IMG/VR virus record: IMGVR_UViG_3300035501_000527
Coordinates: 1,583-65,582 of that record
Reading direction: 5' to 3' (one strand)
DNA from: a virus
Lineage: Duplodnaviria; Caudoviricetes
Length of the DNA stretch: 64,000 nucleotides
Made by a program: the position numbers and the translations under genes. This document shows, piece by piece, positions 1 to 64,000 of this stretch (its first letter is position 1; each line of letters begins with the position of its first letter). The notes beneath the pieces were generated by a model. The model saw nothing but the letters and a program-made list of their open reading frames with translations, had not been told where the DNA came from and did not search any database.

Positions 1-31
1 TATTTGTAAAATTTTAAAGGAGGTTGTAATT

Positions 32-580
32 ATGTTAGGATTATTATTTTTTGGAGCAGTGGGAGTATCAGCAATAAAGGCAGGAATTGACAATGCACAG
101 TGCATGTCTAAACCAAAATACAAAACGGAAAGAGGTTATAATGTCTATATGGACAGAACAGGAAAGGAATATATCAATGGAAAATGGGTATATGATTATC
201 CTGGCAAAGACCAATATGGAAATTATTGTACTGTATTAAGAGATAAAAATGGCAATATCTATTCCTCTACTGCTGATAGAGAAACACTTAGACAGAGAGA
301 ATTCGATAAAAAATCCTATGAGAGTTCAAAAGCAATTGCAGAAAAATTTGGTCATGGAAATTATTTCACATATGAAAAATATTTCCCTGAATACAGAAAG
401 AGATTAAGTGTCGAAAATACAACTGGCAGACCGGTTGGAAGAATAAAATATGATCATACTTCATATGGTGAAGGAATCAAGTATTATAAGTACTATTATC
501 ATGATGGATTGAAATATCGTTGGGATGAAAGTGATAAGGTAGAAATTACAAAAGAAGAATATGATGCAATATGGGATTAG
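32..580 (+). CDS. Hypothetical protein with N-terminal hydrophobic anchor
   Basis: ORF track; GGAGG RBS; hydrophobic N-terminus. Confidence 0.8.
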   Translation: MLGLLFFGAVGVSAIKAGIDNAQCMSKPKYKTERGYNVYMDRTGKEYINGKWVYDYPGKDQYGNYCTVLRDKNGNIYSSTADRETLRQREFDKKSYESSKAIAEKFGHGNYFTYEKYFPEYRKRLSVENTTGRPVGRIKYDHTSYGEGIKYYKYYYHDGLKYRWDESDKVEITKEEYDAIWD

Positions 581-587
581 TTATAAG

Positions 588-623
588 GAGCCATCAGAAA
601 AAATATAATCTGGTGGCTTTATT
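588..623 (+). terminator. Intrinsic terminator
   Basis: GAGCCATCAGA / TCTGGTGGCTT stem followed by TTATT. Confidence 0.65.
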
Positions 624-641
624 CCTATCCCCAGAAAGGTT

Positions 642-1142
642 GTGATAAATATGAGTAGATATAAAAATGGAAACCCAAAGAAAAAATCAAGATTTATTTG
701 TTGTAAATGTCTTCAGGAAAATATGATTGGTACAGGAATACAAAGAGAACATAAACAAAGAGAAAAGAATCATGTAAAAGATTTGTATTGTCTTGAGGAT
801 AAAGAAGTAACAAAAAATCTTGAAGTTAGATATTGTGATATATTTGAAGAAATGATGGACAAAGCTAGTGAATTACATATAGAATATTATGGAGAAAAGG
901 TGAAAGGGGGGGGTGAGATGATGGAAATAGAAACATATCAGGCAACACCTGAAAAGAATGGTAATGGAACTTTTTTCTTTACTGATTGTGGGAATGTGAT
1001 GTATTCTATTAAAAATGATTGGAATGCTTATCATGGATGTTTATGCCCAGCATGTTTATATAAAGGGAAACAAGTTGTATTATATATTCGTGGGTCAAAA
1101 GAGGCAAATGAATATTGGGACAATAAGTTGAAAAGAGAGTAG
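642..1142 (+). CDS. Hypothetical protein with two Cys clusters; probably two genes fused at a G8 tract
   Basis: CCKC and CLCPAC clusters; G8 at 906-913 followed by ATGATG. Confidence 0.7.
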   Translation: MINMSRYKNGNPKKKSRFICCKCLQENMIGTGIQREHKQREKNHVKDLYCLEDKEVTKNLEVRYCDIFEEMMDKASELHIEYYGEKVKGGGEMMEIETYQATPEKNGNGTFFFTDCGNVMYSIKNDWNAYHGCLCPACLYKGKQVVLYIRGSKEANEYWDNKLKRE

Positions 1143-1150
1143 GTGATAAT

Positions 1151-1366
1151 ATGGAAATTCCAAAGTATATATTGAAAAAGATAGATAGATTAAACAAGTT
1201 ATTATCAGATGCAGAAGATTTAAAAATTGATATTGAAAGGTGGGTTGAGAAAAATGGTGGTAATACACTTGATGAGGAATACAGAGATTGGGTAGTGGAA
1301 TGCTGTATAGGGTGTCATGGTATAAATTCAGAACCGTTACAGAGATATATGACGCATTTAGAATAA
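1151..1366 (+). CDS. Hypothetical protein
   Basis: ORF track; AGGTGA RBS. Confidence 0.75.
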   Translation: MEIPKYILKKIDRLNKLLSDAEDLKIDIERWVEKNGGNTLDEEYRDWVVECCIGCHGINSEPLQRYMTHLE

Positions 1367-1429
1367 TACTTCATGGTTATTTAAAGTAGATAGAAGAACT
1401 TTTCTATTAAGGAAATGGAGGTTGAAATT

Positions 1430-2062
1430 ATGGCTGTTGCAAAGGTCATTTTGAAATGTAAATATTGTGGTGAAGAATTTGCTTATAGAAAAGACTGTAT
1501 GAATAGAAAAATTGCAGATTCAACTGAAGAATGGGCAAAAGCTAATGTTGATGAATGTCCTGAATGTTATAAAAAGGGACTTCTGGAAATAAAAATGAAA
1601 AAGGAAAAGGCAAGTAGTGAGAAGTTTGCTCCTGCGCTTGCAGAATATAACCTCCCTAGTTTAAAAGGCACTGAAAAGCAAGTAGAATGGGCTAATACAA
1701 TTAGAAACAATACTTTAGGAATGATGTTAAAATTAAAGCCAAAGGAAAATTTCTGGGAGTGGGCAAGAACAAAAATTGATGCTAAATGGTGGATTGACAA
1801 TAGAAATGAAATGAATAATGTTTATGATTTTTGTTTGGCAATTAAAATAGACCAAATACCAAAACCAAAAGAACCGGAAATATTAAAAGGATATAAATGG
1901 AATCGAAAAATTTACGGAAAAGAAGATAATTATTCTATTTATCTTGATGGGAATAAGGTTGTAATCACTAATGAACAAGCGAAAGAATTAGAACAATATC
2001 TTTCAGCAAGAACGGAATATAATAGTAAGGTAAACGAAGTAAGAAAAGAGTATAATGTTTAA
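1430..2062 (+). CDS. Hypothetical phage protein with Zn-finger-like CKYC...CPEC
   Basis: ORF track 1415-2062; GGAGG favours ATG 1430. Confidence 0.8.
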   Translation: MAVAKVILKCKYCGEEFAYRKDCMNRKIADSTEEWAKANVDECPECYKKGLLEIKMKKEKASSEKFAPALAEYNLPSLKGTEKQVEWANTIRNNTLGMMLKLKPKENFWEWARTKIDAKWWIDNRNEMNNVYDFCLAIKIDQIPKPKEPEILKGYKWNRKIYGKEDNYSIYLDGNKVVITNEQAKELEQYLSARTEYNSKVNEVRKEYNV

Positions 2063-2079
2063 GAAGGAGGTAAGATGTT

Positions 2080-2799
2080 ATGATATTTGGAACAAATCCT
2101 AAATACGTGGAGATACTTATTTTAGCAAAGAAATTAGATGCTGCTAAAATCCCTTACGAAATGGAATATGGTGGGGAAGGATGGATATTATATTATCCTA
2201 GGCGTGATGATTATTCATCAAGTAAGGAATGTGTATGTATGGTTATGGAATATGATGGTTCTTGGGGAAGCGAAAATGATTTGTTGGAAGTCAGTGGAAT
2301 CCCGACTATGAAAAATGAAAAGGACTACACCGTATTTCCACAGCTCCAAGAAACTGATGAATATGAAGATGATGAATGGGAACTAGGAAATCTCCCAGCA
2401 GAATATGTGTATGACAGAATATCTCAACATTATTATGAGAACAAAGACATTATAGATGAAAAAATAAAAGGCAGATATTCTTTAAGAGAAAGCCATAAAT
2501 TGTCAAGTGGCATGGTTCATAAAGATGACTATTCTAATCTACCAGAAGATTTAAAGGAATTTAATTATTTTTATAATAATGGCAAAGGACATGTCATAAT
2601 GGGAATTGCCAAGTATCATTTAGATAATTGTGAAGAAGAAATGACAGAAGAAGAACTCGATGAATATGAGGAACCAATTCCGGTAAGGTTTGTTTTGGAA
2701 AACGGATATACAATATATAAAAACCATGTTATATGTAATGGATATTATGATGTTTCCAAAGGCTTAGTTATTGAAGATAAGTATTACGAACCATATTAA
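2080..2799 (+). CDS. Hypothetical acidic protein
   Basis: ORF track; AGGAGG RBS. Confidence 0.8.
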   Translation: MIFGTNPKYVEILILAKKLDAAKIPYEMEYGGEGWILYYPRRDDYSSSKECVCMVMEYDGSWGSENDLLEVSGIPTMKNEKDYTVFPQLQETDEYEDDEWELGNLPAEYVYDRISQHYYENKDIIDEKIKGRYSLRESHKLSSGMVHKDDYSNLPEDLKEFNYFYNNGKGHVIMGIAKYHLDNCEEEMTEEELDEYEEPIPVRFVLENGYTIYKNHVICNGYYDVSKGLVIEDKYYEPY

Positions 2800-2895
2800 A
2801 AATACCCGTACTTTAGAATTATATAAAAGATATGATAAATTTCATAATGTAAATATTAAAATGTAACTGAATAAAAGAATTGAAAGGAAGAAAAC

Positions 2896-3369
2896 ATGAA
2901 TTATTTTAATCATTTTACATTAAATACAAGAAATAATCGGAAAAGTTTTGCGTCAGAAGTTGATAAGGATATAGTATTTAGACTAATGCCAGTTGTAAAA
3001 CGTGCGATAGAAACTAGTGGTATATGTGATTTTATTATAAATGAAACGTCTATTAAAATAACTGTTGAGGATAATGATACATATGCTATGACTTTGTTTT
3101 TAGGTAAAGAATCAAATCCAGCACTTATTTCTTTTGGCACTATAAATGGTAAAAAAAGAAAAGAAATAATTGAACTGAGTAAGCCATTTGAAAAAATGAT
3201 AAAGCCTACCACATCTATAAGAACAGTTATTCCAGATGCTCCAGTAATTGTAGATATATTATTACCAGGAATAATGGAAAGGATGGATTTATTAGAATTA
3301 ACGGGAGATTTGTCAAGATGTATAGCTTGGATAGTATTATCTTCTGAGAGCATAATTGTAGAAAAGTAG
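2896..3369 (+). CDS. Hypothetical protein
   Basis: ORF track; GAAAGGA RBS. Confidence 0.75.
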   Translation: MNYFNHFTLNTRNNRKSFASEVDKDIVFRLMPVVKRAIETSGICDFIINETSIKITVEDNDTYAMTLFLGKESNPALISFGTINGKKRKEIIELSKPFEKMIKPTTSIRTVIPDAPVIVDILLPGIMERMDLLELTGDLSRCIAWIVLSSESIIVEK

Positions 3370-3391
3370 TTAAAAATAGGAGTGTGATATT

Positions 3392-3553
3392 ATGCCGTTA
3401 GTAAAAAGTTGTAAGACCTGTAGATGGGTTGGATGCAGAAATTATGGTAGAGAATTAAACGCTTGTGTTAATTATATTATGTCATTGGAAGAAGAAAAGA
3501 AAATTGAGAAGGAAAAACTAGAGTTGAGCAGAAGAAGAACAGAGATAAATTAA
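3392..3553 (+). CDS. Small Cys-rich hypothetical protein (53 aa)
   Basis: Manually translated MPLVKSCKTCRWVGC...; AGGAG RBS. Confidence 0.6.
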   Translation: MPLVKSCKTCRWVGCRNYGRELNACVNYIMSLEEEKKIEKEKLELSRRRTEIN

Positions 3554-3576
3554 TAGTTCTATATGAATCTAGTGAG

Positions 3577-3849
3577 GTGATTTTTATGATTTTGTATAGC
3601 AAAGACAATAATAAAATCAAATGTACAAAATGCAATCAGCCAAAATTTAAAAACTTTGATCATATTGTAGGTACAATTGATGGTAAGAAAATAAATTTCT
3701 GGTTTTCTATACAGAATAACGGAAGTAATTATTATTTTGAATATAATAGCCAATGGTACAGAACTTCTATTGTGACAGATGATGGATTAGATTTGTTTGA
3801 ATACATATATAATGATAGAGAAAAATTTTTTACAAAAAGAACTGAATAG
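3577..3849 (+). CDS. Hypothetical protein
   Basis: ORF track. Confidence 0.7.
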   Translation: MIFMILYSKDNNKIKCTKCNQPKFKNFDHIVGTIDGKKINFWFSIQNNGSNYYFEYNSQWYRTSIVTDDGLDLFEYIYNDREKFFTKRTE

Positions 3850-3889
3850 AATAAAGAGATTGAATTATTGAAACGAACGGAGATTAATT

Positions 3890-4042
3890 ATGTGGAGAAA
3901 ATGGAAAGCGATATGTGACAAGCATAATGAAAATATAGATTATGTCAATCAAGATGATTATTGGGATTATACAGAAATTCCTTGTATAATAATTACGTTG
4001 GTTGTTTGGTTTTTACTTATGATTTTGTTGATGAAAATTTAA
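3890..4042 (+). CDS. Small membrane protein (50 aa)
   Basis: Manually translated; C-terminal hydrophobic helix. Confidence 0.55.
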   Translation: MWRKWKAICDKHNENIDYVNQDDYWDYTEIPCIIITLVVWFLLMILLMKI

Positions 4043-4059
4043 AGTAAGGGAGAAATATA

Positions 4060-4284
4060 GTGTTTGATAAAGATTTATTTTCTTCAATATGCAAGGAATA
4101 TGGGGTTGAGTTTAGCAGAACAGCTACAGAACCGATATTTAAGGATGATAAAGATTTTACATATGAAGAACTGGAATTGTTAGAACGGTGTTTGTCAAAA
4201 TATTTCTATGATGTAGAAGGTACACCAGAAATTGTAGTTAGCTGCTACAATAAAATTCAAAAGAAAAAGAAAGAAACTGAGTGA
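4060..4284 (+). CDS. Hypothetical protein
   Basis: ORF track; GGGAG RBS. Confidence 0.7.
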   Translation: MFDKDLFSSICKEYGVEFSRTATEPIFKDDKDFTYEELELLERCLSKYFYDVEGTPEIVVSCYNKIQKKKKETE

Positions 4285-4294
4285 GGTAATTAGT

Positions 4295-4465
4295 ATGAAT
4301 GATAAAAACACGTTAAAACCAAGAAACAATGCTTCTTGGTGCTGTGATCAGATTGAAGAAAAGATAAAAGATTACAAACTGAGCCTTACAGAAACAACAA
4401 ATGAAGAAGTCAAAAGGCAACTTGAAATAATTATTGATGATCTTGAGGAAATATTATATGGGTAA
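4295..4465 (+). CDS. Small hypothetical protein (56 aa)
   Basis: Manually translated MNDKNTLKPRNNASWCC...; GAGGT RBS. Confidence 0.6.
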   Translation: MNDKNTLKPRNNASWCCDQIEEKIKDYKLSLTETTNEEVKRQLEIIIDDLEEILYG

Positions 4466-4540
4466 AAATATTGATAAAGTAATTAAATTATCACAAGATA
4501 TTTATTGTGAATAGAAGGTGAATTTTAAAAGGAAAAGGAT

Positions 4541-4711
4541 GTGATATTTATAAGAGTAAAAGACAAACCAAATAAAGTAAAAGCAAAATTAATCGTAGAA
4601 ATTGAGGGCGAATTTTACGATGATGAAGCAAGCGAAGAAACATTAAGATCTTGTGTGGAGCAAGATTTAGAAGATACCGGATATAATGTGATTGATGTTT
4701 CTGTAATGTAA
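4541..4711 (+). CDS. Small hypothetical protein (56 aa)
   Basis: Manually translated from GTG; AAGGA RBS. Confidence 0.55.
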   Translation: MIFIRVKDKPNKVKAKLIVEIEGEFYDDEASEETLRSCVEQDLEDTGYNVIDVSVM

Positions 4712-4740
4712 TTCTTAAAAATAAAGGAGATATAGATGAT

Positions 4741-5034
4741 ATGAAGAATGAAAAGTTTAAAAGTCTTATTGTAGACGCATATAAAAAATACAAAGAAGAA
4801 GGCAATTTATCTGGAATCCTTTATAGTGCAGTTTCTACATATGGATTTTCTCAAATTACTGATATTAATGGTCTTGTAGAATCAAGTCCTGCTGATATGT
4901 TGCATTTAAAATCTTTATTAACAGATACGGAAATAAACATATATGAGTACGACTTGGTTGATTATAAAATTAATAACAGTAGAAATATGATTTATATTAG
5001 AATGCGAAATAGTGAAACGGCTTTGATGTATTAG
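4741..5034 (+). CDS. Hypothetical protein
   Basis: ORF track; AAGGAG RBS. Confidence 0.7.
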   Translation: MKNEKFKSLIVDAYKKYKEEGNLSGILYSAVSTYGFSQITDINGLVESSPADMLHLKSLLTDTEINIYEYDLVDYKINNSRNMIYIRMRNSETALMY

Positions 5035-5075
5035 ATATTGAATCTAAGTTCTATGGTGATAGGAGGCTATAACAG

Positions 5076-5495
5076 ATGAAATATAATAAAACACAGATCA
5101 AAAAATTTGCGAAAGAATGTGCAAAAATAAATACAGAAATGTGGAATTTAATTTGCAACTGTGAAGAACTATTATCGAATCCTGTAGCAAAAGAATTAAG
5201 AAATAATTTAGCAGAGGATAATAAGAATTTATTATTACAAATTCATAATTGTTTTATGGAAGTGACAGATGATGAAGAGTCTATAGACACTGATTTACAT
5301 AGCGCAACATTGTCAGATGTCAGCTATTTAATATCTATGATAATTGAAAATGGGACAGAAGGTAGTAAAAATTGTTTATCGTGTTCTAATAGTTTTTCAG
5401 AGCCATCTGATAATGATGAAGGAGATATTCTTCATTGTATGCTTAATGATGGTAAAATTGTAGAAGAAAACAGCGTATGTAAAGAGTGGAATTGA
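5076..5495 (+). CDS. Hypothetical protein with C-terminal Cys motif
   Basis: ORF track; AGGAGG RBS. Confidence 0.75.
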   Translation: MKYNKTQIKKFAKECAKINTEMWNLICNCEELLSNPVAKELRNNLAEDNKNLLLQIHNCFMEVTDDEESIDTDLHSATLSDVSYLISMIIENGTEGSKNCLSCSNSFSEPSDNDEGDILHCMLNDGKIVEENSVCKEWN

Positions 5496-5520
5496 GTAGA
5501 AGCAGAAAGGATTATAACAA

Positions 5521-5724
5521 ATGGAAATAATATTAGGATGGCAAGTGTTTACCAAAGAGGAAATGAATAATGAAAATGCTATTAAGGTGTTTTCTGATAT
5601 GATACAGAATTTTGACAAAGACATTCCAAAATGGAAAGAAGATAGTGGGATGAGAAAATTGTTAGAATGCCAAAAAGATGCGTGTTATAAAGCTATTTTT
5701 GCTTTAAACAAAATGGTAGAGTAA
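5521..5724 (+). CDS. Hypothetical protein
   Basis: ORF track. Confidence 0.7.
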   Translation: MEIILGWQVFTKEEMNNENAIKVFSDMIQNFDKDIPKWKEDSGMRKLLECQKDACYKAIFALNKMVE

Positions 5725-5761
5725 CCATAGATTTAAATTTCTAAAAGTGGGGTGAAGTTGA

Positions 5762-6043
5762 TTGGAAAAACTTTTAAATAAATGTCCTATATGTGGAGCA
5801 AAATTGCAATATTCAAGGATGATGTCATTCTCGTTCGACTCCATAATCAAACAAAACGGAGAACTTTCTGCTAAAGAGAAAAAAGGAGAAGTTGGTTCAT
5901 TAGAATGTGGTTTTATTTCATGTATGAGTGATCATTGTGATTTTACAACGGACTGCGATTTGAAATGTTCTAATTATCCTCATATAAAAATATGGCAGCA
6001 AGGTTCGGCATTTTACTATAAAGATTCAAATGAAAATAAATAA
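5762..6043 (+). CDS. Zn-ribbon-like hypothetical protein
   Basis: CPIC and Cys-rich C-terminal half. Confidence 0.7.
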   Translation: MEKLLNKCPICGAKLQYSRMMSFSFDSIIKQNGELSAKEKKGEVGSLECGFISCMSDHCDFTTDCDLKCSNYPHIKIWQQGSAFYYKDSNENK

Positions 6044-6087
6044 TTACTATAAATTTAGATTTCTATAATATTTTAAAGGAGTTCTAA

Positions 6088-6312
6088 ATGGAAACTAATA
6101 GAAAAGAATGTGATAAAAAACTTTTTTGCTATGCAAAAGCTAATACTATGATTGGACATAAATTCAATGATGATGTTGCTTTATGTAGAGCAGAAAACTT
6201 AGAAGAAGCTATAAATATATTGAGTAATTATTATTCATTGGAAATTTTAGAAGGTAACGTAAGAGAAGTCGATTTTGACACAAATAAAGTTTATATTGCG
6301 ACTGATTACTAA
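6088..6312 (+). CDS. Hypothetical protein
   Basis: ORF track; AAGGAG RBS. Confidence 0.7.
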   Translation: METNRKECDKKLFCYAKANTMIGHKFNDDVALCRAENLEEAINILSNYYSLEILEGNVREVDFDTNKVYIATDY

Positions 6313-6399
6313 GACACTTACTAATAATATTTAATTTGAAATGCTTATGATTTTGTTGTATACTCGTTGAAGAAAAGTAGATAAAAGGAAGTAAATAAG

Positions 6400-6903
6400 A
6401 TGTCTGATGATAGTAAAATAGTAAACCCATTAGAAAATAATATGTGTAAAAATTGCGCATACGTATGTAATTACAAAAGAGAGCACATTATAAGTTGTAA
6501 ACAATATCTAAATAAAGAAGGCAAAAAGATACTATGTTGTGATATACATGTTTGTGAATTTTATAAACAAAAAGGACTTATAATAAATGAAAAAGAAACA
6601 GAGGAAAGAAGAGAGTTCCTGAGAGCAGTACAAGTTATAATAAATGCAATTCAGGATAGGAATTTAAGTAAAACTGATTATACGACAATAATGGAATTAG
6701 AAGATTTTTTAACAAAAGAGTTTGAGTTTGAATCTATAGAAACTAAAAATAAGAAAAAATGTGAGTCTATTGATATAGTGGTATCTCTGTTGAATAAACG
6801 CATAAAATTTTTAGAAGGAAGAGAATGGGCTGATGAACTTCTGGAAAAATTAAATGATGCAGTTAATACAGTAGAAGGCTTAAAATATTATACTAAATTA
6901 TAA
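6400..6903 (+). CDS. Cys-rich hypothetical protein
   Basis: ORF track. Confidence 0.7.
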   Translation: MSDDSKIVNPLENNMCKNCAYVCNYKREHIISCKQYLNKEGKKILCCDIHVCEFYKQKGLIINEKETEERREFLRAVQVIINAIQDRNLSKTDYTTIMELEDFLTKEFEFESIETKNKKKCESIDIVVSLLNKRIKFLEGREWADELLEKLNDAVNTVEGLKYYTKL

Positions 6904-6921
6904 ATGGTAATTTATAAACAC

Positions 6922-6956
6922 AAAGCATTTGGAGAAGTATTTTCCAGATGCTTTTT
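6922..6956 (+). terminator. Intrinsic terminator
   Basis: AAAGCATTTGGA / TCCAGATGCTTT stem plus T tract. Confidence 0.7.
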
Positions 6957-6978
6957 ATTATAGGAAAGGAGGTTTTAC

Positions 6979-7149
6979 ATGAATAATGATTTAGATAGAG
7001 AACAAAAAGCAAGAAATATTTTAAAAGATTTTTGTACGGATAACTCAAAATTGTATCAGATATTTCAATTGTACAAAGATGATATTAAAAAAGATTATCC
7101 ACATTTATATTATGCTTTGTTGGGTTGGCAAGATTCTAATATATACTAA
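6979..7149 (+). CDS. Small hypothetical protein (56 aa)
   Basis: Manually translated; strong AAGGAGG RBS. Confidence 0.65.
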   Translation: MNNDLDREQKARNILKDFCTDNSKLYQIFQLYKDDIKKDYPHLYYALLGWQDSNIY

Positions 7150-7221
7150 TATATACTAGGAATATAGAGAATTTTGTGTTATTATAAATACAAAAATTGA
7201 GGAAAGGTTAAGGTAAAAAGT

Positions 7222-7782
7222 ATGGAAGAGAAAAGATATACAGTGAAAAATTATTATAATGAAATAAAAGAAAAGAATATTCTAGCTTATGAACGTTTAG
7301 AAAAACTTCTTCAAAGAGAAACTACACATAAAGAAAATGTAGTCAATATTATTAATTGCTATCGTTATGTATTACTGAACGGTGGTGCCATTTACAATGA
7401 TAGCACCATTGAAAAAGAAACAGAGTTAGGGGAAATACACATATATGCAATATGGCATGATCGAGATGATTATCCTGGTTATCCTGCAATATTAAAAAAT
7501 CCACTTAATTATAATAAAGCAGAAGAGGCAGTAAGATATGTTTTTCCTCAGACAGATTTCGAGTATAGTGAAACAGGATATGCCTTCGATGTTCTTCTTA
7601 AAGATTGTTTTATTACAGATGTTATAAGAAGATTTTTAGAGATTTCAAGCGAAACTTTAGAAGAAATTGAGGAAGGCTTAGAAGTGGAAACAGAATATGT
7701 AATTGAAAACAAAGATTATATTATGGTAAAGTCATTAAGTGGTGAAGTGTTTGTTTTATATAAGGACTGGTTATGTATATAA
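7222..7782 (+). CDS. Hypothetical protein
   Basis: ORF track. Confidence 0.75.
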   Translation: MEEKRYTVKNYYNEIKEKNILAYERLEKLLQRETTHKENVVNIINCYRYVLLNGGAIYNDSTIEKETELGEIHIYAIWHDRDDYPGYPAILKNPLNYNKAEEAVRYVFPQTDFEYSETGYAFDVLLKDCFITDVIRRFLEISSETLEEIEEGLEVETEYVIENKDYIMVKSLSGEVFVLYKDWLCI

Positions 7783-8114
7783 TTGGATATATAAGATATA
7801 AATTAAAAAATATAAAGGATTATAAAGAATTCAAAAGAACTGGATATGAACAAATTAACATTACAAAGCAATATGAAAAATATCTTAGTTGCCATGATAT
7901 TAATGATATAACTGTAGAATTGTATAATGGAATTATCAATATCTTCAATGAATTAGCCAGATATGAGTTTTGGAGCAGTCAAGAAAGACATGAGATATGG
8001 ACGTTTTTATTTCATACTGTATCCTTAAAACTTGGTGATAAAGAAATCAAAAAAGTAGATTATTATAATAATTTGGTAGAAGTAATTAAAATTTTAGAAA
8101 AATATATGGAATAA
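7773..8114 (+). CDS. Hypothetical protein
   Basis: ORF track; overlaps upstream gene. Confidence 0.7.
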   Translation: MYIIGYIRYKLKNIKDYKEFKRTGYEQINITKQYEKYLSCHDINDITVELYNGIINIFNELARYEFWSSQERHEIWTFLFHTVSLKLGDKEIKKVDYYNNLVEVIKILEKYME

Positions 8115-8139
8115 AGCAGTGTATATACACTGCTTTATT
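8110..8139. terminator. Perfect 30-bp palindrome between convergent genes (bidirectional terminator)
   Basis: AATAAAGCAGTGTATATACACTGCTTTATT covers both stop codons. Confidence 0.7.
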
Positions 8140-8365
8140 TATTAACATCATCAATCTCAATATCAGACAATATTTGGTTATAGATTTTTAGCTTATCAGG
8201 ATGTTTATTAATGGCAACATAGTCCCTTATAATTTGGCAAAGTAGACTGCTAATTGACCGATCTTTTTTTATTGCAATTGCTGCAAATTCCTCTTTGAGT
8301 GACCGAGAAATCTTAAATCCGGTCTGAACTTTATCGGAAATATTATTTTCCTTGTTATTACCCAT
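8135..8365 (-). CDS. Ribbon-helix-helix (Arc/CopG-like) DNA-binding protein
   Basis: QTGFKISRSLKEEFAAIAIKKDRSISSLLCQIIRDYV pattern; GGAGGT RBS; own promoter. Confidence 0.75.
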   Translation of the reverse strand: MGNNKENNISDKVQTGFKISRSLKEEFAAIAIKKDRSISSLLCQIIRDYVAINKHPDKLKIYNQILSDIEIDDVNK

Positions 8366-8394
8366 ATGAATGACCTCCGTTATCTTATTTTTTA

Positions 8395-8423
8395 ATTATA
8401 TATTTATAGAAAAATATAGTCAA
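8395..8423 (-). promoter_or_regulatory. Sigma-A promoter of RHH gene
   Basis: Minus strand TTGACT-N17-TATAAT. Confidence 0.75.
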
Positions 8424-8516
8424 CTTTTTAATAAAAATTATAGTAAAATCATAATAAAGTTATAATAAACTGTTATTATTATGTTATACTTTAATTATAT
8501 AAATAATAAAATAGTA

Positions 8517-8545
8517 TTGACAAAATTATATAAAAAATTTATATT
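8517..8545 (+). promoter_or_regulatory. Sigma-A promoter of pemK-like gene
   Basis: TTGACA-N17-TATATT. Confidence 0.7.
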
Positions 8546-8674
8546 ATATATAAATTCTTATATATTTTTTTGAATAATTTTTTATATATTTTCCCCCATC
8601 AATATATAGAAACTTAATAACTTTTTGCGGAGATTTTTCTGCAATTTTCCATCAACCTGAAAGGAGGTTTGTAT

Positions 8675-9061
8675 ATGGAACTGGAACTTCATCGTTATGA
8701 TGTGATTGAAGCAGAGTTAAATTATGGTAGTGGTTCAGTACAATCTAAACGAAGACCATACATAATAGTTAGCAACGAGAAAGGCACTACTAATGCCAGT
8801 ATAATAACTGTAATGCCCCTAAGTACAGTTATTAAGAAACAAAGTCAACCAACACATAGTTGTCTGGAAGCGGAAACAGAAAATGGATTGAAAAGATATT
8901 CCATGATTCTCGGTGAGCAGCCACAAACAATATGTAAGAAAGAGGTAATTAAGAAACTAGGAACGGTAACTAATAGATTCCAAAAGAATAACATAAATAA
9001 AGTATGTTTTAATTCATTCTTTTTTGGAGAAAATATTAATTGGGAGGAGGTTTTTGCATAA
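8675..9061 (+). CDS. PemK/MazF-family endoribonuclease-like protein
   Basis: RYDVIEAEL..GSVQSKRRPYIIVSN..VMPLST family motif; AAGGAGG RBS favours ATG 8675. Confidence 0.85.
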   Translation: MELELHRYDVIEAELNYGSGSVQSKRRPYIIVSNEKGTTNASIITVMPLSTVIKKQSQPTHSCLEAETENGLKRYSMILGEQPQTICKKEVIKKLGTVTNRFQKNNINKVCFNSFFFGENINWEEVFA

Positions 9062-9336
9062 TGGGAGAAAAGGGTGTACAGCTTGACTTAGAGGGAGTCA
9101 ACAATATAATGAGTCATCTTAATGATGATGATATAGTTATTCTTACAACACTTAATATTAATACATTAGAACATTCTGAGAATCAAAGAATAACAAAGGA
9201 AAAAGGGAAAGAGTATATAAGTAAAGCAAAGGTGATTGAGTATCAGGATAATGATTATTTTGGGAGGTTGTCATTATTCGGAATCAGCCAGGATGAGGAT
9301 ATTATACATAATTTGTTGTTTGTGCAGAATACATAA
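9061..9336 (+). CDS. Hypothetical protein translationally coupled to PemK-like gene
   Basis: TAATG stop/start overlap at 9059-9063. Confidence 0.7.
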   Translation: MGEKGVQLDLEGVNNIMSHLNDDDIVILTTLNINTLEHSENQRITKEKGKEYISKAKVIEYQDNDYFGRLSLFGISQDEDIIHNLLFVQNT

Positions 9337-9365
9337 ATAATAAATATATTTTTGTATATATCCAA

Positions 9366-9394
9366 TTGACAAAATCGAACATGTGTTCTATACT
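9366..9394 (+). promoter_or_regulatory. Sigma-A promoter with LexA (SOS/Cheo) box between -35 and -10
   Basis: TTGACA-N17-TATACT; CGAACATGTGTTCT at 9376-9389 fits GAAC-N4-GTTC. Confidence 0.8.
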
Positions 9395-9408
9395 GTAGAA
9401 CAAACAAA

Positions 9409-9464
9409 GAAAGACTTACCCCAACAATCATTGAATTGGCGTTCTATGATGGGGAAAGTCTTTC
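9409..9464. terminator. Long hairpin with TTGGCG loop; leader structure on +, terminator-like on -
   Basis: GAAAGACTT/AAGTCTTTC, CCCC/GGGG, ATCAT/ATGAT; minus strand continues TTTGTTTGTT. Confidence 0.6.
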
Positions 9465-9597
9465 GGCAAAATAATACATATAACACAATTCAATCGAAAT
9501 AAATCAGAAAGAATTGTATTAGAATACGGCATCAATACTTACGAACTACAGTTGAGAATCTATATGTTACATAAGCTGAATAGCCATATATGATTAT

Positions 9598-9626
9598 AAT
9601 ATACATATTTTTTCAAAAATAGTCAA
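9598..9626 (-). promoter_or_regulatory. Candidate antisense promoter
   Basis: Minus strand TTGACT-N17-TATATT. Confidence 0.5.
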
Positions 9627-9671
9627 GGCAAATCAGCTTAATAATTCAGTTAACACAACTATATACAACGG

Positions 9672-9742
9672 TGCGAGTTGGTGTAATGGCAGCACATGAG
9701 AATTTGACTCTCAAAGTACGTGTTCGAACCACGTACTCATAG
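9672..9742 (+). tRNA. tRNA-Gln(UUG), atypical or possibly degenerate, no encoded CCA
   Basis: Cloverleaf: D arm GTGT/GCAC, anticodon arm TGAGA-ATTTGAC-TCTCA, T arm ACGTG-TTCGAAC-CACGT; acceptor has C3:A70 mismatch. Confidence 0.75.
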
Positions 9743-9794
9743 TTTTTGCGACCATTTTTCGCAAAAAATTAAAAAAATAAGAAAGGATGATAAG

Positions 9795-10454
9795 GTGGAT
9801 TATGTAATTAAAAACTATAAAAATGTTTATATCAAATTAAACTCACAGGGTAGAGCAGAAACTTGTTCCAATTCAGATAAGCAACTGTTTGAATTTCATA
9901 AGGCAAAAAATATCTGTGATTGCCTCCCAAAAACCTTAAAGAAAATGAATTTTAAGGTGGAAGCTGTACCTGAAATTAAACCAATTGACAAAGATTTAAA
10001 AGAAAAGGAGAAAGAAAAAGAGAAGAATAGTAAAGAAAATAAACATATAACCTTAAATAGTGATGATTATGAACTCTCGGAAAATATAACCAGGTGGGTA
10101 GACAAGTTCGGAGCGTGTGCAGACAGTTTAGACGAGGCAAGAAAACGTAAAGAACAATTACGAACAGAATTAAATAACATAGATAAAGAATTTTTGAACA
10201 TTTTACATATTATTGAACTGGAAAAATCTAAGGACTTATATGGTGGATGGCTTCAATATAAAAATATTAAAGAAAACCGTAAGAAAAGAAGAGAAATAAA
10301 AGATGAACTATTAATTATTTCTAATGTCCTTAGTAGGATAAATTCAACTTATTTGGAAAGGGATACTGTTCGGAAATCAGTTAATGGTTTATTAAATAGG
10401 GAATATTCATTCAGGGTTGTTGAATCTGAAGAGGAGGAAAGGAGTGTAGTGTAA
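9795..10454 (+). CDS. Hypothetical coiled-coil protein
   Basis: In frame with track ORF; GTG 9795 after AAAGGA; track start 9720 lies inside the tRNA. Confidence 0.8.
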   Translation: MDYVIKNYKNVYIKLNSQGRAETCSNSDKQLFEFHKAKNICDCLPKTLKKMNFKVEAVPEIKPIDKDLKEKEKEKEKNSKENKHITLNSDDYELSENITRWVDKFGACADSLDEARKRKEQLRTELNNIDKEFLNILHIIELEKSKDLYGGWLQYKNIKENRKKRREIKDELLIISNVLSRINSTYLERDTVRKSVNGLLNREYSFRVVESEEEERSVV

Positions 10455-10634
10455 ATGCAGATTTGCAAAAATTGCAAAATCCTAATGAGTGAAGTTTTAT
10501 CTTTTTCAAAGGACAAGCATGAGAAATTTGAGCGATGCCCAAAATGTAAAAGTGAAACTAAGCATAAAACTTTGAGAAATGATGAATTGAATTTCAATAA
10601 GATTTTGCAAAGAAAAATAAGTAACACAGAGTAG
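10455..10634 (+). CDS. Small Zn-finger protein (59 aa)
   Basis: Manually translated MQICKNC...RCPKC. Confidence 0.65.
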   Translation: MQICKNCKILMSEVLSFSKDKHEKFERCPKCKSETKHKTLRNDELNFNKILQRKISNTE

Positions 10635-10654
10635 TAAATGTTGGAGGTTTTTAG

Positions 10655-11320
10655 ATGAATGTCGAAGATGTATTGAAACAGATAGATGTTGTTATCAATT
10701 CATTATACGAGAATAATGCTAATAAACTAGAAAAGGAATGTCGAAAGGTGATGTCTAAATTTGGTGGCATATATCAAATGGATTATGATAATTTTTATTC
10801 AAAAGTTGGTTTAGAGCTTTCTATAGCAAGAATTAAATATGCTAATGAATTAGTAAAAAATAATAAACCATTCAATGAAAGTGATTTTCGTAGTTATCTT
10901 TCAGGTATTATATATTTTGCAGTTTGTAAAGAAATGACAAAGCGAAATAGAAAAAAAAGAATGATAATTATAGAAGTCAAGGAAATTGATGAAGATGAAA
11001 ATATTGTAATAAGAAAAGAATATATACCTACAATTTCACTTGATACACCTTTGACAGATGACAAGAGCGTTACTATTGCTGATACTGTTTTAGATGATAA
11101 CAATACAATTGAAAAGAAAATATTTGAAGAAGATAGTTATAGTGAAAAAATGCTTAAATATTTAAGTAAATTGTCAATGTTGCAAAAAGAAGTTTTGCAG
11201 TTAACTATAGCTGGCTATTCGTCAAAAGAGATTATTGAAAAGTTACATATTACAAATAAACAATATAGTGATAGTTGTGCTGCTATTCATTCATATAGAA
11301 ATGTGTCTGTATTGTTTTAA
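10655..11320 (+). CDS. Sigma-70-like factor / region-4 HTH regulator
   Basis: ISLD motif and C-terminal LSMLQKEVLQLTIAGYSSKEIIEKLHIT HTH. Confidence 0.7.
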   Translation: MNVEDVLKQIDVVINSLYENNANKLEKECRKVMSKFGGIYQMDYDNFYSKVGLELSIARIKYANELVKNNKPFNESDFRSYLSGIIYFAVCKEMTKRNRKKRMIIIEVKEIDEDENIVIRKEYIPTISLDTPLTDDKSVTIADTVLDDNNTIEKKIFEEDSYSEKMLKYLSKLSMLQKEVLQLTIAGYSSKEIIEKLHITNKQYSDSCAAIHSYRNVSVLF

Positions 11321-11345
11321 TATTAAATTAGGGAGGTACAATGTT

Positions 11346-12752
11346 ATGGCAAGACCAAGAAAACAAACTTATGTAATGTCACAGTATATGGATAATGTAA
11401 AAGAGGGTTACATATCTAATGATGCTGATACGCAGAGAAATCCTGCGTGGAAACCTATTATTAATGGATTAATTGTAACGGTACTTACGGATGATTATAT
11501 TCCTCCGATTATTCTTACGGAAGATAATAATGGTATGTTACATATTGTTGATGGTGGAAGTAGAACGGCTGCATTAAGAAGATTCCGGTATATGAATCAT
11601 AAAATTTCTAGTAAAACTGAAGATACACTTATTCGATACAAGGAAAAGACAGTAGATGAAGATGGTGAAATCGTATGGAAGGATGCTGAGTTTGATATAA
11701 AAAATAAAACTTATGATAAACTTCCAAAGGAATTAAAGAAGAAATTTGACGAATACCAGCTTGAAACAGTAATCCATGAGAATTGTACATTTATAGATAA
11801 CTCTAAATACATCAAAAGATACAATATGCATTCGGGAATGAATGTTGAAGAAAAAGCTTTAACCTATATTCCTAATTTTGCTAAGAAAATCAGGAATATA
11901 GCGGATAGGAAATTCTTTAATGATTATAGCGATTTCACTGATAGTCAAAAAGAAAAAGGAAAATTAGAACGTGTTGTTTTTGAAACAGTTATGTGTATGT
12001 TTCATTTTGATAACTGGAAAACACAAGCAAATATGATGGCAGGTTATCTAAATGATAATTCAAATAAAGAGGAATTTAAGAAATTAGAATCAAATATATG
12101 TAGATTAGAAAATGTAATCGCAAATGATATTAAGAATATTTTTAATATAAAAGATTCTTTTATATTTCTTACTTTATTTGATAGGTTTACTAATTCCTGT
12201 CTTGATGATAATAAGTTTGTTGATTTTCTCAGAGAATTTCAGACTAATTATAGAATAAATAAGAAGAATGAAAAAGGTTTGTTATTTGATGAAATCGACA
12301 AAGAAGGTAGTACAAAGGATAAGGTAGTAGTTACGGCTAAATTAGATATGCTTACTAATCTTATGTACGAATATTTACATATCACTCCTAAAACTAAAGA
12401 GGACATTTACATAGATGATTTTTGCAACACTGACTTAATATTATCATCTGACTTATCCGATGAAGATAAGAAAAATGTTGCAATAGAGTCCTTAAAACTA
12501 ACGAATAATGTTACAGATGATGCACTTTTATATGCTGATTCTGTTAATGAATGGCTATTAAACATAGAAGATAGCGAAAAACTTATTGCTAAGAATGTCA
12601 TTCCAGCGATGATAGGATTAGTTAATTACATATATAACGGCGATTATACAGATGAACAGGGTATAAATACACTAAAAAATTATCTACATACTAAGAGTAT
12701 AACTAATAGCGCAAATATTAATCTTACAAATATGATAGCGTGTGTTGGATAG
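11346..12752 (+). CDS. DUF262 (ParB/Srx-fold, GmrS-like) domain protein
   Basis: TQRNPAW...IPPIIL...IVDGGSRT motif; GGAGG RBS favours ATG 11346. Confidence 0.7.
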   Translation: MARPRKQTYVMSQYMDNVKEGYISNDADTQRNPAWKPIINGLIVTVLTDDYIPPIILTEDNNGMLHIVDGGSRTAALRRFRYMNHKISSKTEDTLIRYKEKTVDEDGEIVWKDAEFDIKNKTYDKLPKELKKKFDEYQLETVIHENCTFIDNSKYIKRYNMHSGMNVEEKALTYIPNFAKKIRNIADRKFFNDYSDFTDSQKEKGKLERVVFETVMCMFHFDNWKTQANMMAGYLNDNSNKEEFKKLESNICRLENVIANDIKNIFNIKDSFIFLTLFDRFTNSCLDDNKFVDFLREFQTNYRINKKNEKGLLFDEIDKEGSTKDKVVVTAKLDMLTNLMYEYLHITPKTKEDIYIDDFCNTDLILSSDLSDEDKKNVAIESLKLTNNVTDDALLYADSVNEWLLNIEDSEKLIAKNVIPAMIGLVNYIYNGDYTDEQGINTLKNYLHTKSITNSANINLTNMIACVG

Positions 12753-12762
12753 GGGGATTATT

Positions 12763-13281
12763 ATGGCAAAAACAATTAAATTATCAGATATAAGAATTAG
12801 TGAATCATTTCTAAACAGTAAGCCTAGCGAAAGAAAAATTGCAGAATGTAGAGATAACTGGTTATCTTATGGCAAGCAGGACAGATGGGTTGTTGTAAAT
12901 CATGACAATATATTAGTAGATGGCTATATTATGTATCTTGTCTTAAAGGAACAAGGGATTGAAGATGCTCAGTGTAAAGTATTAGAACAAAAACATAAGC
13001 GTTGGAGCAGAAAAAGAGTAGAGGACTTTGTTCCCAAGTATAGAAATACTATGACTACATATGTATATGGTAAGCATCCTAATACTGAATCTGGTAGGAC
13101 ATATGTTTGGCGTGTCCCTGAATCTGAATCTTGGAAGAACTTCTCTGACAAGGTTCATGTCGGTGATAAGATATATTGTAAAACAAAGTTTGGAATTTCG
13201 CCTGTTATTGTTACGGATATAAAGATCTTGGATAAATGTCCAGTTGATATTCCGGTTAAAAAAGTTTGTAAGATTTACTAA
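12763..13281 (+). CDS. Hypothetical protein with ParB-like N-terminus
   Basis: ILVDGYIMY motif; start adjusted to ATG 12763. Confidence 0.65.
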   Translation: MAKTIKLSDIRISESFLNSKPSERKIAECRDNWLSYGKQDRWVVVNHDNILVDGYIMYLVLKEQGIEDAQCKVLEQKHKRWSRKRVEDFVPKYRNTMTTYVYGKHPNTESGRTYVWRVPESESWKNFSDKVHVGDKIYCKTKFGISPVIVTDIKILDKCPVDIPVKKVCKIY

Positions 13282-13301
13282 GAAAAGGAAGGTACAAAAT
13301 T

Positions 13302-13577
13302 ATGAGATATATAAGTGAAGATGGAAAAATATTTGATAGTGAGGAAATTTGTTTACAACACGAAAGAGAAGAGAGAGAACGTGTAGAGAAGGAACGTGCC
13401 AGAATTGAGAAGCTTGAGAAAGAAAAGGACTCACGTTACGAAGAAATCCTGGCAAAAGAAAGAGAATTAGATGAACTTATAAAGAAATTCAAACAGGATT
13501 ATGGTAGTTCTATCTTTTCAAGAATTAGCAATCCTAATTCTGTTCAGAGTTTGCTTAATGTGTTGTCTATGATGTGA
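13302..13577 (+). CDS. Hypothetical coiled-coil protein
   Basis: ORF track. Confidence 0.75.
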   Translation: MRYISEDGKIFDSEEICLQHEREERERVEKERARIEKLEKEKDSRYEEILAKERELDELIKKFKQDYGSSIFSRISNPNSVQSLLNVLSMM

Positions 13578-13637
13578 TAATGCCTATTAATAAGTAAAAG
13601 TCACAAGTGAGATTATTAGAAAAGTGGAGAAAAACAA

Positions 13638-13967
13638 ATGGATAGTATTGTAAGGCGTGATTTAGACGGTATTTATTTCAGTGTTATAAGAAATGACAGA
13701 TATGAATCTTTATGTTTCTCTGATCTTACAGAAGATGAAATGAATACAGTAATGGAAGGTAGGTCGGAAGTATGGCTTAAATCTATGTGTGTACTGCTTG
13801 GAAAATGTATAAGAGAAATTGGAGATACATTTGATTTGGTTTGTTGTAATAAGGATGAAGATATAGACATATCAGATAGTAGAATTAAAGAATGTGCATT
13901 ATATAAAGAAGCTGATGAATGTGGTAAATATGCTACTTGTAAAATGTGTTCTGCAAATGCTATATAG
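13638..13967 (+). CDS. Hypothetical protein
   Basis: ORF track. Confidence 0.75.
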   Translation: MDSIVRRDLDGIYFSVIRNDRYESLCFSDLTEDEMNTVMEGRSEVWLKSMCVLLGKCIREIGDTFDLVCCNKDEDIDISDSRIKECALYKEADECGKYATCKMCSANAI

Positions 13968-14008
13968 AAGTCGCATTTTCTTGGAAAAATGAAGCGAGGT
14001 GGTGACAT

Positions 14009-14485
14009 TTGAGGTGCCGTGATTGTCCTTATGGGGAAGAATATTTTGAGAAATTATATTCACAAGAAGATATAAACGAAGAATACGTTTGGTGTAATAA
14101 AGTTGGCGGTAAAACTTGGTGCTTTGGACATTGCACAGATTGGTATGATGATAATAAGCAAGTAAATTTACACAGTTCCAGTAAGAGAAAGGGAAGAAGT
14201 AAGAGAGAACGTGACGAAAAATATAAACAACATCTTATGTTTTTAGCAGAAGAAATAAATTCATATCCACCGCCAGCCTATTATAAATCTCATTCATATG
14301 CAGAGCATGAATATATAGAAAATCCAAAACCTTATTATAAAAGGTTGTACAGAGAAAATCATTCTGGCGGCGATTCAAAATATTATAAAAAATATTGCAA
14401 TAGACATGTTAGAAGGTATAAGGGTGAGATACATAAAGGTGGTTTTTATAAAAAATTAGCTGAGTTTTGGTGGAATATAACGTAA
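14009..14485 (+). CDS. Hypothetical protein
   Basis: ORF track; GAGGTGG RBS. Confidence 0.75.
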   Translation: MRCRDCPYGEEYFEKLYSQEDINEEYVWCNKVGGKTWCFGHCTDWYDDNKQVNLHSSSKRKGRSKRERDEKYKQHLMFLAEEINSYPPPAYYKSHSYAEHEYIENPKPYYKRLYRENHSGGDSKYYKKYCNRHVRRYKGEIHKGGFYKKLAEFWWNIT

Positions 14486-14498
14486 AAAGGAGAATAAA

Positions 14499-14894
14499 AT
14501 GGCAAAGTTAGAAGGTTTTTCAAAAGTAGCAGTGATTAAATACAGTTATATTAGTGCATCATATTATTTTGCAATATATGATGATGGCAATGATTATAAA
14601 GTTGGCGATATGGTTGCTTTTTCAGGTAATTCTAATCCTGAAAGAATTTATAAAATTATAAGCATAGAAGAATGGCAACATGAATCTAGTAAGAAAAGCA
14701 TTACAGCAGAAGTTATAGGAAAGATAGATGTTTCAGCATATGAAAAACGTGTAGAATTACGTAAGGAAAAAGAGAAGCTAAAGAAAGAAATGGACAAGCG
14801 TAAGAAAGAGATTCAGAAGGAACTAGATAACGAGTATTATGCTAGTAAGGACGAAGAGTATGCCGAATTATTAAGAAAATATAAGGAGTTATAG
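14499..14894 (+). CDS. Hypothetical protein
   Basis: ORF track; AAGGAG RBS. Confidence 0.8.
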   Translation: MAKLEGFSKVAVIKYSYISASYYFAIYDDGNDYKVGDMVAFSGNSNPERIYKIISIEEWQHESSKKSITAEVIGKIDVSAYEKRVELRKEKEKLKKEMDKRKKEIQKELDNEYYASKDEEYAELLRKYKEL

Positions 14895-14905
14895 GGCAAG
14901 AATTA

Positions 14906-15073
14906 ATGAGTAAAACATATAGGTATAACAAAGAAGACAATGAGATTTGCATGAAAATTTTTGATTCTTTGTTATATCTGTGTAGTGATTGTAAGAGGAA
15001 AAATTGTAAGGATAAAACTGAAAAGTACAAAGATAGGTTTAAAAGAAACAAACATTTAAAGGATGAGCAATGA
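14906..15073 (+). CDS. Small hypothetical protein (55 aa)
   Basis: Manually translated; ATGA overlap with next gene. Confidence 0.55.
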   Translation: MSKTYRYNKEDNEICMKIFDSLLYLCSDCKRKNCKDKTEKYKDRFKRNKHLKDEQ

Positions 15074-15693
15074 CTAAAAAAGAAAGAAAAAGGATTAAGA
15101 AAACAAAATTATATAATAAAAAATTATGTAAGAAATACCCTTTTATAATTCCGAGATCGGCTTGGACGGGTAAAATTCCAGATGATTACGACTATTCCTA
15201 TACAGAATATTATTTTGGAAAAGGTTGGGAAATTGGATTTGGTAAGTTTTGGCTTGAAGATTTAAGAAAGGCTTGTATTGAAACGAATTATTTGGACAAG
15301 CTTTATTTTGTGCAAGTTAAAGAGAAATATGCCTCGCTTAGAGCATACCCTAACGCTGCACCACAACAAGTATATGATGTACTAAATAAGTATGAATATA
15401 TTAGTCAATATATTTGCTATCAGTGTGGAAGTCCTGAAGCTTCTGTTGTGAACGATTATGGTTGGTATCTGCCGATGTGCAAGAAGTGTTGGGATAAGTT
15501 TAATCTAAAGCGTGAGAAAAAGGGGTATAAAGTTATTTCCTATAAAGAAGCCGGTGGTGAAGATAATCCTAAGTTGCCGAACAGTTATTCTTATAGTGTT
15601 TATTCTAACGGCGAAGATAAAACAGTAGAAGTGGATGTAAGCGATATTACAGATAGAATAAATCAGGCATACAAAAAGAGAATACATAATTAA
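15070..15693 (+). CDS. Hypothetical phage protein
   Basis: ORF track; QVKEKYASLR motif and CYQC. Confidence 0.8.
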   Translation: MTKKERKRIKKTKLYNKKLCKKYPFIIPRSAWTGKIPDDYDYSYTEYYFGKGWEIGFGKFWLEDLRKACIETNYLDKLYFVQVKEKYASLRAYPNAAPQQVYDVLNKYEYISQYICYQCGSPEASVVNDYGWYLPMCKKCWDKFNLKREKKGYKVISYKEAGGEDNPKLPNSYSYSVYSNGEDKTVEVDVSDITDRINQAYKKRIHN

Positions 15694-15700
15694 GATGATT

Positions 15701-15890
15701 TTCGGCAAGTGTTGTATTTGCCGAATTTCGTTAAAATCGGTGGAAGGTGGAGCAGAAGATAAAAAAGATAGATAATCTGGTTGATTGGCAGTCTGGCAGA
15801 TTATCTATCTTATGACAATTTGGAATAAATCCGAAATGCATATACATAATATCAAATTCTTTTGCATTATTCAATGCGGTTTATTCCAAA
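15701..15890 (+). ncRNA. Candidate structured RNA (several long stems)
   Basis: TTCGGCAA/TTGCCGAA; 15-bp perfect stem 15765-15779/15797-15811; TTTGGAATAAA/TTTATTCCAAA. Confidence 0.4.
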
Positions 15891-15951
15891 AAACATATTA
15901 AATATATTAAAAACATATAAACAAGTACATTTAAAATTAGAGGTGATCTTT

Positions 15952-16458
15952 ATTTCGATATTTTCAGGGAAATGTGATGTATACGACACATTAATACAAA
16001 CATTCCGATATTCATTAGAAGAATTACAGAATGGTGTAAATATATATGTTGGTGACAGTAAAGAGCCACTACATATATCTAAGATGAAGGACTTAATACC
16101 TTATTATCCATATCTGATTACAAGTGCTTACTACGATAATATAAATAGAAAAGCTAATATTCAAATTTCATCTGAATCCTATGTAGATAGAGAAGAAAGA
16201 GAAATATTGCAGAGATACTTGGAAGAAATTATAAAAATATATAAAAAATGTAAACGTAATAAGGTTGATTTCACATTGGATTTAACATTTCAGGAGAGTT
16301 ATTTCAGTTTTAGCAAGTGGAATTATAATGTATGTAAAGAAATCTATAATCGTGTTCAAAAAGATGGTGCCAAAGCTAATATTGAGGGTATTCATCTGAA
16401 GATATTTGATAAATATAGACAGAATTTAGCTGAAGAATTAGGAAATGTGGGTGAATGA
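15952..16458 (+). CDS. Hypothetical protein, probable ATT start
   Basis: GAGGTGA RBS then in-frame ATT TCG ATA TTT TCA GGG AAA TGT; the track extension runs through the structured region. Confidence 0.65.
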   Translation: MSIFSGKCDVYDTLIQTFRYSLEELQNGVNIYVGDSKEPLHISKMKDLIPYYPYLITSAYYDNINRKANIQISSESYVDREEREILQRYLEEIIKIYKKCKRNKVDFTLDLTFQESYFSFSKWNYNVCKEIYNRVQKDGAKANIEGIHLKIFDKYRQNLAEELGNVGE

Positions 16459-16467
16459 GAGGTAAAA

Positions 16468-16635
16468 ATGAGACAGAAAAAATTTCTTAAAAAATTTATT
16501 GAGGACAATGCTGTGATGATAGATTCATTAATATCAAACGATGAAAGAAAGAAACTACATAATGGTGATACACCAAGTAGTATTTTACTGGAAGAAATTA
16601 ATAAAGAATTGGAGGGCGAAAATGGATACAAGTGA
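16468..16635 (+). CDS. Small hypothetical protein (55 aa)
   Basis: Manually translated; GAGGT RBS. Confidence 0.6.
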   Translation: MRQKKFLKKFIEDNAVMIDSLISNDERKKLHNGDTPSSILLEEINKELEGENGYK

Positions 16636-17440
16636 TTTAGCGAAAAGAATGAAAGGGTACGAAAAAGTAGGAGAGAGATATTTAACTAGAAGACTCCCAG
16701 TTGTGTTGAGACTTGATGGCTGTCATTTCCATAGCTTTACTAAGAATTTTAAAAGACCATTTGATGAAATTTTAATTAAAACTATGCAAAATACAATGAA
16801 ATATTTGTGTGAAAACATTCAAGGAGCAGTAATTGGATATACACAATCAGATGAAATTACTATCTTGTTAGTTGATTATCAAAATCTTAATACGTCTGCA
16901 TGGTTTGATAATAGACAAAACAAAATTGAAAGTGTAGCAGCCAGTATGTGTACTATGGCTTTCAACAGATATTTTGAATTAGCTTCTTTAACAAAAAGGA
17001 TAAAATCTGGCATAGAAGAAGATTATCAATTAGGTGATACTTATAAAAAAGCATTGGTTAAAGGCGCATATTTTGATTGTAGGGCTTTCACTATACCTAA
17101 AGAAGAAGTAACGAATAACTTCTATTGGAGACAACTTGATTGTATAAGAAACAGTATCCAGATGGTAGGACAGGCTAATTTCAGCCACAAGGAATTACAA
17201 AATAAATCCTGTAATGATATTCAAGATATGCTTATGACTCAAAAAGGTATTAATTGGAATGACTTGCCTACATATCAAAAGAGAGGAAGTTGTTGTATTA
17301 AAGAGTATTATCAAGCAGAAAACGTAGACATTAAAGATGGGACTTGTGAAAGAAGTCGTTGGATTATTGATAAAAATATTCCTATATTCAGAGGAGAGGG
17401 CAGAGAATATATAGAAAGATTAGTTATGGTTGGAGAATAG
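16622..17440 (+). CDS. tRNA(His) guanylyltransferase Thg1-like 3'-5' polymerase
   Basis: RMKGYE..VVLRLDGCHFH..YTQSDEI..FDCR motifs; GGAGG RBS before ATG 16622. Confidence 0.9.
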   Translation: MDTSDLAKRMKGYEKVGERYLTRRLPVVLRLDGCHFHSFTKNFKRPFDEILIKTMQNTMKYLCENIQGAVIGYTQSDEITILLVDYQNLNTSAWFDNRQNKIESVAASMCTMAFNRYFELASLTKRIKSGIEEDYQLGDTYKKALVKGAYFDCRAFTIPKEEVTNNFYWRQLDCIRNSIQMVGQANFSHKELQNKSCNDIQDMLMTQKGINWNDLPTYQKRGSCCIKEYYQAENVDIKDGTCERSRWIIDKNIPIFRGEGREYIERLVMVGE

Positions 17441-17449
17441 GAGATTTTT

Positions 17450-17848
17450 ATGAAGAAAGAAAATATAAATATTTCATGTGATATCTGTAAATATAGCAAA
17501 CCACATGATTATATTAACAATCATTATTATTGTGAAAATAGATGTTTCTCAGGGGATAAACCTATGGTACATAATTGCTCAGAGGGTGAATTAGATGAAT
17601 GGGTATATAATCTCAAATACAAACCATTAAAATCTGATGAAAACGTATCAAAAGAACTTATGTATGAAGAATTAAAACAAATACTTTGGGGGATTAAATT
17701 AAAAGATATTGACACTATTATGAAAGAAATAAACGCATTAAAGGAAAAAATTACATCTTACAGGGAATCATATAAATGCGAAACCTGTGCGGTAGAAACT
17801 TGTGATTTATATGCTGCTGGATGTAGAAACTGTAGTGGGTGGAAATAG
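17450..17848 (+). CDS. Cys-rich hypothetical protein
   Basis: ORF track. Confidence 0.75.
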   Translation: MKKENINISCDICKYSKPHDYINNHYYCENRCFSGDKPMVHNCSEGELDEWVYNLKYKPLKSDENVSKELMYEELKQILWGIKLKDIDTIMKEINALKEKITSYRESYKCETCAVETCDLYAAGCRNCSGWK

Positions 17849-17883
17849 AAAATTAATTTTAAATGGATAGGAGGAGAAAATTA

Positions 17884-18810
17884 TTGAAACAGAAGAAATT
17901 TATGGATATATCCCGTATTAAAGAGAATACGGAATTAACAGAATCAAATACAAGGGGATTTGAGGTCGGAGATCATATTAATATTTCAATTAAGTTTGAT
18001 GGAAGTAATGCAAGTTTCCGATATGATAAAGAGACTGGAAAACTGGTTGCATTTTCAAGAAAGCAAGAACTTACATATAATAATACATTATCTGGATTTT
18101 GGAACTTTGTACAATCATTAGATGCTAATAAGTTCAAGAATTATCCGAATTATGTATTTTTTGGTGAATGGGCGGTAAAAAATAAAATTGTATACAAACC
18201 TGAATACAGAAAAATTTGGCTAATGTATGACATCTATGATGTTGAAAATGAGTGTTATTTATCACAGTTAACAGTGAAAGACTTCGCTGATAAGTTTGGA
18301 TTTACATATATTCATGTACTATATGATGGGGAGTTTATCTCTTGGGAACATTGTAAGAGTTTTATGAATGAAGTTGTATATTCTGAAAGTATTGAAGAAG
18401 GAATAGTCATTAAAAACCAATCAAAACTCAACGACCTAAATTCAAGAACACCATTCGTTTTAAAAATTGTAAACGAAAGGTTTTCAGAAGTGATGAAGCA
18501 TAAAATAAAAGAGGTTAATTCAGAAAAAGAAGCAGCGAGAGCACAGGCAGCTGAGATTGTAGAGTCTATTGTAACTAGAAGTCGAGTGGAAAAAGAGATT
18601 TACAAAATGCGTGATGAGGGTATTCTTCCTGAAAAGATTGATCCTTCAGACATGAAGTTGGTTGCACAGAATCTCCCAAAACGTATCTATGAAGACTGTG
18701 TAAAAGAAGAAAATGAGTTAGTAATGGCAGCAGGTGAATATTTTGGTAAGATGTGCGGAAATACAGCAATGAGACATGCTAGAAGTATTATCTTGGGTGA
18801 TGTGTCATGA
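17884..18810 (+). CDS. RNA ligase, Rnl2-like
   Basis: KFDGSN (motif I), FFGEW, EEGIVIK, LKIV; GAGGAG RBS favours TTG 17884. Confidence 0.8.
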   Translation: MKQKKFMDISRIKENTELTESNTRGFEVGDHINISIKFDGSNASFRYDKETGKLVAFSRKQELTYNNTLSGFWNFVQSLDANKFKNYPNYVFFGEWAVKNKIVYKPEYRKIWLMYDIYDVENECYLSQLTVKDFADKFGFTYIHVLYDGEFISWEHCKSFMNEVVYSESIEEGIVIKNQSKLNDLNSRTPFVLKIVNERFSEVMKHKIKEVNSEKEAARAQAAEIVESIVTRSRVEKEIYKMRDEGILPEKIDPSDMKLVAQNLPKRIYEDCVKEENELVMAAGEYFGKMCGNTAMRHARSIILGDVS

Positions 18811-19949
18811 GTTGGAATCCGATATTAAATAAGTTTATAGAAATTAAATATGAGTACATAAGAAGATTTGGAAGTATTGTATACGATTATAAAGATGGAT
18901 ATACAAACGAGTCCAAAACCTGTCTTAATAGATGGGTTTCGGAATTAAATAAGATTGAACAGTGTGATAAATATAAGGAATATGAAGATTTTATTTCGTG
19001 TCTGGAGTTAAACCAACACGAGAATATGCTGTTGTTCAGATACGGAAGATATAGCAATATTTATGATGGTGAGACTGAGGTATCTGGCGAAGATTTTTGG
19101 GATAGATATGATGGTATTTATAGAGAGTGCAGAAGTGTAGTTATTGATGTCGTGAAAGATTGTATCATATTATGTCCAATGAAGAAGTTTTGGAATTTAA
19201 ATGAGTTGGAAGAAACAAGTTTAGAGAATATTCAAGATAGAATTAGCAAGGCGAAGACAATAGAATTTTCGGATAAGTTAGATGGTTCCATGCAATCTGC
19301 ACGTTGGTATGATGGTAAAATTGTTATGGCTGGCAGTCAAGCAGTTAATCCAAATAAATCGTGGCGATTAAAAGATGGATACAGGATGATTCATAGCTTG
19401 CCTGGATATAAAGAGATACTTATGAAATATTCAGATTATACTTTTATATTTGAATACATTGCTCTAAAGGATACTCATGTTGTTAAGTATACAAGAGAGC
19501 AAGAAGGATTGTATCTTATAAGCATTAGAGATATAGAGACAGGGTATGAATGGAGCTATAATACGGTAATTAGTATTGCAAATGAATATAATATCCCTAC
19601 AACAAAATTGTTTAATAAAACACTTAAACAAGTATTATCTGAACTTGACGATAAATCATCCGATGAAGCTGAAGGTTTTGTAATTAATATTGACGGTTAT
19701 AGAGTCAAGGTGAAGTATTCGGATTATGTATCTATCCATAAAGCCTTATCTAAATTATCTTCCGTCAATCTTATTATTCGTAGTATTGCTGATGACAAGT
19801 ATGATGATCTTCTTTCTAAACTCCCAATTGCGTATCATGACAATGTTAAAAAGGTTGCTGGTATTGTAGTTGATTATATTAACAAAACCGAGAAGACGAT
19901 TAGAGAATATTATAGCAGAGACCAAAGGATAACAGGAAAGAGTTTATGA
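18807..19949 (+). CDS. RNA ligase, T4 Rnl1-like; C-terminus frameshifted
   Basis: KFWNLNE, DKLDGS, FIFEY, EGFV, KVKYSDY motifs. Confidence 0.85.
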   Translation: MSWNPILNKFIEIKYEYIRRFGSIVYDYKDGYTNESKTCLNRWVSELNKIEQCDKYKEYEDFISCLELNQHENMLLFRYGRYSNIYDGETEVSGEDFWDRYDGIYRECRSVVIDVVKDCIILCPMKKFWNLNELEETSLENIQDRISKAKTIEFSDKLDGSMQSARWYDGKIVMAGSQAVNPNKSWRLKDGYRMIHSLPGYKEILMKYSDYTFIFEYIALKDTHVVKYTREQEGLYLISIRDIETGYEWSYNTVISIANEYNIPTTKLFNKTLKQVLSELDDKSSDEAEGFVINIDGYRVKVKYSDYVSIHKALSKLSSVNLIIRSIADDKYDDLLSKLPIAYHDNVKKVAGIVVDYINKTEKTIREYYSRDQRITGKSL

Positions 19950-20116
19950 TTTGGATTGATAAGAATGTTCCTAAAGAGTTTCGGAGTTATTGCAGAGAAT
20001 TGTATCTTGGTAAAACAATCAATGTAATTAAGAGTGGAAATGGAAAGCAACCTAAATATAAAAAACTGAAAGATATGGGAGTAGAAGATTATTATAAGAT
20101 TTTTACAGAGGAGTAA
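19946..20116 (+). CDS. Detached C-terminal piece of Rnl1-like ligase, or coupled small ORF
   Basis: -1 frame open from 19922; ATGA overlap with ligase stop. Confidence 0.5.
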   Translation: MIWIDKNVPKEFRSYCRELYLGKTINVIKSGNGKQPKYKKLKDMGVEDYYKIFTEE

Positions 20117-20122
20117 TTACAT

Positions 20123-21028
20123 ATGAAACCTACCTTTATTATGATGTGTGGTTTACCGGGTAGTTGGAAATCCAGCTATGCAGAAGTTATATCAGAAAAA
20201 AATAATTCCGTAATTTGCAGTTCAGATGCTATTAGGGAAGAATTGTTTGGCGATGTAAACAATCAAGATAATAACGAAGAAGTATTTAAAGAATTACATA
20301 AGAGAGTGAAAGAGAATCTTAGTAATGGGAGAAATGTTATTTATGATGCCTGTAACATTAACTCAAAACGGCGTAAAACATTTTTGGATGAATTAAAGAA
20401 AATTCCTTGCGAGAAGCAATGTATTATTATGGCTTCACCATATGAGAAATGTTTAAGAGATAATAAAATAAGACGCAAAGTTGTTCCTGATGAAGTGATA
20501 ACGAAAATGTATAAAAATTGGCAGACACCTTATTATTTCGAGGGTTGGGATAAAATTGCAATATTTCGTGTGCCAGGTACAGATAGGTCACTTAATGATT
20601 TTGTGATTAAACATATAAAGTACAATCAGGATAATTCTCATCATACTTTATCTCTTGGGGAACATTCTTTGACAGTGGCTCATAATTTTGAAAAGCCAAT
20701 GTTATATTATGCTGGTTTACTTCATGATTGCGGAAAGCCTTTCACAAAATCCTTTACGAATTATAAAGGTGAAATTAGTGAAGATGCGCATTATTACGGA
20801 CACGAGTGCGTGGGAGCGTATGAAAGTTTATTTTTTAGATATCCAGATGAAGATAATATTAATGAGTTGGATATCTCTATTCTAATCAATTTACATATGC
20901 GTCCTTATTTCTGGGAGAAAGATAAAGAACACGGCGAAAAGACGAGAGAGAAGTATCGGAAACTTTGGGGCGAAGAACTGTATCAGAATGTGATGAAGTT
21001 GCATGAAGCTGATAAGAAGGCTCATTGA
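20123..21028 (+). CDS. Polynucleotide kinase (AAA_33-like) fused to HD domain; Walker A altered
   Basis: GLPGSWKS, SSDAIR, YDACN; HSL..LLHDCGK HD motif. Confidence 0.85.
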   Translation: MKPTFIMMCGLPGSWKSSYAEVISEKNNSVICSSDAIREELFGDVNNQDNNEEVFKELHKRVKENLSNGRNVIYDACNINSKRRKTFLDELKKIPCEKQCIIMASPYEKCLRDNKIRRKVVPDEVITKMYKNWQTPYYFEGWDKIAIFRVPGTDRSLNDFVIKHIKYNQDNSHHTLSLGEHSLTVAHNFEKPMLYYAGLLHDCGKPFTKSFTNYKGEISEDAHYYGHECVGAYESLFFRYPDEDNINELDISILINLHMRPYFWEKDKEHGEKTREKYRKLWGEELYQNVMKLHEADKKAH

Positions 21029-21058
21029 AACTAAATTATTAAAAAGATAGGTGAACTT

Positions 21059-21454
21059 ATGAGTACAAATGAAATATTAAGAGAGTCTTTTAGAAAAGTC
21101 TTGGATTATAAACCAACAGGTAAAGAACTGACTCGTCAAAAAGAAATTGAGGAACTTGCTGCCAAAGAAAAGGAAGAATACAACAGAAAAAGATATGATT
21201 TTTATAATGATCCTTTGCATTGGGACAATAATAAACGTAGAAGACATCATCTACCGGTATTAAGAGGAAATAAAAATAAATATAGAAGTAAAACGTTTCC
21301 CGCGTTTCATCCAACTGTACGTTTCTTTTGTACGATCGAAGATATGATAGACGATGTATTGGGCGATGTTATAACACAGGACAGATTTTTCAACCAATTT
21401 GTAGATACAAAGAATTTAGAGTGGGGGGATAAAAACGTATTTAGATTAAAATAA
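21059..21454 (+). CDS. Hypothetical protein
   Basis: ORF track. Confidence 0.75.
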   Translation: MSTNEILRESFRKVLDYKPTGKELTRQKEIEELAAKEKEEYNRKRYDFYNDPLHWDNNKRRRHHLPVLRGNKNKYRSKTFPAFHPTVRFFCTIEDMIDDVLGDVITQDRFFNQFVDTKNLEWGDKNVFRLK

Positions 21455-21487
21455 ATTCTCGGTTCTATTGGGAGGTGAAAGATATAG

Positions 21488-21904
21488 GTGGATGATATTA
21501 TAGATGCTACTGAGTTATTTAAGCAAATTGAAAAAATCTGTTATCCTGTTGTTCAAAGTATGGATGAAAAAGAATATTTGTGGTATAAGCTTTTGTGTTA
21601 CTATCATGCAAAAACAGAATTATATGATAGAACATTGACTGATGAAAGAAGTCCTTATGATCCAACAGAAGCATTTATTACTAGTAGAAATCGTAGTACT
21701 TCAGAATACTATGCTGAAATAATGTATACAAGGATAAGGATATTTGCTTCTAAACTAAAAATCCCTGACGCAGTTATTCAAAAAAATAAAAATGGGATTA
21801 CATATAGATATTCTGCACAGGGATGGATAAATGAGTATAATAGGTTGGTTAAAGATGGTGAAATGGGTTTTATAAATAAGGTAATGAACGGATGGGCTTT
21901 ATAA
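21488..21904 (+). CDS. Hypothetical protein
   Basis: ORF track. Confidence 0.75.
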   Translation: MDDIIDATELFKQIEKICYPVVQSMDEKEYLWYKLLCYYHAKTELYDRTLTDERSPYDPTEAFITSRNRSTSEYYAEIMYTRIRIFASKLKIPDAVIQKNKNGITYRYSAQGWINEYNRLVKDGEMGFINKVMNGWAL

Positions 21905-21943
21905 ATATGGGAAATAAATTCCACGTTTTAAGGAGAAAAATAT

Positions 21944-22303
21944 ATGAGCATGATAAAGAGTTATTATGTTATAGTCGGCTTTGATTTAACTGGCTATGAG
22001 ACAGATAAATTTAATGATTGGAAATGGACAGAAGAAGGAGAAAAATATCTTAACGGTCATATTAATGGTTCAGTTCAGTTGTTTGATGATCCTGTGAATG
22101 AAGAACATTTATATCTAGGATATGTTTTGGCTTGTGGTGATGAGTATGATTTCGCAACACAAGCATTCAATTTATCTGATATTACAAGTGTTGAAAATGA
22201 AACATTTGCTACATTAATAAAATTAGAAAAAGTAGGAGTTATTCTAAAAGATTCATATTTTAAGCTACATTACAAAATTATTGCGTTTGAGGAGTGTAGA
22301 TAA
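21944..22303 (+). CDS. Hypothetical protein
   Basis: ORF track; AAGGAG RBS. Confidence 0.75.
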   Translation: MSMIKSYYVIVGFDLTGYETDKFNDWKWTEEGEKYLNGHINGSVQLFDDPVNEEHLYLGYVLACGDEYDFATQAFNLSDITSVENETFATLIKLEKVGVILKDSYFKLHYKIIAFEECR

Positions 22304-22360
22304 AATAGAAAAGAACGGAAGCTTATATTCGTGCAATGGAAGAAATGGAGGATCGGAAGA

Positions 22361-22585
22361 ATGGCTAAAACGGTTGATATGTCTGGTTTCGACGAATTCT
22401 TTGATAATCTCGAAGAATATGTAAATAAGCAAGGTTGTACTCTTGGTAAAGATGCTGATAGGTTACAGGAACTGATGCATTGCATTTCATATTGTTATAT
22501 TCATGGAGTTGTTACTGATAGTCAAAGAGATCAAATGAACAAGAAATTTGTGAAACAATTTCAGAAAGCGTTGTATGAATTATAA
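22361..22585 (+). CDS. Hypothetical protein
   Basis: GGAGG RBS favours ATG 22361. Confidence 0.7.
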   Translation: MAKTVDMSGFDEFFDNLEEYVNKQGCTLGKDADRLQELMHCISYCYIHGVVTDSQRDQMNKKFVKQFQKALYEL

Positions 22586-22736
22586 ACCAGATAGAAACGA
22601 TATTTTATGAGGAGTTTATATGATAACTACATATTGTAATTATGGTTTTATGATAATGATAAAGGATGATTTTGATGAAATGTTTGAGATGACGGATAAA
22701 AGAAGTAATCATGAAGAATAGGTTGGTGATTAATCA

Positions 22737-23504
22737 ATGATTTATATAACAGGAGATATACATGGTGATCCAAGTAGATTTTCAGTAGATTGTTTTCCAG
22801 AACAAAAAGAGATGACTAAAGAAGATTATGTTATCGTTCTCGGTGATTTCGGTCTTGTTTGGGATTATAAAGGCGAAAATAATCATGAAAAGTATTGGTT
22901 AGATTGGTTAGAAAATAAACCATTTACAACATTATTCATTGATGGGAACCATGAGAACTATGACAGATTAGATGCTTATCCAGTAGAAGAATGGCATGGT
23001 GGCAAGATTCATAAGATTAGACCGTCAGTAATTCATTTGATGCGTGGGCAAGTATTCACTATTGAAGATAAGACATTCTTTACATTTGGTGGTGCAAGCA
23101 GCCATGATATTTCTGCCGGTATTTTAGAGCCAAATGACCTTGATTTTAAAGAAAGAAAAAAGAGATTAGATAAAGACCCATTCGCTTTGTATAGAATCAA
23201 TCATATTAGTTGGTGGAAAAGAGAGTTACCTAGTGAAGAAGAAATGAATGAAGGATTGGAAGATCTTGAAAAGCAGAATAATAAAGTAGATTACATCCTT
23301 ACTCATTGCGCTTATACTTCGTTGCTTAGACAATTAGATGGTGGTTCTGGTTTATACGAGAGTGATTACCTAACGGATTACTTACAGAAGATTAAACAAA
23401 TAATAGATTATAAGCAATGGTTATTTGGGCATTTTCACGTTAATGAAAATTTCTATTGGGAAAGAGCAACATGTATTTATGAGCAAATTGTTAGAATTTT
23501 ATAA
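22737..23504 (+). CDS. Calcineurin-like metallophosphoesterase
   Basis: GDIHG, GDFG, GNHEN, THC, GHFH motifs. Confidence 0.9.
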   Translation: MIYITGDIHGDPSRFSVDCFPEQKEMTKEDYVIVLGDFGLVWDYKGENNHEKYWLDWLENKPFTTLFIDGNHENYDRLDAYPVEEWHGGKIHKIRPSVIHLMRGQVFTIEDKTFFTFGGASSHDISAGILEPNDLDFKERKKRLDKDPFALYRINHISWWKRELPSEEEMNEGLEDLEKQNNKVDYILTHCAYTSLLRQLDGGSGLYESDYLTDYLQKIKQIIDYKQWLFGHFHVNENFYWERATCIYEQIVRIL

Positions 23505-23527
23505 GAATAAAAAGGAGATAAAAGAAT

Positions 23528-23653
23528 ATGGGAATTACATGTAAGCCAATTGGCAAGTTTGAAGGAATATTAAGAAAAGTAGAAAATAAAGCAGAACAAC
23601 AGAGAAAAGAATCTAAAATTAGGAAAGATAATAAGAAAAGTATTAAAAAGTAA
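23528..23653 (+). CDS. Small basic protein (41 aa)
   Basis: Manually translated; AAGGAG RBS. Confidence 0.5.
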   Translation: MGITCKPIGKFEGILRKVENKAEQQRKESKIRKDNKKSIKK

Positions 23654-23822
23654 ATTAATATTGTTGTGAACACTTATTAGATACAAAAATCTATTGAACA
23701 GGTTTGGCGGTCTGCTTAATAGAAGATAAATACATATAACACAATTTAAAAAATCCAGTTTTATAAAATTGAATAGTAAAGAGGGCGATTAAAAGATATT
23801 AGAAAATAATATATATGAATTA

Positions 23823-24548
23823 TTGCAAGGTGATTGCATTGAATTAATGAGTAACATTCCAGATAAATCAATTGATATGATATTTTGTGACCTTCCTTAT
23901 GGGACGACTCAATGCAAGTGGGACATGGTTATTCCATTTGAATCGCTTTGGAAACAATACAATAGAGTTATTAAAGATAATGGTGCAATTTTGTTGTTTA
24001 GCAGCCAGCCATTCACAAGTGCTTTAGTTATGAGCAATCCTAAGATGTTTAAATATGAATGGATTTGGCAAAAGACTCATCCAAAAGGACATTTGAACGC
24101 TAAGAAAATGCCGATGAGAGCGCATGAAAATATAGAAGTATTCTATAAGAAACCTCCTACATACAATCCACAAATGACACATGGGCATAAAAGAAAGGTA
24201 GCAAAAACTAATTACATAAGAGAATCAGATGGTAATAGTTGTTACGGTAGAGAAGTGAGAAATACTTCTTATGATAGTACAGACAGGTATCCATTAGATG
24301 TTCAAGTATTTAGTAATGCCGATCAAACGAAGAAGTTGCATCCGACAGAAAAGCCAGTTGAACTATGTGAATATATGATTAAAACATATACAGATGAAGG
24401 ACAAATAATATTGGATAATTGTATGGGTTCTGGAACAACTGGTGTCGCAGCAATCAATTTACATAGAAAATTTATAGGGATTGAATTAGACAAGAATTAT
24501 TTTGATATTGCTGAAAAGCGGATTAAAGAAAGTTTAGAAATTAAATAA
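23823..24548 (+). CDS. N6-adenine/N4-cytosine DNA methyltransferase (beta class)
   Basis: DLPYG catalytic motif, HPTEKP, LDNCMGSGTTG; frame is open back to ATA 23796. Confidence 0.9.
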   Translation: MQGDCIELMSNIPDKSIDMIFCDLPYGTTQCKWDMVIPFESLWKQYNRVIKDNGAILLFSSQPFTSALVMSNPKMFKYEWIWQKTHPKGHLNAKKMPMRAHENIEVFYKKPPTYNPQMTHGHKRKVAKTNYIRESDGNSCYGREVRNTSYDSTDRYPLDVQVFSNADQTKKLHPTEKPVELCEYMIKTYTDEGQIILDNCMGSGTTGVAAINLHRKFIGIELDKNYFDIAEKRIKESLEIK

Positions 24549-24613
24549 CAAAATAAATCAGAAAGGAAAAAGATAGGTAGCTACTAAGGACATGTCACTT
24601 TCTGGTAAATAAT

Positions 24614-25156
24614 TTGGGACTAAATGTAGGATATTTAACATCTGATAAAGAAGATAATGAGCTTTATTCTCCCTACTATATTGTAGACCACATCATCAAA
24701 TATCTCCCAAAAGATAAAATTATATGGTGTTCATTTGATGAAGAATGGAGTGCTTTTTATCAAAGATTGAAAGAAGAAGGATTTAATGTAGTCAGAAGTT
24801 CGTTACAAGAAGGGCAGGATTTCTTCAAGTATGAACCTGATAAGTGGGATATTATCGTGTCTAATCCACCATTTTCAATTAAAGACAAGGTATTAGAACG
24901 TTTATATTCATTTAATAAGCCATTTGCAATTCTACTTCCACTAAACTCGCTGCAAGGTAAGACAAGATATAAATATTTTAAACAAGGTATTCAGATACTT
25001 AGTTTTGATGCGAGAGTCTGCTATCACGACAAAGAACATATGGATAGTGTAGTAAAAGGAAGCCCGTTCGCAACAGCTTATTTTTGTAGAAATTTACTTC
25101 CGAAAGATTTGATTGTGGAAAAGTTAATTACATATGAAAGACCGTTGATTAGATAG
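24614..25156 (+). CDS. Short adenine-specific DNA methyltransferase
   Basis: IWCSFD, SNPPFS motifs. Confidence 0.8.
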   Translation: MGLNVGYLTSDKEDNELYSPYYIVDHIIKYLPKDKIIWCSFDEEWSAFYQRLKEEGFNVVRSSLQEGQDFFKYEPDKWDIIVSNPPFSIKDKVLERLYSFNKPFAILLPLNSLQGKTRYKYFKQGIQILSFDARVCYHDKEHMDSVVKGSPFATAYFCRNLLPKDLIVEKLITYERPLIR

Positions 25157-25235
25157 TGTCTGATGGTGTTAGAACCATCGTTTCATAAGGAGGAAATGAG
25201 ATATAGAAATCAATATATATTTAGTAATACATTTT

Positions 25236-25721
25236 GTGATTTTTGTTGTTTCTTTTTTAGCAGCAATTTCTTGTTTTATATTTGTTGATGAAACTAATAT
25301 TAAATTTATTATATTTGCTTACATTTTTTTATTTATAAGTGTATCTTCCACAATATTTCTTTTTATTGGTGATGATAAAATGGAATCTTCTTCCTGGCAA
25401 TATGGTGAAGAACCGTACTCAACAGAACATATAGTTGCCTTGAGTGATAATAATATGATATCTGGAAAGTTTTATATTAGATCAGGCTATATAGATGAAA
25501 ATCTTTATTATCAATACCTAGTTAAATTAAATAGTGGTGGTTTTGTGGCAAATAAGGTTAAAGCATCAAACACTACATTATTTTATGATACAGACAATTA
25601 TCGTGTGGAATGGTATACAAGGACAAAGAAGTGGTTGTACTTTGAGAAAAAAGAAAATTATGTAAAGATTTATATTCCGGAAGACAGTATCAGTAGTGAT
25701 TTCTCCGTTGATTTGAATTAA
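25236..25721 (+). CDS. Membrane protein (two N-terminal TM helices)
   Basis: Hydrophobic N-terminus. Confidence 0.7.
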   Translation: MIFVVSFLAAISCFIFVDETNIKFIIFAYIFLFISVSSTIFLFIGDDKMESSSWQYGEEPYSTEHIVALSDNNMISGKFYIRSGYIDENLYYQYLVKLNSGGFVANKVKASNTTLFYDTDNYRVEWYTRTKKWLYFEKKENYVKIYIPEDSISSDFSVDLN

Positions 25722-25732
25722 AGAGGTTATTT

Positions 25733-26095
25733 ATGAAAGCAATAATTTTTGATAGGTGGTTTCAATCACCAGATGAATTTAAAGAATTTTGTGAAAGTAT
25801 CGGATATAAAAGATTTGACATTATAAGCTGTTCAAGAAATTATGATTTAATGTTTGACGAAAGAGTTATTGAATTTTGCGAAGAAAGATTATCAAAATTA
25901 TGGAGTGAAATGGTTTATAAAGGCAAAGAGAGCATTGAATTCAAAATAGGTTTCGCTGGTGCAGGATATATTCGTGATATAGATACAGATAAAACATGGG
26001 TTATTGAACACAATAAGGTCGATGCTCCGATTATTAAATATGTGACACCTAGAAGGAACGAGTATGGACATTTATCTGTGTTATACATTAATTGA
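25733..26095 (+). CDS. Hypothetical protein
   Basis: ORF track. Confidence 0.75.
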   Translation: MKAIIFDRWFQSPDEFKEFCESIGYKRFDIISCSRNYDLMFDERVIEFCEERLSKLWSEMVYKGKESIEFKIGFAGAGYIRDIDTDKTWVIEHNKVDAPIIKYVTPRRNEYGHLSVLYIN

Positions 26096-26127
26096 AGTAT
26101 TTTTTTATTTAGGAGGTTAAAACTAAT

Positions 26128-26331
26128 ATGGACAAAGAAGAATTATTAAATATCCTTGATAACGGTATGACGGTAGATGAGCTAATTAAAAAGTTAAGAA
26201 AATTTGATGAAGATATCCTTGTTATTAATGGTAAAGATAAGGAGGGTCTTCCTGTCACTTATGTTGAGGAAACAGATATTAATTACTGTTATGATGAAAT
26301 TATTCGTAAGAAAGTAGTACAAATCTGGTAA
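26128..26331 (+). CDS. Hypothetical protein
   Basis: ORF track; AGGAGG RBS. Confidence 0.75.
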   Translation: MDKEELLNILDNGMTVDELIKKLRKFDEDILVINGKDKEGLPVTYVEETDINYCYDEIIRKKVVQIW

Positions 26332-26346
26332 TAAAAGGAGAATATA

Positions 26347-26793
26347 ATGGTAGAAATCTTAGGTGGTCATCTAAAAATGTTCATGGATTTAATGGACGAG
26401 AATTGCGAAGACACGAAAATTACATATGCTGGTGATCAATATGAGGTTTGGCAAGTATCGGATTATTTATTTCAAAGAATGTGTGATATGTCAGAAGAAA
26501 AATTTGTTGAGATAGCTGGTAAAGATGCTTGGTGGAGAAGTGCAGAAGGCAGTGTTATGGGTGTTCCTGATATGAAGACACATATTAAAGGACATGAAAT
26601 GTTAGGATGGGATAAATTTTGGGAGCACGACGAATCAGATAATGTATCCGAATATGATTTTCGTAGTCTTACATCTTATTTATGTGACGTTTGTGGTGCT
26701 TCACAACCTACAAATGTCTGTGCGCTGGCAGTGGATCTAGCCAAGTATAACAATATGACTATGGGCGAGCTATTTAGTAAGTATGAAGGATAA
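26347..26793 (+). CDS. Hypothetical protein
   Basis: ORF track; AAGGAG RBS. Confidence 0.75.
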   Translation: MVEILGGHLKMFMDLMDENCEDTKITYAGDQYEVWQVSDYLFQRMCDMSEEKFVEIAGKDAWWRSAEGSVMGVPDMKTHIKGHEMLGWDKFWEHDESDNVSEYDFRSLTSYLCDVCGASQPTNVCALAVDLAKYNNMTMGELFSKYEG

Positions 26794-26806
26794 GGAGAAT
26801 TAAATT

Positions 26807-27112
26807 TTGAAATATAAAATTAGTAATGCTTATATAGAAATTAATGGAGAAAGCATAGCAGTTGGTACTGTTTTAGGGGAAGAAGATAAACCGGAAAGCC
26901 TGTATATGTCAGAGACAATTACAAATTCTGAATACGAAAAAGGATTAAAAGAATTTATTTATGGAACATCACGAATAAATGATTTGGTCTATCATCGTGT
27001 TGCAGTATTTAAGGATTTTGTCGCTACAAGTCCTGTTGAACAGAAGTGGATTGATGAATTGAAGTTAATGGGATACGATACGTCAAAATTAGCATATGTG
27101 ATAGCGGAATAG
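26807..27112 (+). CDS. Hypothetical protein
   Basis: ORF track. Confidence 0.75.
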   Translation: MKYKISNAYIEINGESIAVGTVLGEEDKPESLYMSETITNSEYEKGLKEFIYGTSRINDLVYHRVAVFKDFVATSPVEQKWIDELKLMGYDTSKLAYVIAE

Positions 27113-27344
27113 AAGCAACATTTTATTGGTAAAATAAAGCTAGTAAAATCAATGAGTTTAGAGGTTGAAAATTAAAAAAGAGATAAAATAGAACAAAAAT
27201 AAGTATTTTTAATGTTTTTCGGAAAATTATTAAAAATAGAGTCCAAAAAAGTCTTAGTTTTCAATAGTTTTTTGGCATTTAAATACAGAAACACAAAATG
27301 TAAAAATCCCCATAGAACGGTAGTTTCAAAGGGATTTTTATACA

Positions 27345-27555
27345 GTAATGTATAACCTCATATGAGGTATTTGAATAGCCTAAGTCTTAATTGACTACGT
27401 TCATTTAGTTATCACACCATAGAATGATTCCCTAGTTCTATGCAACTGTGTAGGCACTGTAAAAGTCTTGAAAATCACGAGACGGTCAACCTAGTATTGG
27501 TCGAATGACAAGCTATTTGAACATTGGCGAAGGGAAACAACTCTGAAAGGAGGAC
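27345..27555 (+). ncRNA. omegaRNA (HEARO-type) scaffold of IscB; 5' end approximate
   Basis: ATAGCCTAAGTC..GACTACGTT..CCCTAGTTCT..AACATTGGCGAAGGG hallmarks directly upstream of iscB. Confidence 0.8.
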
Positions 27556-27560
27556 GAAAC

Positions 27561-28844
27561 TTGAGAGTATTCGTCAAAAATATGAGAGGTGAGGCTTTAA
27601 TGCCTTGCTCTCAAAGAAAAGCTAGACTTCTATTAAAAGAAGATAAGGCAAAAATTATTAACTATAAGCCATTTGCAATACAATTAAAAATTCAAACTGG
27701 CGAATCAACACAAGAAATTCATCTTGGAATTGATACAGGTGCAAAGTATATTGGTATTGCTGCTACAAGCGGTAATAAGGTCTTAGCAAAAGGTGAGATT
27801 GAATTAAGAGATGATATTCATAAGAATATGACAAATCGACAAACCTTGCGAAAAACGAGAAGAAGCAGAAAAACAAGACATAGACCATCGAGATTTCTAA
27901 ATAGAAAAAGAAAAGATGGCTGGTTGCCACCAACAGTTCAAAGTAAGCTAGATGCTACTTTTATGTGGATAGACAAATTTATTAGTTTATTACCAAATCC
28001 AATTTTACATATAGAAGTTGGGAAATTTAATACTCAAAAAATGAAAAATCCTGACATTACTAACGAAGAGTATCAGAATGGTCAATGTGCAGGATATTAT
28101 GATACAAGGTATTTTGTATTTGCAAGAGATAATTATATATGTCAAGTATGCAAAAAGAAAAATAAAATATTACGCACACATCATCTTTTATATAAGTCAA
28201 AAGGTGGCACTGACAGTGCAGACAATTTAATAACTGTTTGCACCGATTGTCATACATCAGAGAATCACAAACAAGGTGGCATTTTCTATGATTGGATGAT
28301 GAAACATAAGAAAGTAAAATCATATAAAGAAGCAACATTTATGAACATTGTTAGAAGAAGAACTTTTCTGAAGTACCCCGATGCTGTTATTACGTATGGA
28401 TCAGAAACCTCTCCATATAGAAAAGAACTTGGGTTAGAGAAAACTCATTATAATGATGCTATTGCCATTTCAAAGATTGAAAATATTAAAGAAAATCCAA
28501 ACGAATATTTTTGTATTAAACAGTTCAGAAAGAAAAAACGCTCATTGCATGAAAGTATCCCAATCAGAGGCAGAAGAAAAGATAAGAATGTAAATGCAGA
28601 AAGAAAAAATAAGAATGTTCCTTATAGAGCAGGTTGGTATATGAATGATATGGCTTTGTGTGAAGGACAAATAGGATGGATTTATGGTTTTTCTGGAGGG
28701 AATACATCAAATGCTTGTGTATTAAGAGATATAAATGGTAGCATTGTTCGCACTTCAACTGTTAGTAAAAATACGCCAAGTATCAATACTTCTACTTTAA
28801 AATTTATTTGTCATAACAATAATTGGCAATATCAAATTATATAA
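27561..28844 (+). CDS. iscB: IscB RNA-guided endonuclease (PLMP, RuvC, bridge helix, HNH)
   Basis: ALMPC, GIDTG, RRSRKTRHR, HIEVG, HH..GG..NL..C..CH, HYNDA. Confidence 0.92.
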   Translation: MRVFVKNMRGEALMPCSQRKARLLLKEDKAKIINYKPFAIQLKIQTGESTQEIHLGIDTGAKYIGIAATSGNKVLAKGEIELRDDIHKNMTNRQTLRKTRRSRKTRHRPSRFLNRKRKDGWLPPTVQSKLDATFMWIDKFISLLPNPILHIEVGKFNTQKMKNPDITNEEYQNGQCAGYYDTRYFVFARDNYICQVCKKKNKILRTHHLLYKSKGGTDSADNLITVCTDCHTSENHKQGGIFYDWMMKHKKVKSYKEATFMNIVRRRTFLKYPDAVITYGSETSPYRKELGLEKTHYNDAIAISKIENIKENPNEYFCIKQFRKKKRSLHESIPIRGRRKDKNVNAERKNKNVPYRAGWYMNDMALCEGQIGWIYGFSGGNTSNACVLRDINGSIVRTSTVSKNTPSINTSTLKFICHNNNWQYQII

Positions 28845-28979
28845 TATTTGAAAAAATATTACTTTTATTCAGGTAGTTGCAAATGCCTGGATAAAAGCAG
28901 CTTTTACAAAATTAAAAGAAAGGAAATTAACAAGTAACACCGGTTAAAATGATATGCATATCCTTGAGGATCAAGGAAT

Positions 28980-30533
28980 TTGAACAAAAATACAAATAAT
29001 AATAAAAGTAATAATTTAACGAAATTAAAAGTAATTGAACTGTGTAGTGGAATTGGCGCACAGATTAAAGGAATTAAAAATACGAATTTATTTGATTCAG
29101 AAGTTGTAGCAACAGCAGATTTAGATAAAGAAGTGGTAGTCAGTTATGCGGCAATTCATTGTGGTTTAACAAATGATTTGATTAACAGTTATGAAAATTA
29201 TCCATCTAAAGAACAGATGGTAGAAGAACTTACAAAGAAAAGACTCGGATATGATTTTAAAAACGATAAACCTTATGATTGGGAAAAATTAGCAAAGAAA
29301 AAAGATAAAACAAAAGGTGTTGAGAAGTATTGGTTAGCAGATAAACTATCACATAATCTTGGAGATATGATAAAAATTGAAGAATTACCAGATTGTGATT
29401 TTCTATCTTACTCCTGTCCTTGTACCGACATCAGCATTTCCGGTAAACAAGAAGGACTAAAATGGACTTGTCAGGATTGTGGTCACGAATATGATCCGTC
29501 TACATTAGATGTAGAAACAAGATATACTTGCCCAAATTGCGGAAGTAATAATATAAAGTCAACTCGTTCAGGATTATTATATGAGGTTGAACGTTTGCTT
29601 GTAAAAGCAAAAGAGAATGGTAATCTGCCTAAATATTTACTTATGGAAAATGTTGACGCTTTAGTTTCAAAGAAATACATAGAGAGTTTTAATGATTGGA
29701 TTGAGAGATTAAGTAATCTTGGATATGATTCATATTATCAAACAATCAATGCGAAAAATACAGGTATTCCCCAAAATCGTAATAGGATCTTTTGCATATC
29801 AATTCTAAAAGATATTGATTCAAAACAGTTTGAATTTCCACACCCATTTGATACAGGCATTCGATTAAAGGATATGTTGGAAGATGATGAGGAAGTTTTA
29901 GACAAATATTTCCTATCGGATGAAGTACAAAGAAGGTTACAAATCACTGATGAAAAGTTTGAAAAGAATGTAGTTGGCACAACGCTTGGTAAAGAAAATC
30001 ATAGAATTGGAACGAGAGATCTTGTTTATTGGAAAGAAGGAATAATTGGTTGTCTTACATCAACAGACTATAAACAGCCACATCAGATATTAGAAAATCC
30101 TAATGAAATAAAAAAGATTGATAATAAGATTTCAGCTAATGAGCCAATACATATTGCTGATTTGAATAGCGAGAAATATCAAAGAATGCATGAGATTTCA
30201 AGAAGAGTATATAGTGAGGATGGTATTGCTCCTGCTATGCACACTTGTAATGGTGGCAACACAGAGCCAAAGATTGAAAAAGATAATCTAAGGATTGTTA
30301 GGAAGCTTACACCAAAAGAGGCTCATAGGCTTATGGGATTTGATGATATTGATTATGAGAATTGTAAAGCAGTTGGAATGTCTGATACTCAAGGATATAA
30401 ACAAGCGGGTAATTCGATTGTCACAAATTGCATATCTCTATTAATTGAACATTTATATAAAGCTCAGTATGACAATACATATATTTGTACAGATGAAAAG
30501 ATGGTAAATTTTCAGATTCCACAAGCGGAGTAG
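28980..30533 (+). CDS. C5-cytosine DNA methyltransferase with Zn-ribbon insertion
   Basis: ELCSGIG (I), SCPC (IV), MENV (VI), QNRNR (VIII), RKLTPKE (IX), QAGNSI (X). Confidence 0.92.
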   Translation: MNKNTNNNKSNNLTKLKVIELCSGIGAQIKGIKNTNLFDSEVVATADLDKEVVVSYAAIHCGLTNDLINSYENYPSKEQMVEELTKKRLGYDFKNDKPYDWEKLAKKKDKTKGVEKYWLADKLSHNLGDMIKIEELPDCDFLSYSCPCTDISISGKQEGLKWTCQDCGHEYDPSTLDVETRYTCPNCGSNNIKSTRSGLLYEVERLLVKAKENGNLPKYLLMENVDALVSKKYIESFNDWIERLSNLGYDSYYQTINAKNTGIPQNRNRIFCISILKDIDSKQFEFPHPFDTGIRLKDMLEDDEEVLDKYFLSDEVQRRLQITDEKFEKNVVGTTLGKENHRIGTRDLVYWKEGIIGCLTSTDYKQPHQILENPNEIKKIDNKISANEPIHIADLNSEKYQRMHEISRRVYSEDGIAPAMHTCNGGNTEPKIEKDNLRIVRKLTPKEAHRLMGFDDIDYENCKAVGMSDTQGYKQAGNSIVTNCISLLIEHLYKAQYDNTYICTDEKMVNFQIPQAE

Positions 30534-30551
30534 ATAATTCTGCTTGTGGGA
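30506..30551 (+). promoter_or_regulatory. Candidate -1 programmed ribosomal frameshift signal
   Basis: A_AAT_TTT heptamer in MTase frame, 6-nt spacer, 12-bp stem 30519-30530/30538-30549; -1 frame open into ORF 30560. Confidence 0.7.
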
Positions 30552-30559
30552 TAGTTAGA

Positions 30560-30994
30560 ATGGGAAATGTGTCAACAGGCAATTCACAAGCTGGCATGGT
30601 TTATGGAATAAATGGGTTGTTTCCTGCTGTATGTGCTGGCACTCATGGTTATGCAAATGGAAACATTTATGATGATAGAAATAATATTGAATTACCAGCG
30701 GTATTAAAATACCAAAGAACAGAGTACGCTAAGAAAATACGTAAGGATTATGAAGCGGGTAGAATCAAGGAACGTAGATGTAATATGCGTGAATGCACTC
30801 TGAGAGATGATGGATTGTGTAATACTATCACGACAGTGCAGAAAGATAATTACATTGTTGTCGGTGCTGCTATGAGAGGACGTTATAACTCTGATGGAAA
30901 AATTGAACAACAGATAGAAGTCAGGGATGATGAAGTGTCTAATGCAATTACGACAGCACAGAAAGATTCATTGGTGGTCAAATATGAAGAATGA
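30560..30994 (+). CDS. Protein made of MTase target-recognition-like modules
   Basis: VYGINGLFPAV, NTITTVQKD, NAITTAQKD resemble the MTase variable-region modules. Confidence 0.7.
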   Translation: MGNVSTGNSQAGMVYGINGLFPAVCAGTHGYANGNIYDDRNNIELPAVLKYQRTEYAKKIRKDYEAGRIKERRCNMRECTLRDDGLCNTITTVQKDNYIVVGAAMRGRYNSDGKIEQQIEVRDDEVSNAITTAQKDSLVVKYEE

Positions 30995-31177
30995 TAAAGA
31001 AACATATGTAGAAAGAAAGTATAGAGAGTTCTATGAGAAGAATGGTTATATCCCAAAATATTTTGTCCCATATAACTGCTTGGAAGTATCTGATTATGCC
31101 CTACATTGACAACAGAATCAAATACAAGCTTTGGAAAATCCGGTACTGTACTAATTGTTGTGAATAACGATAAATAA
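30984..31177 (+). pseudogene. Further TRD-like module ORF, frameshifted at CCC 31099-31101
   Basis: Adding one C gives DYAPTLTTESNTSFGKSGTVLI, ending TAA 31175-31177. Confidence 0.55.
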
Positions 31178-31180
31178 AAT

Positions 31181-31258
31181 ACTATATATAGTGGTTGTAA
31201 TGTTACAATACCACTATATATAGAAATATTTTGGGAATAAAACTTCAATTCTATTCGG
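31181..31258 (+). repeat. Composite site A
   Basis: ACTATATATAGT-N20-ACTATATATAGA-N12-ATAAAA-N6-TTCTAT. Confidence 0.8.
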
Positions 31259-31281
31259 AAAAATGTGAAAGGAATTTTTGT

Positions 31282-31560
31282 ATGAAGATATGTAAATGTG
31301 ACTATTGTGGTGAACTATGTGAATCAACACCACAATATGTATTACCATCAGTAGAATTTGTAGATACAGACATCAAAGGTGGAAGTGATAATGTAACCTT
31401 ATCAAAATATACAAGCAGAGTAATTCAGGATGAGCAAGTTGATATATGCCATAAGTGTAGAGAAATTATAGCTGAATTTACAAATTTGATGAAGTTTTGT
31501 GATGTAAATGTTCAAGCTATTAAAGAAGACTTGTTTAAAAAATGCACAAGAGTGGTATGA
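31282..31560 (+). CDS. Hypothetical Zn-finger-like protein
   Basis: GAAAGGA RBS favours ATG 31282; CDYC...CHKC. Confidence 0.7.
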   Translation: MKICKCDYCGELCESTPQYVLPSVEFVDTDIKGGSDNVTLSKYTSRVIQDEQVDICHKCREIIAEFTNLMKFCDVNVQAIKEDLFKKCTRVV

Positions 31561-31721
31561 GTAGCTTGAAGAAAGTAGATATTGTAAGAAAAGAGAAAAA
31601 TGAATTAGAGAAACATAACACGATATGATATGAAATTTTTATAAGGGATTTTTTAGAGAACATATAAGAAAGGATAATTAGTAGCTGGCTTTAAAGGTTG
31701 CAACCGCTTTGGTACTAATTA

Positions 31722-32828
31722 TTGAAAATTGCAATTATTGATGCAGATTTAATAGGAAGAAATAAGCATAGATTTCCTAATCTCGTTTCTATGAAATTAT
31801 CAGGATACTACAAAGAGTTAGGAAGTGATGTTGAATTAAAAACAGATTATGAGAATCTATCAGATTATGACAAAGTATTCATATCTAAAGTATTCACAGA
31901 CACACCAATAGACGAAACCATATTAAATCTTCCAAACGTAGAATATGGTGGTACAGGTTTCTTTTATGATAAAGCACCAAAATTACCAGATGAAGTAGAA
32001 CATCATATGCCGGATTATCACCTATATGATGATTGGGTAAATGATAAGTTAGCGAATGGTAGTAAGAAGAATGATTTTAAATATTACACGGATTATTCGA
32101 TTGGGTTACTGAGTAGAGGATGCTTCCGTCAGTGTCAGTTTTGTGTAAACAGGAATTATAAAAGAGTTTCAGTACATAGTCCATTAGACGAATTTGTTGA
32201 TAAATCAAGAAAGAAAATATGCTTATTAGATGATAATTTCTTAGGTTGCCCTAATTGGAAAGAAATGTTGCTTGAATTGCAAGCCACTGGCAAACCATTT
32301 CAATTTAAGCAAGGGCTTGATGAGCGTATATTAACAGATGAAAAATGTGAGTTGTTATTTAAGAGTAAGTATGATGGTGATTATATCTTCGCATTTGATA
32401 ATATTGCCGATTATGACCTGATTGAAAAGAAGTTACAGTTACTAAGAAAGTATACAGATAAAGTTCCTAAATTTTATGTCTTTTGTGGTTTTGATAGAGA
32501 AGATAAATGGGATAGTGATTTTTGGAAACAAGATTTATGGGATTTATGGAAACGCATCGAATTGCTTATGAAATATCATTGTTTACCATACATAATGAGG
32601 TTTGCAAAGTATGAAGAATCTCCATATAGAGGAACTTATATCAATTTGGCTGCGTGGTGTAACCAACCATCTGCTTTTAAGAAAAAGTCATATAGAGAGT
32701 TTGTGAAATATCAGCAATCAAGACATCCCAAAGAATGTTCAGAAACAAGATATTTGAAACAAATTGAACAGGATATGCCTGATTTAGCAGAAAAATATTT
32801 TGATATGAAGTTTATGGATTTTAATTAA
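31722..32828 (+). CDS. Radical SAM-domain protein
   Basis: RGCFRQCQFC (CX3CX2C), LDDNF motif. Confidence 0.8.
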   Translation: MKIAIIDADLIGRNKHRFPNLVSMKLSGYYKELGSDVELKTDYENLSDYDKVFISKVFTDTPIDETILNLPNVEYGGTGFFYDKAPKLPDEVEHHMPDYHLYDDWVNDKLANGSKKNDFKYYTDYSIGLLSRGCFRQCQFCVNRNYKRVSVHSPLDEFVDKSRKKICLLDDNFLGCPNWKEMLLELQATGKPFQFKQGLDERILTDEKCELLFKSKYDGDYIFAFDNIADYDLIEKKLQLLRKYTDKVPKFYVFCGFDREDKWDSDFWKQDLWDLWKRIELLMKYHCLPYIMRFAKYEESPYRGTYINLAAWCNQPSAFKKKSYREFVKYQQSRHPKECSETRYLKQIEQDMPDLAEKYFDMKFMDFN

Positions 32829-32847
32829 AATAAAAGAGAGGGATATT

Positions 32848-33087
32848 ATGAAATTCATTTTAAACGGTTGCGATATATCTTTCACAGCAGAAGCACCTGA
32901 AGATATTACATTAAAACAGTTATTAGCACAATGCGACAAAATTAAACCGGATTATTGTGCTTGTGGAATCTGTTCTTATGAAAAAGAAGGATTTAGAGAA
33001 GATGTAGAACCGGAAATTATTATTGGATATGACAGTATTAGGAAAGCTAGTGACGATGTAAGTTGTAAAATTATTGGAGAAGAATAA
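32848..33087 (+). CDS. Hypothetical protein
   Basis: ORF track. Confidence 0.7.
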   Translation: MKFILNGCDISFTAEAPEDITLKQLLAQCDKIKPDYCACGICSYEKEGFREDVEPEIIIGYDSIRKASDDVSCKIIGEE

Positions 33088-33124
33088 TTTAGTAAACAAT
33101 AAATTAAGAAAGAGGTTGTAAAAG

Positions 33125-34192
33125 ATGATTAGAAAAGTTGATAAGAAAAACAAATTTATATCCGTATTCAATCCAGATACAGGATTTTATGTGAGAACTG
33201 GAGTTATTAAAGATGGTAAAGATACCGGCGAAGATCCTTTTATGACTTCATTTCCTGAATTACTCGATGTGGGAATTATGCAAACATGTGTATGTAGTCA
33301 TAAATGTAATGTTGATTGCTACCAGAAAGCAATTGATAGAACTGGAAATAATATGTCTGTAAAAGATTTTAAAAGTATCTTGGAACAAGGTAAGGGTAAA
33401 TTATTTCAGGTAGCTCTTGGTGGAGCTGGTGATGTAGATACACATGAAAATTTTGAAGATATTGTAAGACTTTGCAGAGAATATAATATTGTTCCAAACT
33501 TTACAACAAGTGGAATCATGATGACAAAAGAAAAAGCTGAGATATGCAAGAAGTATTGCGGTGCAGTTGCGGTGTCAGAACATTTTGCTGATTATACGGA
33601 TAAGGCTTTAGATTTACTTTTAAATGCGGGTGTTAAGACTAATATTCACTATGTATTAAGTAATAAAAGCATTGATACTGCTATTGATAGATTGAAAAAC
33701 AATAGCTTTAAAAGAGGGATTAATGCAGTTGTTTTTCTTCTGTATAAACCTGTAGGACTTGGTATTGAAGAAAATATGTTGAAAGCGAATGATCCGAGAG
33801 TAAAAGAATTCTTTAGTTTGATTGATAAAGGAAATTATCATCACAAAATTGGATTTGATAGCTGCTCTTGTTCAGGAATAGTTAATTATGCAAGTAATAT
33901 AAATCTTGACACTCTTGATTTCTGTGAAGGAGCAAGATATTCAGCTTACATTGATGCAAATATGAATATGATGCCTTGTTCTTTTGCTAATCAGGATAGT
34001 AACTGGTTTGTTAGTTTAAGAGAACATACAATCAAGGAAGCGTGGGATAGTGATATTTTTGAAAAATTTAGATATTCGTTAAGAAATTCATGTAATGGAT
34101 GCATCAATAGATTAAACTGTGCTGGTGGGTGTCCACTTGTTAATCAGATTACATTGTGTAATAGGAAAGAAAGAGACTTTAAGACAAGATAA
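33125..34192 (+). CDS. Radical SAM protein with SPASM domain
   Basis: CSHKCNVDC cluster, ALGGAG, TTSG, MPCSF, CNGC-X5-CAGGC. Confidence 0.85.
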   Translation: MIRKVDKKNKFISVFNPDTGFYVRTGVIKDGKDTGEDPFMTSFPELLDVGIMQTCVCSHKCNVDCYQKAIDRTGNNMSVKDFKSILEQGKGKLFQVALGGAGDVDTHENFEDIVRLCREYNIVPNFTTSGIMMTKEKAEICKKYCGAVAVSEHFADYTDKALDLLLNAGVKTNIHYVLSNKSIDTAIDRLKNNSFKRGINAVVFLLYKPVGLGIEENMLKANDPRVKEFFSLIDKGNYHHKIGFDSCSCSGIVNYASNINLDTLDFCEGARYSAYIDANMNMMPCSFANQDSNWFVSLREHTIKEAWDSDIFEKFRYSLRNSCNGCINRLNCAGGCPLVNQITLCNRKERDFKTR

Positions 34193-34194
34193 GC

Positions 34195-34596
34195 GTGGTG
34201 AGAATTACGAAGATTAGATTTGATTTTGTGACTAATTCATCAAGTAGTAGTTTTATTATTGAAAAAGACCAATTATCATACGGACAATTGTTAAAATATT
34301 TATTACAGATTGCAAATAAAGAAGCATCTTATTGGGACGATGAATCCGATGATAAAACATATAAATGGAAAGACGTAGAAAAGAATTGTGTTGCTGGTAG
34401 ATATAACATTATTGAAGCAACGCCGGAAAATCCGCATACAGAATATGATGAATTTGGATATGGGGATTCAGAGGAAAAGATTTATACAAATCATTATATT
34501 ATAGACAATGGAAGTTGTGGAAGATACGATTGGGATGTTGTTAGAGAAGTATTAGATAAGCATGGTATTAAATGGAGTTATGGGTATTGCGATTAA
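34195..34596 (+). CDS. TNSSSSS-motif protein 1
   Basis: KIRFDFVTNSSSSSF near N-terminus. Confidence 0.8.
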   Translation: MVRITKIRFDFVTNSSSSSFIIEKDQLSYGQLLKYLLQIANKEASYWDDESDDKTYKWKDVEKNCVAGRYNIIEATPENPHTEYDEFGYGDSEEKIYTNHYIIDNGSCGRYDWDVVREVLDKHGIKWSYGYCD

Positions 34597-34608
34597 GGAG
34601 GATATGTA

Positions 34609-35385
34609 GTGAAGATTCGGAATGATTACGTTACTAATAGTTCAAGTAGCAGCTTTATTATCGGTAAGAAGGATTCTGAATCAGTTACAATTGATTCGGT
34701 TTTCCAGACAATAAAAACATTCTATAAAGAGTACCTAGATGCAAGAAACGCTGTTATCCAATATATTAAAGACAATCCTAAACTTGGTTTGGTTTATCAG
34801 TTATCAGAAGATGGAGCATATTATCATTTTAAATTTATTAATGGTAACAGGTTTGATAATAAGAATACAGCAATAGAGCGATCTATTGAAAGAGATTTTG
34901 GTATTTCTACATGGGATTATTTTTATAAAGATTATGATTGGTTAGAATGCGATACATATAACGATTATGAAAATTATTGGATTGCTAAAATGAATAATGC
35001 TAATAATAAGTGGATTCATGCGCCGTTTACCATAGCAGATTTTCTCGAAGAAAAAGAAATTAGATGGTTACATTGGGGATGTAATGAAAAAGGCATTCAT
35101 AAAGTCAACAGTAAATCTAATACTCTTGGTTGGTATTACAAATATGTAGAAGAAGCATTTGAAAATATGGAATCATGTGATAAGTGTAATTATTCAGATT
35201 GGTGTGACAGAGAAGAATGTGAACAACAAAAGATTTTTCTAAAAGGACAAGATATACCAGAAGATAAAGCATGTTTGTGGTTATTAGGAAGAGTTTGTAT
35301 TCATTCAGAATGCGGATATATTCCTGATTATGTAGTAACGAGATTAGCGAATATATCAGAATATTCGTGCAATCATATGGGATAA
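34609..35385 (+). CDS. TNSSSSS-motif protein 2
   Basis: MKIRNDYVTNSSSSSF. Confidence 0.85.
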   Translation: MKIRNDYVTNSSSSSFIIGKKDSESVTIDSVFQTIKTFYKEYLDARNAVIQYIKDNPKLGLVYQLSEDGAYYHFKFINGNRFDNKNTAIERSIERDFGISTWDYFYKDYDWLECDTYNDYENYWIAKMNNANNKWIHAPFTIADFLEEKEIRWLHWGCNEKGIHKVNSKSNTLGWYYKYVEEAFENMESCDKCNYSDWCDREECEQQKIFLKGQDIPEDKACLWLLGRVCIHSECGYIPDYVVTRLANISEYSCNHMG

Positions 35386-35402
35386 AGAAAGGATGAATTA
35401 TC

Positions 35403-35834
35403 GTGAAAATTAGAAGCGACTACGTGACAAATTCAAGCAGCAGTAGTTTTGTTATTGCTTATAGAAATCTTCCAGAATTTGACGAAGATACACTGACCAA
35501 ATATCCATTTTTGAAAAATTACGGAGAACTAATAGAGAAAGTATTATTTACAGAAGGTGATAATGAAACCGATGAGGGTATCGTATCAAGAACAAAAGAA
35601 GAGTATGATAAGAACTTTATTTCTGTATATGGGTGGAAAGATAATCAATCTGTAGAAGATATTTTAGAAGATGATGATTGGCTCACGAATACATATAACA
35701 AATCTATTGAATATATTGAAAAAGGATTCAATATTTTAGATAAGAGAGTGGATTATAACGATACATATTGCTCAAATATGATTCGTGAATTAGCAAAAGA
35801 TAAAGATAATTTTGTAATATTGGAGGATGAATAA
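35403..35834 (+). CDS. TNSSSSS-motif protein 3
   Basis: MKIRSDYVTNSSSSSF. Confidence 0.85.
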   Translation: MKIRSDYVTNSSSSSFVIAYRNLPEFDEDTLTKYPFLKNYGELIEKVLFTEGDNETDEGIVSRTKEEYDKNFISVYGWKDNQSVEDILEDDDWLTNTYNKSIEYIEKGFNILDKRVDYNDTYCSNMIRELAKDKDNFVILEDE

Positions 35835-36428
35835 TTGAAGATAAGAACTGATTTTGTCACGAATAGTAGTAGCTCTAGTTTTGTATGTGAAATCTGTGGA
35901 CGAACTGAAAGCGGATTTGATGCTAGTTTAAGTGATTTCGATATGATGGAATGTATTAATGGTCATACATTTTGTTGTGATGAAGCGTTAGAAAGACCAT
36001 CAAAAAAAGAACTTATTAAAATGATTTTAGAAAACGAATGGAATAAAGATGCATGGGATTCTAAAACAAAGTATAGAAGAGATTTTTCGGAAGAAGAATT
36101 ACTTGTTATGGAAGAAGATGTTTTGTTTGACAAGTTCTGTTCTGAATGTGGATATTATGAAGTTCCTGAATGCGTTTGCCCTATCTGCCAGTTTATTGAA
36201 TATTCCGAATATGACCTTAGTGCTTATTTGTTAAAAGAGTATGGGGTATCAAGAGATGAAGTTTTCGCAGAAGTGAAAAAGCTTAATAAGAGAAGAAGAA
36301 AGTTGTATGAGAATGAATATATTACATATGTTTGTAAGAAATTTGACTTAAATCCAACTGAAATTGTTGCAGCTTGGAAAGAAAAGTTTGGTACATACAA
36401 TAAATTTAGAGAGTGGTTGGAAAATTAG
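35835..36428 (+). CDS. TNSSSSS-motif protein 4 with Zn-finger-like Cys clusters
   Basis: MKIRTDFVTNSSSSSFVCEIC; CPIC. Confidence 0.85.
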   Translation: MKIRTDFVTNSSSSSFVCEICGRTESGFDASLSDFDMMECINGHTFCCDEALERPSKKELIKMILENEWNKDAWDSKTKYRRDFSEEELLVMEEDVLFDKFCSECGYYEVPECVCPICQFIEYSEYDLSAYLLKEYGVSRDEVFAEVKKLNKRRRKLYENEYITYVCKKFDLNPTEIVAAWKEKFGTYNKFREWLEN

Positions 36429-36439
36429 AAAAGAGACAT

Positions 36440-36516
36440 ACTGTATATAGTGCTTTACAAATGTTAAAACACTATATATAGATTTAAAATCCAGATAAAA
36501 TTTTTGTTTTATTTGG
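36440..36516 (+). repeat. Composite site B
   Basis: ACTGTATATAGT-N19-ACTATATATAGA-N12-ATAAAA-N6-TTTTAT. Confidence 0.8.
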
Positions 36517-36529
36517 AAAGTTACGATGA

Positions 36530-36712
36530 TTAAAAATTTAATTCTATTCCATCAGAAATAGATAATTTATAAAATTTATGTATATTGCCTTGCTTGTCAA
36601 AACCTTTAATAATCAGTCTATCTAGCCAAAAATAACCTTCTTTAAGGTTTGACAAAGTATTACCACTTGTATCTCTCATAAACTGGATACATTCATTAAA
36701 AATTGGATTCAC
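36530..36712 (-). CDS. Inverted 5' end (59 codons) of the PAPS-reductase-like gene
   Basis: GTG start with AGAAAGG leader; joins 36818 onward in frame when the segment is re-inverted. Confidence 0.75.
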   Translation of the reverse strand: MNPIFNECIQFMRDTSGNTLSNLKEGYFWLDRLIIKGFDKQGNIHKFYKLSISDGIELNF

Positions 36713-36817
36713 TCACAACCTGAGTGTAATGTACATTACGATTTAACTAGTATTATCCTTACCTTTCTTTACTTTTTGTCGTTTGCAAACTTTAAAAATT
36801 CTTGAATAGAATTAAAT
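36536..36817. other. Inverted (possibly invertible) DNA segment bounded by 14-bp inverted repeats
   Basis: ATTTAATTCTATTC 36536-36549 and GAATAGAATTAAAT 36804-36817. Confidence 0.8.
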
Positions 36818-36823
36818 ATTGAT

Positions 36824-37942
36824 GTGCCAGAAAAGGGCTATGACAATATTGAAGATGTAGATTTAGCAAGTTGGAACGACTTAGTAAAAATGCAGGAACG
36901 GCATTTGTATCAGATAGAGAAGAAATCAAAAGGGATTATTAAGAAGAAAATGCGAAAGTTTGATGAATATATACCATTAGTTCCTGTAAGTATGGGTAAA
37001 GATTCTATGGTTACTTGCCATTTGGTAAGAGAATGTTATCCAGATACCAAAGCGATTTTTAATAATACAACTTTGGATTGTGCTGATACATATAGAATGG
37101 CAAAACAGTTTCCTAATTGTGAAATGATGACACCAAAGCAAGGTTTCTATCAATACATAAAAGAACAGAACGTAGTGTTTAATAGAATATCTCGTGGTTG
37201 TTGCCGGATATTTAAGGTTGGTGAAATGGTCAATCAGTTGGATCATAATACTCCATATTTGATGTTTATGGGTATGAGAAATGAAGAAAGTAATACTAGG
37301 AGTGGTTATGGTGATGAATGGATTAACGAAACTGAATGGGGAGATACTTGTTGGCAAGGAATTTTACCAATTAGAAAATGGTCTGAATTAGATATTTGGC
37401 TTTATACATTTTGGAAGAATATAGAAATAAATACTAAGTACAGAAAAGGCTATTCAAGAGTTGGTTGTGCTATTGCTTGCCCTTACTATACCAAATCAAC
37501 ATGGATTCTTGATAAATATTGGTATCCAACAATGCGAAAGAGATGGGAAGATATTTTAAGAGAAGATTTTATTAGTAATAAGAAGTGGATTGTCATGAAC
37601 TGTACAATTAATGAATATATCAACTTAGCTTGGAATGGCGGTGTATTCAGGCAAGAGCCAACAGAAGAAGTCATAAAAGAATATGCTGAATATAACGGTT
37701 TAGATAAAACAGTGGCAAAGCAATATTTCAATAAGTATTGTGCTAATGGCTGCAAAACAAATTCTGGTAAACAGAAGAAAATAAAAGAGAAGAATGTATT
37801 AGCAATGAATATGAAATATCATGGCAGAAATATTAACAAGTTTTATTGCAAAAAGTGCCTGATGAAGATGTTGGATATGGATGAAGATAAGTGGAATGCT
37901 AATATTGAGACATTCAAACAACAGGGTTGTGCTTTGTTCTAA
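36824..37942 (+). CDS. PAPS-reductase-family protein; 5'-truncated in this orientation
   Basis: SMGKDS PP-loop, GMRNEES..R, SRVGCAIACP; C-terminal CKKC; no RBS before GTG 36824. Confidence 0.85.
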   Translation: MPEKGYDNIEDVDLASWNDLVKMQERHLYQIEKKSKGIIKKKMRKFDEYIPLVPVSMGKDSMVTCHLVRECYPDTKAIFNNTTLDCADTYRMAKQFPNCEMMTPKQGFYQYIKEQNVVFNRISRGCCRIFKVGEMVNQLDHNTPYLMFMGMRNEESNTRSGYGDEWINETEWGDTCWQGILPIRKWSELDIWLYTFWKNIEINTKYRKGYSRVGCAIACPYYTKSTWILDKYWYPTMRKRWEDILREDFISNKKWIVMNCTINEYINLAWNGGVFRQEPTEEVIKEYAEYNGLDKTVAKQYFNKYCANGCKTNSGKQKKIKEKNVLAMNMKYHGRNINKFYCKKCLMKMLDMDEDKWNANIETFKQQGCALF

Positions 37943-37950
37943 AAATGAAT

Positions 37951-38027
37951 ACTATATATAGTAGTTTATAAATGCTCAAACACAATATGTTGATTAGATT
38001 TCCCGATAAAACCTTTCTTCTATTTGG
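37951..38027 (+). repeat. Composite site C
   Basis: ACTATATATAGT-N19-ACAATATGTTGA-N12-ATAAAA-N6-TTCTAT. Confidence 0.8.
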
Positions 38028-38048
38028 AAAATTAACAGGAGGAAACTA

Positions 38049-38402
38049 ATGACAAAAAGAGAGAATGTATTAACAAGAGTACCATTCCAAACAAGATTTT
38101 CTGGGATGTACGTTTTGGATAAATCAAAAGATTGGGTACTTAATACCATAAAAATGTGTGGTATAGAAGATAATTGTATAGATGGAAGGTCTATAAATTT
38201 TGATATATCTTCAATAAACAACAGAATTATTATTCGTCCACTAGAAAAATATGATGATTATTTTTTGGTTGCAGAGTATCTTTGTTTTACTTCTGTTGTT
38301 GAAATTAAATCAGATGATTATATAGATGTTATTAAACAAAGTAATGGCGATTATCTATTTACTATGAAAAAAGGTGACTTAAATGATAACCAACAAGCGT
38401 GA
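38049..38402 (+). CDS. Hypothetical protein
   Basis: ORF track; AGGAGG RBS. Confidence 0.75.
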   Translation: MTKRENVLTRVPFQTRFSGMYVLDKSKDWVLNTIKMCGIEDNCIDGRSINFDISSINNRIIIRPLEKYDDYFLVAEYLCFTSVVEIKSDDYIDVIKQSNGDYLFTMKKGDLNDNQQA

Positions 38403-38568
38403 ACAGAAAATCTGTGACAAATACTCTGCCTACGATGAAACAGGTCATGTTTAGTGCTTTGAATGTCCGTTGAGTAAAGGTAATTGGAGACAGCATGACT
38501 TTCGGTGTAAGGCGAATACTCATTACGATAGGCATACAGGAGAATGGGAATACGATGAAAAGAGGTGA
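38383..38568 (+). pseudogene. Small Cys-containing gene with in-frame TAG
   Basis: MITNKREQKICDKYSAYDETGHV*CFECPLSKG...; TAG at 38452-38454; AAGGTGA RBS. Confidence 0.55.
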
Positions 38569-39160
38569 TTCTTTGAGAAGTGATTTTCGGTTAGGAGATA
38601 AAGTTATTTTCGATAAAAGTAATGGCAATGATAATTTTAAAAGTAAAGGTTTGTTGACTAATTTTGGAATCATTATAAATAAAAATGATATTGACACATA
38701 TCATATTATGTATTTTGACGATTGTAAAATTTCAATAGCATATTATATTTCTGATGATTATATCAAACCTATTGAGGATAATACATATGAACAATCAAGG
38801 ATTGAAGTATATTATGAAAAACTTATTGAGGATGAAAAGAAGAAATTAAAAACAGTATCACAAGAAGAAAAGGATAAGCAGAAAGTAGAAAGATATGAGA
38901 ATATTAAACAACGAATTATCCGCAATTGTGAATGGTGTGTAACTAAGGATTTAGATGATGAAGATTTTGTAAATCGTGTAAAAGAAATTGCTAATCTTAA
39001 AAAGCAACTATTCTCACCTGAACGGCTTCCGTGTATGAATGAGATTCATAGATATAATGGAACTATTAAATATAATATTAGAGAATTGGAGTATGAAAGA
39101 GATAAGCTGCTGAAACAAATTTCTGATGAAGAAATCGAATTAAGATTGGGAAAGTTTTGA
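38555..39160 (+). CDS. Hypothetical protein
   Basis: In frame with track ORF 38495; start uncertain. Confidence 0.7.
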   Translation: MKRGDSLRSDFRLGDKVIFDKSNGNDNFKSKGLLTNFGIIINKNDIDTYHIMYFDDCKISIAYYISDDYIKPIEDNTYEQSRIEVYYEKLIEDEKKKLKTVSQEEKDKQKVERYENIKQRIIRNCEWCVTKDLDDEDFVNRVKEIANLKKQLFSPERLPCMNEIHRYNGTIKYNIRELEYERDKLLKQISDEEIELRLGKF

Positions 39161-39240
39161 TTTAAAATTTACAAGAAAGGATACAAGGCGTTGCAACCGT
39201 AAGAGATATCTGTCCTTTTTGGTAAAAGAAAATAAAATAT

Positions 39241-39936
39241 ATGGGTTCAAAGAGCAGGATAGTTAATAACATTCTGCCAATAATTCAGAAAAGATTAGAA
39301 GATTATAATATTAAAACGTACATCGAACCATTTTGCGGCGGCTGTAACGTAATTGATAAAGTGGTTTGTGATAAGAAAATTGCATCAGATAATAACAAAT
39401 ACCTAATAGAGTTGTTCAAAAATATAGACAAAATAGATTTACTTCCAGAGATTGCTTCTTATGAGCATTATTGTGAATGTAGAGATGCTTATAACAATTC
39501 TGATTTCTCAAATTTTCCCAAATGGTACATTGGTATGATTGGATTTCTCGCTAGTTATTCCGGCAGGTTCTATGACGGAGGGTTTAATGGAACTGGTTAT
39601 TTAGAAGGAAGAACAAAAAGAAATTATTATGATGAAGCAAAAAGAAATTTAGCTGCACAAGTTAAAGATTTAGATGGCATTGATTTTGTTTATGGCGATT
39701 ATTTTGACCTATATAAAGATAATGAGGATTGCTTATTCTACTGTGATATTCCGTATAAAGATACAAAGCAGTATAATACTTCAAGAAATTTCGATTATGA
39801 AAAATTTTGGGATTGGGCTGAAAGAATGTCAGAGAAGAATATAGTATTAGTTAGCGAATATCAAGCACCTAAACAATGGGAATGTATATGGGAGAAACCA
39901 TTATTAAAGACAATGAATCATGGGGAAAAATGTTAA
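39241..39936 (+). CDS. Dam-like (D12 class) N6-adenine methyltransferase; C-terminal frameshift likely
   Basis: (IKY)MGSK, EPFCGG, YCDIPY; alternative-frame tail NSNEKLFEIRE ends 39970. Confidence 0.85.
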   Translation: MGSKSRIVNNILPIIQKRLEDYNIKTYIEPFCGGCNVIDKVVCDKKIASDNNKYLIELFKNIDKIDLLPEIASYEHYCECRDAYNNSDFSNFPKWYIGMIGFLASYSGRFYDGGFNGTGYLEGRTKRNYYDEAKRNLAAQVKDLDGIDFVYGDYFDLYKDNEDCLFYCDIPYKDTKQYNTSRNFDYEKFWDWAERMSEKNIVLVSEYQAPKQWECIWEKPLLKTMNHGEKC

Positions 39937-40002
39937 TTCAAATGAGAAATTGTTTGAGATTAGAGAATAAAAGGAAGATAAATAGAAGAAAGAAGTGATA
40001 AA

Positions 40003-40308
40003 TTGGTTAAAAAAGAATTTGAGATAAAAACTCATACAGTTACAGATAAGGTTTGTACAAAAGAAACGCTTATTTGTGATATTTGCGACAAAGAAATTCC
40101 ATATCGTTGTGGTTACTGGCATTTAGTTACGCAGCATCATGATTGGGGAAATGATAGTATAGAGAGCATTGAATCTTTTGATGTATGCTCAAAAGATTGT
40201 ATGAATGAAAAGTACAACGAATACATGAATGATAGTGGAGAGAGCGATTACAACACTATGGAATTTGAAATAAGCAGAGAATGTAACTCTTATGGGATAA
40301 AGCAATAA
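40003..40308 (+). CDS. Hypothetical protein
   Basis: ORF track; CDIC...CSKDC. Confidence 0.7.
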   Translation: MVKKEFEIKTHTVTDKVCTKETLICDICDKEIPYRCGYWHLVTQHHDWGNDSIESIESFDVCSKDCMNEKYNEYMNDSGESDYNTMEFEISRECNSYGIKQ

Positions 40309-40372
40309 TTAAAGTAACAAGATATAGAATCTGCGTTTTATTGGGGTAAATTTTAGAGAGGAGAATGGTTAA

Positions 40373-40579
40373 ATGGACATGAATTATAACATTACAATAA
40401 AACTTTCACCGGAAGAATTGAAAAATATTATTGCCGAATATATTTCAAAAGAGACAGGAAGAAGAATAAAAAGTGATAATATAAAATTCTTAGCTACCTA
40501 TGATTGTGTTGGATATGGAATGAATGAATATTATGAAACCGTATTTAAGGGTTGTGAAATAGATTGCAAGAGGGAATAA
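40373..40579 (+). CDS. Hypothetical protein
   Basis: ORF track. Confidence 0.7.
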   Translation: MDMNYNITIKLSPEELKNIIAEYISKETGRRIKSDNIKFLATYDCVGYGMNEYYETVFKGCEIDCKRE

Positions 40580-40848
40580 TATTGGACGAAGATTATTATC
40601 TTGATATATGGCTAGATGCATGGTCAGAACAATTTAAGGATAAAAATAAAGCATTAGAAATATTACGAAAACTTTCTGACAATCTTAATATGCCAATTCG
40701 AGAAATTGTTGAGCATATTGATATTATTGCTGGATATCCAGAATTTTCATATGAGTTATTAGAGAAAATAGCAGATATATATAATTCAAAAATTGATTTT
40801 CCAAAAGAGAGTATTTCTTCTATCAAAAAAACAAATCAAATATTGTAA
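40564..40848 (+). CDS. Hypothetical protein
   Basis: ORF track; start uncertain. Confidence 0.65.
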   Translation: MQEGIILDEDYYLDIWLDAWSEQFKDKNKALEILRKLSDNLNMPIREIVEHIDIIAGYPEFSYELLEKIADIYNSKIDFPKESISSIKKTNQIL

Positions 40849-41141
40849 AAATCCAATGGAGAAGAAAAGATTAGAGGAAAAATTAAATGGTCTGTATAAA
40901 AAAAGAAAAATAAAGATAAGAGGTGAATAAAAATTATACTTATATTCGCACATATTGCATTGGCTATTATGAGTATGTCGATGGCAATTAATCAGGGTAG
41001 GAAAAGATATAAGATTTGGTGGACTGCTATTTCAATTATCTGGGCATTGTGTGTAATTATTGAACTATTAAAACTTGTAGGGATTATGTAAGAGTTACTT
41101 TCATTACCTCTACAAATCCAAACTTCTATTGGGAAAATTTT

Positions 41142-41648
41142 TTGAAGAAGGTGATAAAAATAATAAATATTTCACAATGGGCTAGAAAATTAGATGAGAA
41201 ATATTGTGTATATAGATATATTGATATGTCTGATGGTGTAATTAAATATGTTGGAATTGTTTGTAATGGAACTGTCGCAAATAGACATAAAGCACATTCA
41301 AAAGAAGATTGGTATATTGATGGTCAATATTTAGTGGAATATATAGTTGTAAATAATCGCAGCGAAGCTGAAGCGATTGAATCTCATTTAATATCATTAT
41401 ATGGGACAGATCAATATTACAACAAAGCAAAGACAGGGTGGGGAATAAACACATTGCTCCCAACTGAATTTGATTGGAAACCAGTAATTACAACAATTGA
41501 TGATTTGGTAAAAGATATTCAGAGTTCATGTAACTATTATGATGATAAGTATAATGGGAAGATACCAACTGATAGAATTAGAGATTACATAGAAGAAATC
41601 AATTATATAAGACAAGTACGTGAATATTTGGAGAATATAGCAGTGTAG
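41142..41648 (+). CDS. GIY-YIG nuclease-like protein
   Basis: CVYRY...KYVG...RHKAH...AEAIESHLI. Confidence 0.7.
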   Translation: MKKVIKIINISQWARKLDEKYCVYRYIDMSDGVIKYVGIVCNGTVANRHKAHSKEDWYIDGQYLVEYIVVNNRSEAEAIESHLISLYGTDQYYNKAKTGWGINTLLPTEFDWKPVITTIDDLVKDIQSSCNYYDDKYNGKIPTDRIRDYIEEINYIRQVREYLENIAV

Positions 41649-41685
41649 TAATTATTAGAGTTTAGAAGAAAGAGAGAAATAATTT

Positions 41686-42114
41686 ATGAGTGATGTAACT
41701 AAAATATGGCTTCCATATTTTGAAACATTTAAAGAAAAATACACAATTACAAAAGGAAAGAAAATTGATTTAACAAGCATTTCTGTTCATGGTGTGCCAT
41801 ACTTCTCTTTATAAGACAAAGATTTAGAAGAAATAAATTTTGAGATTAAGTGTATTGATGGTGAATGGATAGTGTATCCACTAAAAAAATATGATAATTA
41901 TGCGATTAAATATACTAGATATGTTGAAAAGATTTTTTCTGAAAATGAACCGAAGGTTTCAGCGAAAACGATCAAATTAACAGATGAGGAAGTTACTTTT
42001 ATAGATACAGAAGCATTAGTAAAATGTTTAAGAACTGGTGGTTCAACATATGCAGAATATGATAAGAATGGAAAAATTTTAATGAATATACTTTTCTCAT
42101 ATAATGAAGAATAG
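41686..42114 (+). pseudogene. Hypothetical gene split by in-frame TAA
   Basis: ATG 41686 is in frame with track ORF 41872; a single TAA at 41812-41814. Confidence 0.55.
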
Positions 42115-42161
42115 ATAAAAATTTTCCAAATAAATCTCGGCTTCTATTTCCATCGAGAGAG

Positions 42162-42416
42162 GTGATTAAGAGCTTGAGTGATTTCAACGAATCTGAAAAG
42201 AATGAATTTATAAATCTTATCAATTCTGTAAAGCCATGTTTCTGTTTTTCTGATAAGGAAACACATGAAAAATTCAATGAATGGATAAGAAATCAAAAAG
42301 ATATAGATGATTTATTTAAGAAAATAGAATGGTATGAATATGAAGGATTAGAAGAAAATTATATTTATGTTATACCTAGTAATGGCAAATATTTAAAATG
42401 TATGCTGGAGAAATAG
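42162..42416 (+). CDS. Hypothetical protein
   Basis: ORF track. Confidence 0.7.
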   Translation: MIKSLSDFNESEKNEFINLINSVKPCFCFSDKETHEKFNEWIRNQKDIDDLFKKIEWYEYEGLEENYIYVIPSNGKYLKCMLEK

Positions 42417-42420
42417 AAGA

Positions 42421-42666
42421 ATGAAATTATATTTAGCAAGTAAAGAATTAGATTTAAAAGAATTACAAGAAAAGATTATTTATTTCCGCATTCTTAAAAA
42501 TAAATATCCATATTTGTTTATGAGTGGTAGTACGTTGAGCGCAATCGAAGATCAGTCTGATTTAAAGTCATTTAACGAACCTGTTAATTCTGTAATTTGC
42601 GAGTATCGTGGTTGTAAAGTTTATCTTGATAATAGCTTGTGGTTTGGAGAAGTTGAACTTAGATAA
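42421..42666 (+). CDS. Hypothetical protein (paralog of 60638-60892)
   Basis: PYLFM...Y.G..VY....L.FGEVE.R shared. Confidence 0.75.
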   Translation: MKLYLASKELDLKELQEKIIYFRILKNKYPYLFMSGSTLSAIEDQSDLKSFNEPVNSVICEYRGCKVYLDNSLWFGEVELR

Positions 42667-42672
42667 ATAAAG

Positions 42673-42987
42673 GTGATAAGGATGATTAGAAAAGTAAATA
42701 AATTTGCATTTCTTGATAGTTGTAACGATCCTGCTTCATTAGCCTATAACATTTTAGACGCTGAAACTGGAATGTTATTAGAGGAAAATCCATCTGATTT
42801 TACTTATTATATTTATGATTTACCTTTTAGTGTTGACAGTAAATCAGATGGCAGATATGAACGGGTGGTAGCATTAGAGTTTGTAGAAGTATGCGAAACA
42901 GACCAAGAAGATAATTTAAGTGATTTTGGTTTTACTCTGATAAATTCTCATACTGCTCATGGATATAAAATGTGGCAAAAGTTTTAA
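42673..42987 (+). CDS. Hypothetical protein
   Basis: ORF track. Confidence 0.7.
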   Translation: MIRMIRKVNKFAFLDSCNDPASLAYNILDAETGMLLEENPSDFTYYIYDLPFSVDSKSDGRYERVVALEFVEVCETDQEDNLSDFGFTLINSHTAHGYKMWQKF

Positions 42988-43008
42988 AGGAAAGGATAGA
43001 GAAAGATA

Positions 43009-43647
43009 GTGGCAGAAATTAAATTGATTGAAAAAGACACAGACATCTCAGCATTAACAATGCATAAAATGGATTGGGATGTTGTAGTAAACAACAAACC
43101 ATATCAAGTAGTTTTAATAGAAGATTATATTCATATAATTGGTGGTCGGCATGGAGTGAATAATCTATGGATGTATCCAAGATACGAAGAACCAACATAC
43201 GAAAATCTTGTTGAATATGATGGCGAGGGTTGTGGTGTGTGTTGGGGAATTAAGTATGAACCACATAATTACATAAGAAGCAAATATGATGAGTCAGAAT
43301 GTTTTACAAGCGGTGGAGCAACTATTACAAGAAATGGTAAAGACTTCTATTTTTGTAGACATGGTATTGATGAAGCAAGAGTAAAAATCAGAAAATGTGA
43401 AGATCATCCATTAAATCTGAATGCAATTGAATATGATGAAAAAATGATTGGTAGAAAAGTTTGGTGGAGAAGCGAACCTGCTGTTATTACGTTTTATTGC
43501 GATGAACAGGCCTGTGTAATTCTTGAACCTGATGGAATTAAAAGGTTTACCACACCAGCAGAATTTGCAGATGAACGTGATGAATATTATGAGGACGGTG
43601 AAGTAAAAGTAGATATTTTCAGTGAACATATTTGGTGGCATAGATAA
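43009..43647 (+). CDS. Hypothetical protein
   Basis: ORF track. Confidence 0.8.
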   Translation: MAEIKLIEKDTDISALTMHKMDWDVVVNNKPYQVVLIEDYIHIIGGRHGVNNLWMYPRYEEPTYENLVEYDGEGCGVCWGIKYEPHNYIRSKYDESECFTSGGATITRNGKDFYFCRHGIDEARVKIRKCEDHPLNLNAIEYDEKMIGRKVWWRSEPAVITFYCDEQACVILEPDGIKRFTTPAEFADERDEYYEDGEVKVDIFSEHIWWHR

Positions 43648-43669
43648 TTATTAAAAGGAGAAGAATTAA

Positions 43670-43972
43670 TTGAAAATATTAAATAAATATCAAATGCAAA
43701 ATTTAATAGAAGAGTTCCCTGATAGTGGAGGAATTGTATTTGCGGAGTATGAACCTTGTGTTCTTAAATCAGAATTAATGGTAACTGATGGAGATTTCGG
43801 CGCAACAACAGTTATTCCTAATAATGGCGAAGTGTTTGATTTCGACTGGAATATTGAAGAATATAAAGATAAGGATTTATTTGCAGTATTTGACAATAAT
43901 GATGTACTACAAATGATTCAAACATTAACTAGAGGATTAAAAATCAAACTTAGTAGTCAATATGATTATTAA
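43670..43972 (+). CDS. Hypothetical protein
   Basis: ORF track; AAGGAG RBS. Confidence 0.75.
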   Translation: MKILNKYQMQNLIEEFPDSGGIVFAEYEPCVLKSELMVTDGDFGATTVIPNNGEVFDFDWNIEEYKDKDLFAVFDNNDVLQMIQTLTRGLKIKLSSQYDY

Positions 43973-43987
43973 CATAAGAAAAAGAAG

Positions 43988-44896
43988 GTGATAATAATAG
44001 ATTTAATTGAAGCATTACAGAAGCAGATGGAATTTTGTCGTGAAAAAGAAAGATATAAATGTGGAGTATATGTTAAATCCCAAGAGCATATGAAGATGGT
44101 TGGGAAAGTTATCAGCAACTTGATTCCAAGAGTAAATAAAGAAGTAGATTTAAGACTTCGCAATAATTATACTGAAGCAATTTGGACAAATGGTAGTGTT
44201 TTAAAAATAATTCGTGCAAATGATAGTGCAAGAGCACAACGGTTCAACGGAATCATAATTGACAATGATATTGAAAGAGAAATTATAAATACGATTATTT
44301 ACCCAGTACTAAGACCAATTATAACAGAAATATCAAAAGGATATGAGAAGAATGATAATCCGAATGAAAGAGTTTATTACGTTGGAATTAGTGAAGACGA
44401 TGTAAGAAAATCTGAACAGTATAAACAAATTTTTTATGTTTCATCGGCTACAAGATCAAGTTCAGTTTTTTGTGATGATTTGATAAAGCCATTTACAACC
44501 ACAGAATTATTTAAGAAGGAGTATGAATGTATGTTTTACGAAAATGATTATGATAGACCAGTAATAGAAAAAGAATTAAATGGTGATAAGGTCATGCTAT
44601 ATGAAGCATGGGGAATTCCAAAGGATTTAATTACATACTCAACAGAATTTATCAATAAAACAAAGAAAACATATTTAAATGTTTCTGGTAAGTATGAAAT
44701 TCAAGATCTTGGATTTAAAAATGATTTGAATATTCATATCCTTATTGATACAGATATCTATGATGGATACGAAGTACATGTTAATGATGGATTGGTAATG
44801 GTAGTATTGCATGAAATAAAGAATGAAGCACCCGCATTAAAGGACTATGGTGTATCTGAATCCGAAGATAATGAAGCTCATTTCCCAATAGATTAA
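43988..44896 (+). CDS. Hypothetical protein
   Basis: ORF track. Confidence 0.75.
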   Translation: MIIIDLIEALQKQMEFCREKERYKCGVYVKSQEHMKMVGKVISNLIPRVNKEVDLRLRNNYTEAIWTNGSVLKIIRANDSARAQRFNGIIIDNDIEREIINTIIYPVLRPIITEISKGYEKNDNPNERVYYVGISEDDVRKSEQYKQIFYVSSATRSSSVFCDDLIKPFTTTELFKKEYECMFYENDYDRPVIEKELNGDKVMLYEAWGIPKDLITYSTEFINKTKKTYLNVSGKYEIQDLGFKNDLNIHILIDTDIYDGYEVHVNDGLVMVVLHEIKNEAPALKDYGVSESEDNEAHFPID

Positions 44897-44948
44897 TAAA
44901 ATAAATTCTCATTCTATTTGGTAAAAAAAATAGGAAGGAGGGTGAAAT

Positions 44949-45614
44949 GTGCCTTATGTTTATAGATACACAGATTTAAATGATGAAATTATAAAATATG
45001 TTGGTAATGTATGGTCAAATAATCGAACATTACAGAAACGAATAAGAGAACATAAAAATGATGATTGGTACAAAGATAAAAATTGGAAAATAGAATATAT
45101 TCAAGTAAACACAAGAACGGATGCAGAATATCTTGAATCTCATTTTATCGAAAAGTATAAAACATATAACTATTATAATCAGGCTAAAGCACATTGGGGC
45201 ATATCTGATTTTATCAAAGATGATTTCGAATGGAAATTGTACACAGAGGATTTGTCTGAGTTTGAATGTTTAAAAAATTACAATAAAAAGTTATGTAACG
45301 AAAATAACAAACTGTCTTTAGATATAAAAAAGTTGGAATATGAATTAAAGGATGCAAAAAATCAAATAAATTATTTAGAGCAAAATAAGAATACTGATAT
45401 TACACAAGATGAAATAGATGATGCTAATAATGAATTATCTTTATTAAAAATTGAAAAGGATTCACATAAAGTTGGTAGACCATCATCAATAACACCGCAT
45501 GATATAGATTTAATGTTTACTTTAAGAAAAGATGGAGCTTCAATGAGAGAAATTGCAAAAATATTAAAAATTTCCGTTGGCTCGGTACATAGATTCCTTA
45601 ATAATTTAGCATAA
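44949..45614 (+). CDS. GIY-YIG nuclease-like protein with coiled coil and C-terminal HTH
   Basis: YVYRY..KYVG..RIREH..AEYLESHFI; GRPS...SMREIAKILKISVGSVHRFL. Confidence 0.75.
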   Translation: MPYVYRYTDLNDEIIKYVGNVWSNNRTLQKRIREHKNDDWYKDKNWKIEYIQVNTRTDAEYLESHFIEKYKTYNYYNQAKAHWGISDFIKDDFEWKLYTEDLSEFECLKNYNKKLCNENNKLSLDIKKLEYELKDAKNQINYLEQNKNTDITQDEIDDANNELSLLKIEKDSHKVGRPSSITPHDIDLMFTLRKDGASMREIAKILKISVGSVHRFLNNLA

Positions 45615-45711
45615 TTCTGATAGAGATATTTCTAAATGTAGCAATTATTTGAGCTATATTCTGTTCAGGTGGAAAACAGCCCGCCTTTTCCCATTCTCAG
45701 AAATTCACACC

Positions 45712-45789
45712 ACTATATATAGTGGCTTATATAGATAATACATACAATATATTGATTAAAAATGGGGATAGAATAGCTGTTTTATCGGG
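45712..45789 (+). repeat. Composite site D
   Basis: ACTATATATAGT-N20-ACAATATATTGA-N12-ATAGAA-N6-TTTTAT. Confidence 0.8.
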
Positions 45790-45923
45790 ATAAATTTTAC
45801 ATAGAGTTATTTTATGTTCCAGTCGAAAGACTGTTTATCATATTTTGATTTTTGTTGGTTTAGTTATTTATTATTTTATATTTTACATTAAAATTTTTTA
45901 TTTACAAGGAGGACATTTATTTA

Positions 45924-46805
45924 ATGGCAGAAACAAATTTGAGACAGGCAAACGCAAAGGCATTTGTGCATGGTATTGTCAGCGAAAAGAATTTAAAGGT
46001 TGTAACAGAGGAAGGAAAAAATAAGATTACTGGTCATTTGACTGTAAAGACTTCTGATGTGAACTTTGTTAAGTTCAATGTCAATGTTAATGAAAAAACA
46101 AATGCTGGTACGGATAATAAGACCTATGCTGGTATTCAGACAGTAATGAATGAATACAAGTCTATTGCTGAAGTGGGCGAAGATGAAGCTACAAGAGTTA
46201 AGGTAAGTGGAGATATTAGTCCTTTTACTGGTAAGAATGGTGAAAAGATTGTTTCTTACAAGAGTAATTTCTTTAACAGATTAAAGGCTGATGAGGAATT
46301 AGAAGCAAAAGCTGAGTTCTCAATCGAGTTATTTATTTCTGGTATCAACCCTGAACTTGATACAGAAGGTGTAGAAACAGGTAGAACAATCGTTAGTGGT
46401 TGGATGCCAACATATAACGGTATTGAACCGGTTGATTTAGTTGCTGAAGGAGAAGTTGCACAGGCTATTGATTCTGGTTTCGAACCAGGACAGACAGTAG
46501 AGTTTTATGGAGATATTATTAACAATAGAATTGAAACTGTTACTGAAATTCCTGTAAAGATTGGCAAGCCAAGAAAGAAGGTTACTGTTGAAATTAAGAA
46601 TGACCTTATTATTACAGGAGCTTCTGAGGCATATGAAGAGGGTATTACACCAGAACTTCCTTACGCAGCAGATACTATTCAGGCTGCTATTCAAGAGAGG
46701 GCAAACAAGCTTGAAGAAGCAAAAGCAAAGGCTCAGAGTGGTGCGAAGACCACTAGCAATGCAAAGCCTAGTGGTGCGGCGCATGGCAGAAGTTTAGGCT
46801 TCTAA
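45924..46805 (+). CDS. Putative single-stranded DNA-binding protein
   Basis: First gene of replication module, beta-rich composition, low-complexity C-terminal tail; positional inference. Confidence 0.55.
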   Translation: MAETNLRQANAKAFVHGIVSEKNLKVVTEEGKNKITGHLTVKTSDVNFVKFNVNVNEKTNAGTDNKTYAGIQTVMNEYKSIAEVGEDEATRVKVSGDISPFTGKNGEKIVSYKSNFFNRLKADEELEAKAEFSIELFISGINPELDTEGVETGRTIVSGWMPTYNGIEPVDLVAEGEVAQAIDSGFEPGQTVEFYGDIINNRIETVTEIPVKIGKPRKKVTVEIKNDLIITGASEAYEEGITPELPYAADTIQAAIQERANKLEEAKAKAQSGAKTTSNAKPSGAAHGRSLGF

Positions 46806-46897
46806 GATAATTGATATATAAGGTACAAATGAAACAGTATGAAAATAAGTACCGTTTTTAACATTAGAAAATACATAAATTGGAGGAATTTATTTTA

Positions 46898-47884
46898 ATG
46901 GAATTAGATATTTTTAACCCACAAGTCAGTACAGTCGCAAAAGGTTTAGAGGGCAAGGTTATTTTGGTTTATGGTGGAAACAACTTAGGGAAGACTAAAC
47001 AGGCTACACGTATGAAAAAACCGTTCTATCTTCCGTTTGAAGCTGGTTTGAATGCAATTCCAGGTGTTCCATTTTGTCCGATTACTAAGTGGTCTGACTT
47101 TATTAAGATTAATAAGCAGTTGACTGATCCTGCAACAGTAGAAAAGGCAAGAGAAATGTATTCTACTATTATTTTTGATGAGATTGAAGCAGCCGCTAAT
47201 TATTGTCAGGAATTCATCTGCCAAAAGTATAAAGCACCTTCTATTGGAGAAGGAAATGGTGGATACGGACTTTGGAAAGAGTATGAAACAGAATTTTGGA
47301 AACAGATTAATAAGTTGGTAGGTGCTGGATATTGCTGCTACTTTATTGCACATGCACAGGAGAAAGAAGGTTTTATTTCACCAAAGGCTGATAAGAGAGC
47401 ATTATCGCCTATTATTAATAATACAGATTTATGTGTGTATGTTCGTTCAAATGGTGTAGATAAGGATGGTAAGGTTGTAAAATCTTCTGGATATTTAGCA
47501 CAGACTGATGAGTTTTTTGCTCGTTCTCGTTTTGATTATCTCCCTACAACATATATTGAAGAATTTACAGCGGAAGCACTTGAAGATGTGATTGTAAAGG
47601 CGATTGAAATCCAGGAGAGAGAAGAAGGAATTACAGCAGTTACTTTTGCAGAGCAGAAAGCGCAGAGAACAGTTGCAACTAAGTCCTATGACGATTTAAT
47701 GGATGACTTGCAGAAGCTAGGTGAGAAGTTGGCTGATAACGGTTATCTTGAAGATTTGCAGTCTATTGTTGCCAATCAGCTTGGAGAAGGAAAGAAAGCA
47801 AGTGACCTCAAGAAAGGTCAGGAACAGCTTATTGAAGCTATTATCTATGACATTGAGAGTTTTATTGAGGAGAACAACTTATAA
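46898..47884 (+). CDS. AAA ATPase (AAA_24 / Sak4-like)
   Basis: YGGNNLGKT, IIFDE; GGAGG RBS favours ATG 46898. Confidence 0.8.
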   Translation: MELDIFNPQVSTVAKGLEGKVILVYGGNNLGKTKQATRMKKPFYLPFEAGLNAIPGVPFCPITKWSDFIKINKQLTDPATVEKAREMYSTIIFDEIEAAANYCQEFICQKYKAPSIGEGNGGYGLWKEYETEFWKQINKLVGAGYCCYFIAHAQEKEGFISPKADKRALSPIINNTDLCVYVRSNGVDKDGKVVKSSGYLAQTDEFFARSRFDYLPTTYIEEFTAEALEDVIVKAIEIQEREEGITAVTFAEQKAQRTVATKSYDDLMDDLQKLGEKLADNGYLEDLQSIVANQLGEGKKASDLKKGQEQLIEAIIYDIESFIEENNL

Positions 47885-47895
47885 GAGGTTTGTGA

Positions 47896-48486
47896 ATGGC
47901 TCGACAAAGAAAATGCGTAATATGCAATGAGCTGATTGTGGATGAGCAAGGCGTTCCATACAAAGAACGCTATGCTCATCAAAAATGTTTCAATATTGCA
48001 ATGAAGACATTGCAGAAAGATAAAAATAAACAAATAGATAAAGTGGCTGAAAAAAAGAAAGTAGGCAGGAAAGCAAAACCAAAGGCTGAATTAAAAGAAG
48101 CACTTTCAGAAGAAGATTATAAAGAGAAACAACAGTATTATCAGTATTTAAGACAGATAATTGAAGAAAATGAATTAAGTGCAAAAGTATATGCGTTGAC
48201 AGAAGATTGTATAAAGCGTTATGCGTTTACTTACAAATCCATGTATCAGACTTTGGTTTATTTGCATGAAATTATAGAAAAAGATTTAACAGGTGATGTG
48301 GTTGGTATTATTCCGTATTATTACAGTGAGGCAATGCAATACTATGACAGTATAAATAAAGTGGCAGAACTTAATGAAAATGTTGATATCTCAAATATGT
48401 ATAAAGAAAAAACCATTGTGATCCAACCCAAAAGAAGAAAGATAAAACAGATTGATATTGAGTCAATCGGGAAAGGGGTGGATTGA
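47896..48486 (+). CDS. Replication-module protein with N-terminal Zn finger
   Basis: CVIC...HQKC; sits before helicase as in SPbeta-like phages. Confidence 0.7.
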   Translation: MARQRKCVICNELIVDEQGVPYKERYAHQKCFNIAMKTLQKDKNKQIDKVAEKKKVGRKAKPKAELKEALSEEDYKEKQQYYQYLRQIIEENELSAKVYALTEDCIKRYAFTYKSMYQTLVYLHEIIEKDLTGDVVGIIPYYYSEAMQYYDSINKVAELNENVDISNMYKEKTIVIQPKRRKIKQIDIESIGKGVD

Positions 48487-50111
48487 TGGCTCATGAAGGA
48501 CTTGTAGATAAGAGAGCATATCTAAATACCATAGGATGTTTACTACAAGATTCATCATTAATAGATGATATAGATAGACCATTAGATAGAACGGATTTTA
48601 ATACAGAAAATTTTTATGAATTACTTTTTGTAGCGATTTACAATCTCCATATGCAAGGTTGCACCACGATTGACGAATTTAGCATAGATTCTTATTTGAG
48701 CAATTATAAAGAACAATATTCTATTTTCCAAGAAAATCAAGGAATTGAATATCTTACCAATGCCAGAGAAATGGCGACCCTTGAAAATTATGAATATTAC
48801 TATCATAGGTTGAGGAAATATTCTTTGCTTAGATATTATGAAAAGCAAGGATTAGACACTCGATTTATCTATGATAGTACGATTGCTGATACTTCAAAAA
48901 TGGAAACAGAACAAATTAAATTTGATAACTATACGGAACAAGACATTATTGAAATGGTTGAAACTACATTTGTTATCAATCCTAATATGAAGTATTGCAC
49001 CAATACATTAAGTACAGATGTACAAGCTGGCGATGGTATGACGGATTTGGTCAATGAATTGATGGAAGTTCCTGATGTCGGCTTGGCTTTGAACAATGAA
49101 GGACTTAATACAGTATCAAGAGGTGCGAGATTAGGATGTCTGTTTATGCGTTCATGCCCGCAGGGGGGAGGTAAGACCCGTATGGCGGCTGGAGACGCAT
49201 GTAAAATTGCAGTTCCTTATTTTTATGATACGGTTACAAATCAATATATTTATACAGGAAATTGTGAACCTACTACTATATTTTCAACAGAGATGCCGGT
49301 AGATGAAATTCAAACACTGCTTATTGCTGCTGTTAGTAAAGTAAATGAGGAGCATATATTGTATGGTGCTTATGAAAAAGGCGAACTTGAAAGAGTTCAA
49401 CAAGCAATTTCTTACATAGAGTCAAGTCCACTATATATAGTTCATATTCCAGATTTTTCAATAGAGGACATAAAAAATCAAATCAAAAAGTATAATAGAG
49501 AATTTTCAGTACGATATTTTTTCTTCGATTATATTCATACTTCTTTAAGACTAATGGCAGAAGTAAACAGTAAATCTGGAATGGGATTAAAAGAGCACCA
49601 ATTATTATTAGTGTTTGCCACAGAATTAAAAACCATAGCACAGCAGTTGGATGTATTTATTTATACAGCTTCTCAGTTGAATGGGGAGGCACAAAACGCA
49701 TTATACAAAGACCAAAATTTATTAGCTGGCTCAAAAGCATTGGCAAATAAATTAGATATGGGTGTTATATCTATGGCTCCTACAAAAGCAGAAAAGAAAA
49801 AAATTGAAACGGTATTACATAAAATGGTAAATATGCCTGTTCCTAATATGTGTCATTGGGTATACAAAGTAAGACGAGGAAGATTAACACGAATTATTAT
49901 TTGGACAAAGATTGATTTGGGTACTATGACTGAACAATGTCTTTTTGTTACTAATTATGATTTTGAGTTAATAGATATGGATTTCACTAAGATAGAACAG
50001 GTAGAAGAAAAAATAAAAGAGCATTCTGTTTTATTGTCTCAAGTACCAGACAATCCTTCAGAAGAAATAGAAGAAGAACCAACTGATAAAAAGAGTTGGG
50101 GAAATTGGTAA
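48483..50111 (+). CDS. DnaB-like replicative helicase
   Basis: PQGGGKT Walker A, FSTEM, FFDY, ASQLN motifs. Confidence 0.88.
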   Translation: MMAHEGLVDKRAYLNTIGCLLQDSSLIDDIDRPLDRTDFNTENFYELLFVAIYNLHMQGCTTIDEFSIDSYLSNYKEQYSIFQENQGIEYLTNAREMATLENYEYYYHRLRKYSLLRYYEKQGLDTRFIYDSTIADTSKMETEQIKFDNYTEQDIIEMVETTFVINPNMKYCTNTLSTDVQAGDGMTDLVNELMEVPDVGLALNNEGLNTVSRGARLGCLFMRSCPQGGGKTRMAAGDACKIAVPYFYDTVTNQYIYTGNCEPTTIFSTEMPVDEIQTLLIAAVSKVNEEHILYGAYEKGELERVQQAISYIESSPLYIVHIPDFSIEDIKNQIKKYNREFSVRYFFFDYIHTSLRLMAEVNSKSGMGLKEHQLLLVFATELKTIAQQLDVFIYTASQLNGEAQNALYKDQNLLAGSKALANKLDMGVISMAPTKAEKKKIETVLHKMVNMPVPNMCHWVYKVRRGRLTRIIIWTKIDLGTMTEQCLFVTNYDFELIDMDFTKIEQVEEKIKEHSVLLSQVPDNPSEEIEEEPTDKKSWGNW

Positions 50112-50124
50112 GTGAGGTGAAGAT

Positions 50125-51291
50125 ATGTATTTAGATAAAGATGCAATCTTAAACTCACTTACTAAAGACGATGTGATAAAAATTGTTACAAGTTTAGGTT
50201 CTAGTTACCCTAAAACAGATAGTAATGGAGACTTAATATTCCAATCTGTTTGTCACGGCTCAGATTCGTGGAAATTGTATTACTATCACGAACCAAACGA
50301 AGAAAAAGATTATAAAGGTAGGACTTTCCATTGTTATTCTGGGTGCTCGGATAGTTTTAACATTGTGGAATTGGTTATTAGAGCCAATCGTGTTAAAGGT
50401 AGGACACTAACATGGTATAAAGCACTAAAATATATAGGTGAATTAACTAATAAATTAGCAACAACAAGTGCAGAAGAAGTAGCAAAAGAAAAAAATCGTA
50501 TTAATGATTTTGAATGGATAAATCGTTTGAAATCTGTAAAAAAGAATAAAAAAGAAGTTCCCACTCTATCGGAAATCAATGAAAATATTTTAGAAACTTT
50601 TTATTATGCACCACATGAAGACTGGTTAAAAGATAATATTTCTCGTGAAGCGTTAAGTAGATATGAGATTGGATATTATGGGCTAACTAATCAAATTGTT
50701 ATCCCACATAGAGATAAAGATAATCGTTTAATTGGTATCAGAGGTCGTTACCTTGATGAGAGTGATATTGAAAGAGTGGGGAAATATGTTCCTTTGCAAA
50801 TTAATGGTAAATTTTTAAGCCACCAATTAGGTTCTAATTTATATGGCATAAACGTCACACAAGACAAAATAAAAAGCATTAGAAAAGTAATGATATTGGA
50901 ATCAGAAAAAGGTTGTATGCAGAATTATTCTTACTTTGGTGATGATTCTTTTGCTGTTGCTACTTGTGGTAGCAATATCACTCTAACCCAACAAAAATTA
51001 TTGTTACATTATCTAAAGTGTGAAGAAGTAATTCTGGCATTTGATAGAGAATATCATGAAGCGCAATCTTTTGAAGCTGAAATTTATTATAACAAATTAG
51101 TTAAAAAAGTAGCCAATATTGTTCCATATTGTAAGGTGTGTTTGCTTTTGGATAGTGAAAAAAGGTTGCCATACAAGGCTAGTCCTACCGATATGGGGAA
51201 AGAAACTTTATTAGAATTACTAGATGAAAAAATTGTTATTACAATGGACGAAGTAAATAGAGTGTTAAAAGAAACGAAAAAGGAGAAATAG
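50125..51291 (+). CDS. DNA primase
   Basis: CH..HCYSGC Zn motif, IPH, NLYG, ESEKG, FDRE TOPRIM. Confidence 0.88.
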   Translation: MYLDKDAILNSLTKDDVIKIVTSLGSSYPKTDSNGDLIFQSVCHGSDSWKLYYYHEPNEEKDYKGRTFHCYSGCSDSFNIVELVIRANRVKGRTLTWYKALKYIGELTNKLATTSAEEVAKEKNRINDFEWINRLKSVKKNKKEVPTLSEINENILETFYYAPHEDWLKDNISREALSRYEIGYYGLTNQIVIPHRDKDNRLIGIRGRYLDESDIERVGKYVPLQINGKFLSHQLGSNLYGINVTQDKIKSIRKVMILESEKGCMQNYSYFGDDSFAVATCGSNITLTQQKLLLHYLKCEEVILAFDREYHEAQSFEAEIYYNKLVKKVANIVPYCKVCLLLDSEKRLPYKASPTDMGKETLLELLDEKIVITMDEVNRVLKETKKEK

Positions 51292-52263
51292 TTGCAGGAA
51301 TTATTAGACAGAATTAGGTCTGTCACAGAGGACGATCAAGAGCTTCCTGTATTTTCATATAGTAAGTTAGAAGTCTTTAAAAATTGTCCTTTGCAGTACA
51401 GATATAAATATATTGAGAAGAAGTATTCACAAGATACTTCTATTGCTTTGGAATTAGGAAGTCTTTGCCATTACATCCTTGAACAGAAGGGTAAAGCATT
51501 GGCGAATGGCGAAACAGTAGATTATAACAAGTTGAATGATTTACTAATGAATGGTGTAAAAGAAACAAATGAAAAAACGAAAGAAGAATTGTTAGGAGTA
51601 AATCAATTAAAACGTAAATACTTTGAGGTATGGCACGAACCAGACAATGCGAGTGGTGCTACATACGATGAAAAAATTAAATTGTTCGCTCAGGTCTTAC
51701 ATGAAGAAATGGAAGACACAGATTGGATTCCTACATATTTTGAAAGACCGTTTGAATTTGTTTGGGATAATAAAGTAATTTTAAAAGGTTTTATAGACAG
51801 AATTGATGTAAAAGATGGTCAATATAAAACGGTAGACTATAAGACTTCCAAAAAGATCTATGAACAGAACAAGTTGTCTACTTCGTTACAGTTTGGAATT
51901 TACGCTTTAGCAATACTTAATGATTTTGGTACATTGCCGGTTGAATCGGAATATAGGTTTATTTTAATTGATAACAAACAATATGCCCTTACAAAAGGTT
52001 GGGAGAAAAGATTAATTAAAGCATTGGATAAGTTGTTTGGTGAAATTAAGGCGAGCGAAGAGAAAAAGGTATTTATTCCAAAAGCTACACCACTTTGCTT
52101 TTGGTGTTCGTATTGTCAAACAAATCCAGAAGCAACAATTTATAGAAACGAATGTGAATATTTTTCTAAGTGGACACCAACACAAAAGACTTTTGAAGTA
52201 AATAAAAAGTGGAATGCTTTAGAGAATATAAATACAGCACCTAAAAGAAAGTTGGTATTTTAA
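51292..52263 (+). CDS. PD-(D/E)XK RecB-like exonuclease
   Basis: FSYSK..CP, GFIDRID..DYKTS, Q..IY, CFWC..C. Confidence 0.88.
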   Translation: MQELLDRIRSVTEDDQELPVFSYSKLEVFKNCPLQYRYKYIEKKYSQDTSIALELGSLCHYILEQKGKALANGETVDYNKLNDLLMNGVKETNEKTKEELLGVNQLKRKYFEVWHEPDNASGATYDEKIKLFAQVLHEEMEDTDWIPTYFERPFEFVWDNKVILKGFIDRIDVKDGQYKTVDYKTSKKIYEQNKLSTSLQFGIYALAILNDFGTLPVESEYRFILIDNKQYALTKGWEKRLIKALDKLFGEIKASEEKKVFIPKATPLCFWCSYCQTNPEATIYRNECEYFSKWTPTQKTFEVNKKWNALENINTAPKRKLVF

Positions 52264-52994
52264 TGACAGATGAGAGATACAAATTAGTTGAAAGAATTTT
52301 AGACTCAATTGAAAACGAAGATTTAAAAGAATTATGTATAGCAATATTAGATGACTTTCCAGAATATATCTGGCTTGTCCCTGGTAGTTCATCAGGCAAA
52401 TACCATCCCTCAACTGATTTAGGTGAGGGTGGATTAATGAGACATCAGATTGCAGTTGCAAGATTTTGTAACTGGAAATTGGAACTTGAACAGAATCAGA
52501 ATAAATTTGATTCAAGACAGAGAGATTGTTTAAGAATTGCTTGTTTGTGTCACGATGGTCGTAAATCTGGAGAAGAAGATTGCGGGCATACAGTACACGA
52601 ACATCCAAGATTAATGTCGGAAGCAGTAAGAACATTAGTAGAAAAATTTCCAACACATAAAATAGAAATCAATATGATTGCACATTGTATTGACTCACAT
52701 ATGGGGCAGTGGTGCGAGAGTAAAAAATCAGATTTAGTTTTGCCCAAACCTCAGACTGAAATGGAAGAATTCGTCCATGAATGTGATTATTTGGCTTCAC
52801 GGAAAGACATTGAGTTACAATTTGATGATTGGAAGAAACCGGAATTGCCACCATTAGATACATATGTCTTAACTTTTGGAAAGTACAAAGATATGAAATT
52901 AGTTGATGCTGCTGCTAAAGATAGAGGATATATTGATTGGCTAAAAGAGAATTATGGTAGAGAACCAGTTAGAAGTTTATTAAAACTATTGTAA
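52263..52994 (+). CDS. HD-domain phosphohydrolase
   Basis: SSSGKYHP..GLMRH..CHDGRK..HP..SHMG..CDY. Confidence 0.8.
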   Translation: MTDERYKLVERILDSIENEDLKELCIAILDDFPEYIWLVPGSSSGKYHPSTDLGEGGLMRHQIAVARFCNWKLELEQNQNKFDSRQRDCLRIACLCHDGRKSGEEDCGHTVHEHPRLMSEAVRTLVEKFPTHKIEINMIAHCIDSHMGQWCESKKSDLVLPKPQTEMEEFVHECDYLASRKDIELQFDDWKKPELPPLDTYVLTFGKYKDMKLVDAAAKDRGYIDWLKENYGREPVRSLLKLL

Positions 52995-53005
52995 GGAGGA
53001 AACGA

Positions 53006-56000
53006 GTGAGTTTTTTTGGAGTACATAACCATAGTGCCGAAGGAAGTAATTTACGTTTAAGAGATTCCATAAATAAAATACCAGAAATGATTGAATATGC
53101 TCACTCATTAGGTCATTCTGGTATTTGTTTTACAGAACATGAATCAATTACTTCATCATTAGATGCATTAAAATACTATGACAGTAAAAAAGATTCGGAA
53201 GATTGGAAAGATTTTAAAGTAGTTCTTGGCAATGAAATTTATCTTTGTACGGAAGAAGTAACAGCAGAGAATAAATTTAATAATCGTTATCCTCATTTTA
53301 TTTTAGTAGCTCTTAATGCTAATGGTCATAAAGGTATTAGAGAATTAAGTACAAAAGCATGGATTCAAAACTCTTTTATGCACGTTATGATGAGAGTTCC
53401 TACTTATTATAGTGATCTTGAAGAAATGATGATTAGTTACAAGGGGGATATTGTTGGTTCATCAGCCTGTATAGGTGGTGCTCTCCCCCATAGATTATTG
53501 CAGTTTCAAGATTTAGAGCAGAGTAATCCTAAAGAATACGAGAAAATTTGGCAGTCTTGTAAAGATTGGATTGCTTATATGAATGAGATTTTTGGAAAAG
53601 GATATTTCTTTTTAGAGTTGCAACCTTCCCATATGGGAGAACAAATTTATGTAAATCATAAATTAATACAGCTTTCACAAGAGACGGATACACCATATAT
53701 TATCACTACAGATTCACACTATCTAAAGAAAGAAGATAGAGAAATACATAAAATATTTTTGGAATCACAAGATGGTGACAGAGAAGTTGATGATTTTTAT
53801 TCAACCACTTATATCATGAGTGAAACAGAAATTCATGAATACATGGATGAATATTATGGTTATGATGTTGTGCAAAAAGGGTTGGATAATACAATGCTTA
53901 TTTATGAAAAAGCAGAGTATTACAAGCTGACTAAGGATTTGGATATTCCATATATTCCCCTTAATACAAATGAACCGAATAAGCAGCTTTATGAAAAGTA
54001 TAAAGATAAAATTTTACTACTGAAGGATTTTTATGAATCAGAATATGACAGTGACAGGCATTTAGTGAGAGATATTGTCGCTTATATTGATACTGATGAA
54101 TATTATCGTACAGAAGAAGCTTATGAAAAAATCAATGAATGTTTACATTATATAAAAGATTCATCTGAAAAAATGAAAGTTCGTTGGTCTAAATATCTTT
54201 TGCAGATTGCAATAGATGTACAGATTGCATGGAATGCTGGAACATTAGTGGGCGCAGGTCGTGGTTCAGGTGTAGGATTTTGTTTGTTGAACATCCTTGG
54301 TATCACACAAATCAATCCTTTAAGAGAAAAAACAAAGACATATCCATGGAGATTTTTGAATCCAGAACGAGCCTCTGTGTTAGATATTGATATTGATATA
54401 TGTGGTTCAAAGCGTGAAACAGTTATTCAAGCAATGAAAGACACATATGGAGAAGATAGAGTTAGTAAAGTAATGACATTATCTACGGAAAAAAGTAGAA
54501 GTGCTATTTTAACGGCAGCTCGTGGTTTGAAAATTGACAATGATATTGCACAGTATATCAGTTCATTGATTGTGGCTGATAGAGGGCAGTTAAGAACTTT
54601 GTCACAAATGTATTATGGAGATGATGACAATCCACCAGTTAAAGAGTTTGTAACAGAAATGGATAAATATCCTCAACTATGGGAAGCTGCACAAAAAATA
54701 GAAGGCTTAGTAAATGGTGTTGGTTCACATGCTGGTGGAATTATTTTAGTAGATAAACCTTTTACTGATACAACGGCTTTAATGAAAACAAATTCTGGTG
54801 ATATTATTACCCAGTTTGACCTTCATATGTGTGAAGATTGTTCGCTTATTAAAGTAGATCTTCTTTGTATAGATGCATTAGATAAGATGCAAGCGGAATT
54901 AGATTTGTTGTTAGAGAACGGATTAATTGAATGGCAAGGCTCTTTAAAAGACACTTATGAAAAATACATTGGTGTCTATACGCTTGAAAGAGAAGCAAAA
55001 GATATGTGGGAAATGCTGTGGAATCACAAAGTAATGTCTTTCTTCCAGATGGAAAAAGAAAGTGGCGTACAAGCAGTAGCCTTGGCTAAACCGGCTTCTG
55101 TTGATGAATTGGCAACAATTAACTCTGTATTGCGATTAATGGCACAGGAAAAAGGAGCAGAAACGCCATTACAAAAGTATGCAAGATTCAGAGAAAATAT
55201 TCAGTATTGGTATGATGAGATGACTGAATATGGATTAACACAAGAAGAACAGGATATTTTAAAAGACATTATAGGTGTTTCTTATGGGATATGTGAAGCA
55301 CAGGAGTATTTGGTACTACTCACACAACATCCTAAGATTGGTGGTTTTTCGTTAGCTTGGGGCGACAGACTGCGTAAAGCAGTAGCGAAGAAAAAACCAA
55401 AAGAGTTTTTGCAATTACAAGAAGAATTTTTTGCTAATGCAAAAGAGAAGAATCTATCAAAGAATTTAACAAATTATGTTTGGAATGTACTTATTTGTAC
55501 GCAGCGTGGATATGGTTTCAACAAATCTCACACTTTAGCGTACTCCATTATTGGCTTACAAGAATTGAATTTATGCTACAAATACAACCCTATTTACTGG
55601 CAAACTGCAAACTTGATTGTTGATTCCGGTGCAATAGATGAAAATGCTGGTGATTCAACTAATTACGGCAAAATGGCAATAGCAATAGCTTCCGTACAAA
55701 AAGAGAATGTAAAGGTGGAATTACCACTTATCAATACAGCCGAATTTGGATTCAAAGCCGATGTCAACAATAATCGTATTATTTTTGGATTAAAAGGTAT
55801 CAATGGTATTGGAGACGATATCGTGCAAGCCATTGTTCAAAATCGACCATTTACTTCAATAGAAGATTTCGCAGAAAAAATGTTAGATACAAAAATAATC
55901 ACTAATGCAAAAATGGTTCAACTTATAAAAGCTGGTTGTTTTACTGAATTACATTCATCAGATCGAACAGAGACAATGAATTGGTTTTTAAATAAATATG

Positions 56001-56944
56001 CTTTTTCTCCAAGTGAAAAAATAACCATGCAGCAATTTAATAAAATGAAAGAATTGGGGATTGTTCCTGATTCGTTGGATTTAGCTGTAAGAATGGTTAA
56101 TTTTAAAAAGTATATTTTAGATGAAGAAGGTCTGTATGAAAAACATATTGAAGAAGGAAAGAAAATACCAAAGAGAGGCTATCATGATGGATATTACATA
56201 TTAGACAACAATTCGCAACCATTCTTCAAAGAACATTTTTCAGAAGATTCTGTTGTAGATATTAAAGGTGATTACTATATTGTGTCAGAAAAAATATTTA
56301 CAAAAGAAGCAGATTCTAAAATACAACCATTAAAGGATTGGTTTGACAATGAAGAAACTTTAAAGAAATATAACGAAGCATTATATCAAACAGTATGGAA
56401 AAAATATGCAAGTGGCACATTACCTTCCTGGTCTATGCAAGCATTAAGCTATTACAATGGTGAACACGAATTAGCACATATTAATGAAGAATTATATGGT
56501 ATAGTCAATTTCTTTAAATTACCAGAAGAACCAGAGCCTTACGATTATTATACAAGATATATTGATGGTGTTCCTAGACAGATACCCAAATTTAAAATTT
56601 CTCGTATTGCTGGAACGGTAATCAATGCTGATAACTTACATTGTATGGTAACACTTTTAACGGTATATGGTGCTGTTCAAGTGAAATTCAATAAAGGACA
56701 TTATGCTTTTTATAATAAACAAATTTCAGCAAAACTTGATCCAAACAGCGATAAGAAAACAGTTCTTGAAAAAAGCTGGTTAAGTCGTGGCTCTAAAATA
56801 GTTGTTGCCGGTATAAGAAGAGAAGATGGTTTTAGACCAATGATATATAAAGATACAATTTATCAGCATACGGTTAATAGAATTCAAGAAATATATAAAG
56901 ACGGAACATTATTATTACAATCAGAAAGAACAAAAGTAGAATAG
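53006..56944 (+). CDS. dnaE: DNA polymerase III alpha subunit (DnaE-type)
   Basis: PHP domain (HNHS, TEHE, TDSH), GRGSG, DIDID, HAGG, FNKSH. Confidence 0.95.
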   Translation: MSFFGVHNHSAEGSNLRLRDSINKIPEMIEYAHSLGHSGICFTEHESITSSLDALKYYDSKKDSEDWKDFKVVLGNEIYLCTEEVTAENKFNNRYPHFILVALNANGHKGIRELSTKAWIQNSFMHVMMRVPTYYSDLEEMMISYKGDIVGSSACIGGALPHRLLQFQDLEQSNPKEYEKIWQSCKDWIAYMNEIFGKGYFFLELQPSHMGEQIYVNHKLIQLSQETDTPYIITTDSHYLKKEDREIHKIFLESQDGDREVDDFYSTTYIMSETEIHEYMDEYYGYDVVQKGLDNTMLIYEKAEYYKLTKDLDIPYIPLNTNEPNKQLYEKYKDKILLLKDFYESEYDSDRHLVRDIVAYIDTDEYYRTEEAYEKINECLHYIKDSSEKMKVRWSKYLLQIAIDVQIAWNAGTLVGAGRGSGVGFCLLNILGITQINPLREKTKTYPWRFLNPERASVLDIDIDICGSKRETVIQAMKDTYGEDRVSKVMTLSTEKSRSAILTAARGLKIDNDIAQYISSLIVADRGQLRTLSQMYYGDDDNPPVKEFVTEMDKYPQLWEAAQKIEGLVNGVGSHAGGIILVDKPFTDTTALMKTNSGDIITQFDLHMCEDCSLIKVDLLCIDALDKMQAELDLLLENGLIEWQGSLKDTYEKYIGVYTLEREAKDMWEMLWNHKVMSFFQMEKESGVQAVALAKPASVDELATINSVLRLMAQEKGAETPLQKYARFRENIQYWYDEMTEYGLTQEEQDILKDIIGVSYGICEAQEYLVLLTQHPKIGGFSLAWGDRLRKAVAKKKPKEFLQLQEEFFANAKEKNLSKNLTNYVWNVLICTQRGYGFNKSHTLAYSIIGLQELNLCYKYNPIYWQTANLIVDSGAIDENAGDSTNYGKMAIAIASVQKENVKVELPLINTAEFGFKADVNNNRIIFGLKGINGIGDDIVQAIVQNRPFTSIEDFAEKMLDTKIITNAKMVQLIKAGCFTELHSSDRTETMNWFLNKYAFSPSEKITMQQFNKMKELGIVPDSLDLAVRMVNFKKYILDEEGLYEKHIEEGKKIPKRGYHDGYYILDNNSQPFFKEHFSEDSVVDIKGDYYIVSEKIFTKEADSKIQPLKDWFDNEETLKKYNEALYQTVWKKYASGTLPSWSMQALSYYNGEHELAHINEELYGIVNFFKLPEEPEPYDYYTRYIDGVPRQIPKFKISRIAGTVINADNLHCMVTLLTVYGAVQVKFNKGHYAFYNKQISAKLDPNSDKKTVLEKSWLSRGSKIVVAGIRREDGFRPMIYKDTIYQHTVNRIQEIYKDGTLLLQSERTKVE

Positions 56945-56957
56945 GAAAGAGAGGATT

Positions 56958-59213
56958 ATGGCATTAGAAGGTAGAATTAAAGTTATTTGTAGTGTAGAGA
57001 CAATTAGATTTTATAAAAACGAATTTGGTATTGCTGTTGTTTCAGTAGATAAAATAAAAGAAGGGAAGCCAAAAACAGATAGATTTAATCAGATTACTAT
57101 AAAAGGAGTAATGCCACAATTAGTAGAAGGTAATCCTTATGTATTAGTAGCTGATTATGTGGAAGATCCCAAATGGGGAGGACAATATAATATTATTTCA
57201 ATCTATAGTGCCATTACCTTTAGCGATGACGATAAAGTTGGACAGAAGAAATTTTTGTCCACTTTATTTACACCATTACAGATTGAAAATATGTATTTTG
57301 CTTTGGAAGATCCTTTTAATTCATTAAAGAATAATAGAGCAGAAGATTTAGTCAAAGTCAAAGGTTGTGGTTTAGATACAGCCGCTAGATGGATTAACAA
57401 ATTCAATCAGAATCTTCATCTCGCAAAGATTTTCTCGGAATTAGAATCATACAACCTTACTAATAATATGGTACAAAGACTTATGGATAAATATAATTCG
57501 CCTGATATTGTTATTGAGAAAGTCAAGAATAATCCTTATGTTTTATGTAACGAAGTGAAAGGCATTGGTTGGAAAACTGCTGATAAGATTGCTCTTGAAG
57601 GTGGTATGGAAGAATTTTGTGTAGAACGCATTAGTGCTTATATGTATAAGTATTTAGATGATTCAGGACAAAATGGCTGTTCATGGGTAACACCTGATGA
57701 ACTAATGGGTGCAATTATTGAAATGTTAGGAGAAGAAGTACCTGATAAGAATATCACAGAAGCTATTCATTACATGGAAGAAGATTTATGGTGGAATGAT
57801 GACAAAACACAGATTGGTCTTAGAAAATATTTCAATATAGAAGATAAAATTGCAAAAGAACTAATTAGACTTAGAGATGCTAAATCTGAAATTACATATG
57901 ATGATTGGGAAGATACAATCAAGCATGTTGAACATAAAAATGGTTGGCAGTTTACAGAAGAACAGAAATTAGGAGTAAAAGAAGCATTAGAAAATAACGT
58001 AGTTGTTATACATGGAGAGGCTGGAACAGGAAAAAGTTCATCTGTATCTGCTTTTCTCGAAGCATTAAAGAATTATGTATATGTACAGTGCGCATTGTCG
58101 GGAAGGGCAAGTTCACGAATGGCAGAAATTACAGGAGAAGAAGGATATACAATACACCGACTTTTAAAATATCCTTGTCAAAATAAAGAAGGAAAAAATG
58201 GTTTCACTTATCATGACGAAAATCCCTTGGACGTAGATATTGTGATTGTTGATGAGATTTCAATGGTTGATGCTTATCTGTTTTATTATCTGTTAAGAGC
58301 GATACCTTCAGGTGCTAAGTTGATTTGTTTGGGAGATATGGGACAGTTAGAATCTATTGGATGTGGCAACATTGCTTTTGATATGATTCATTCACCTGAA
58401 ATCCCGACAGTATATCTTAGTCAAGTACATAGACAAGCTGCTTCATCAGCGATTGTAACAGAAGCAAGACGCATTCGACAAGGAACGCAGATAATTGAAA
58501 AAGATTGGGTTGGTACTGATATTCGTGGTGAATTACAAGATTTATCTTTGGATTGCTATTCTGATAAAAGCAACACATTTTATAAGATTATGCAGAAGTT
58601 TTCAGAAGCAATGAATAAAGAAGATTTTAATGTTATGGAAACACAAATCCTTGTTCCAGTAAAAAATAATGGCGATGCTTGTACTTATAATATCAATAAT
58701 ACAATTCAGGATTTATATAATCCAGAAGATGTTGATAAACCGCAAATAGAAGTAGTATCACAAGGGAAGGTTACGATTCTTCGTAGAGGGGACAAAGTAA
58801 TTAATACACAAAATACTTACAAAACTAATCCTCCTATTTTTAATGGTAATTTGGGAATTATCAAAGAAGTATTTCCAGAAGACAAAGCGTTGATTATTTC
58901 TTTTATGGGTATTGGAGATGTTTATGTAGAAGGAACACAAGTAAATAGTATCGAACTTGGATACGCAATTACCATCCACAAATCACAAGGATCGCAGTTT
59001 GACCATGTAATATTTGGTATTGATTTTTCATCTTATTCGTTATTAACAAGAGAATTATTATATACCGGTATTACAAGAGCAAAAAGAATGTGTGATTTAA
59101 TCGCACAGACAGGTGCATTGAGAATGGCAATCAGTAAAGAAGGTGTTAGTAAAAAACAGACGCACTTACAACAATGTCTTTATGATACAGCACATCCCAA
59201 ATTAGTATTTTAA
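56958..59213 (+). CDS. RecD2-like ATP-dependent helicase
   Basis: GEAGTGKS, TIHRLL, DEISM, GDMGQL, HRQ, TIHKSQGSQF. Confidence 0.92.
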   Translation: MALEGRIKVICSVETIRFYKNEFGIAVVSVDKIKEGKPKTDRFNQITIKGVMPQLVEGNPYVLVADYVEDPKWGGQYNIISIYSAITFSDDDKVGQKKFLSTLFTPLQIENMYFALEDPFNSLKNNRAEDLVKVKGCGLDTAARWINKFNQNLHLAKIFSELESYNLTNNMVQRLMDKYNSPDIVIEKVKNNPYVLCNEVKGIGWKTADKIALEGGMEEFCVERISAYMYKYLDDSGQNGCSWVTPDELMGAIIEMLGEEVPDKNITEAIHYMEEDLWWNDDKTQIGLRKYFNIEDKIAKELIRLRDAKSEITYDDWEDTIKHVEHKNGWQFTEEQKLGVKEALENNVVVIHGEAGTGKSSSVSAFLEALKNYVYVQCALSGRASSRMAEITGEEGYTIHRLLKYPCQNKEGKNGFTYHDENPLDVDIVIVDEISMVDAYLFYYLLRAIPSGAKLICLGDMGQLESIGCGNIAFDMIHSPEIPTVYLSQVHRQAASSAIVTEARRIRQGTQIIEKDWVGTDIRGELQDLSLDCYSDKSNTFYKIMQKFSEAMNKEDFNVMETQILVPVKNNGDACTYNINNTIQDLYNPEDVDKPQIEVVSQGKVTILRRGDKVINTQNTYKTNPPIFNGNLGIIKEVFPEDKALIISFMGIGDVYVEGTQVNSIELGYAITIHKSQGSQFDHVIFGIDFSSYSLLTRELLYTGITRAKRMCDLIAQTGALRMAISKEGVSKKQTHLQQCLYDTAHPKLVF

Positions 59214-59231
59214 GATATATGAGGAATCCAT

Positions 59232-59447
59232 ATGAAATTATTAACAAGACTGTTTACGAAAAATCTCACAAGAGTTCCATTATTAGTCTTATATTTTGAT
59301 CTGCCACATTACAAAGAATTCGGAAAGAAACATTCATGTATCTGTACCTTTCATCCTGTTCTGAAGAACGATGAGCACATCAAAGAAACGATGACGGGAT
59401 TATGTGATTATATTCGAGATAACTACGATATGGAGAAGATGATATGA
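59232..59447 (+). CDS. Hypothetical protein
   Basis: ORF track. Confidence 0.7.
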   Translation: MKLLTRLFTKNLTRVPLLVLYFDLPHYKEFGKKHSCICTFHPVLKNDEHIKETMTGLCDYIRDNYDMEKMI

Positions 59448-59629
59448 AACTAGAAAGGATATGGAAGAAAATCGGAGTTCAGCCATTAAAAGTTACACGA
59501 TATACAGATGGAATTGTTTTTGCTAGTGAGAAAAAATATATTATTACAGGCATTAAATATAAAAATGGCAAGTGGATAGGATTTGAAGCAGAAGAAATTA
59601 AAAATGATGAAGAATCAAAAAACGCATAA
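59444..59629 (+). CDS. Hypothetical protein
   Basis: ORF track; ATGA overlap. Confidence 0.65.
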   Translation: MKLERIWKKIGVQPLKVTRYTDGIVFASEKKYIITGIKYKNGKWIGFEAEEIKNDEESKNA

Positions 59630-59712
59630 CGAAAAAACCTTGAAAAATAAGGGTTTTTGAAATTGAATTTGCCAATAAACAGCGGTTTTATCTGGAAATT
59701 ATAAAAAAGAAG

Positions 59713-60249
59713 GTGATTAACATAGGTTGTGATATTTGGATTAGATTAGAAAAAATAAATAAGAACGGTGAATGGATTCCGCTAGATTATTATAAAATTA
59801 AAGAAGACTGGACAGATCAAAAAGATACTAATAAATCATTTCCATTCTTTCCGGTAAGTATCTACGATGGTAGAGATTATGAATTATTTGGATTATTAGC
59901 AGGTGTTAGAAGTACATATCCTGAACCGATCGTTGAGCCAAGAGGTATTCCAGAATCAGCAAATCATTACATAAAAGATGAATATGCTGCAAGTGAATAT
60001 AATCATACTCCAAGCTGGCTAACATTAGGTGAATTAAGAAAAACATGGTATAAACATAGCCAAGATGAGCCATTGGATGAATATGGTTTTCACAATGTTT
60101 ATATTAGATTGCTCGAAGGAATTATTAAACCAATAGAACAAAGAATCTCAGATTTTGACTGGTTATTTACTGGAACTGATGCTGAGTTAGAAGAAAAATG
60201 TAGGAACTATTGGGATAGAGTGAGAATGGTATTTTGGTTTGACAGCTAA
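59713..60249 (+). CDS. Hypothetical phage protein
   Basis: ORF track; GRDYELFGLLAGVR motif. Confidence 0.8.
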   Translation: MINIGCDIWIRLEKINKNGEWIPLDYYKIKEDWTDQKDTNKSFPFFPVSIYDGRDYELFGLLAGVRSTYPEPIVEPRGIPESANHYIKDEYAASEYNHTPSWLTLGELRKTWYKHSQDEPLDEYGFHNVYIRLLEGIIKPIEQRISDFDWLFTGTDAELEEKCRNYWDRVRMVFWFDS

Positions 60250-60291
60250 GTTATATGTTAAAAATTTTACATAGAAGTTAGAAAGGCGAAA

Positions 60292-60657
60292 ATGAACATT
60301 TTAGAGGATATAAAAGATATTGTAAAAGATGACAAAGAACATCTGATTGCAGTCAAGGCATCTTGGGATGGAATTTATGTATATTTAGAATATGACCCTG
60401 ATAAAGAGTTTGAGGAAAATTGTATTATTCCAATTTTTTATGATGTGTTAGATGAATTCCCTTATATACCAGATGATGAACTAAAAGAAAAATGGAATCC
60501 TAGTGATTATGGGATTGATTATAATGAGATTTGTTTGATTAAAAACATCATGGAATATTTTAATGAACACAAAGAAGAAATTAAAGAATTATGTAGTGGT
60601 TTTGATTTTGAAACAAAGAAGAAAGAGGTAGAAACCGATGAAAGTAAATCTGATTAG
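60292..60657 (+). CDS. Hypothetical protein
   Basis: ORF track. Confidence 0.75.
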   Translation: MNILEDIKDIVKDDKEHLIAVKASWDGIYVYLEYDPDKEFEENCIIPIFYDVLDEFPYIPDDELKEKWNPSDYGIDYNEICLIKNIMEYFNEHKEEIKELCSGFDFETKKKEVETDESKSD

Positions 60658-60892
60658 TAATGAAATAGATGAAACAAAATTAAATAAAGAAATTAATTAT
60701 TATGTCTGTACAACAAATCAAGAGCCATATCTATTCATGAACAAAGATACTGCAAATGCTATAGGAAAACAACATAATTTATCACCATTAGAGACAGTGA
60801 AGAATAATAGTAACATTATAATTGGAAGATATATGGGTAATAGAGTTTATATTAATGACGATTTAACATTTGGAGAAGTCGAGATTAGGTAA
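60638..60892 (+). CDS. Hypothetical protein (paralog of 42421-42666)
   Basis: Shared motifs. Confidence 0.75.
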   Translation: MKVNLISNEIDETKLNKEINYYVCTTNQEPYLFMNKDTANAIGKQHNLSPLETVKNNSNIIIGRYMGNRVYINDDLTFGEVEIR

Positions 60893-60905
60893 AAGAGGAA
60901 ATATA

Positions 60906-61142
60906 ATGATTAGTGCAGAAGAAGCAAGAAAAGAGACAAGTAAAAATTTAGAAACATTTTCTACTACCCAATTACAGGATATTGAGAAAAAGATAAAAGA
61001 AGCGATTGAACAAGGAAGTTATTCAATATCATGTGATGGTTATTTGGCAGCTCAATCAATGAATGTTCTTGAAAAGGCAGGTTTTAAAATAGATATTGGA
61101 AGGCAATATAATGAATTATATTATTCAATAAGTTGGGAATAG
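60906..61142 (+). CDS. Hypothetical protein
   Basis: GAGGA RBS favours ATG 60906. Confidence 0.7.
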   Translation: MISAEEARKETSKNLETFSTTQLQDIEKKIKEAIEQGSYSISCDGYLAAQSMNVLEKAGFKIDIGRQYNELYYSISWE

Positions 61143-61190
61143 AATTTTGATTTTATTTGGTTATAAATAGAATTATTTAAGGAGGTAACT

Positions 61191-61727
61191 TTGGAAACGA
61201 TTGTAATCAATTTATTTGGAGAACCATCTGCCGGCAAAAGTACAGCAGCTATGGATATTACGGCAAGGCTAAAAAGAAAAGGTATCAATGCAGAGTATGT
61301 ATCTGAATTTGCAAAAGATAAAGTTTATGAAAACAATGGTGAAGTATTCAAACATCAGGAATATATGTTTGGAAAACAGTCGTTTAAAATGGGAAGAGTA
61401 AAAGATAAAGTGGAAGTTATGGTTGTTGATTCGCCACTCATTCTATCTATTGTTTATAATAATGATGAGATTTTAGATGATAATTTTAATAGAGCCGTTC
61501 TAAATATGTTTAATTCGTACATAAACAAAAATTATCTCTTGACAAGAAATCATACATACGAAAACGAAGGAAGATTCCAAAATGAGAACGAAGCATTACT
61601 TGTTAGGACTCAGATTATGAATATGTTGGAAGTATATGATATAGATTATAATATTGCGACATCAAGTGAAAAAGATTGTGAAAGGATTGTAAATGATATT
61701 GTGAAGGAGATTAGAGAAAATGAATAG
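61191..61727 (+). CDS. P-loop nucleotide kinase-like ATPase (AAA_28/NadR-like)
   Basis: NLFGEPSAGKST, SEFAKD, VDSP, EGRFQ. Confidence 0.8.
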   Translation: METIVINLFGEPSAGKSTAAMDITARLKRKGINAEYVSEFAKDKVYENNGEVFKHQEYMFGKQSFKMGRVKDKVEVMVVDSPLILSIVYNNDEILDDNFNRAVLNMFNSYINKNYLLTRNHTYENEGRFQNENEALLVRTQIMNMLEVYDIDYNIATSSEKDCERIVNDIVKEIRENE

Positions 61728-61881
61728 TAAAGGTCATTTGTTTATCAGCTTATCAAAATCAGCTATTAGAGTAATCGGTGGAATTATAACACTTATGAAT
61801 GGTTCAATTATTCCATTGACAGTAGGAATTATTGTTGCTGAAATTGGTGGCGTATTGGAAGAATTGGTTGATAAGAGATGA
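61720..61881 (+). CDS. Small membrane protein (53 aa)
   Basis: Manually translated; hydrophobic; overlaps both neighbours. Confidence 0.6.
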   Translation: MNSKGHLFISLSKSAIRVIGGIITLMNGSIIPLTVGIIVAEIGGVLEELVDKR

Positions 61882-62132
61882 AAAAGGTAATAAAAAATCG
61901 TATCATATGTTTCTTTATGATTTGTAGTTTTATATTCCTATTAGCAGGATGTGATAGTGAAAATAATATTGAAGATATCGAAATAAGTCAACCGCATAAT
62001 ACTTATAGTGATGATGCAATATTAATTAAGTCACACAATAATTTCCAATGCATAGACACTAATATTGAATATGATGAAGAATTGGGCGTTTATACATGTA
62101 CTGTTAAATTTAAGAAGATTATAGACAAATAA
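61878..62132 (+). CDS. Putative lipoprotein
   Basis: Signal peptide with LAGC lipobox. Confidence 0.65.
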   Translation: MKKVIKNRIICFFMICSFIFLLAGCDSENNIEDIEISQPHNTYSDDAILIKSHNNFQCIDTNIEYDEELGVYTCTVKFKKIIDK

Positions 62133-62179
62133 AAATTCCGTTTCATTTAGATTCAAAAGATTAGGGAGGTTACTTAATT

Positions 62180-62521
62180 ATGGCAAATTGGAATCAACAT
62201 ACTGTTCCAAAGTGCAAAGAAAGAGATTGTTCAGATGAAGTGCTTGTAACAGTAAAAACTAATATAGGAAAACGGGTTATAAAAGCAATTTATATTCCAT
62301 ATCATCATTGCACTGTCGAAGATATGGGATGGAATATGTATGACGGAATACCTGACGATTGGGAATATATAGAAGAGGAAGATACATGGTGGATTCCGCA
62401 AGGTTGGTATGAAGTAACCGATTATTTTGAAGATTATTCATACGCAACAATCTCAGATAAAGTAATTGCATGGTCAAAACTTCCAAAACCGTATGAGCCA
62501 AGAGTCAATGAACTTAATTAG
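62180..62521 (+). CDS. DUF551-like phage protein
   Basis: W...P...EVLVT...VIAWSKLPKPY pattern. Confidence 0.7.
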   Translation: MANWNQHTVPKCKERDCSDEVLVTVKTNIGKRVIKAIYIPYHHCTVEDMGWNMYDGIPDDWEYIEEEDTWWIPQGWYEVTDYFEDYSYATISDKVIAWSKLPKPYEPRVNELN

Positions 62522-62535
62522 GAGGATAACCATAA

Positions 62536-62808
62536 ATGAATATTTTTTTAGAAATTATATTGATTATTGAACTTTTAGCAAATATATCATTTCTTATTGC
62601 ACTAATTAGTTTTGATGGTTGTGAAGTCTTTTGCATATTTGAAATATTTAATCCCATCTGTAATTATGAGGAATATACTCAATTTAACTGGTTTGGAATT
62701 GCCATTATAACATTGATATTAAATATTTTATTCCTACCATTCGCAGTAATTTACTGGATATATCAGTTGTTTACAGTTGGTAGGAAAAATGAAGAACGAG
62801 GTGATTAA
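62536..62808 (+). CDS. Membrane protein
   Basis: Two hydrophobic segments. Confidence 0.7.
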   Translation: MNIFLEIILIIELLANISFLIALISFDGCEVFCIFEIFNPICNYEEYTQFNWFGIAIITLILNILFLPFAVIYWIYQLFTVGRKNEERGD

Positions 62809-63570
62809 TTGAAACACGTAACAATAAATGTATCAGAAGAAATCAAAAATGTTCTTCCGGAAACATTAGAAAAAGATTTACAAGACAATGAAAAAATTTG
62901 TCCGATATGTCATGGTTTGGGGATGAGACTTAACAATAATATTTATGGAATTAAAGGCGATACATCAGAAGTTACAAAACATAAAATGTTTCCATATAAT
63001 CACCAATCATTGTCTTTCTGCCCTAATTGTTATAACGGTGTAATTAAATTATGTGAATATTGCGGAGAATTAATACCAAAAGGAAGATTAAAATGCAATT
63101 GTGTGGAACAGAAAGAAAAGGACGAAGAAGAAAGAAGAATAAAATATCAAGAAAAGATTGATAAAGCAAAAGAAATCTCATGGGAAGAAACTGAATATTA
63201 TGTATACGATGAAAAATCAGATAAATATTTTGCAGATAAACAGGAATTTGTGGATTATTATTTTTATCCATATTTTAATGATTTAAATGCTTTAGCCAAA
63301 TATAGTTTCAAAGAATATCTTGAAAAACATGCTCCAAAAGTCTTATGGAATTGTTCAGTTGAGAATATTTCAATAAATGCTGATAGTATTATAGAAGATG
63401 TTTGTGTAGAATTGCATGAAAATGCAGAAGAAAGTATTAGTAGTGAAGATAGGAAAGAATTACAAACTATATTAGATGATTGGTGTAAGAGACAAAGTGG
63501 TGCTACAACATATTATCCTGATTATAAAGAATACGTAAAGGTTGACTGGGAATGGGTTAAGGAAAGTTAA
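62809..63570 (+). CDS. Hypothetical protein with DnaJ-like Cys repeats
   Basis: CPICHGLG, CPNCYNG, CEYCG. Confidence 0.75.
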   Translation: MKHVTINVSEEIKNVLPETLEKDLQDNEKICPICHGLGMRLNNNIYGIKGDTSEVTKHKMFPYNHQSLSFCPNCYNGVIKLCEYCGELIPKGRLKCNCVEQKEKDEEERRIKYQEKIDKAKEISWEETEYYVYDEKSDKYFADKQEFVDYYFYPYFNDLNALAKYSFKEYLEKHAPKVLWNCSVENISINADSIIEDVCVELHENAEESISSEDRKELQTILDDWCKRQSGATTYYPDYKEYVKVDWEWVKES

Positions 63571-63592
63571 TTATAAAAAGAGAGGTATAAAA

Positions 63593-63763
63593 ATGAGTAT
63601 TAAACAAGATATGTCAAAAAGATGTGGTTTCAAATATAACGAATATTGGTCGGCAGCTAATACATCACAAACCATGCCACAAGAAGATTGGTTAACATGG
63701 TATAAGGAACATTGTGGAAAATGTCAATACATGGGTGAAATCTGTATGTATGGTGAAGATTAA
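63593..63763 (+). CDS. Small hypothetical protein
   Basis: GAGGT RBS favours ATG 63593. Confidence 0.65.
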   Translation: MSIKQDMSKRCGFKYNEYWSAANTSQTMPQEDWLTWYKEHCGKCQYMGEICMYGED

Positions 63764-63776
63764 ATAAAAACAGGAA

Positions 63777-63911
63777 GTGATAAAAATAGATAAAACAATA
63801 GCACTATTAATAATGATTGGTTTGTTTGTCATCTCAATTATAACACTAGTTATAATCAAAATATATATATTTTATACCAATAAAAAAGAAGGTGAACTAC
63901 CCACAGCCTAA
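63777..63911 (+). CDS. Small membrane protein whose 3' end runs into the IS element
   Basis: Manually translated MIKIDKTIALLIMIGLF...EGELPTA. Confidence 0.5.
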   Translation: MIKIDKTIALLIMIGLFVISIITLVIIKIYIFYTNKKEGELPTA

Positions 63912-64000
63912 AGGCAGTGGGCTTCCATTAAATAGTTTACCAGACTGAGGATGCAGAAACGCATCCTACGATAGATAGGTCAAGACACCTTTGGTTGACG
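63892..64000 (+). mobile_element. Start of a second IS200/IS605 IscB-type element (omegaRNA 5' part), cut by the window edge
   Basis: GTGAACTACCCACAGCCTAAAGGCAGTGGGCTT..ACCAGACTGAG..CTACG is a typical omegaRNA start. Confidence 0.8.

Follow-up and report, generated by a model that had tools for sequence, protein, structure and literature searches.

The window, meaning the whole 64,000-nucleotide stretch of viral DNA analysed here, contains four composite sites (at 31181, 36440, 37951 and 45712), each built from a 12-mer palindrome, a spacing of 19-20 bp, another 12-mer, a spacing of 12 bp and the 18-bp core ATARAA-N6-TTYTAT. Site A follows a C5-methyltransferase locus, sites B and C flank a PAPS-reductase-like gene, and site D is situated at the head of a replication module. 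The four copies fall within 15 kb, and each is oriented with transcription and followed by a ribosome-binding site (RBS). Both this geometry and this placement had been described in a first-pass annotation and are borne out, all four sites being recovered with the same positions and spacing.

31181-31192, 20 bp, 31213-31224, 12 bp, 31237-31254, plus strand: composite site A; core ATAAAA-CTTCAA-TTCTAT at 31237-31254, 12 bp past the box-2 12-mer; ATG of the downstream gene at 31283
36440-36451 (ACTGTATATAGT, one mismatch), 19 bp, 36471-36482, 12 bp, 36495-36512, plus strand: composite site B; core ATAAAA-TTTTTG-TTTTAT at 36495-36512
37951-37962, 19 bp, 37982-37993, 12 bp, 38006-38023, plus strand: composite site C; core ATAAAA-CCTTTC-TTCTAT at 38006-38023; AGGAGG RBS 14 nt downstream; gene at 38049-38402
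45712-45723, 20 bp, 45744-45755, 12 bp, 45768-45785, plus strand: composite site D; core ATAGAA-TAGCTG-TTTTAT at 45768-45785
1390-1407, plus strand: core-only site
22591-22608, plus strand: core-only site, with an RBS immediately after it
27109-27126, plus strand: core-only site, with the stop codon of the upstream ORF in its left arm
40324-40341, plus strand: core-only site
61139-61156, plus strand: core-only site, with the stop codon of the upstream ORF in its left arm
45786-45923, plus strand: replication-module leader of 138 nt, with a terminator-like hairpin and T-run at 45820-45833 that is conserved in L007
45924-59213, plus strand: SPbeta-like replication module, presumably driven by site D, syntenic with SPbeta yorE-yorL

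The replication module encodes a YorF-sized protein, a YorG/Sak4-like AAA_24 protein, a DnaB-like helicase, a PD-(D/E)XK nuclease, a YorL-like PolIII alpha and a RecD2-like helicase. Both elements of the composite sites are strongly over-represented in the window. The 12-mer ACTATATATAGT, with at most one mismatch, is matched seven times against 0.48 expected, and none of 100 shuffles reaches seven; a lone fifth 12-mer, without a partner, lies at 49430 within the DnaB-like gene. The core is matched nine times against 0.44 expected (0 of 100 shuffles reach nine), and its spacer is strictly 6 bp, with nine N6 copies, one N5 copy and no N7 copy.

NrdR, a Zn-ribbon and ATP-cone protein, is the near-universal bacterial repressor of ribonucleotide reductase (RNR) genes; loaded with dATP and ATP, it forms a tetramer on two 16-bp boxes separated by 15-16 bp and blocks RNA polymerase, whereas NrdR loaded with ATP alone releases the DNA (PMC9110341, PMC12051234, PMC13584703). 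Extended to 16 bp, the eight palindromes of the four composite sites keep C4, A6, A8, T9, T11 and G13 at 47 of 48 positions, and their linkers become 16, 15, 15 and 16 bp at sites A, B, C and D, in agreement with the conserved positions and spacing given for NrdR (PMC13584703, PMC12051234).

31179-31194 (box 1), 16-bp linker, 31211-31226 (box 2), plus strand: putative NrdR boxes of site A, 12/12 key positions
36438-36453 (box 1, A6 replaced by G), 15-bp linker, 36469-36484 (box 2), plus strand: putative NrdR boxes of site B, 11/12 key positions
37949-37964 (box 1), 15-bp linker, 37980-37995 (box 2, ACACAATATGTTGATT), plus strand: putative NrdR boxes of site C, 12/12 key positions
45710-45725 (box 1), 16-bp linker, 45742-45757 (box 2), plus strand: putative NrdR boxes of site D, 12/12 key positions
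31148-31163, plus strand: possible 'box 0', lying 15 bp before the first box of site A, 5/6 key positions; weak, as a loose scan by the key positions yields about one chance pair per window

The second 12-mer of site C is degenerate in appearance, yet its key positions are complete. The arrangement 12-mer, N18-21, 12-mer was found at no fewer than 120 bacterial loci from many phyla, and all ten loci tested have it directly in front of a large ORF that is NrdD, NrdA/E or NrdJ. Viral contigs, no fewer than 117, carry the pattern too and yield at least 148 distinct variants of identical layout, mostly from gut-phage contigs of 90-215 kb, and the box pairs of relatives precede DNA ligase, dUTPase, methyltransferases, Tad4 and Lar. 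The palindrome pairs are thus, in all sequence respects, very probably tandem NrdR boxes. None of the four operons in the window begins with an RNR gene, the usual target of NrdR, and the literature search found no paper linking NrdR boxes to phage genes.

Since no small ATP-cone protein of the NrdR type was found in four near-complete relatives (91-100% complete), where only NrdD occurs, the likely binder of the boxes is the NrdR of the host, whose presence is assumed because NrdR is near-universal; a Lachnoclostridium MAG carrying a true composite site is the only hint of the host. A phage-encoded regulator with NrdR-like specificity could bind the palindromes instead, and would be accommodated by the 37% completeness of the window's genome and by the many non-RNR phage genes that the boxes serve. 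Such a regulator seems very unlikely, given that the relatives contain no Zn-ribbon/ATP-cone protein other than NrdD and that the boxes are indistinguishable from bacterial ones. Accepting a promoter or operator, which the first-pass annotation had kept as its main alternative, is therefore right for the boxes, and it is the phage-specific factor of that proposal that gives way to the host repressor as the most likely binder.

Taken as a whole, the composite sites are probably NrdR-gated phage promoters, a reading to which we give a probability of roughly 0.78. Each site would be the control region of one phage transcription unit, with the boxes overlapping a host-type promoter. Two alternative positions are predicted for the -10 element: TATAGT inside box 2, paired with a linker-borne TTGnnA as the -35, or TAWWWT within the 12-bp gap; under either placement the exact 12-bp gap would reflect promoter geometry, and the transcript would start just before, or within, the left arm of the core. 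The linkers contain -35-like hexamers, TTGTAA in site A and TTTACA in site B, and among the variants linker positions 3-4 are TT in 69% and 85%, and the gap favours T at position 3 (69%), A at position 4 (85%) and T at position 8 (66%). Box 2 in the window ends in ...GA, which makes TATAGT weaker as a -10 and leaves the position of the -10 ambiguous. In many relatives an RBS directly follows the core or box 2, and the transcription start must then be upstream of that RBS. While dATP is plentiful, host NrdR would keep four phage operons off, namely the small-gene/radical-SAM cluster, the PAPS-reductase-like gene, the 117-aa/Dam-like methyltransferase cluster and the replication module; once phage DNA synthesis drains the dATP pool, the four operons would be released. 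In Streptococcus pneumoniae, the host NrdR regulon is derepressed by lytic phage infection (PMC6755750). With NrdR box pairs placed on its promoters, this gut phage seems to couple its replication and DNA-modification genes to the nucleotide supply of the host.

The core is, on the comparison of lineages, a phage-lineage-specific element separate from the NrdR boxes, and its half-site differs by lineage. G000 has nine ATARAA cores and no AWGAAA core, G001 has eight AWGAAA and no ATARAA, and G003 has 11 and 2; AWGAAA cores number 8-9 in G005, G006 and G008, compared with 0-2 for the reversed-pattern control. Bacterial NrdR sites occur without the phage core. Cores are located at gene junctions, between the promoter cassette (or the preceding stop codon) and the RBS of the next gene. 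Degenerate cores that keep the right half TTYTATYKGG are found at 21463, 23451, 41124, 44912 and 59686, and this extended right half has 13 copies against 2.2 expected, 10 of them on the coding strand. At the variable positions, one arm changes independently of the other (6 perfect and 5 mismatched pairs in G003, 4 and 4 in G001), so that the core is unlikely to be a hairpin; it appears to behave like a two-arm protein-binding DNA site.

Next to site B, a core-like sequence takes part in a DNA inversion at the 5' end of the PAPS-reductase-like gene.

36530-36549, plus strand: degenerate second core, TTAAAA-ATTTAA-TTCTAT(TC); the left inverted repeat of the invertible 5' segment is made up of its spacer and right arm
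36804-36820, minus strand: right inverted repeat, the reverse complement of ATTTAA-TTCTAT-TC

The two repeats (36533-36549 and 36804-36820) are 17 nt long and 94% complementary, and both orientations of the segment occur in relatives: nine loci are ON, and six together with the window are OFF. In three lineages, with three different sequences, the inversion repeats correspond to the spacer and right arm of a core-like site, the arm matching the core type of the lineage, and the two inversion sites do not match in their outer arms. In addition, homology blocks begin or end at cores. Homology breakpoints coincide with 27 of 30 gene starts that have a core and with 335 of 671 that do not, counts in which the sites are phylogenetically non-independent and half of the core-less gene starts coincide too; breakpoints also cluster at ribosome-binding sites. 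From the inversion repeats and the breakpoint coincidence, the core may be a tyrosine-recombinase-type site or an operator. That the core is a recombination-type site, as first annotated, thus stands in part: the repeats and the block ends agree with it, and this circumstantial evidence also allows an operator role. Our leading reading, at not quite even odds, is that the core is targeted by a phage protein of the tyrosine-recombinase type, as at the inversion nearby. No cognate core-binding protein could be assigned, and no recombinase correlates with core type among the relatives compared.

Somewhat less probable is the fuller proposal that the boxes are NrdR operators and the core a working asymmetric recombinase site, with a strong right arm and spacer and a weak left arm, at which a phage tyrosine recombinase would invert the 5' end of the PAPS-reductase-like gene and, over evolutionary time, exchange gene cassettes at junctions. 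The lineage-matched repeats, their differing outer arms, the directional excess of the right half and the enrichment of breakpoints at cores all favour it, as do a left arm that often holds the upstream stop codon, a right arm that abuts the RBS, and the finding that no serine recombinase is present. However, the inversion is the only one observed, no excision or insertion was found that has a core at each end, simple overlap with a standard pre-gene element may account for the left inverted repeat, the recombinases do not follow core type, and breakpoints are common at core-less gene starts as well. Doubtful, yet worth more than passing weight, is an operator for a phage repressor, acting as a roadblock after the promoter and at gene junctions. 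The phage is SPbeta-like, and SPbeta offers a precedent, where about 10 SPBRE sites, which contain an inverted repeat, lie at early promoters, among them the yorE promoter that heads the replication module, and are bound by MrpR, a repressor of (tyrosine-)recombinase fold (PMC10516654). Independent arms, an unconserved spacer and a fixed distance from the promoter would also suit an operator, whereas a sequence search found no MrpR/YopR homologue, the SPBRE sequence is unlike the core, a symmetric dimer site would not usually have so strongly directional a right half, and an operator role alone leaves the core-like inversion repeats unexplained.

It is improbable that the core acts at the RNA level, whether as a stabilising or processing hairpin in the 5' UTR or as a translational operator close upstream of the RBS. 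The core always lies 0-30 nt upstream of an RBS on the coding strand, and flanks at sites B and C, read by eye, lengthen the pairing to 8/9 and 11/11 pairs; on the other side, covariation is absent, two of the nine window cores have A-C mismatches, about half of the cores of relatives are W/W-mismatched as independent arms predict, the stems are six A/U-rich pairs, the loop is unconserved, and the transcript would start inside the left arm if the -10 lies in the gap. The least credible reading, to which we give hardly any weight, is that of the first-pass annotation, in which the composite is an attP/attI-like full site with palindromes binding accessory proteins and the core as crossover, the core-only copies are attB/attC-like partners, and a phage recombinase shifts gene cassettes between them. 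The core does have the tyrosine-recombinase shape of two arms and a 6-bp spacer, the repeats of a real inversion are core-like, and each related genome has 2-4 tyrosine recombinases. Furthermore, position 45772, inside core D, is where DNA homology to the relative G001 (L007) sets in, the homologous block in G001 has composite sites at both ends, and no fewer than 10 different genes are found behind one promoter cassette, joined to it at the right-arm TTTC. Against this, every sequence test identifies the supposed accessory boxes as NrdR boxes, with RNR genes following the bacterial copies; the four sites stand in direct orientation within 15 kb, each followed by an RBS, and no recombinase gene was found in or adjoining 31-46 kb. 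The junction points also vary among left arm, right arm and RBS, and, apart from one G003 pair from a loose search, sites of one locus or genome never have spacer and arm in common, so that no direct-repeat partner pair is seen.

The putative NrdR boxes resemble those of bacterial RNR promoters in their two partially palindromic 16-bp boxes with a 15-16 bp linker, three helical turns from centre to centre, in C4, A6, A8, T9, T11 and G13, and in their location immediately ahead of a gene, over or beside the site of RNA polymerase. They differ in lying in a phage genome, at four promoters within 15 kb, in preceding DNA-modification genes and a replication module with no RNR gene, and in being joined at a fixed 12 bp to a phage-specific core. 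Like SPBRE, the MrpR (YopR) element, the core is a short repeated inverted-repeat element at early promoters and gene starts of a large SPbeta-type temperate phage, with one copy heading the replication module; in contrast, the SPBRE sequence is AAATACAAAWAATATGTATA and overlaps the -10, whereas the core comes after it, MrpR was not detected here, and SPbeta, scanned over 60-134 kb, has no NrdR box pair.

In the shufflon sfx sites of Rci, the tyrosine-recombinase site is asymmetric, conservation being confined to the spacer and a single arm, and inverted copies flank an invertible segment. The same asymmetry and inverted flanking copies are seen here, but with a single invertible segment, much shorter arms (6 bp), copies mostly in direct orientation at gene junctions, and a recombinase that is a candidate only. 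With integron attI/attC, the window shares a promoter-proximal site followed by co-directional gene-junction sites, and the same genes behind different sites; it differs in having several promoter sites per genome and no adjacent integrase, in sites that are not folded attC-type hairpins (arms without covariation), and in that no single cassette was observed to have been excised or inserted. Cluster A mycobacteriophages carry stoperators, asymmetric repressor sites of 13-14 bp that lack a two-arm structure and are not known to serve as inversion repeats. Many short directional copies in short intergenic regions, oriented with transcription, are common to both systems, whereas the phage core is two-armed and core-like sequence is found as inversion repeats.

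The four composite sites are present in exactly the order and geometry that the first-pass annotation had described: a 12-mer palindrome, 19–20 bp, a second 12-mer, 12 bp, and the 18-bp two-arm core ATARAA-N6-TTYTAT. Read as 16-bp boxes, the palindromes are arranged as follows:

31181: site A, linker between the boxes of 16 bp
36440: site B, linker of 15 bp, flanking the PAPS-reductase-like gene together with site C
37951: site C, linker of 15 bp
45712: site D, linker of 16 bp, heading the SPbeta-like replication module

All four, like the sites of the relatives, are oriented with transcription. The 12-mer matches seven times in the window (0.48 expected) and corresponds to positions 3–14 of a partially palindromic box, so that the gap of 19–20 bp becomes a linker of 15–16 bp. 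Across the eight boxes, the key positions C4, A6, A8, T9, T11, and G13 are kept in 47 of 48 instances, the sole miss being a G in place of A6 in box 1 of site B; in C and D, the second boxes look 'degenerate' (ACAATATGTTGA and ACAATATATTGA) yet still hold all six. The published NrdR site comprises two partially palindromic 16-bp boxes and often overlaps the RNA polymerase site (PMC13584703, PMC12051234, PMC9110341), with a linker of 15–16 bp equivalent to three helical turns centre to centre (PMC12051234) and high conservation of the same six positions (PMC13584703). NrdR proteins are also able to cross-bind boxes that fit the consensus (PMC13584703).

The same pair pattern precedes bacterial ribonucleotide reductase (RNR) genes. 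A scan of prokaryotes for two exact 12-mers separated by N18-21, using one genome per species, yields at least 120 bacterial loci, and the matches listed include Clostridia, Bacilli, Fusobacteria, cyanobacteria, Saccharibacteria, Proteobacteria, spirochaetes, and others. An ORF of 700–1200 aa adjoins the pair at most of the bacterial loci listed, and in all ten loci tested the neighbor is an RNR (NrdD with an ATP-cone, NrdA/E, or NrdJ), which is the signature of tandem NrdR boxes. On sequence criteria and comparative evidence, the palindromes at A–D are tandem NrdR operators, for which binding and repression are predicted, and not the recombination accessory boxes proposed in the first-pass annotation. 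This identification relies on the near-perfect 12-mers and their spacing, not on the loose six-position scan, which alone has a background of 1–2 pairs per genome. Rfam gives no match at the composite sites. A lone perfect ACTATATATAGT at 49430–49441, within the DnaB-like gene, lacks a partner box and is probably non-functional, since NrdR requires two boxes. At some promoters of relatives (loci L173, L174, and L168), three NrdR boxes stand in a row, resembling the box 0/1/2 layouts of some bacterial nrd promoters.

In four relatives that are 91–100% complete, no NrdR-sized ATP-cone protein is found, the sole ATP-cone being that of their NrdD, which points to host NrdR as the expected binder. 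The earlier alternative of a phage-specific promoter or operator is divided: operators lying on promoters are what the sequence predicts, and the phage-specific binder would give way to a host protein.

At least 117 IMG/VR stretches share the layout, with 148 distinct variants among the matches listed; the 12-mers are separated by 19 bp in 90 variants, 20 bp in 50, 18 bp in 4, and 21 bp in 4, corresponding to linkers of 14–17 bp. In many variants, the ribosome-binding site directly follows the core, or even box 2, so the transcript start must lie upstream of it. The 148 variants show −35-like and −10-like conservation across linker, box 2, and gap, with which two placements of the promoter are compatible. 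In one, a −35-like TTGnnA at linker positions 3–8 would stand 17 bp ahead of the TATAGT of box 2; in the other, a −10-like TAWWWT would occupy gap positions 3–8 (T 69%, A 85%, T 66%). Both would put box 2 beneath RNA polymerase, similar to nrd promoters, and the exact 12 bp would represent promoter-to-start geometry, with the start just before or within the left arm of the core. At the composite sites, a promoter placed beyond the core (TAAAAT-like hexamer, 3–5 nt after it) is ruled out by the ribosome-binding site, which is too close in A–C and in most relatives. A scan with sigma-70 and terminator consensus is uninformative in this A+T-rich DNA (88 matches versus 99.6 in shuffles). Within the 138-nt leader of the replication module, a terminator-like hairpin with a T-run at 45820–45833, kept in the site D orthologue L007, could be an attenuator.

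None of the first genes after sites A–D is an RNR gene, and in the relatives several kb separate NrdD from the boxed promoter upstream of it. The first genes behind the boxed promoters of relatives include those for NAD-dependent DNA ligase, Sak4-like ATPase, dUTPase/dCTP-deaminase-like proteins, MT-A70 methyltransferase, isochorismatase, the Thoeris inhibitor Tad4, and Lar. The NrdR regulon of S. pneumoniae becomes strongly derepressed during lytic infection (PMC6755750), so NrdR boxes would be a useful phage switch.

The window covers nearly all of a 65.6-kb IMG/VR fragment with an estimated completeness of 37% (CheckV), has a G+C content of ~30%, and carries long ORFs almost all on the + strand. 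Its region of 30–46.5 kb has no match among GenBank phages by megablast. The relatives are contigs of 90–215 kb, many from human-gut metagenomes and some proviruses in isolate genomes, and at least two encode a YonO-like RNA polymerase. Three of the related contigs bear IMG/VR names that start with taxon-style numbers (2531839014, 2513237315, and 2531839016), the first of them being classified as a provirus. In the early region of the window, a MazF/PemK-like toxin gene (8669–9061) and a tRNA gene (9672–9742) are also present.

Bacterial NrdR sites occur without the core, which marks the latter as a separate element: among the loci listed, a core lies near only 2 of 120 bacterial NrdR pairs. 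One of these, in a Lachnoclostridium MAG, has the exact 12-bp gap of the composite and possibly belongs to a prophage of the window's phage group. In the window, the core matches nine times (0.44 expected), compared with one match for a 5-bp spacer and none for 7 bp. Its half-site is lineage-specific. Counts per genome, which include a few false positives, are nine ATARAA-N6-TTYTAT and no AWGAAA-N6-TTTCWT in the window's own genome (G000), zero and eight in the relative G001, and 11 and two in the relative G003, and neither pattern is found with N5 or N7 in this half-site comparison. Three further relatives (G005, G006, and G008) contain 8–9 AWGAAA cores versus 0–2 with a reversed-pattern control. 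L007, at the orthologue of site D, retains the geometry in full, its core having changed symmetrically to ATGAAA-N6-TTTCAT. Some exact matches to the core in the late region (G003 27978 and G005 111561; AAGAAACCGCTCTTTCTT) resemble portions of terminator hairpins and probably arise by coincidence.

Within a genome, the two arms differ independently of each other at their variable positions (perfect/mismatched pairs 6/5 and 4/4), mismatched arm pairs being about as frequent as expected by chance, and the spacer is unconserved in the window. Independent arms and an unconserved spacer favor a two-arm DNA site for protein binding over a hairpin; an RNA hairpin, for which compensatory changes are lacking, is ruled out. 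The extended right half TTYTATYKGG is directional, with 13 occurrences (2.2 expected) of which 10 are on the + strand, and further core sites in the window have a weak left arm. The cores occupy gene junctions, where the upstream stop codon often lies in the left arm, while the right arm abuts the ribosome-binding site.

The inversion noted beside site B is real, and both orientations exist among relatives. Among 15 relatives of the PAPS-reductase-like gene (loci L345–L359), nine are 'on' and six are flipped, as is the window. The flipping part comprises the 5' leader and ~59 codons, corresponding to 36533–36820 in the window. The inverted repeats differ in three lineages (AAAATTTAATTCTATTC in the window, CCAATCTTTCA in the L345/L355 lineage, and GTAACGTTTC in L356); in each, the repeat consists of the spacer and right arm of a core-like site, and this arm fits the core type of the lineage, while the outer arms of the inversion sites differ. 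The left site of L356 is a near-full core, ATGAAA-GTAACG-TTTCCA, and its right arm has 5/6 matches.

Homology between the DNA of G001 and the window begins at 45772, within core D, and the homologous 13.5-kb block in G001 is bordered on either side by composite sites. At least 10 different genes are found behind one promoter cassette, diverging from the fifth base of the right arm; these genes also occur elsewhere behind core-like sites, with homology from the left arm on. Homology breakpoints fall at the gene start in 27 of 30 cases with a core versus 335 of 671 without (Fisher p = 7e-6, for gene starts that are phylogenetically non-independent).

The inverted 6-bp arms around a 6-bp spacer have the form of a tyrosine-recombinase-type core, with its overlap of 6–8 bp. 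Together with the core-like inversion repeats and the enrichment at breakpoints, this shape upholds part of the first-pass suspicion and makes a tyrosine-recombinase-type site a tentative assignment, held at somewhat below even odds. Junction positions vary, however, and some fall at ribosome-binding sites. Within a genome, no convincing direct repeats of identical spacer and arm, the mark of an inserted cassette, are found; a loose search gives one pair in G003, on opposite strands and 75 kb apart. No recombinase gene adjoins the sites in the window at 27–59 kb, none of the relatives' recombinases (2–4 tyrosine recombinases per relative) tracks the core type, and no serine recombinase or invertase is found in the relatives' genomes searched. 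The varying junctions, the lack of same-spacer direct repeats, and the lack of an adjacent or tracking recombinase argue against a dedicated cassette recombinase. The view of the composite as a full attP/attI-like site is not supported, given its NrdR boxes, the absence of an adjacent recombinase, and the occurrence of four sites in 15 kb. A tyrosine recombinase that is truncated at the contig end but retains R, HxxR, H, and Y is encoded just upstream of the window by L075 (G000:C1:2-904). Its orthologues are confined to G003 (52% identity), G007, and G008, a distribution that does not track the core type and rules it out as the partner of the core. An identical ATAGAA-ATGATA-TTTTAT site lies 1.4–1.9 kb upstream of the L075 orthologue in G003 and G008.

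By analogy with SPBRE/MrpR of SPbeta (PMC10516654), the core might instead be an operator of a phage repressor, an explanation that we consider somewhat less likely; SPBRE differs in sequence from the window's core, and homology searches find no MrpR/YopR or YopP homologue. The HTH_7 protein at 44949–45614 is also ruled out as a binder, being GIY-YIG homing-endonuclease-like. Its 221 aa combine a GIY-YIG-like N-terminal part with a C-terminal HTH of the resolvase type, which suggests a free-standing homing endonuclease. A degenerate core (44899–44921) precedes it, as a full core (139204) does its homologue in G003.

Two further elements are present in the window. A HEARO RNA at 27325–27541 (Rfam RF02033, 89.6 bits) is directly upstream of 27561–28844, which encodes a 427-aa RRXRR and HNH protein; the pair resembles an IscB-type OMEGA nuclease and its guide RNA, carried here by a phage. 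About 200 bp upstream of this RNA lies a core-only site (27109). Leaders of ~60 nt with an AGAAAGG motif (24555–24612, 28907–28966, 31666–31727, and also ~39170–39240) precede modification-enzyme genes; they are 90–100% identical to stretches of G001 and G003 with unrelated flanking genes, and represent a putative second mobile or conserved 5' element.

Returning to the recombinase reading of the core, its fullest form would have the asymmetric 18-bp core of SPbeta-like gut phages serve as the substrate of a phage tyrosine recombinase, forming a cassette system of their own timed by host NrdR; we give this a probability of about 0.2. The recombinase would flip the 5' end of a DNA-modification gene as an on/off switch, accessory and anti-defence genes would be plugged in behind NrdR-gated promoters, and the host dNTP sensor would time the expression of the shuffled gene set. 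The core connects promoter cassettes and gene junctions with mosaic breakpoints and with a conserved inversion inside a gene, and offers a concrete handle on accessory-gene reshuffling in these phages. If host NrdR binds the boxes, the phages would read the dATP/ATP state of the cell directly, and DNA-related genes would be turned on as replication depletes the pool, which would couple infection to host metabolism in a simple way.

Compared with known systems, the replication genes of the window are of the SPbeta type: the PolIII alpha of 1312 aa shares 40% identity with YorL, and the gene order parallels yorF–yorL (a YorF-sized protein, an AAA_24/Sak4-like protein, a DnaB-like helicase, and the YorL-like PolIII alpha). 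A scan of SPbeta at 60–134 kb finds no NrdR box pair. NrdR is described as an RNR-specific repressor; in the literature consulted, its targets are RNR genes and, as the only non-RNR target shown experimentally, topA in Pseudomonas (PMC4409342), and our literature search found no paper tying NrdR boxes to phage genes. The phages described here, a large group that is common in the human gut, carry predicted textbook NrdR operators on several early operons, for replication, DNA modification, nucleotide metabolism, and anti-defence. They also illustrate how a motif that resembles a recombination site may be an operator borrowed from the host.

Follow-up and report, generated by a model that had tools for sequence, protein, structure and literature searches.

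A short invertible DNA segment probably switches a PAPS-reductase-fold gene in large Lachnospiraceae phages

The analyzed window, a 64-kb stretch of the record of a large tailed phage with gut-type Clostridia as hosts, contains a PAPS-reductase-fold gene that is split by a short inverted segment (Table 1). As the first-pass annotation had claimed, a perfect 14-bp inverted repeat encloses 254 bp, with a leader and 59 codons on the minus strand, and the coordinates were confirmed. The left arm is ATTTAATTCTATTC and the right arm its exact reverse complement; if one mismatch is allowed, it reaches 17 nt (36533-36549 / 36804-36820). This 14-mer occurs in the window only as the two arms, and all other perfect inverted repeats in the 64 kb with spacers of 60-450 bp are shorter. 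Markov shuffles gave an expectation of 0.4 inverted repeats of at least 14 bp per window over the same spacer range, so the repeat by itself is not decisive; the coding join is.

Table 1. Features of the two switches in the window
Feature	Position	Strand	Details
Left inverted repeat (IRL)	36536-36549	+	ATTTAATTCTATTC; reaches 36533 allowing one mismatch
Right inverted repeat (IRR)	36804-36817	+	GAATAGAATTAAAT; within coding sequence, encodes (G)IELN of the intact protein
Invertible 254-bp segment	36550-36803	-	OFF as sequenced; leader, GTG start, codons 1 to ~54
Leader of PAPS-reductase-fold gene	36713-36803	-	AGAAAGG at 36762-36768, palindrome TAATGTACATTA
Orphaned 5' gene piece	36530-36712	-	60-aa ORF ending ...SISDGIELNF*
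Body of PAPS-reductase-fold gene	36804-37942	+	PP-loop motif SMGKDS; Cys-rich C-terminal part
Fixed upstream intergenic element	36438-36534	+	Palindromic hairpin box, then ATAAAA-N6-TTTTAT-TTGGAAA; outside the invertible segment
Second inverton	28857-29013	+	Same design, ON as sequenced; perfect 13-bp repeat and 131-bp segment
Second inverton, arms	28857-28869 / 29001-29013	+	TATTACTTTTATT
Second inverton, segment			AGAAAGG leader 28917, palindrome ATATGCATAT, TTG start 28980, first 7 codons
C5 DNA methylase gene	28980-30533	+	Start carried by second inverton

Flipping 36550-36803 in silico produces a single 433-aa frame reading ...SISDGIELNIDVPEKGYDNIE..., as had been predicted, and the same junction is present in the protein P0001 of a related locus, L001. 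As sequenced, the body ORF (36824-37942, plus strand) has neither leader nor start. A TGA at 36803-36805 shuts its frame upstream, and no Shine-Dalgarno-like sequence lies ahead of it. The orphaned ORF consists of 59 genuine N-terminal residues and one foreign codon (F), followed by a stop from the outer IRL flank; it shares 46 of 48 residues with P0001 and 43 of 59 with the full-length homologue P0006. These observations bear out the earlier statements that the body lacks a ribosome-binding site and that the 5' piece stops after 60 aa. The restored gene starts with the GTG at 36712, where the leader forms a small hairpin. IRL lies 163 bp upstream of this start and IRR corresponds to codons 55-59, the geometry of the partial intergenic class of PhaVa. 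The locus has a single segment with two arms and lacks alternative cassettes for either gene end, and it is not a shufflon of the Rci type.

The fixed element upstream of the segment recurs with 75% identity at 37949-38045, as a direct repeat ahead of the next gene. Within it, at 36495-36512, lies a match to a motif of the ATARAA-N6-TTYTAT type, which is enriched in the window (26 sites vs 7.5 expected). The proposal that both ends of the segment are boundary-family sites was not supported, which leaves a link to the proposed cassette recombinase hypothetical: the left end is a one-mismatch instance of this motif, the right end matches only with two mismatches, and the repeats of relatives do not fit. 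At the two-mismatch level there are 110 sites vs 83 in shuffled sequence, and such a modest excess makes a single match weak evidence. Likewise, the identical 6-bp spacers, put forward as a recombination signature, are trivially true because the spacer sits inside the perfect repeat. An Rfam search of 35500-38500 returned no family, a promoter and terminator scan of the region was at chance level, and folding of both switch leaders as single sequences was unremarkable (z = 0.18 and -1.12).

We compared the locus with ~160 related ones, drawn from Lachnospiraceae phages and prophages of 100-220 kb. An uninterrupted homologue, the check proposed for the initial reading, was found in L001, a JGI contig that is 97% identical to the window and holds the joined ON form. 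It aligns to the window as 1230 bp forward and 285 bp reversed, and to the flipped window as a single 1527-bp match; the body of P0001 is 98% identical and its junction exactly as predicted. The same segment is inverted in 19 loci. Viral and genome collections contributed 17 inverted loci of ~80, including the isolate genomes Eubacterium segne BX4 and Lactonifactor sp. BIOML-A5, and an independent metagenome set showed 5 of 64. The gene tree requires at least six independent orientation changes, all forced by well-supported branches. Opposite orientations occur in near-identical DNA: over 3994 bp adjoining the switch, L034 (inverted) shows 100% identity to L031 (ON), and the pair L022 and L068 reaches 99.8% identity. 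The claim that an inversion splits the gene and leaves it OFF thus stands, as an event that recurs in relatives and is neither a one-off nor a misassembly.

In the DNA sets, all 8 loci of one clade are inverted, and ON forms of this clade are known as proteins only (P0026, P0016). Gene bodies remain open in all 19 inverted loci. Among the 120 top homologue clusters, 29 are N-terminally truncated at the junction, and several truncated homologues start with ...LSLPFF..., the conserved leader read on the reverse strand. Exact-pattern scans of viral and metagenome contigs for the IRR junction gave no match, nor did a phage GenBank collection for the switch region. The only public runs identified, two from freshwater metagenomes, each contained 8% of the words, in 151-nt unitigs at 90-97% identity; one unitig was colinear across 36774-36925, the OFF right junction, and was not counted as its inner side of 30 letters fell under the 31-letter rule. 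Under this rule, none of the unitigs bridged a junction.

Inversion is tied to the repeat. Where the homologous place bears a repeat no shorter than 9 bp, 19 of 44 loci are inverted, compared with 0 of 94 where it does not (Fisher p = 1.4e-11, from loci that are not independent). The right arm lies at homologous codons with a lineage-specific sequence, and the left arm matches it every time. We distinguished at least seven repeat classes, 4-5 of them seen inverted, and relatives invert at the homologous place with repeats as different as CCAATCTTTCA, AAACGAAACTTTCAT, and GTAACGTTTC. Inversion is found with only 9 identical bp in L008 and 10 in L048, lengths that fit a crossover region of 6-8 bp and fall far below what homology-driven exchange would require.

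A second inverton built in this way lies in the window and carries the start of a C5 DNA methylase gene. Relative to the ELCSGIGAQ motif, its arms occupy -183..-171 and -39..-27, matching the geometry of the verified inverton of orthologous methylases. Among these orthologues, collected by an alignment-based search (a single-protein search found none), 6 of 41 loci are inverted, with ON/OFF pairs that are 99.8-99.9% identical. Relatives carry further switches of this design on a second PF01507 (PP-loop) gene (L034 vs L043) and on a PF00145 gene encoding a permuted methylase (L019/L017 vs L020). The combination of switch states differs between relatives, being OFF/ON in L034, ON/OFF in L043, and ON/ON in L031. 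Repeats of different switches have no clear shared consensus, which is unusual for one sequence-specific recombinase. The two left sites of the window are identical at 14 of 22 positions (mean 6.9 +/- 2.1), and both are instances of the general intergenic motif. The sequence GTAACAAGAA lies ahead of the left arms of two or three switches (G010, G012) and is not enriched genome-wide. A 13-bp repeat at 31051/31224 was rejected as a further switch; it encloses a boundary hairpin, and its flip makes no convincing gene join.

The body of the split gene matches PF01507 (PAPS_reduct) at 3.7e-26, with 92.6 bits vs a Pfam gathering cut-off of 22.5. The PP-loop signature SxGxDS is present as SMGKDS and is invariant in both alignments. 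With the full-length homologue P0006, the best match in a defense library was the BrxP model (3.4e-30), and phrog_424 matched at 1.2e-24. The BrxP match is limited to model positions 89-360 of 779, the PAPS-reductase part. BrxP of BREX type 4 is defined by a PAPS-reductase domain plus a DUF4007-type part in ~780 aa, encoded beside brxC, brxZ, and brxL; the phage protein has neither this full-length architecture nor the expected brx neighbors. It also falls well below the cut-offs for CysH (64.1 vs 154 bits for NF002537, 43.6 vs 165 for TIGR00434, and 27.8 vs 254 for TIGR02057). The neighboring genes encode radical-SAM proteins, small unknown proteins, and a Dam-like methylase, and no BrxC/DndD/SspC-type ATPase partner was seen adjoining the gene.

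The first 59 residues are strongly conserved in the alignments (GYFWLD, GFD.QG..HKFY), suggesting that they are probably needed. A structure model of the full-length homologue was poor, with a mean pLDDT of 58 and values below 50 for N-terminal residues 23-75. BrxP, DndC, and SspD are sulfur-inserting PAPS-reductase-domain proteins of phosphorothioate DNA modification (PMC12914056). The phage protein shares their PF01507 PP-loop domain and differs from BrxP (~780 aa, PMC12914056) in its length of 433 aa. It is BrxP/DndC-like and probably a DNA-modifying enzyme that may insert sulfur.

With respect to the recombinase, the statement that the window encodes no invertase was correct, and a 5'-truncated tyrosine recombinase gene lies just outside it on the same contig (G000:C1:2-904). 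No match to the serine recombinase family PF00239 was found in the 65.6-kb record (37% complete), which sets the switch apart from the Hin/Gin/Cin/Pin type. PF00239 is also missing in 16 of the 17 relatives that bear the repeat, among them several genomes that are 100% complete, and every repeat-bearing relative encodes 2-5 tyrosine recombinases. No relative has an invertase within 3-4 kb of the switch, and no IS110/Piv-type gene is present. The recombinase type found on the window's contig occurs in 18 of 39 related genomes, and its orthologues are missing from several inverted relatives; a class of ~346-368 aa occurs in all 17 repeat-bearing genomes and also in 7 of 12 without the repeat. 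A search by co-occurrence yielded no candidate invertase.

The segment is bounded by inverted repeats and is found in both orientations in near-identical DNA, two of the properties of an inverton. We therefore favor, with a probability of about 0.85, a reversible DNA switch of the partial intergenic type acting on a phage PAPS-reductase-fold gene that is OFF in the sequenced molecule. Conservative site-specific recombination between the two short repeats would turn the 254-bp segment round. In the ON orientation, the leader, start, and first 59 codons would be joined to the body and the 433-aa enzyme encoded. In the OFF orientation, the body is left without leader or start and translation of the 5' piece would stop at 60 aa, so that the enzyme would not be made. 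We infer that a tyrosine recombinase, from the host or from another part of the phage genome, catalyzes the switching, that the process would be reversible within a population, and that the OFF state would yield no active enzyme.

A different account of the same recurrent inversions needs no dedicated enzyme: replication template switching or a single-strand-annealing recombinase of the phage, acting on the short repeats, could flip the segment, and selection would then favor ON or OFF variants. The lack of any adjacent or identified invertase gene is in its favor, as are the widely varying repeat sequences across lineages and switches, which fit a requirement for homology only. However, inversion at only 9-11 identical bp is far below what homology-driven routes use efficiently, and opposite orientations beside 100%-identical flanks in several lineages imply high rates. 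Furthermore, matching of the arms is preserved in the various lineages at each of four genes, and the left arms keep a constant position upstream of a conserved leader; we consider unprogrammed flipping unlikely. Very improbable, in our assessment, are independent one-way accidents, in which illegitimate recombination breaks the gene for good. Each assembly shows a single orientation, and a whole clade of 8 loci is inverted, as such accidents would predict; yet the orphaned 5' piece is intact and 96% identical to the ON relative, the inverted bodies are open in 19 of 19 loci, and at least six events fall at exactly the same codons. The covariation that maintains the repeat would not be selected by one-way loss, and the inverted clade itself has near-identical full-length proteins (P0015 vs P0026, 370 of 377 residues).

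The inverted state could instead serve to make other products, either an enzyme that lacks its N-terminus, initiated internally or by read-through, or the free 60-aa N-terminal peptide. In some lineages, the ATGTACAT palindrome of the inverted leader supplies an in-frame ATG fused to the body, from which gene callers predict proteins of 394-410 aa (P0015, P0018), and the PP-loop domain lies entirely in the body. In the window, by contrast, this frame is closed (ATG TAC ATT ACG ATT TAA, then the TGA at 36803), no ribosome-binding sequence precedes any candidate start, and the N-terminal residues that such an enzyme would lack are those whose conservation is described above; we regard alternative products as quite improbable. 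That the record is a single metagenome-derived viral contig raises the question of an assembly artifact, which is extremely unlikely. The 14-bp repeat is shorter than assembler k-mers, and the same inversion recurs in isolate genomes and across assemblies of four independent origins: its occurrence in ENA, JGI, Logan, and NCBI isolates makes an artifact of a single pipeline unlikely.

The inverton reading places the locus among several known systems. In the Mu Gin/G segment and P1 Cin/C segment, a serine invertase encoded by an adjacent gene swaps tail-fiber C-termini, and such phage-encoded inversion gives a mixed progeny population, a bet-hedging device. Unlike these, the present switch comes with no serine recombinase that we could find, targets DNA-modification genes, and has an ON/OFF outcome. 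The RecV switches of C. difficile (cwpV, flgB, cmr) and fimS of E. coli, inverted by FimB-FimE, are small leader-region segments with repeats of 9-21 bp that carry promoters or terminators and no coding sequence; RecV is one distantly encoded tyrosine recombinase serving several switches with differing repeats. The phage segment resembles them in being small, located in a leader region, and flanked by short repeats, but it includes coding sequence.

As a partial intergenic inverton, the switch belongs to a known kind and is not unprecedented. In invertons of bacterial genes, a short repeat-bounded segment covers one gene end and its flip truncates or restores the frame (Chanin et al., PMC10028968; Milman et al., PMC9881135). 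Those surveys (the PhaVa survey, PMC10028968, and Milman et al., PMC9881135) concern bacterial chromosomes, where partial intergenic invertons are mostly long shufflon-like domain swaps, and the account of gene-altering programmed inversions by Milman et al. (PMC9881135) mentions no PAPS-reductase gene. The phage switch would likewise yield two genotypes from one genome; unlike its bacterial counterparts, it is a small cassette with an ON/OFF outcome that comprises leader, start, and first codons and is found on several DNA-modification genes. The known phase-variable epigenetic invertons and phasevarions (Huang et al. 2020, cited in the ePV survey PMC11741434) mostly shuffle hsdS specificity domains or methylase fragments of bacterial restriction-modification systems. 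There too, DNA inversion alters the DNA-modification activity of a clone, whereas in the phages whole stand-alone enzymes would be toggled, including a PAPS-reductase-fold enzyme that is not a methylase. This enzyme would join the list of phase-variable DNA-modification functions.

The second switch in the window and the others in relatives suggest that single phage or prophage genomes can toggle modification activities independently. A broader picture, to which we give roughly even odds, is that large temperate Lachnospiraceae phages use a portable invertible cassette placed before single DNA-modification genes, with its own co-evolving repeat pair, independent flips, and a loose or structure-based recombinase. 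The cassette would combine a structured leader, its AGAAAGG at a distance, with a palindrome, a start codon other than ATG, and the initial 5-59 codons. Its targets would be two enzymes of the PP-loop/PAPS-reductase fold and C5 methylases of two kinds. Natural ON/OFF pairs are numerous, and Eubacterium segne BX4 and Lactonifactor sp. BIOML-A5 exist as cultured lysogens, so that the flipping recombinase, its rate, and its effect on host range are directly testable.

The host range of a phage depends on its DNA modification, which shields it from classical restriction and exposes it to modification-dependent (Type IV) nucleases. The benefit of switching may lie in bet-hedging across hosts, some of which restrict unmodified DNA and others modified DNA. 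If the switch operates as proposed, independent heritable toggling of single modification enzymes would maintain a standing mix of epigenetic states, a hedge against the defenses of gut hosts, and in a prophage the lysogen chromosome, too, would change its modification pattern with the switches. If the cassette is portable in the sense outlined above, one phage lineage would produce virions, or maintain lysogens, with combinatorially different DNA-modification patterns.

Flipping 36550-36803 in silico produces a single 433-aa frame, as the first-pass annotation had claimed, running ...SISDGIELN into IDVPEKGYDNIE..., a length in keeping with the 429-441 aa of most of its 960 database homologues. 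The closest homologue, P0001, shares 98% identity with the body and carries the predicted junction exactly, and the minus-strand 60-aa piece matches it at 46 of 48 residues and another homologue, P0006, at 43 of 59. The contig of P0001 (L001) aligns with the window as sequenced in a 1230-bp forward block and a 285-bp reversed block, but with the flipped sequence in a single 1527-bp block at 96% identity. The coding join created by flipping is real.

The record comprises 65,582 bases, 64,000 of them in the window, at 37% completeness by CheckV, and nearly all long ORFs of the window lie on the plus strand. As sequenced, the body ORF is shut off upstream by a TGA at 36803. The two arms are the only copies of the 14-mer ATTTAATTCTATTC in the window and form its longest perfect inverted repeat (spacers 60-450 bp), extending to 17 nt if one mismatch is allowed. 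By itself, this repeat is unconvincing, because shuffled sequence yields 0.4 inverted repeats that long per window.

Coordinates of the switches, leaders, motif sites and recombinase gene
Feature	Position	Strand	Remarks
Left arm, ATTTAATTCTATTC	36536-36549	+	perfect 14-bp inverted repeat
Right arm, exact reverse complement of ATTTAATTCTATTC	36804-36817	+	perfect 14-bp inverted repeat
Leader, 91 nt	between arms	-	upstream of 60-aa ORF
60-aa ORF, GTG start	36530-36712	-	mostly between arms
372-aa body ORF, PAPS_reduct domain	36824-37942	+	PF01507, 3.7e-26; directly after right arm
Methylase switch repeat, perfect 13 bp	28857-28869 / 29001-29013		inverted arms, in the window
AGAAAGG-palindrome leaders	24560-24614, 28917-28980, 31667-31722, 36712-36768 (-), 39174-39241		
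ATARAA-N6-TTYTAT example sites	1390, 22591, 27109, 31237, 36495, 38006, 40324, 45768, 61139		
Tyrosine recombinase, 5'-truncated by contig end	G000:C1:2-904 (window's own record)	same as switch gene	680 bases before window start; about 37 kb upstream of switch gene

We compared related loci from IMG/VR and GTDB genomes (81), from ENA and Logan (four) and from metagenomes (80). The named hosts are all Lachnospiraceae (Eubacterium segne, Lactonifactor, Lachnospiraceae MD308 and Butyribacter), and the viral records of the relatives span 100-220 kb, many being classed as proviruses. In the first sets 17 loci have the N-terminal piece on the opposite strand, and in the metagenome set 5 do; two isolate genomes are among these loci. 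A maximum-likelihood tree built from the gene bodies of 75 loci requires at least six orientation changes, each forced by well-supported branches. L034 (inverted) and L031 (ON) share 100% identity over the 3994 bp that follow the switch, identity between L022 and L068 is 99.8%, and the reversed block itself shows 99.4-99.7% identity in near-identical pairs of opposite orientation. At the protein level, truncation at the junction affects 29 of the 120 best homologue clusters, and several of them open with ...LSLPFF..., the conserved leader read from the reverse strand. The comparison upholds the earlier reading of a genuine inversion: inversion at the main switch is recurrent, neither a one-off accident nor a misassembly.

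All inverted loci carry an inverted repeat of 9-15 bp with the right arm at homologous codons; that of L174 measures 21 nt with two mismatches. Inversion was seen at 19 of 44 loci with the repeat versus 0 of 94 without it (p = 1.4e-11, kinship among loci ignored). The repeat sequence is lineage-specific, being ATTTAATTCTATTC in the window and (AATC)CAATCTTTCA, AAACGAAACTTTCAT, GTAACGTTTC, CAACGCTTTCA, TCGCTGTTTCAA or ACTTAATTTTA elsewhere; as the codons change so does the right arm, and the left arm, which lies about 250-285 bp upstream, changes to match. The shortest identity at inverted loci is 9-10 bases (L008, L048), in line with a site-specific crossover region rather than homologous exchange. 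At L174:1271-1494, a metagenome relative, the inversion lies between a different, longer repeat and the segment is shorter, at 182 bp, so switch geometry varies.

A second repeat in the window, at 28857-29013, encloses the AGAAAGG leader of a C5 methylase gene (28980-30533), with its TTG start and seven codons. Its orthologues (45 loci, 72-79% identity) bear the repeat TATTTTTTTC(TT), at distances to the ELCSGIGAQ motif exactly as in the window. Six of 41 classifiable loci are inverted, all six with repeats of at least 10 bp; the 17 loci with repeats of 8 bp or less are all ON, and ON/OFF pairs are 99.8-99.9% identical. Because these orthologues invert at the same repeat geometry, the window holds two switches, the PAPS-reductase-like gene OFF and the methylase ON.

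Comparing near-identical loci of relatives revealed two more small inversions. One (L034:4169-4323 versus L043) is a 129-bp inverton directly downstream of the PAPS-reductase-like gene, with the repeat GAA[A/T]TAGTATTTT; a second PF01507 (SGGKDS) gene, absent from the window, has its ATG and five codons on this segment, together with an AGAAAGG leader and the palindrome GATTGCGCAATC. The states of the main and second PF01507 switches combine freely: L034 is OFF/ON, L043 ON/OFF and L031 ON/ON. The other, of about 140 bp (L019:5653-5815 and L017:5812-5974 versus L020, L030, L061 and L074), occurs in lineages without the repeat at the PAPS-reductase-like gene and flips the beginning of a PF00145 methylase gene: its TTG start and first codons (LTENNEKNN), preceded by a like-designed leader. 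This methylase may be permuted, its profile match beginning at position 57. Since near-identical leaders and first codons also head the orthologues of the window methylase, whose bodies are unrelated to that of the L017/L019 enzyme, the cassette looks portable.

Five window genes, for DNA modification or radical-SAM proteins, share a leader in which AGAAAGG precedes the start codon, mostly not ATG, by 54-63 nt and perfect 8-12 bp palindromes lie in between (GACATGTC, ATATGCATAT, GGTTGCAACC, TAATGTACATTA and GTTGCAAC). Repeats bracket only two of the five, the PAPS-reductase-like gene and the C5 methylase. Single-sequence folds showed nothing exceptional. A perfect 13-bp inverted repeat, TCCCAAAATATTT, also surrounds 160 bp including a boundary hairpin box (31051-31063 / 31224-31236); flipping this segment in silico gave no clear gene join.

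The best-scoring model for the full-length protein is BrxP from BREX type 4, at 3.4e-30, with the match confined to the PAPS-reductase part; the protein also matches phrog_424 and archaeal PRK13795-type models, and its scores fall far under the CysH, APS-reductase and CysD cut-offs. In phosphorothioate DNA modification, sulphur is inserted by BrxP, DndC and SspD (PMC12914056). Unlike those systems, which have partner ATPases, the PAPS-reductase-like gene has none seen adjoining it; around it lie two radical-SAM genes, a Dam-like methylase and several small proteins that share an N-terminal tag. Family and context make the 433-aa protein a probable DNA-modifying enzyme. Upstream, 33125-36428 holds a radical-SAM/SPASM gene and, after it, consecutive genes for products of 133-258 aa, and those at 34609, 35403 and 35835 start with 16 near-identical residues (MKIR.DYVTNSSSSSF) and have no family match in Pfam, PHROGs or NCBIfam.

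Our search of the 64-kb window found no recombinase gene, in agreement with the annotated lack of an invertase. The truncated gene just outside it retains H-x-x-R and Y, at a weak summed Pfam score of 43.9 bits. In some relatives its orthologue (39-54% identity) shares the strand of the PAPS-reductase-like gene and is found about 30-37 kb upstream of it; in others a different tyrosine recombinase occupies a comparable position. Only 18 of 39 related genomes have an orthologue, and among those without one are complete genomes with inverted switches. Of 17 repeat-bearing genomes, 16 lack serine recombinases, and each of the 17 has 2-5 tyrosine recombinases. RecV of C. difficile is a tyrosine recombinase that acts at a distance; the flipping agent is most likely a tyrosine recombinase acting likewise, and flipping by a host enzyme is possible.

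The annotation had further taken both ends of the switch for cassette-boundary sites, a claim that is not supported. In the window the imperfect palindrome ATARAA-N6-TTYTAT reaches about 3.5 times its expected frequency (26 sites versus 7.5 expected, at most one mismatch); all sites scored plus, the strand being uninformative for a motif that nearly equals its own reverse complement. The motif may serve as a site for a regulator or for recombination, or may form a small hairpin. In both window switches the left arm is a one-mismatch instance, and the two left arms agree at 14 of 22 positions. The right arm of the main switch fits only at two mismatches, which is weak evidence because such matches only modestly exceed shuffled expectation (110 versus 83), and in relatives inversion takes place at repeats that depart from the motif.

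Large-scale work on bacteria has documented both invertons that overlap one end of a gene ('partial intergenic') and intragenic ones (PMC10028968, PMC9881135), and epigenetic phase variation driven by inversion is already known (PMC11741434). For the main switch, we infer reversibility, the promoter position, the biochemical activity of the 433-aa protein and the enzyme responsible for flipping. What marks this switch out is its location in a phage, its target (a PAPS-reductase-fold enzyme), an invertible unit made of a leader with the first codons, the repeated use of one design on several genes for DNA modification, and arms that covary. This tracking of the right arm by the left across lineages shows selection for the capacity to invert.
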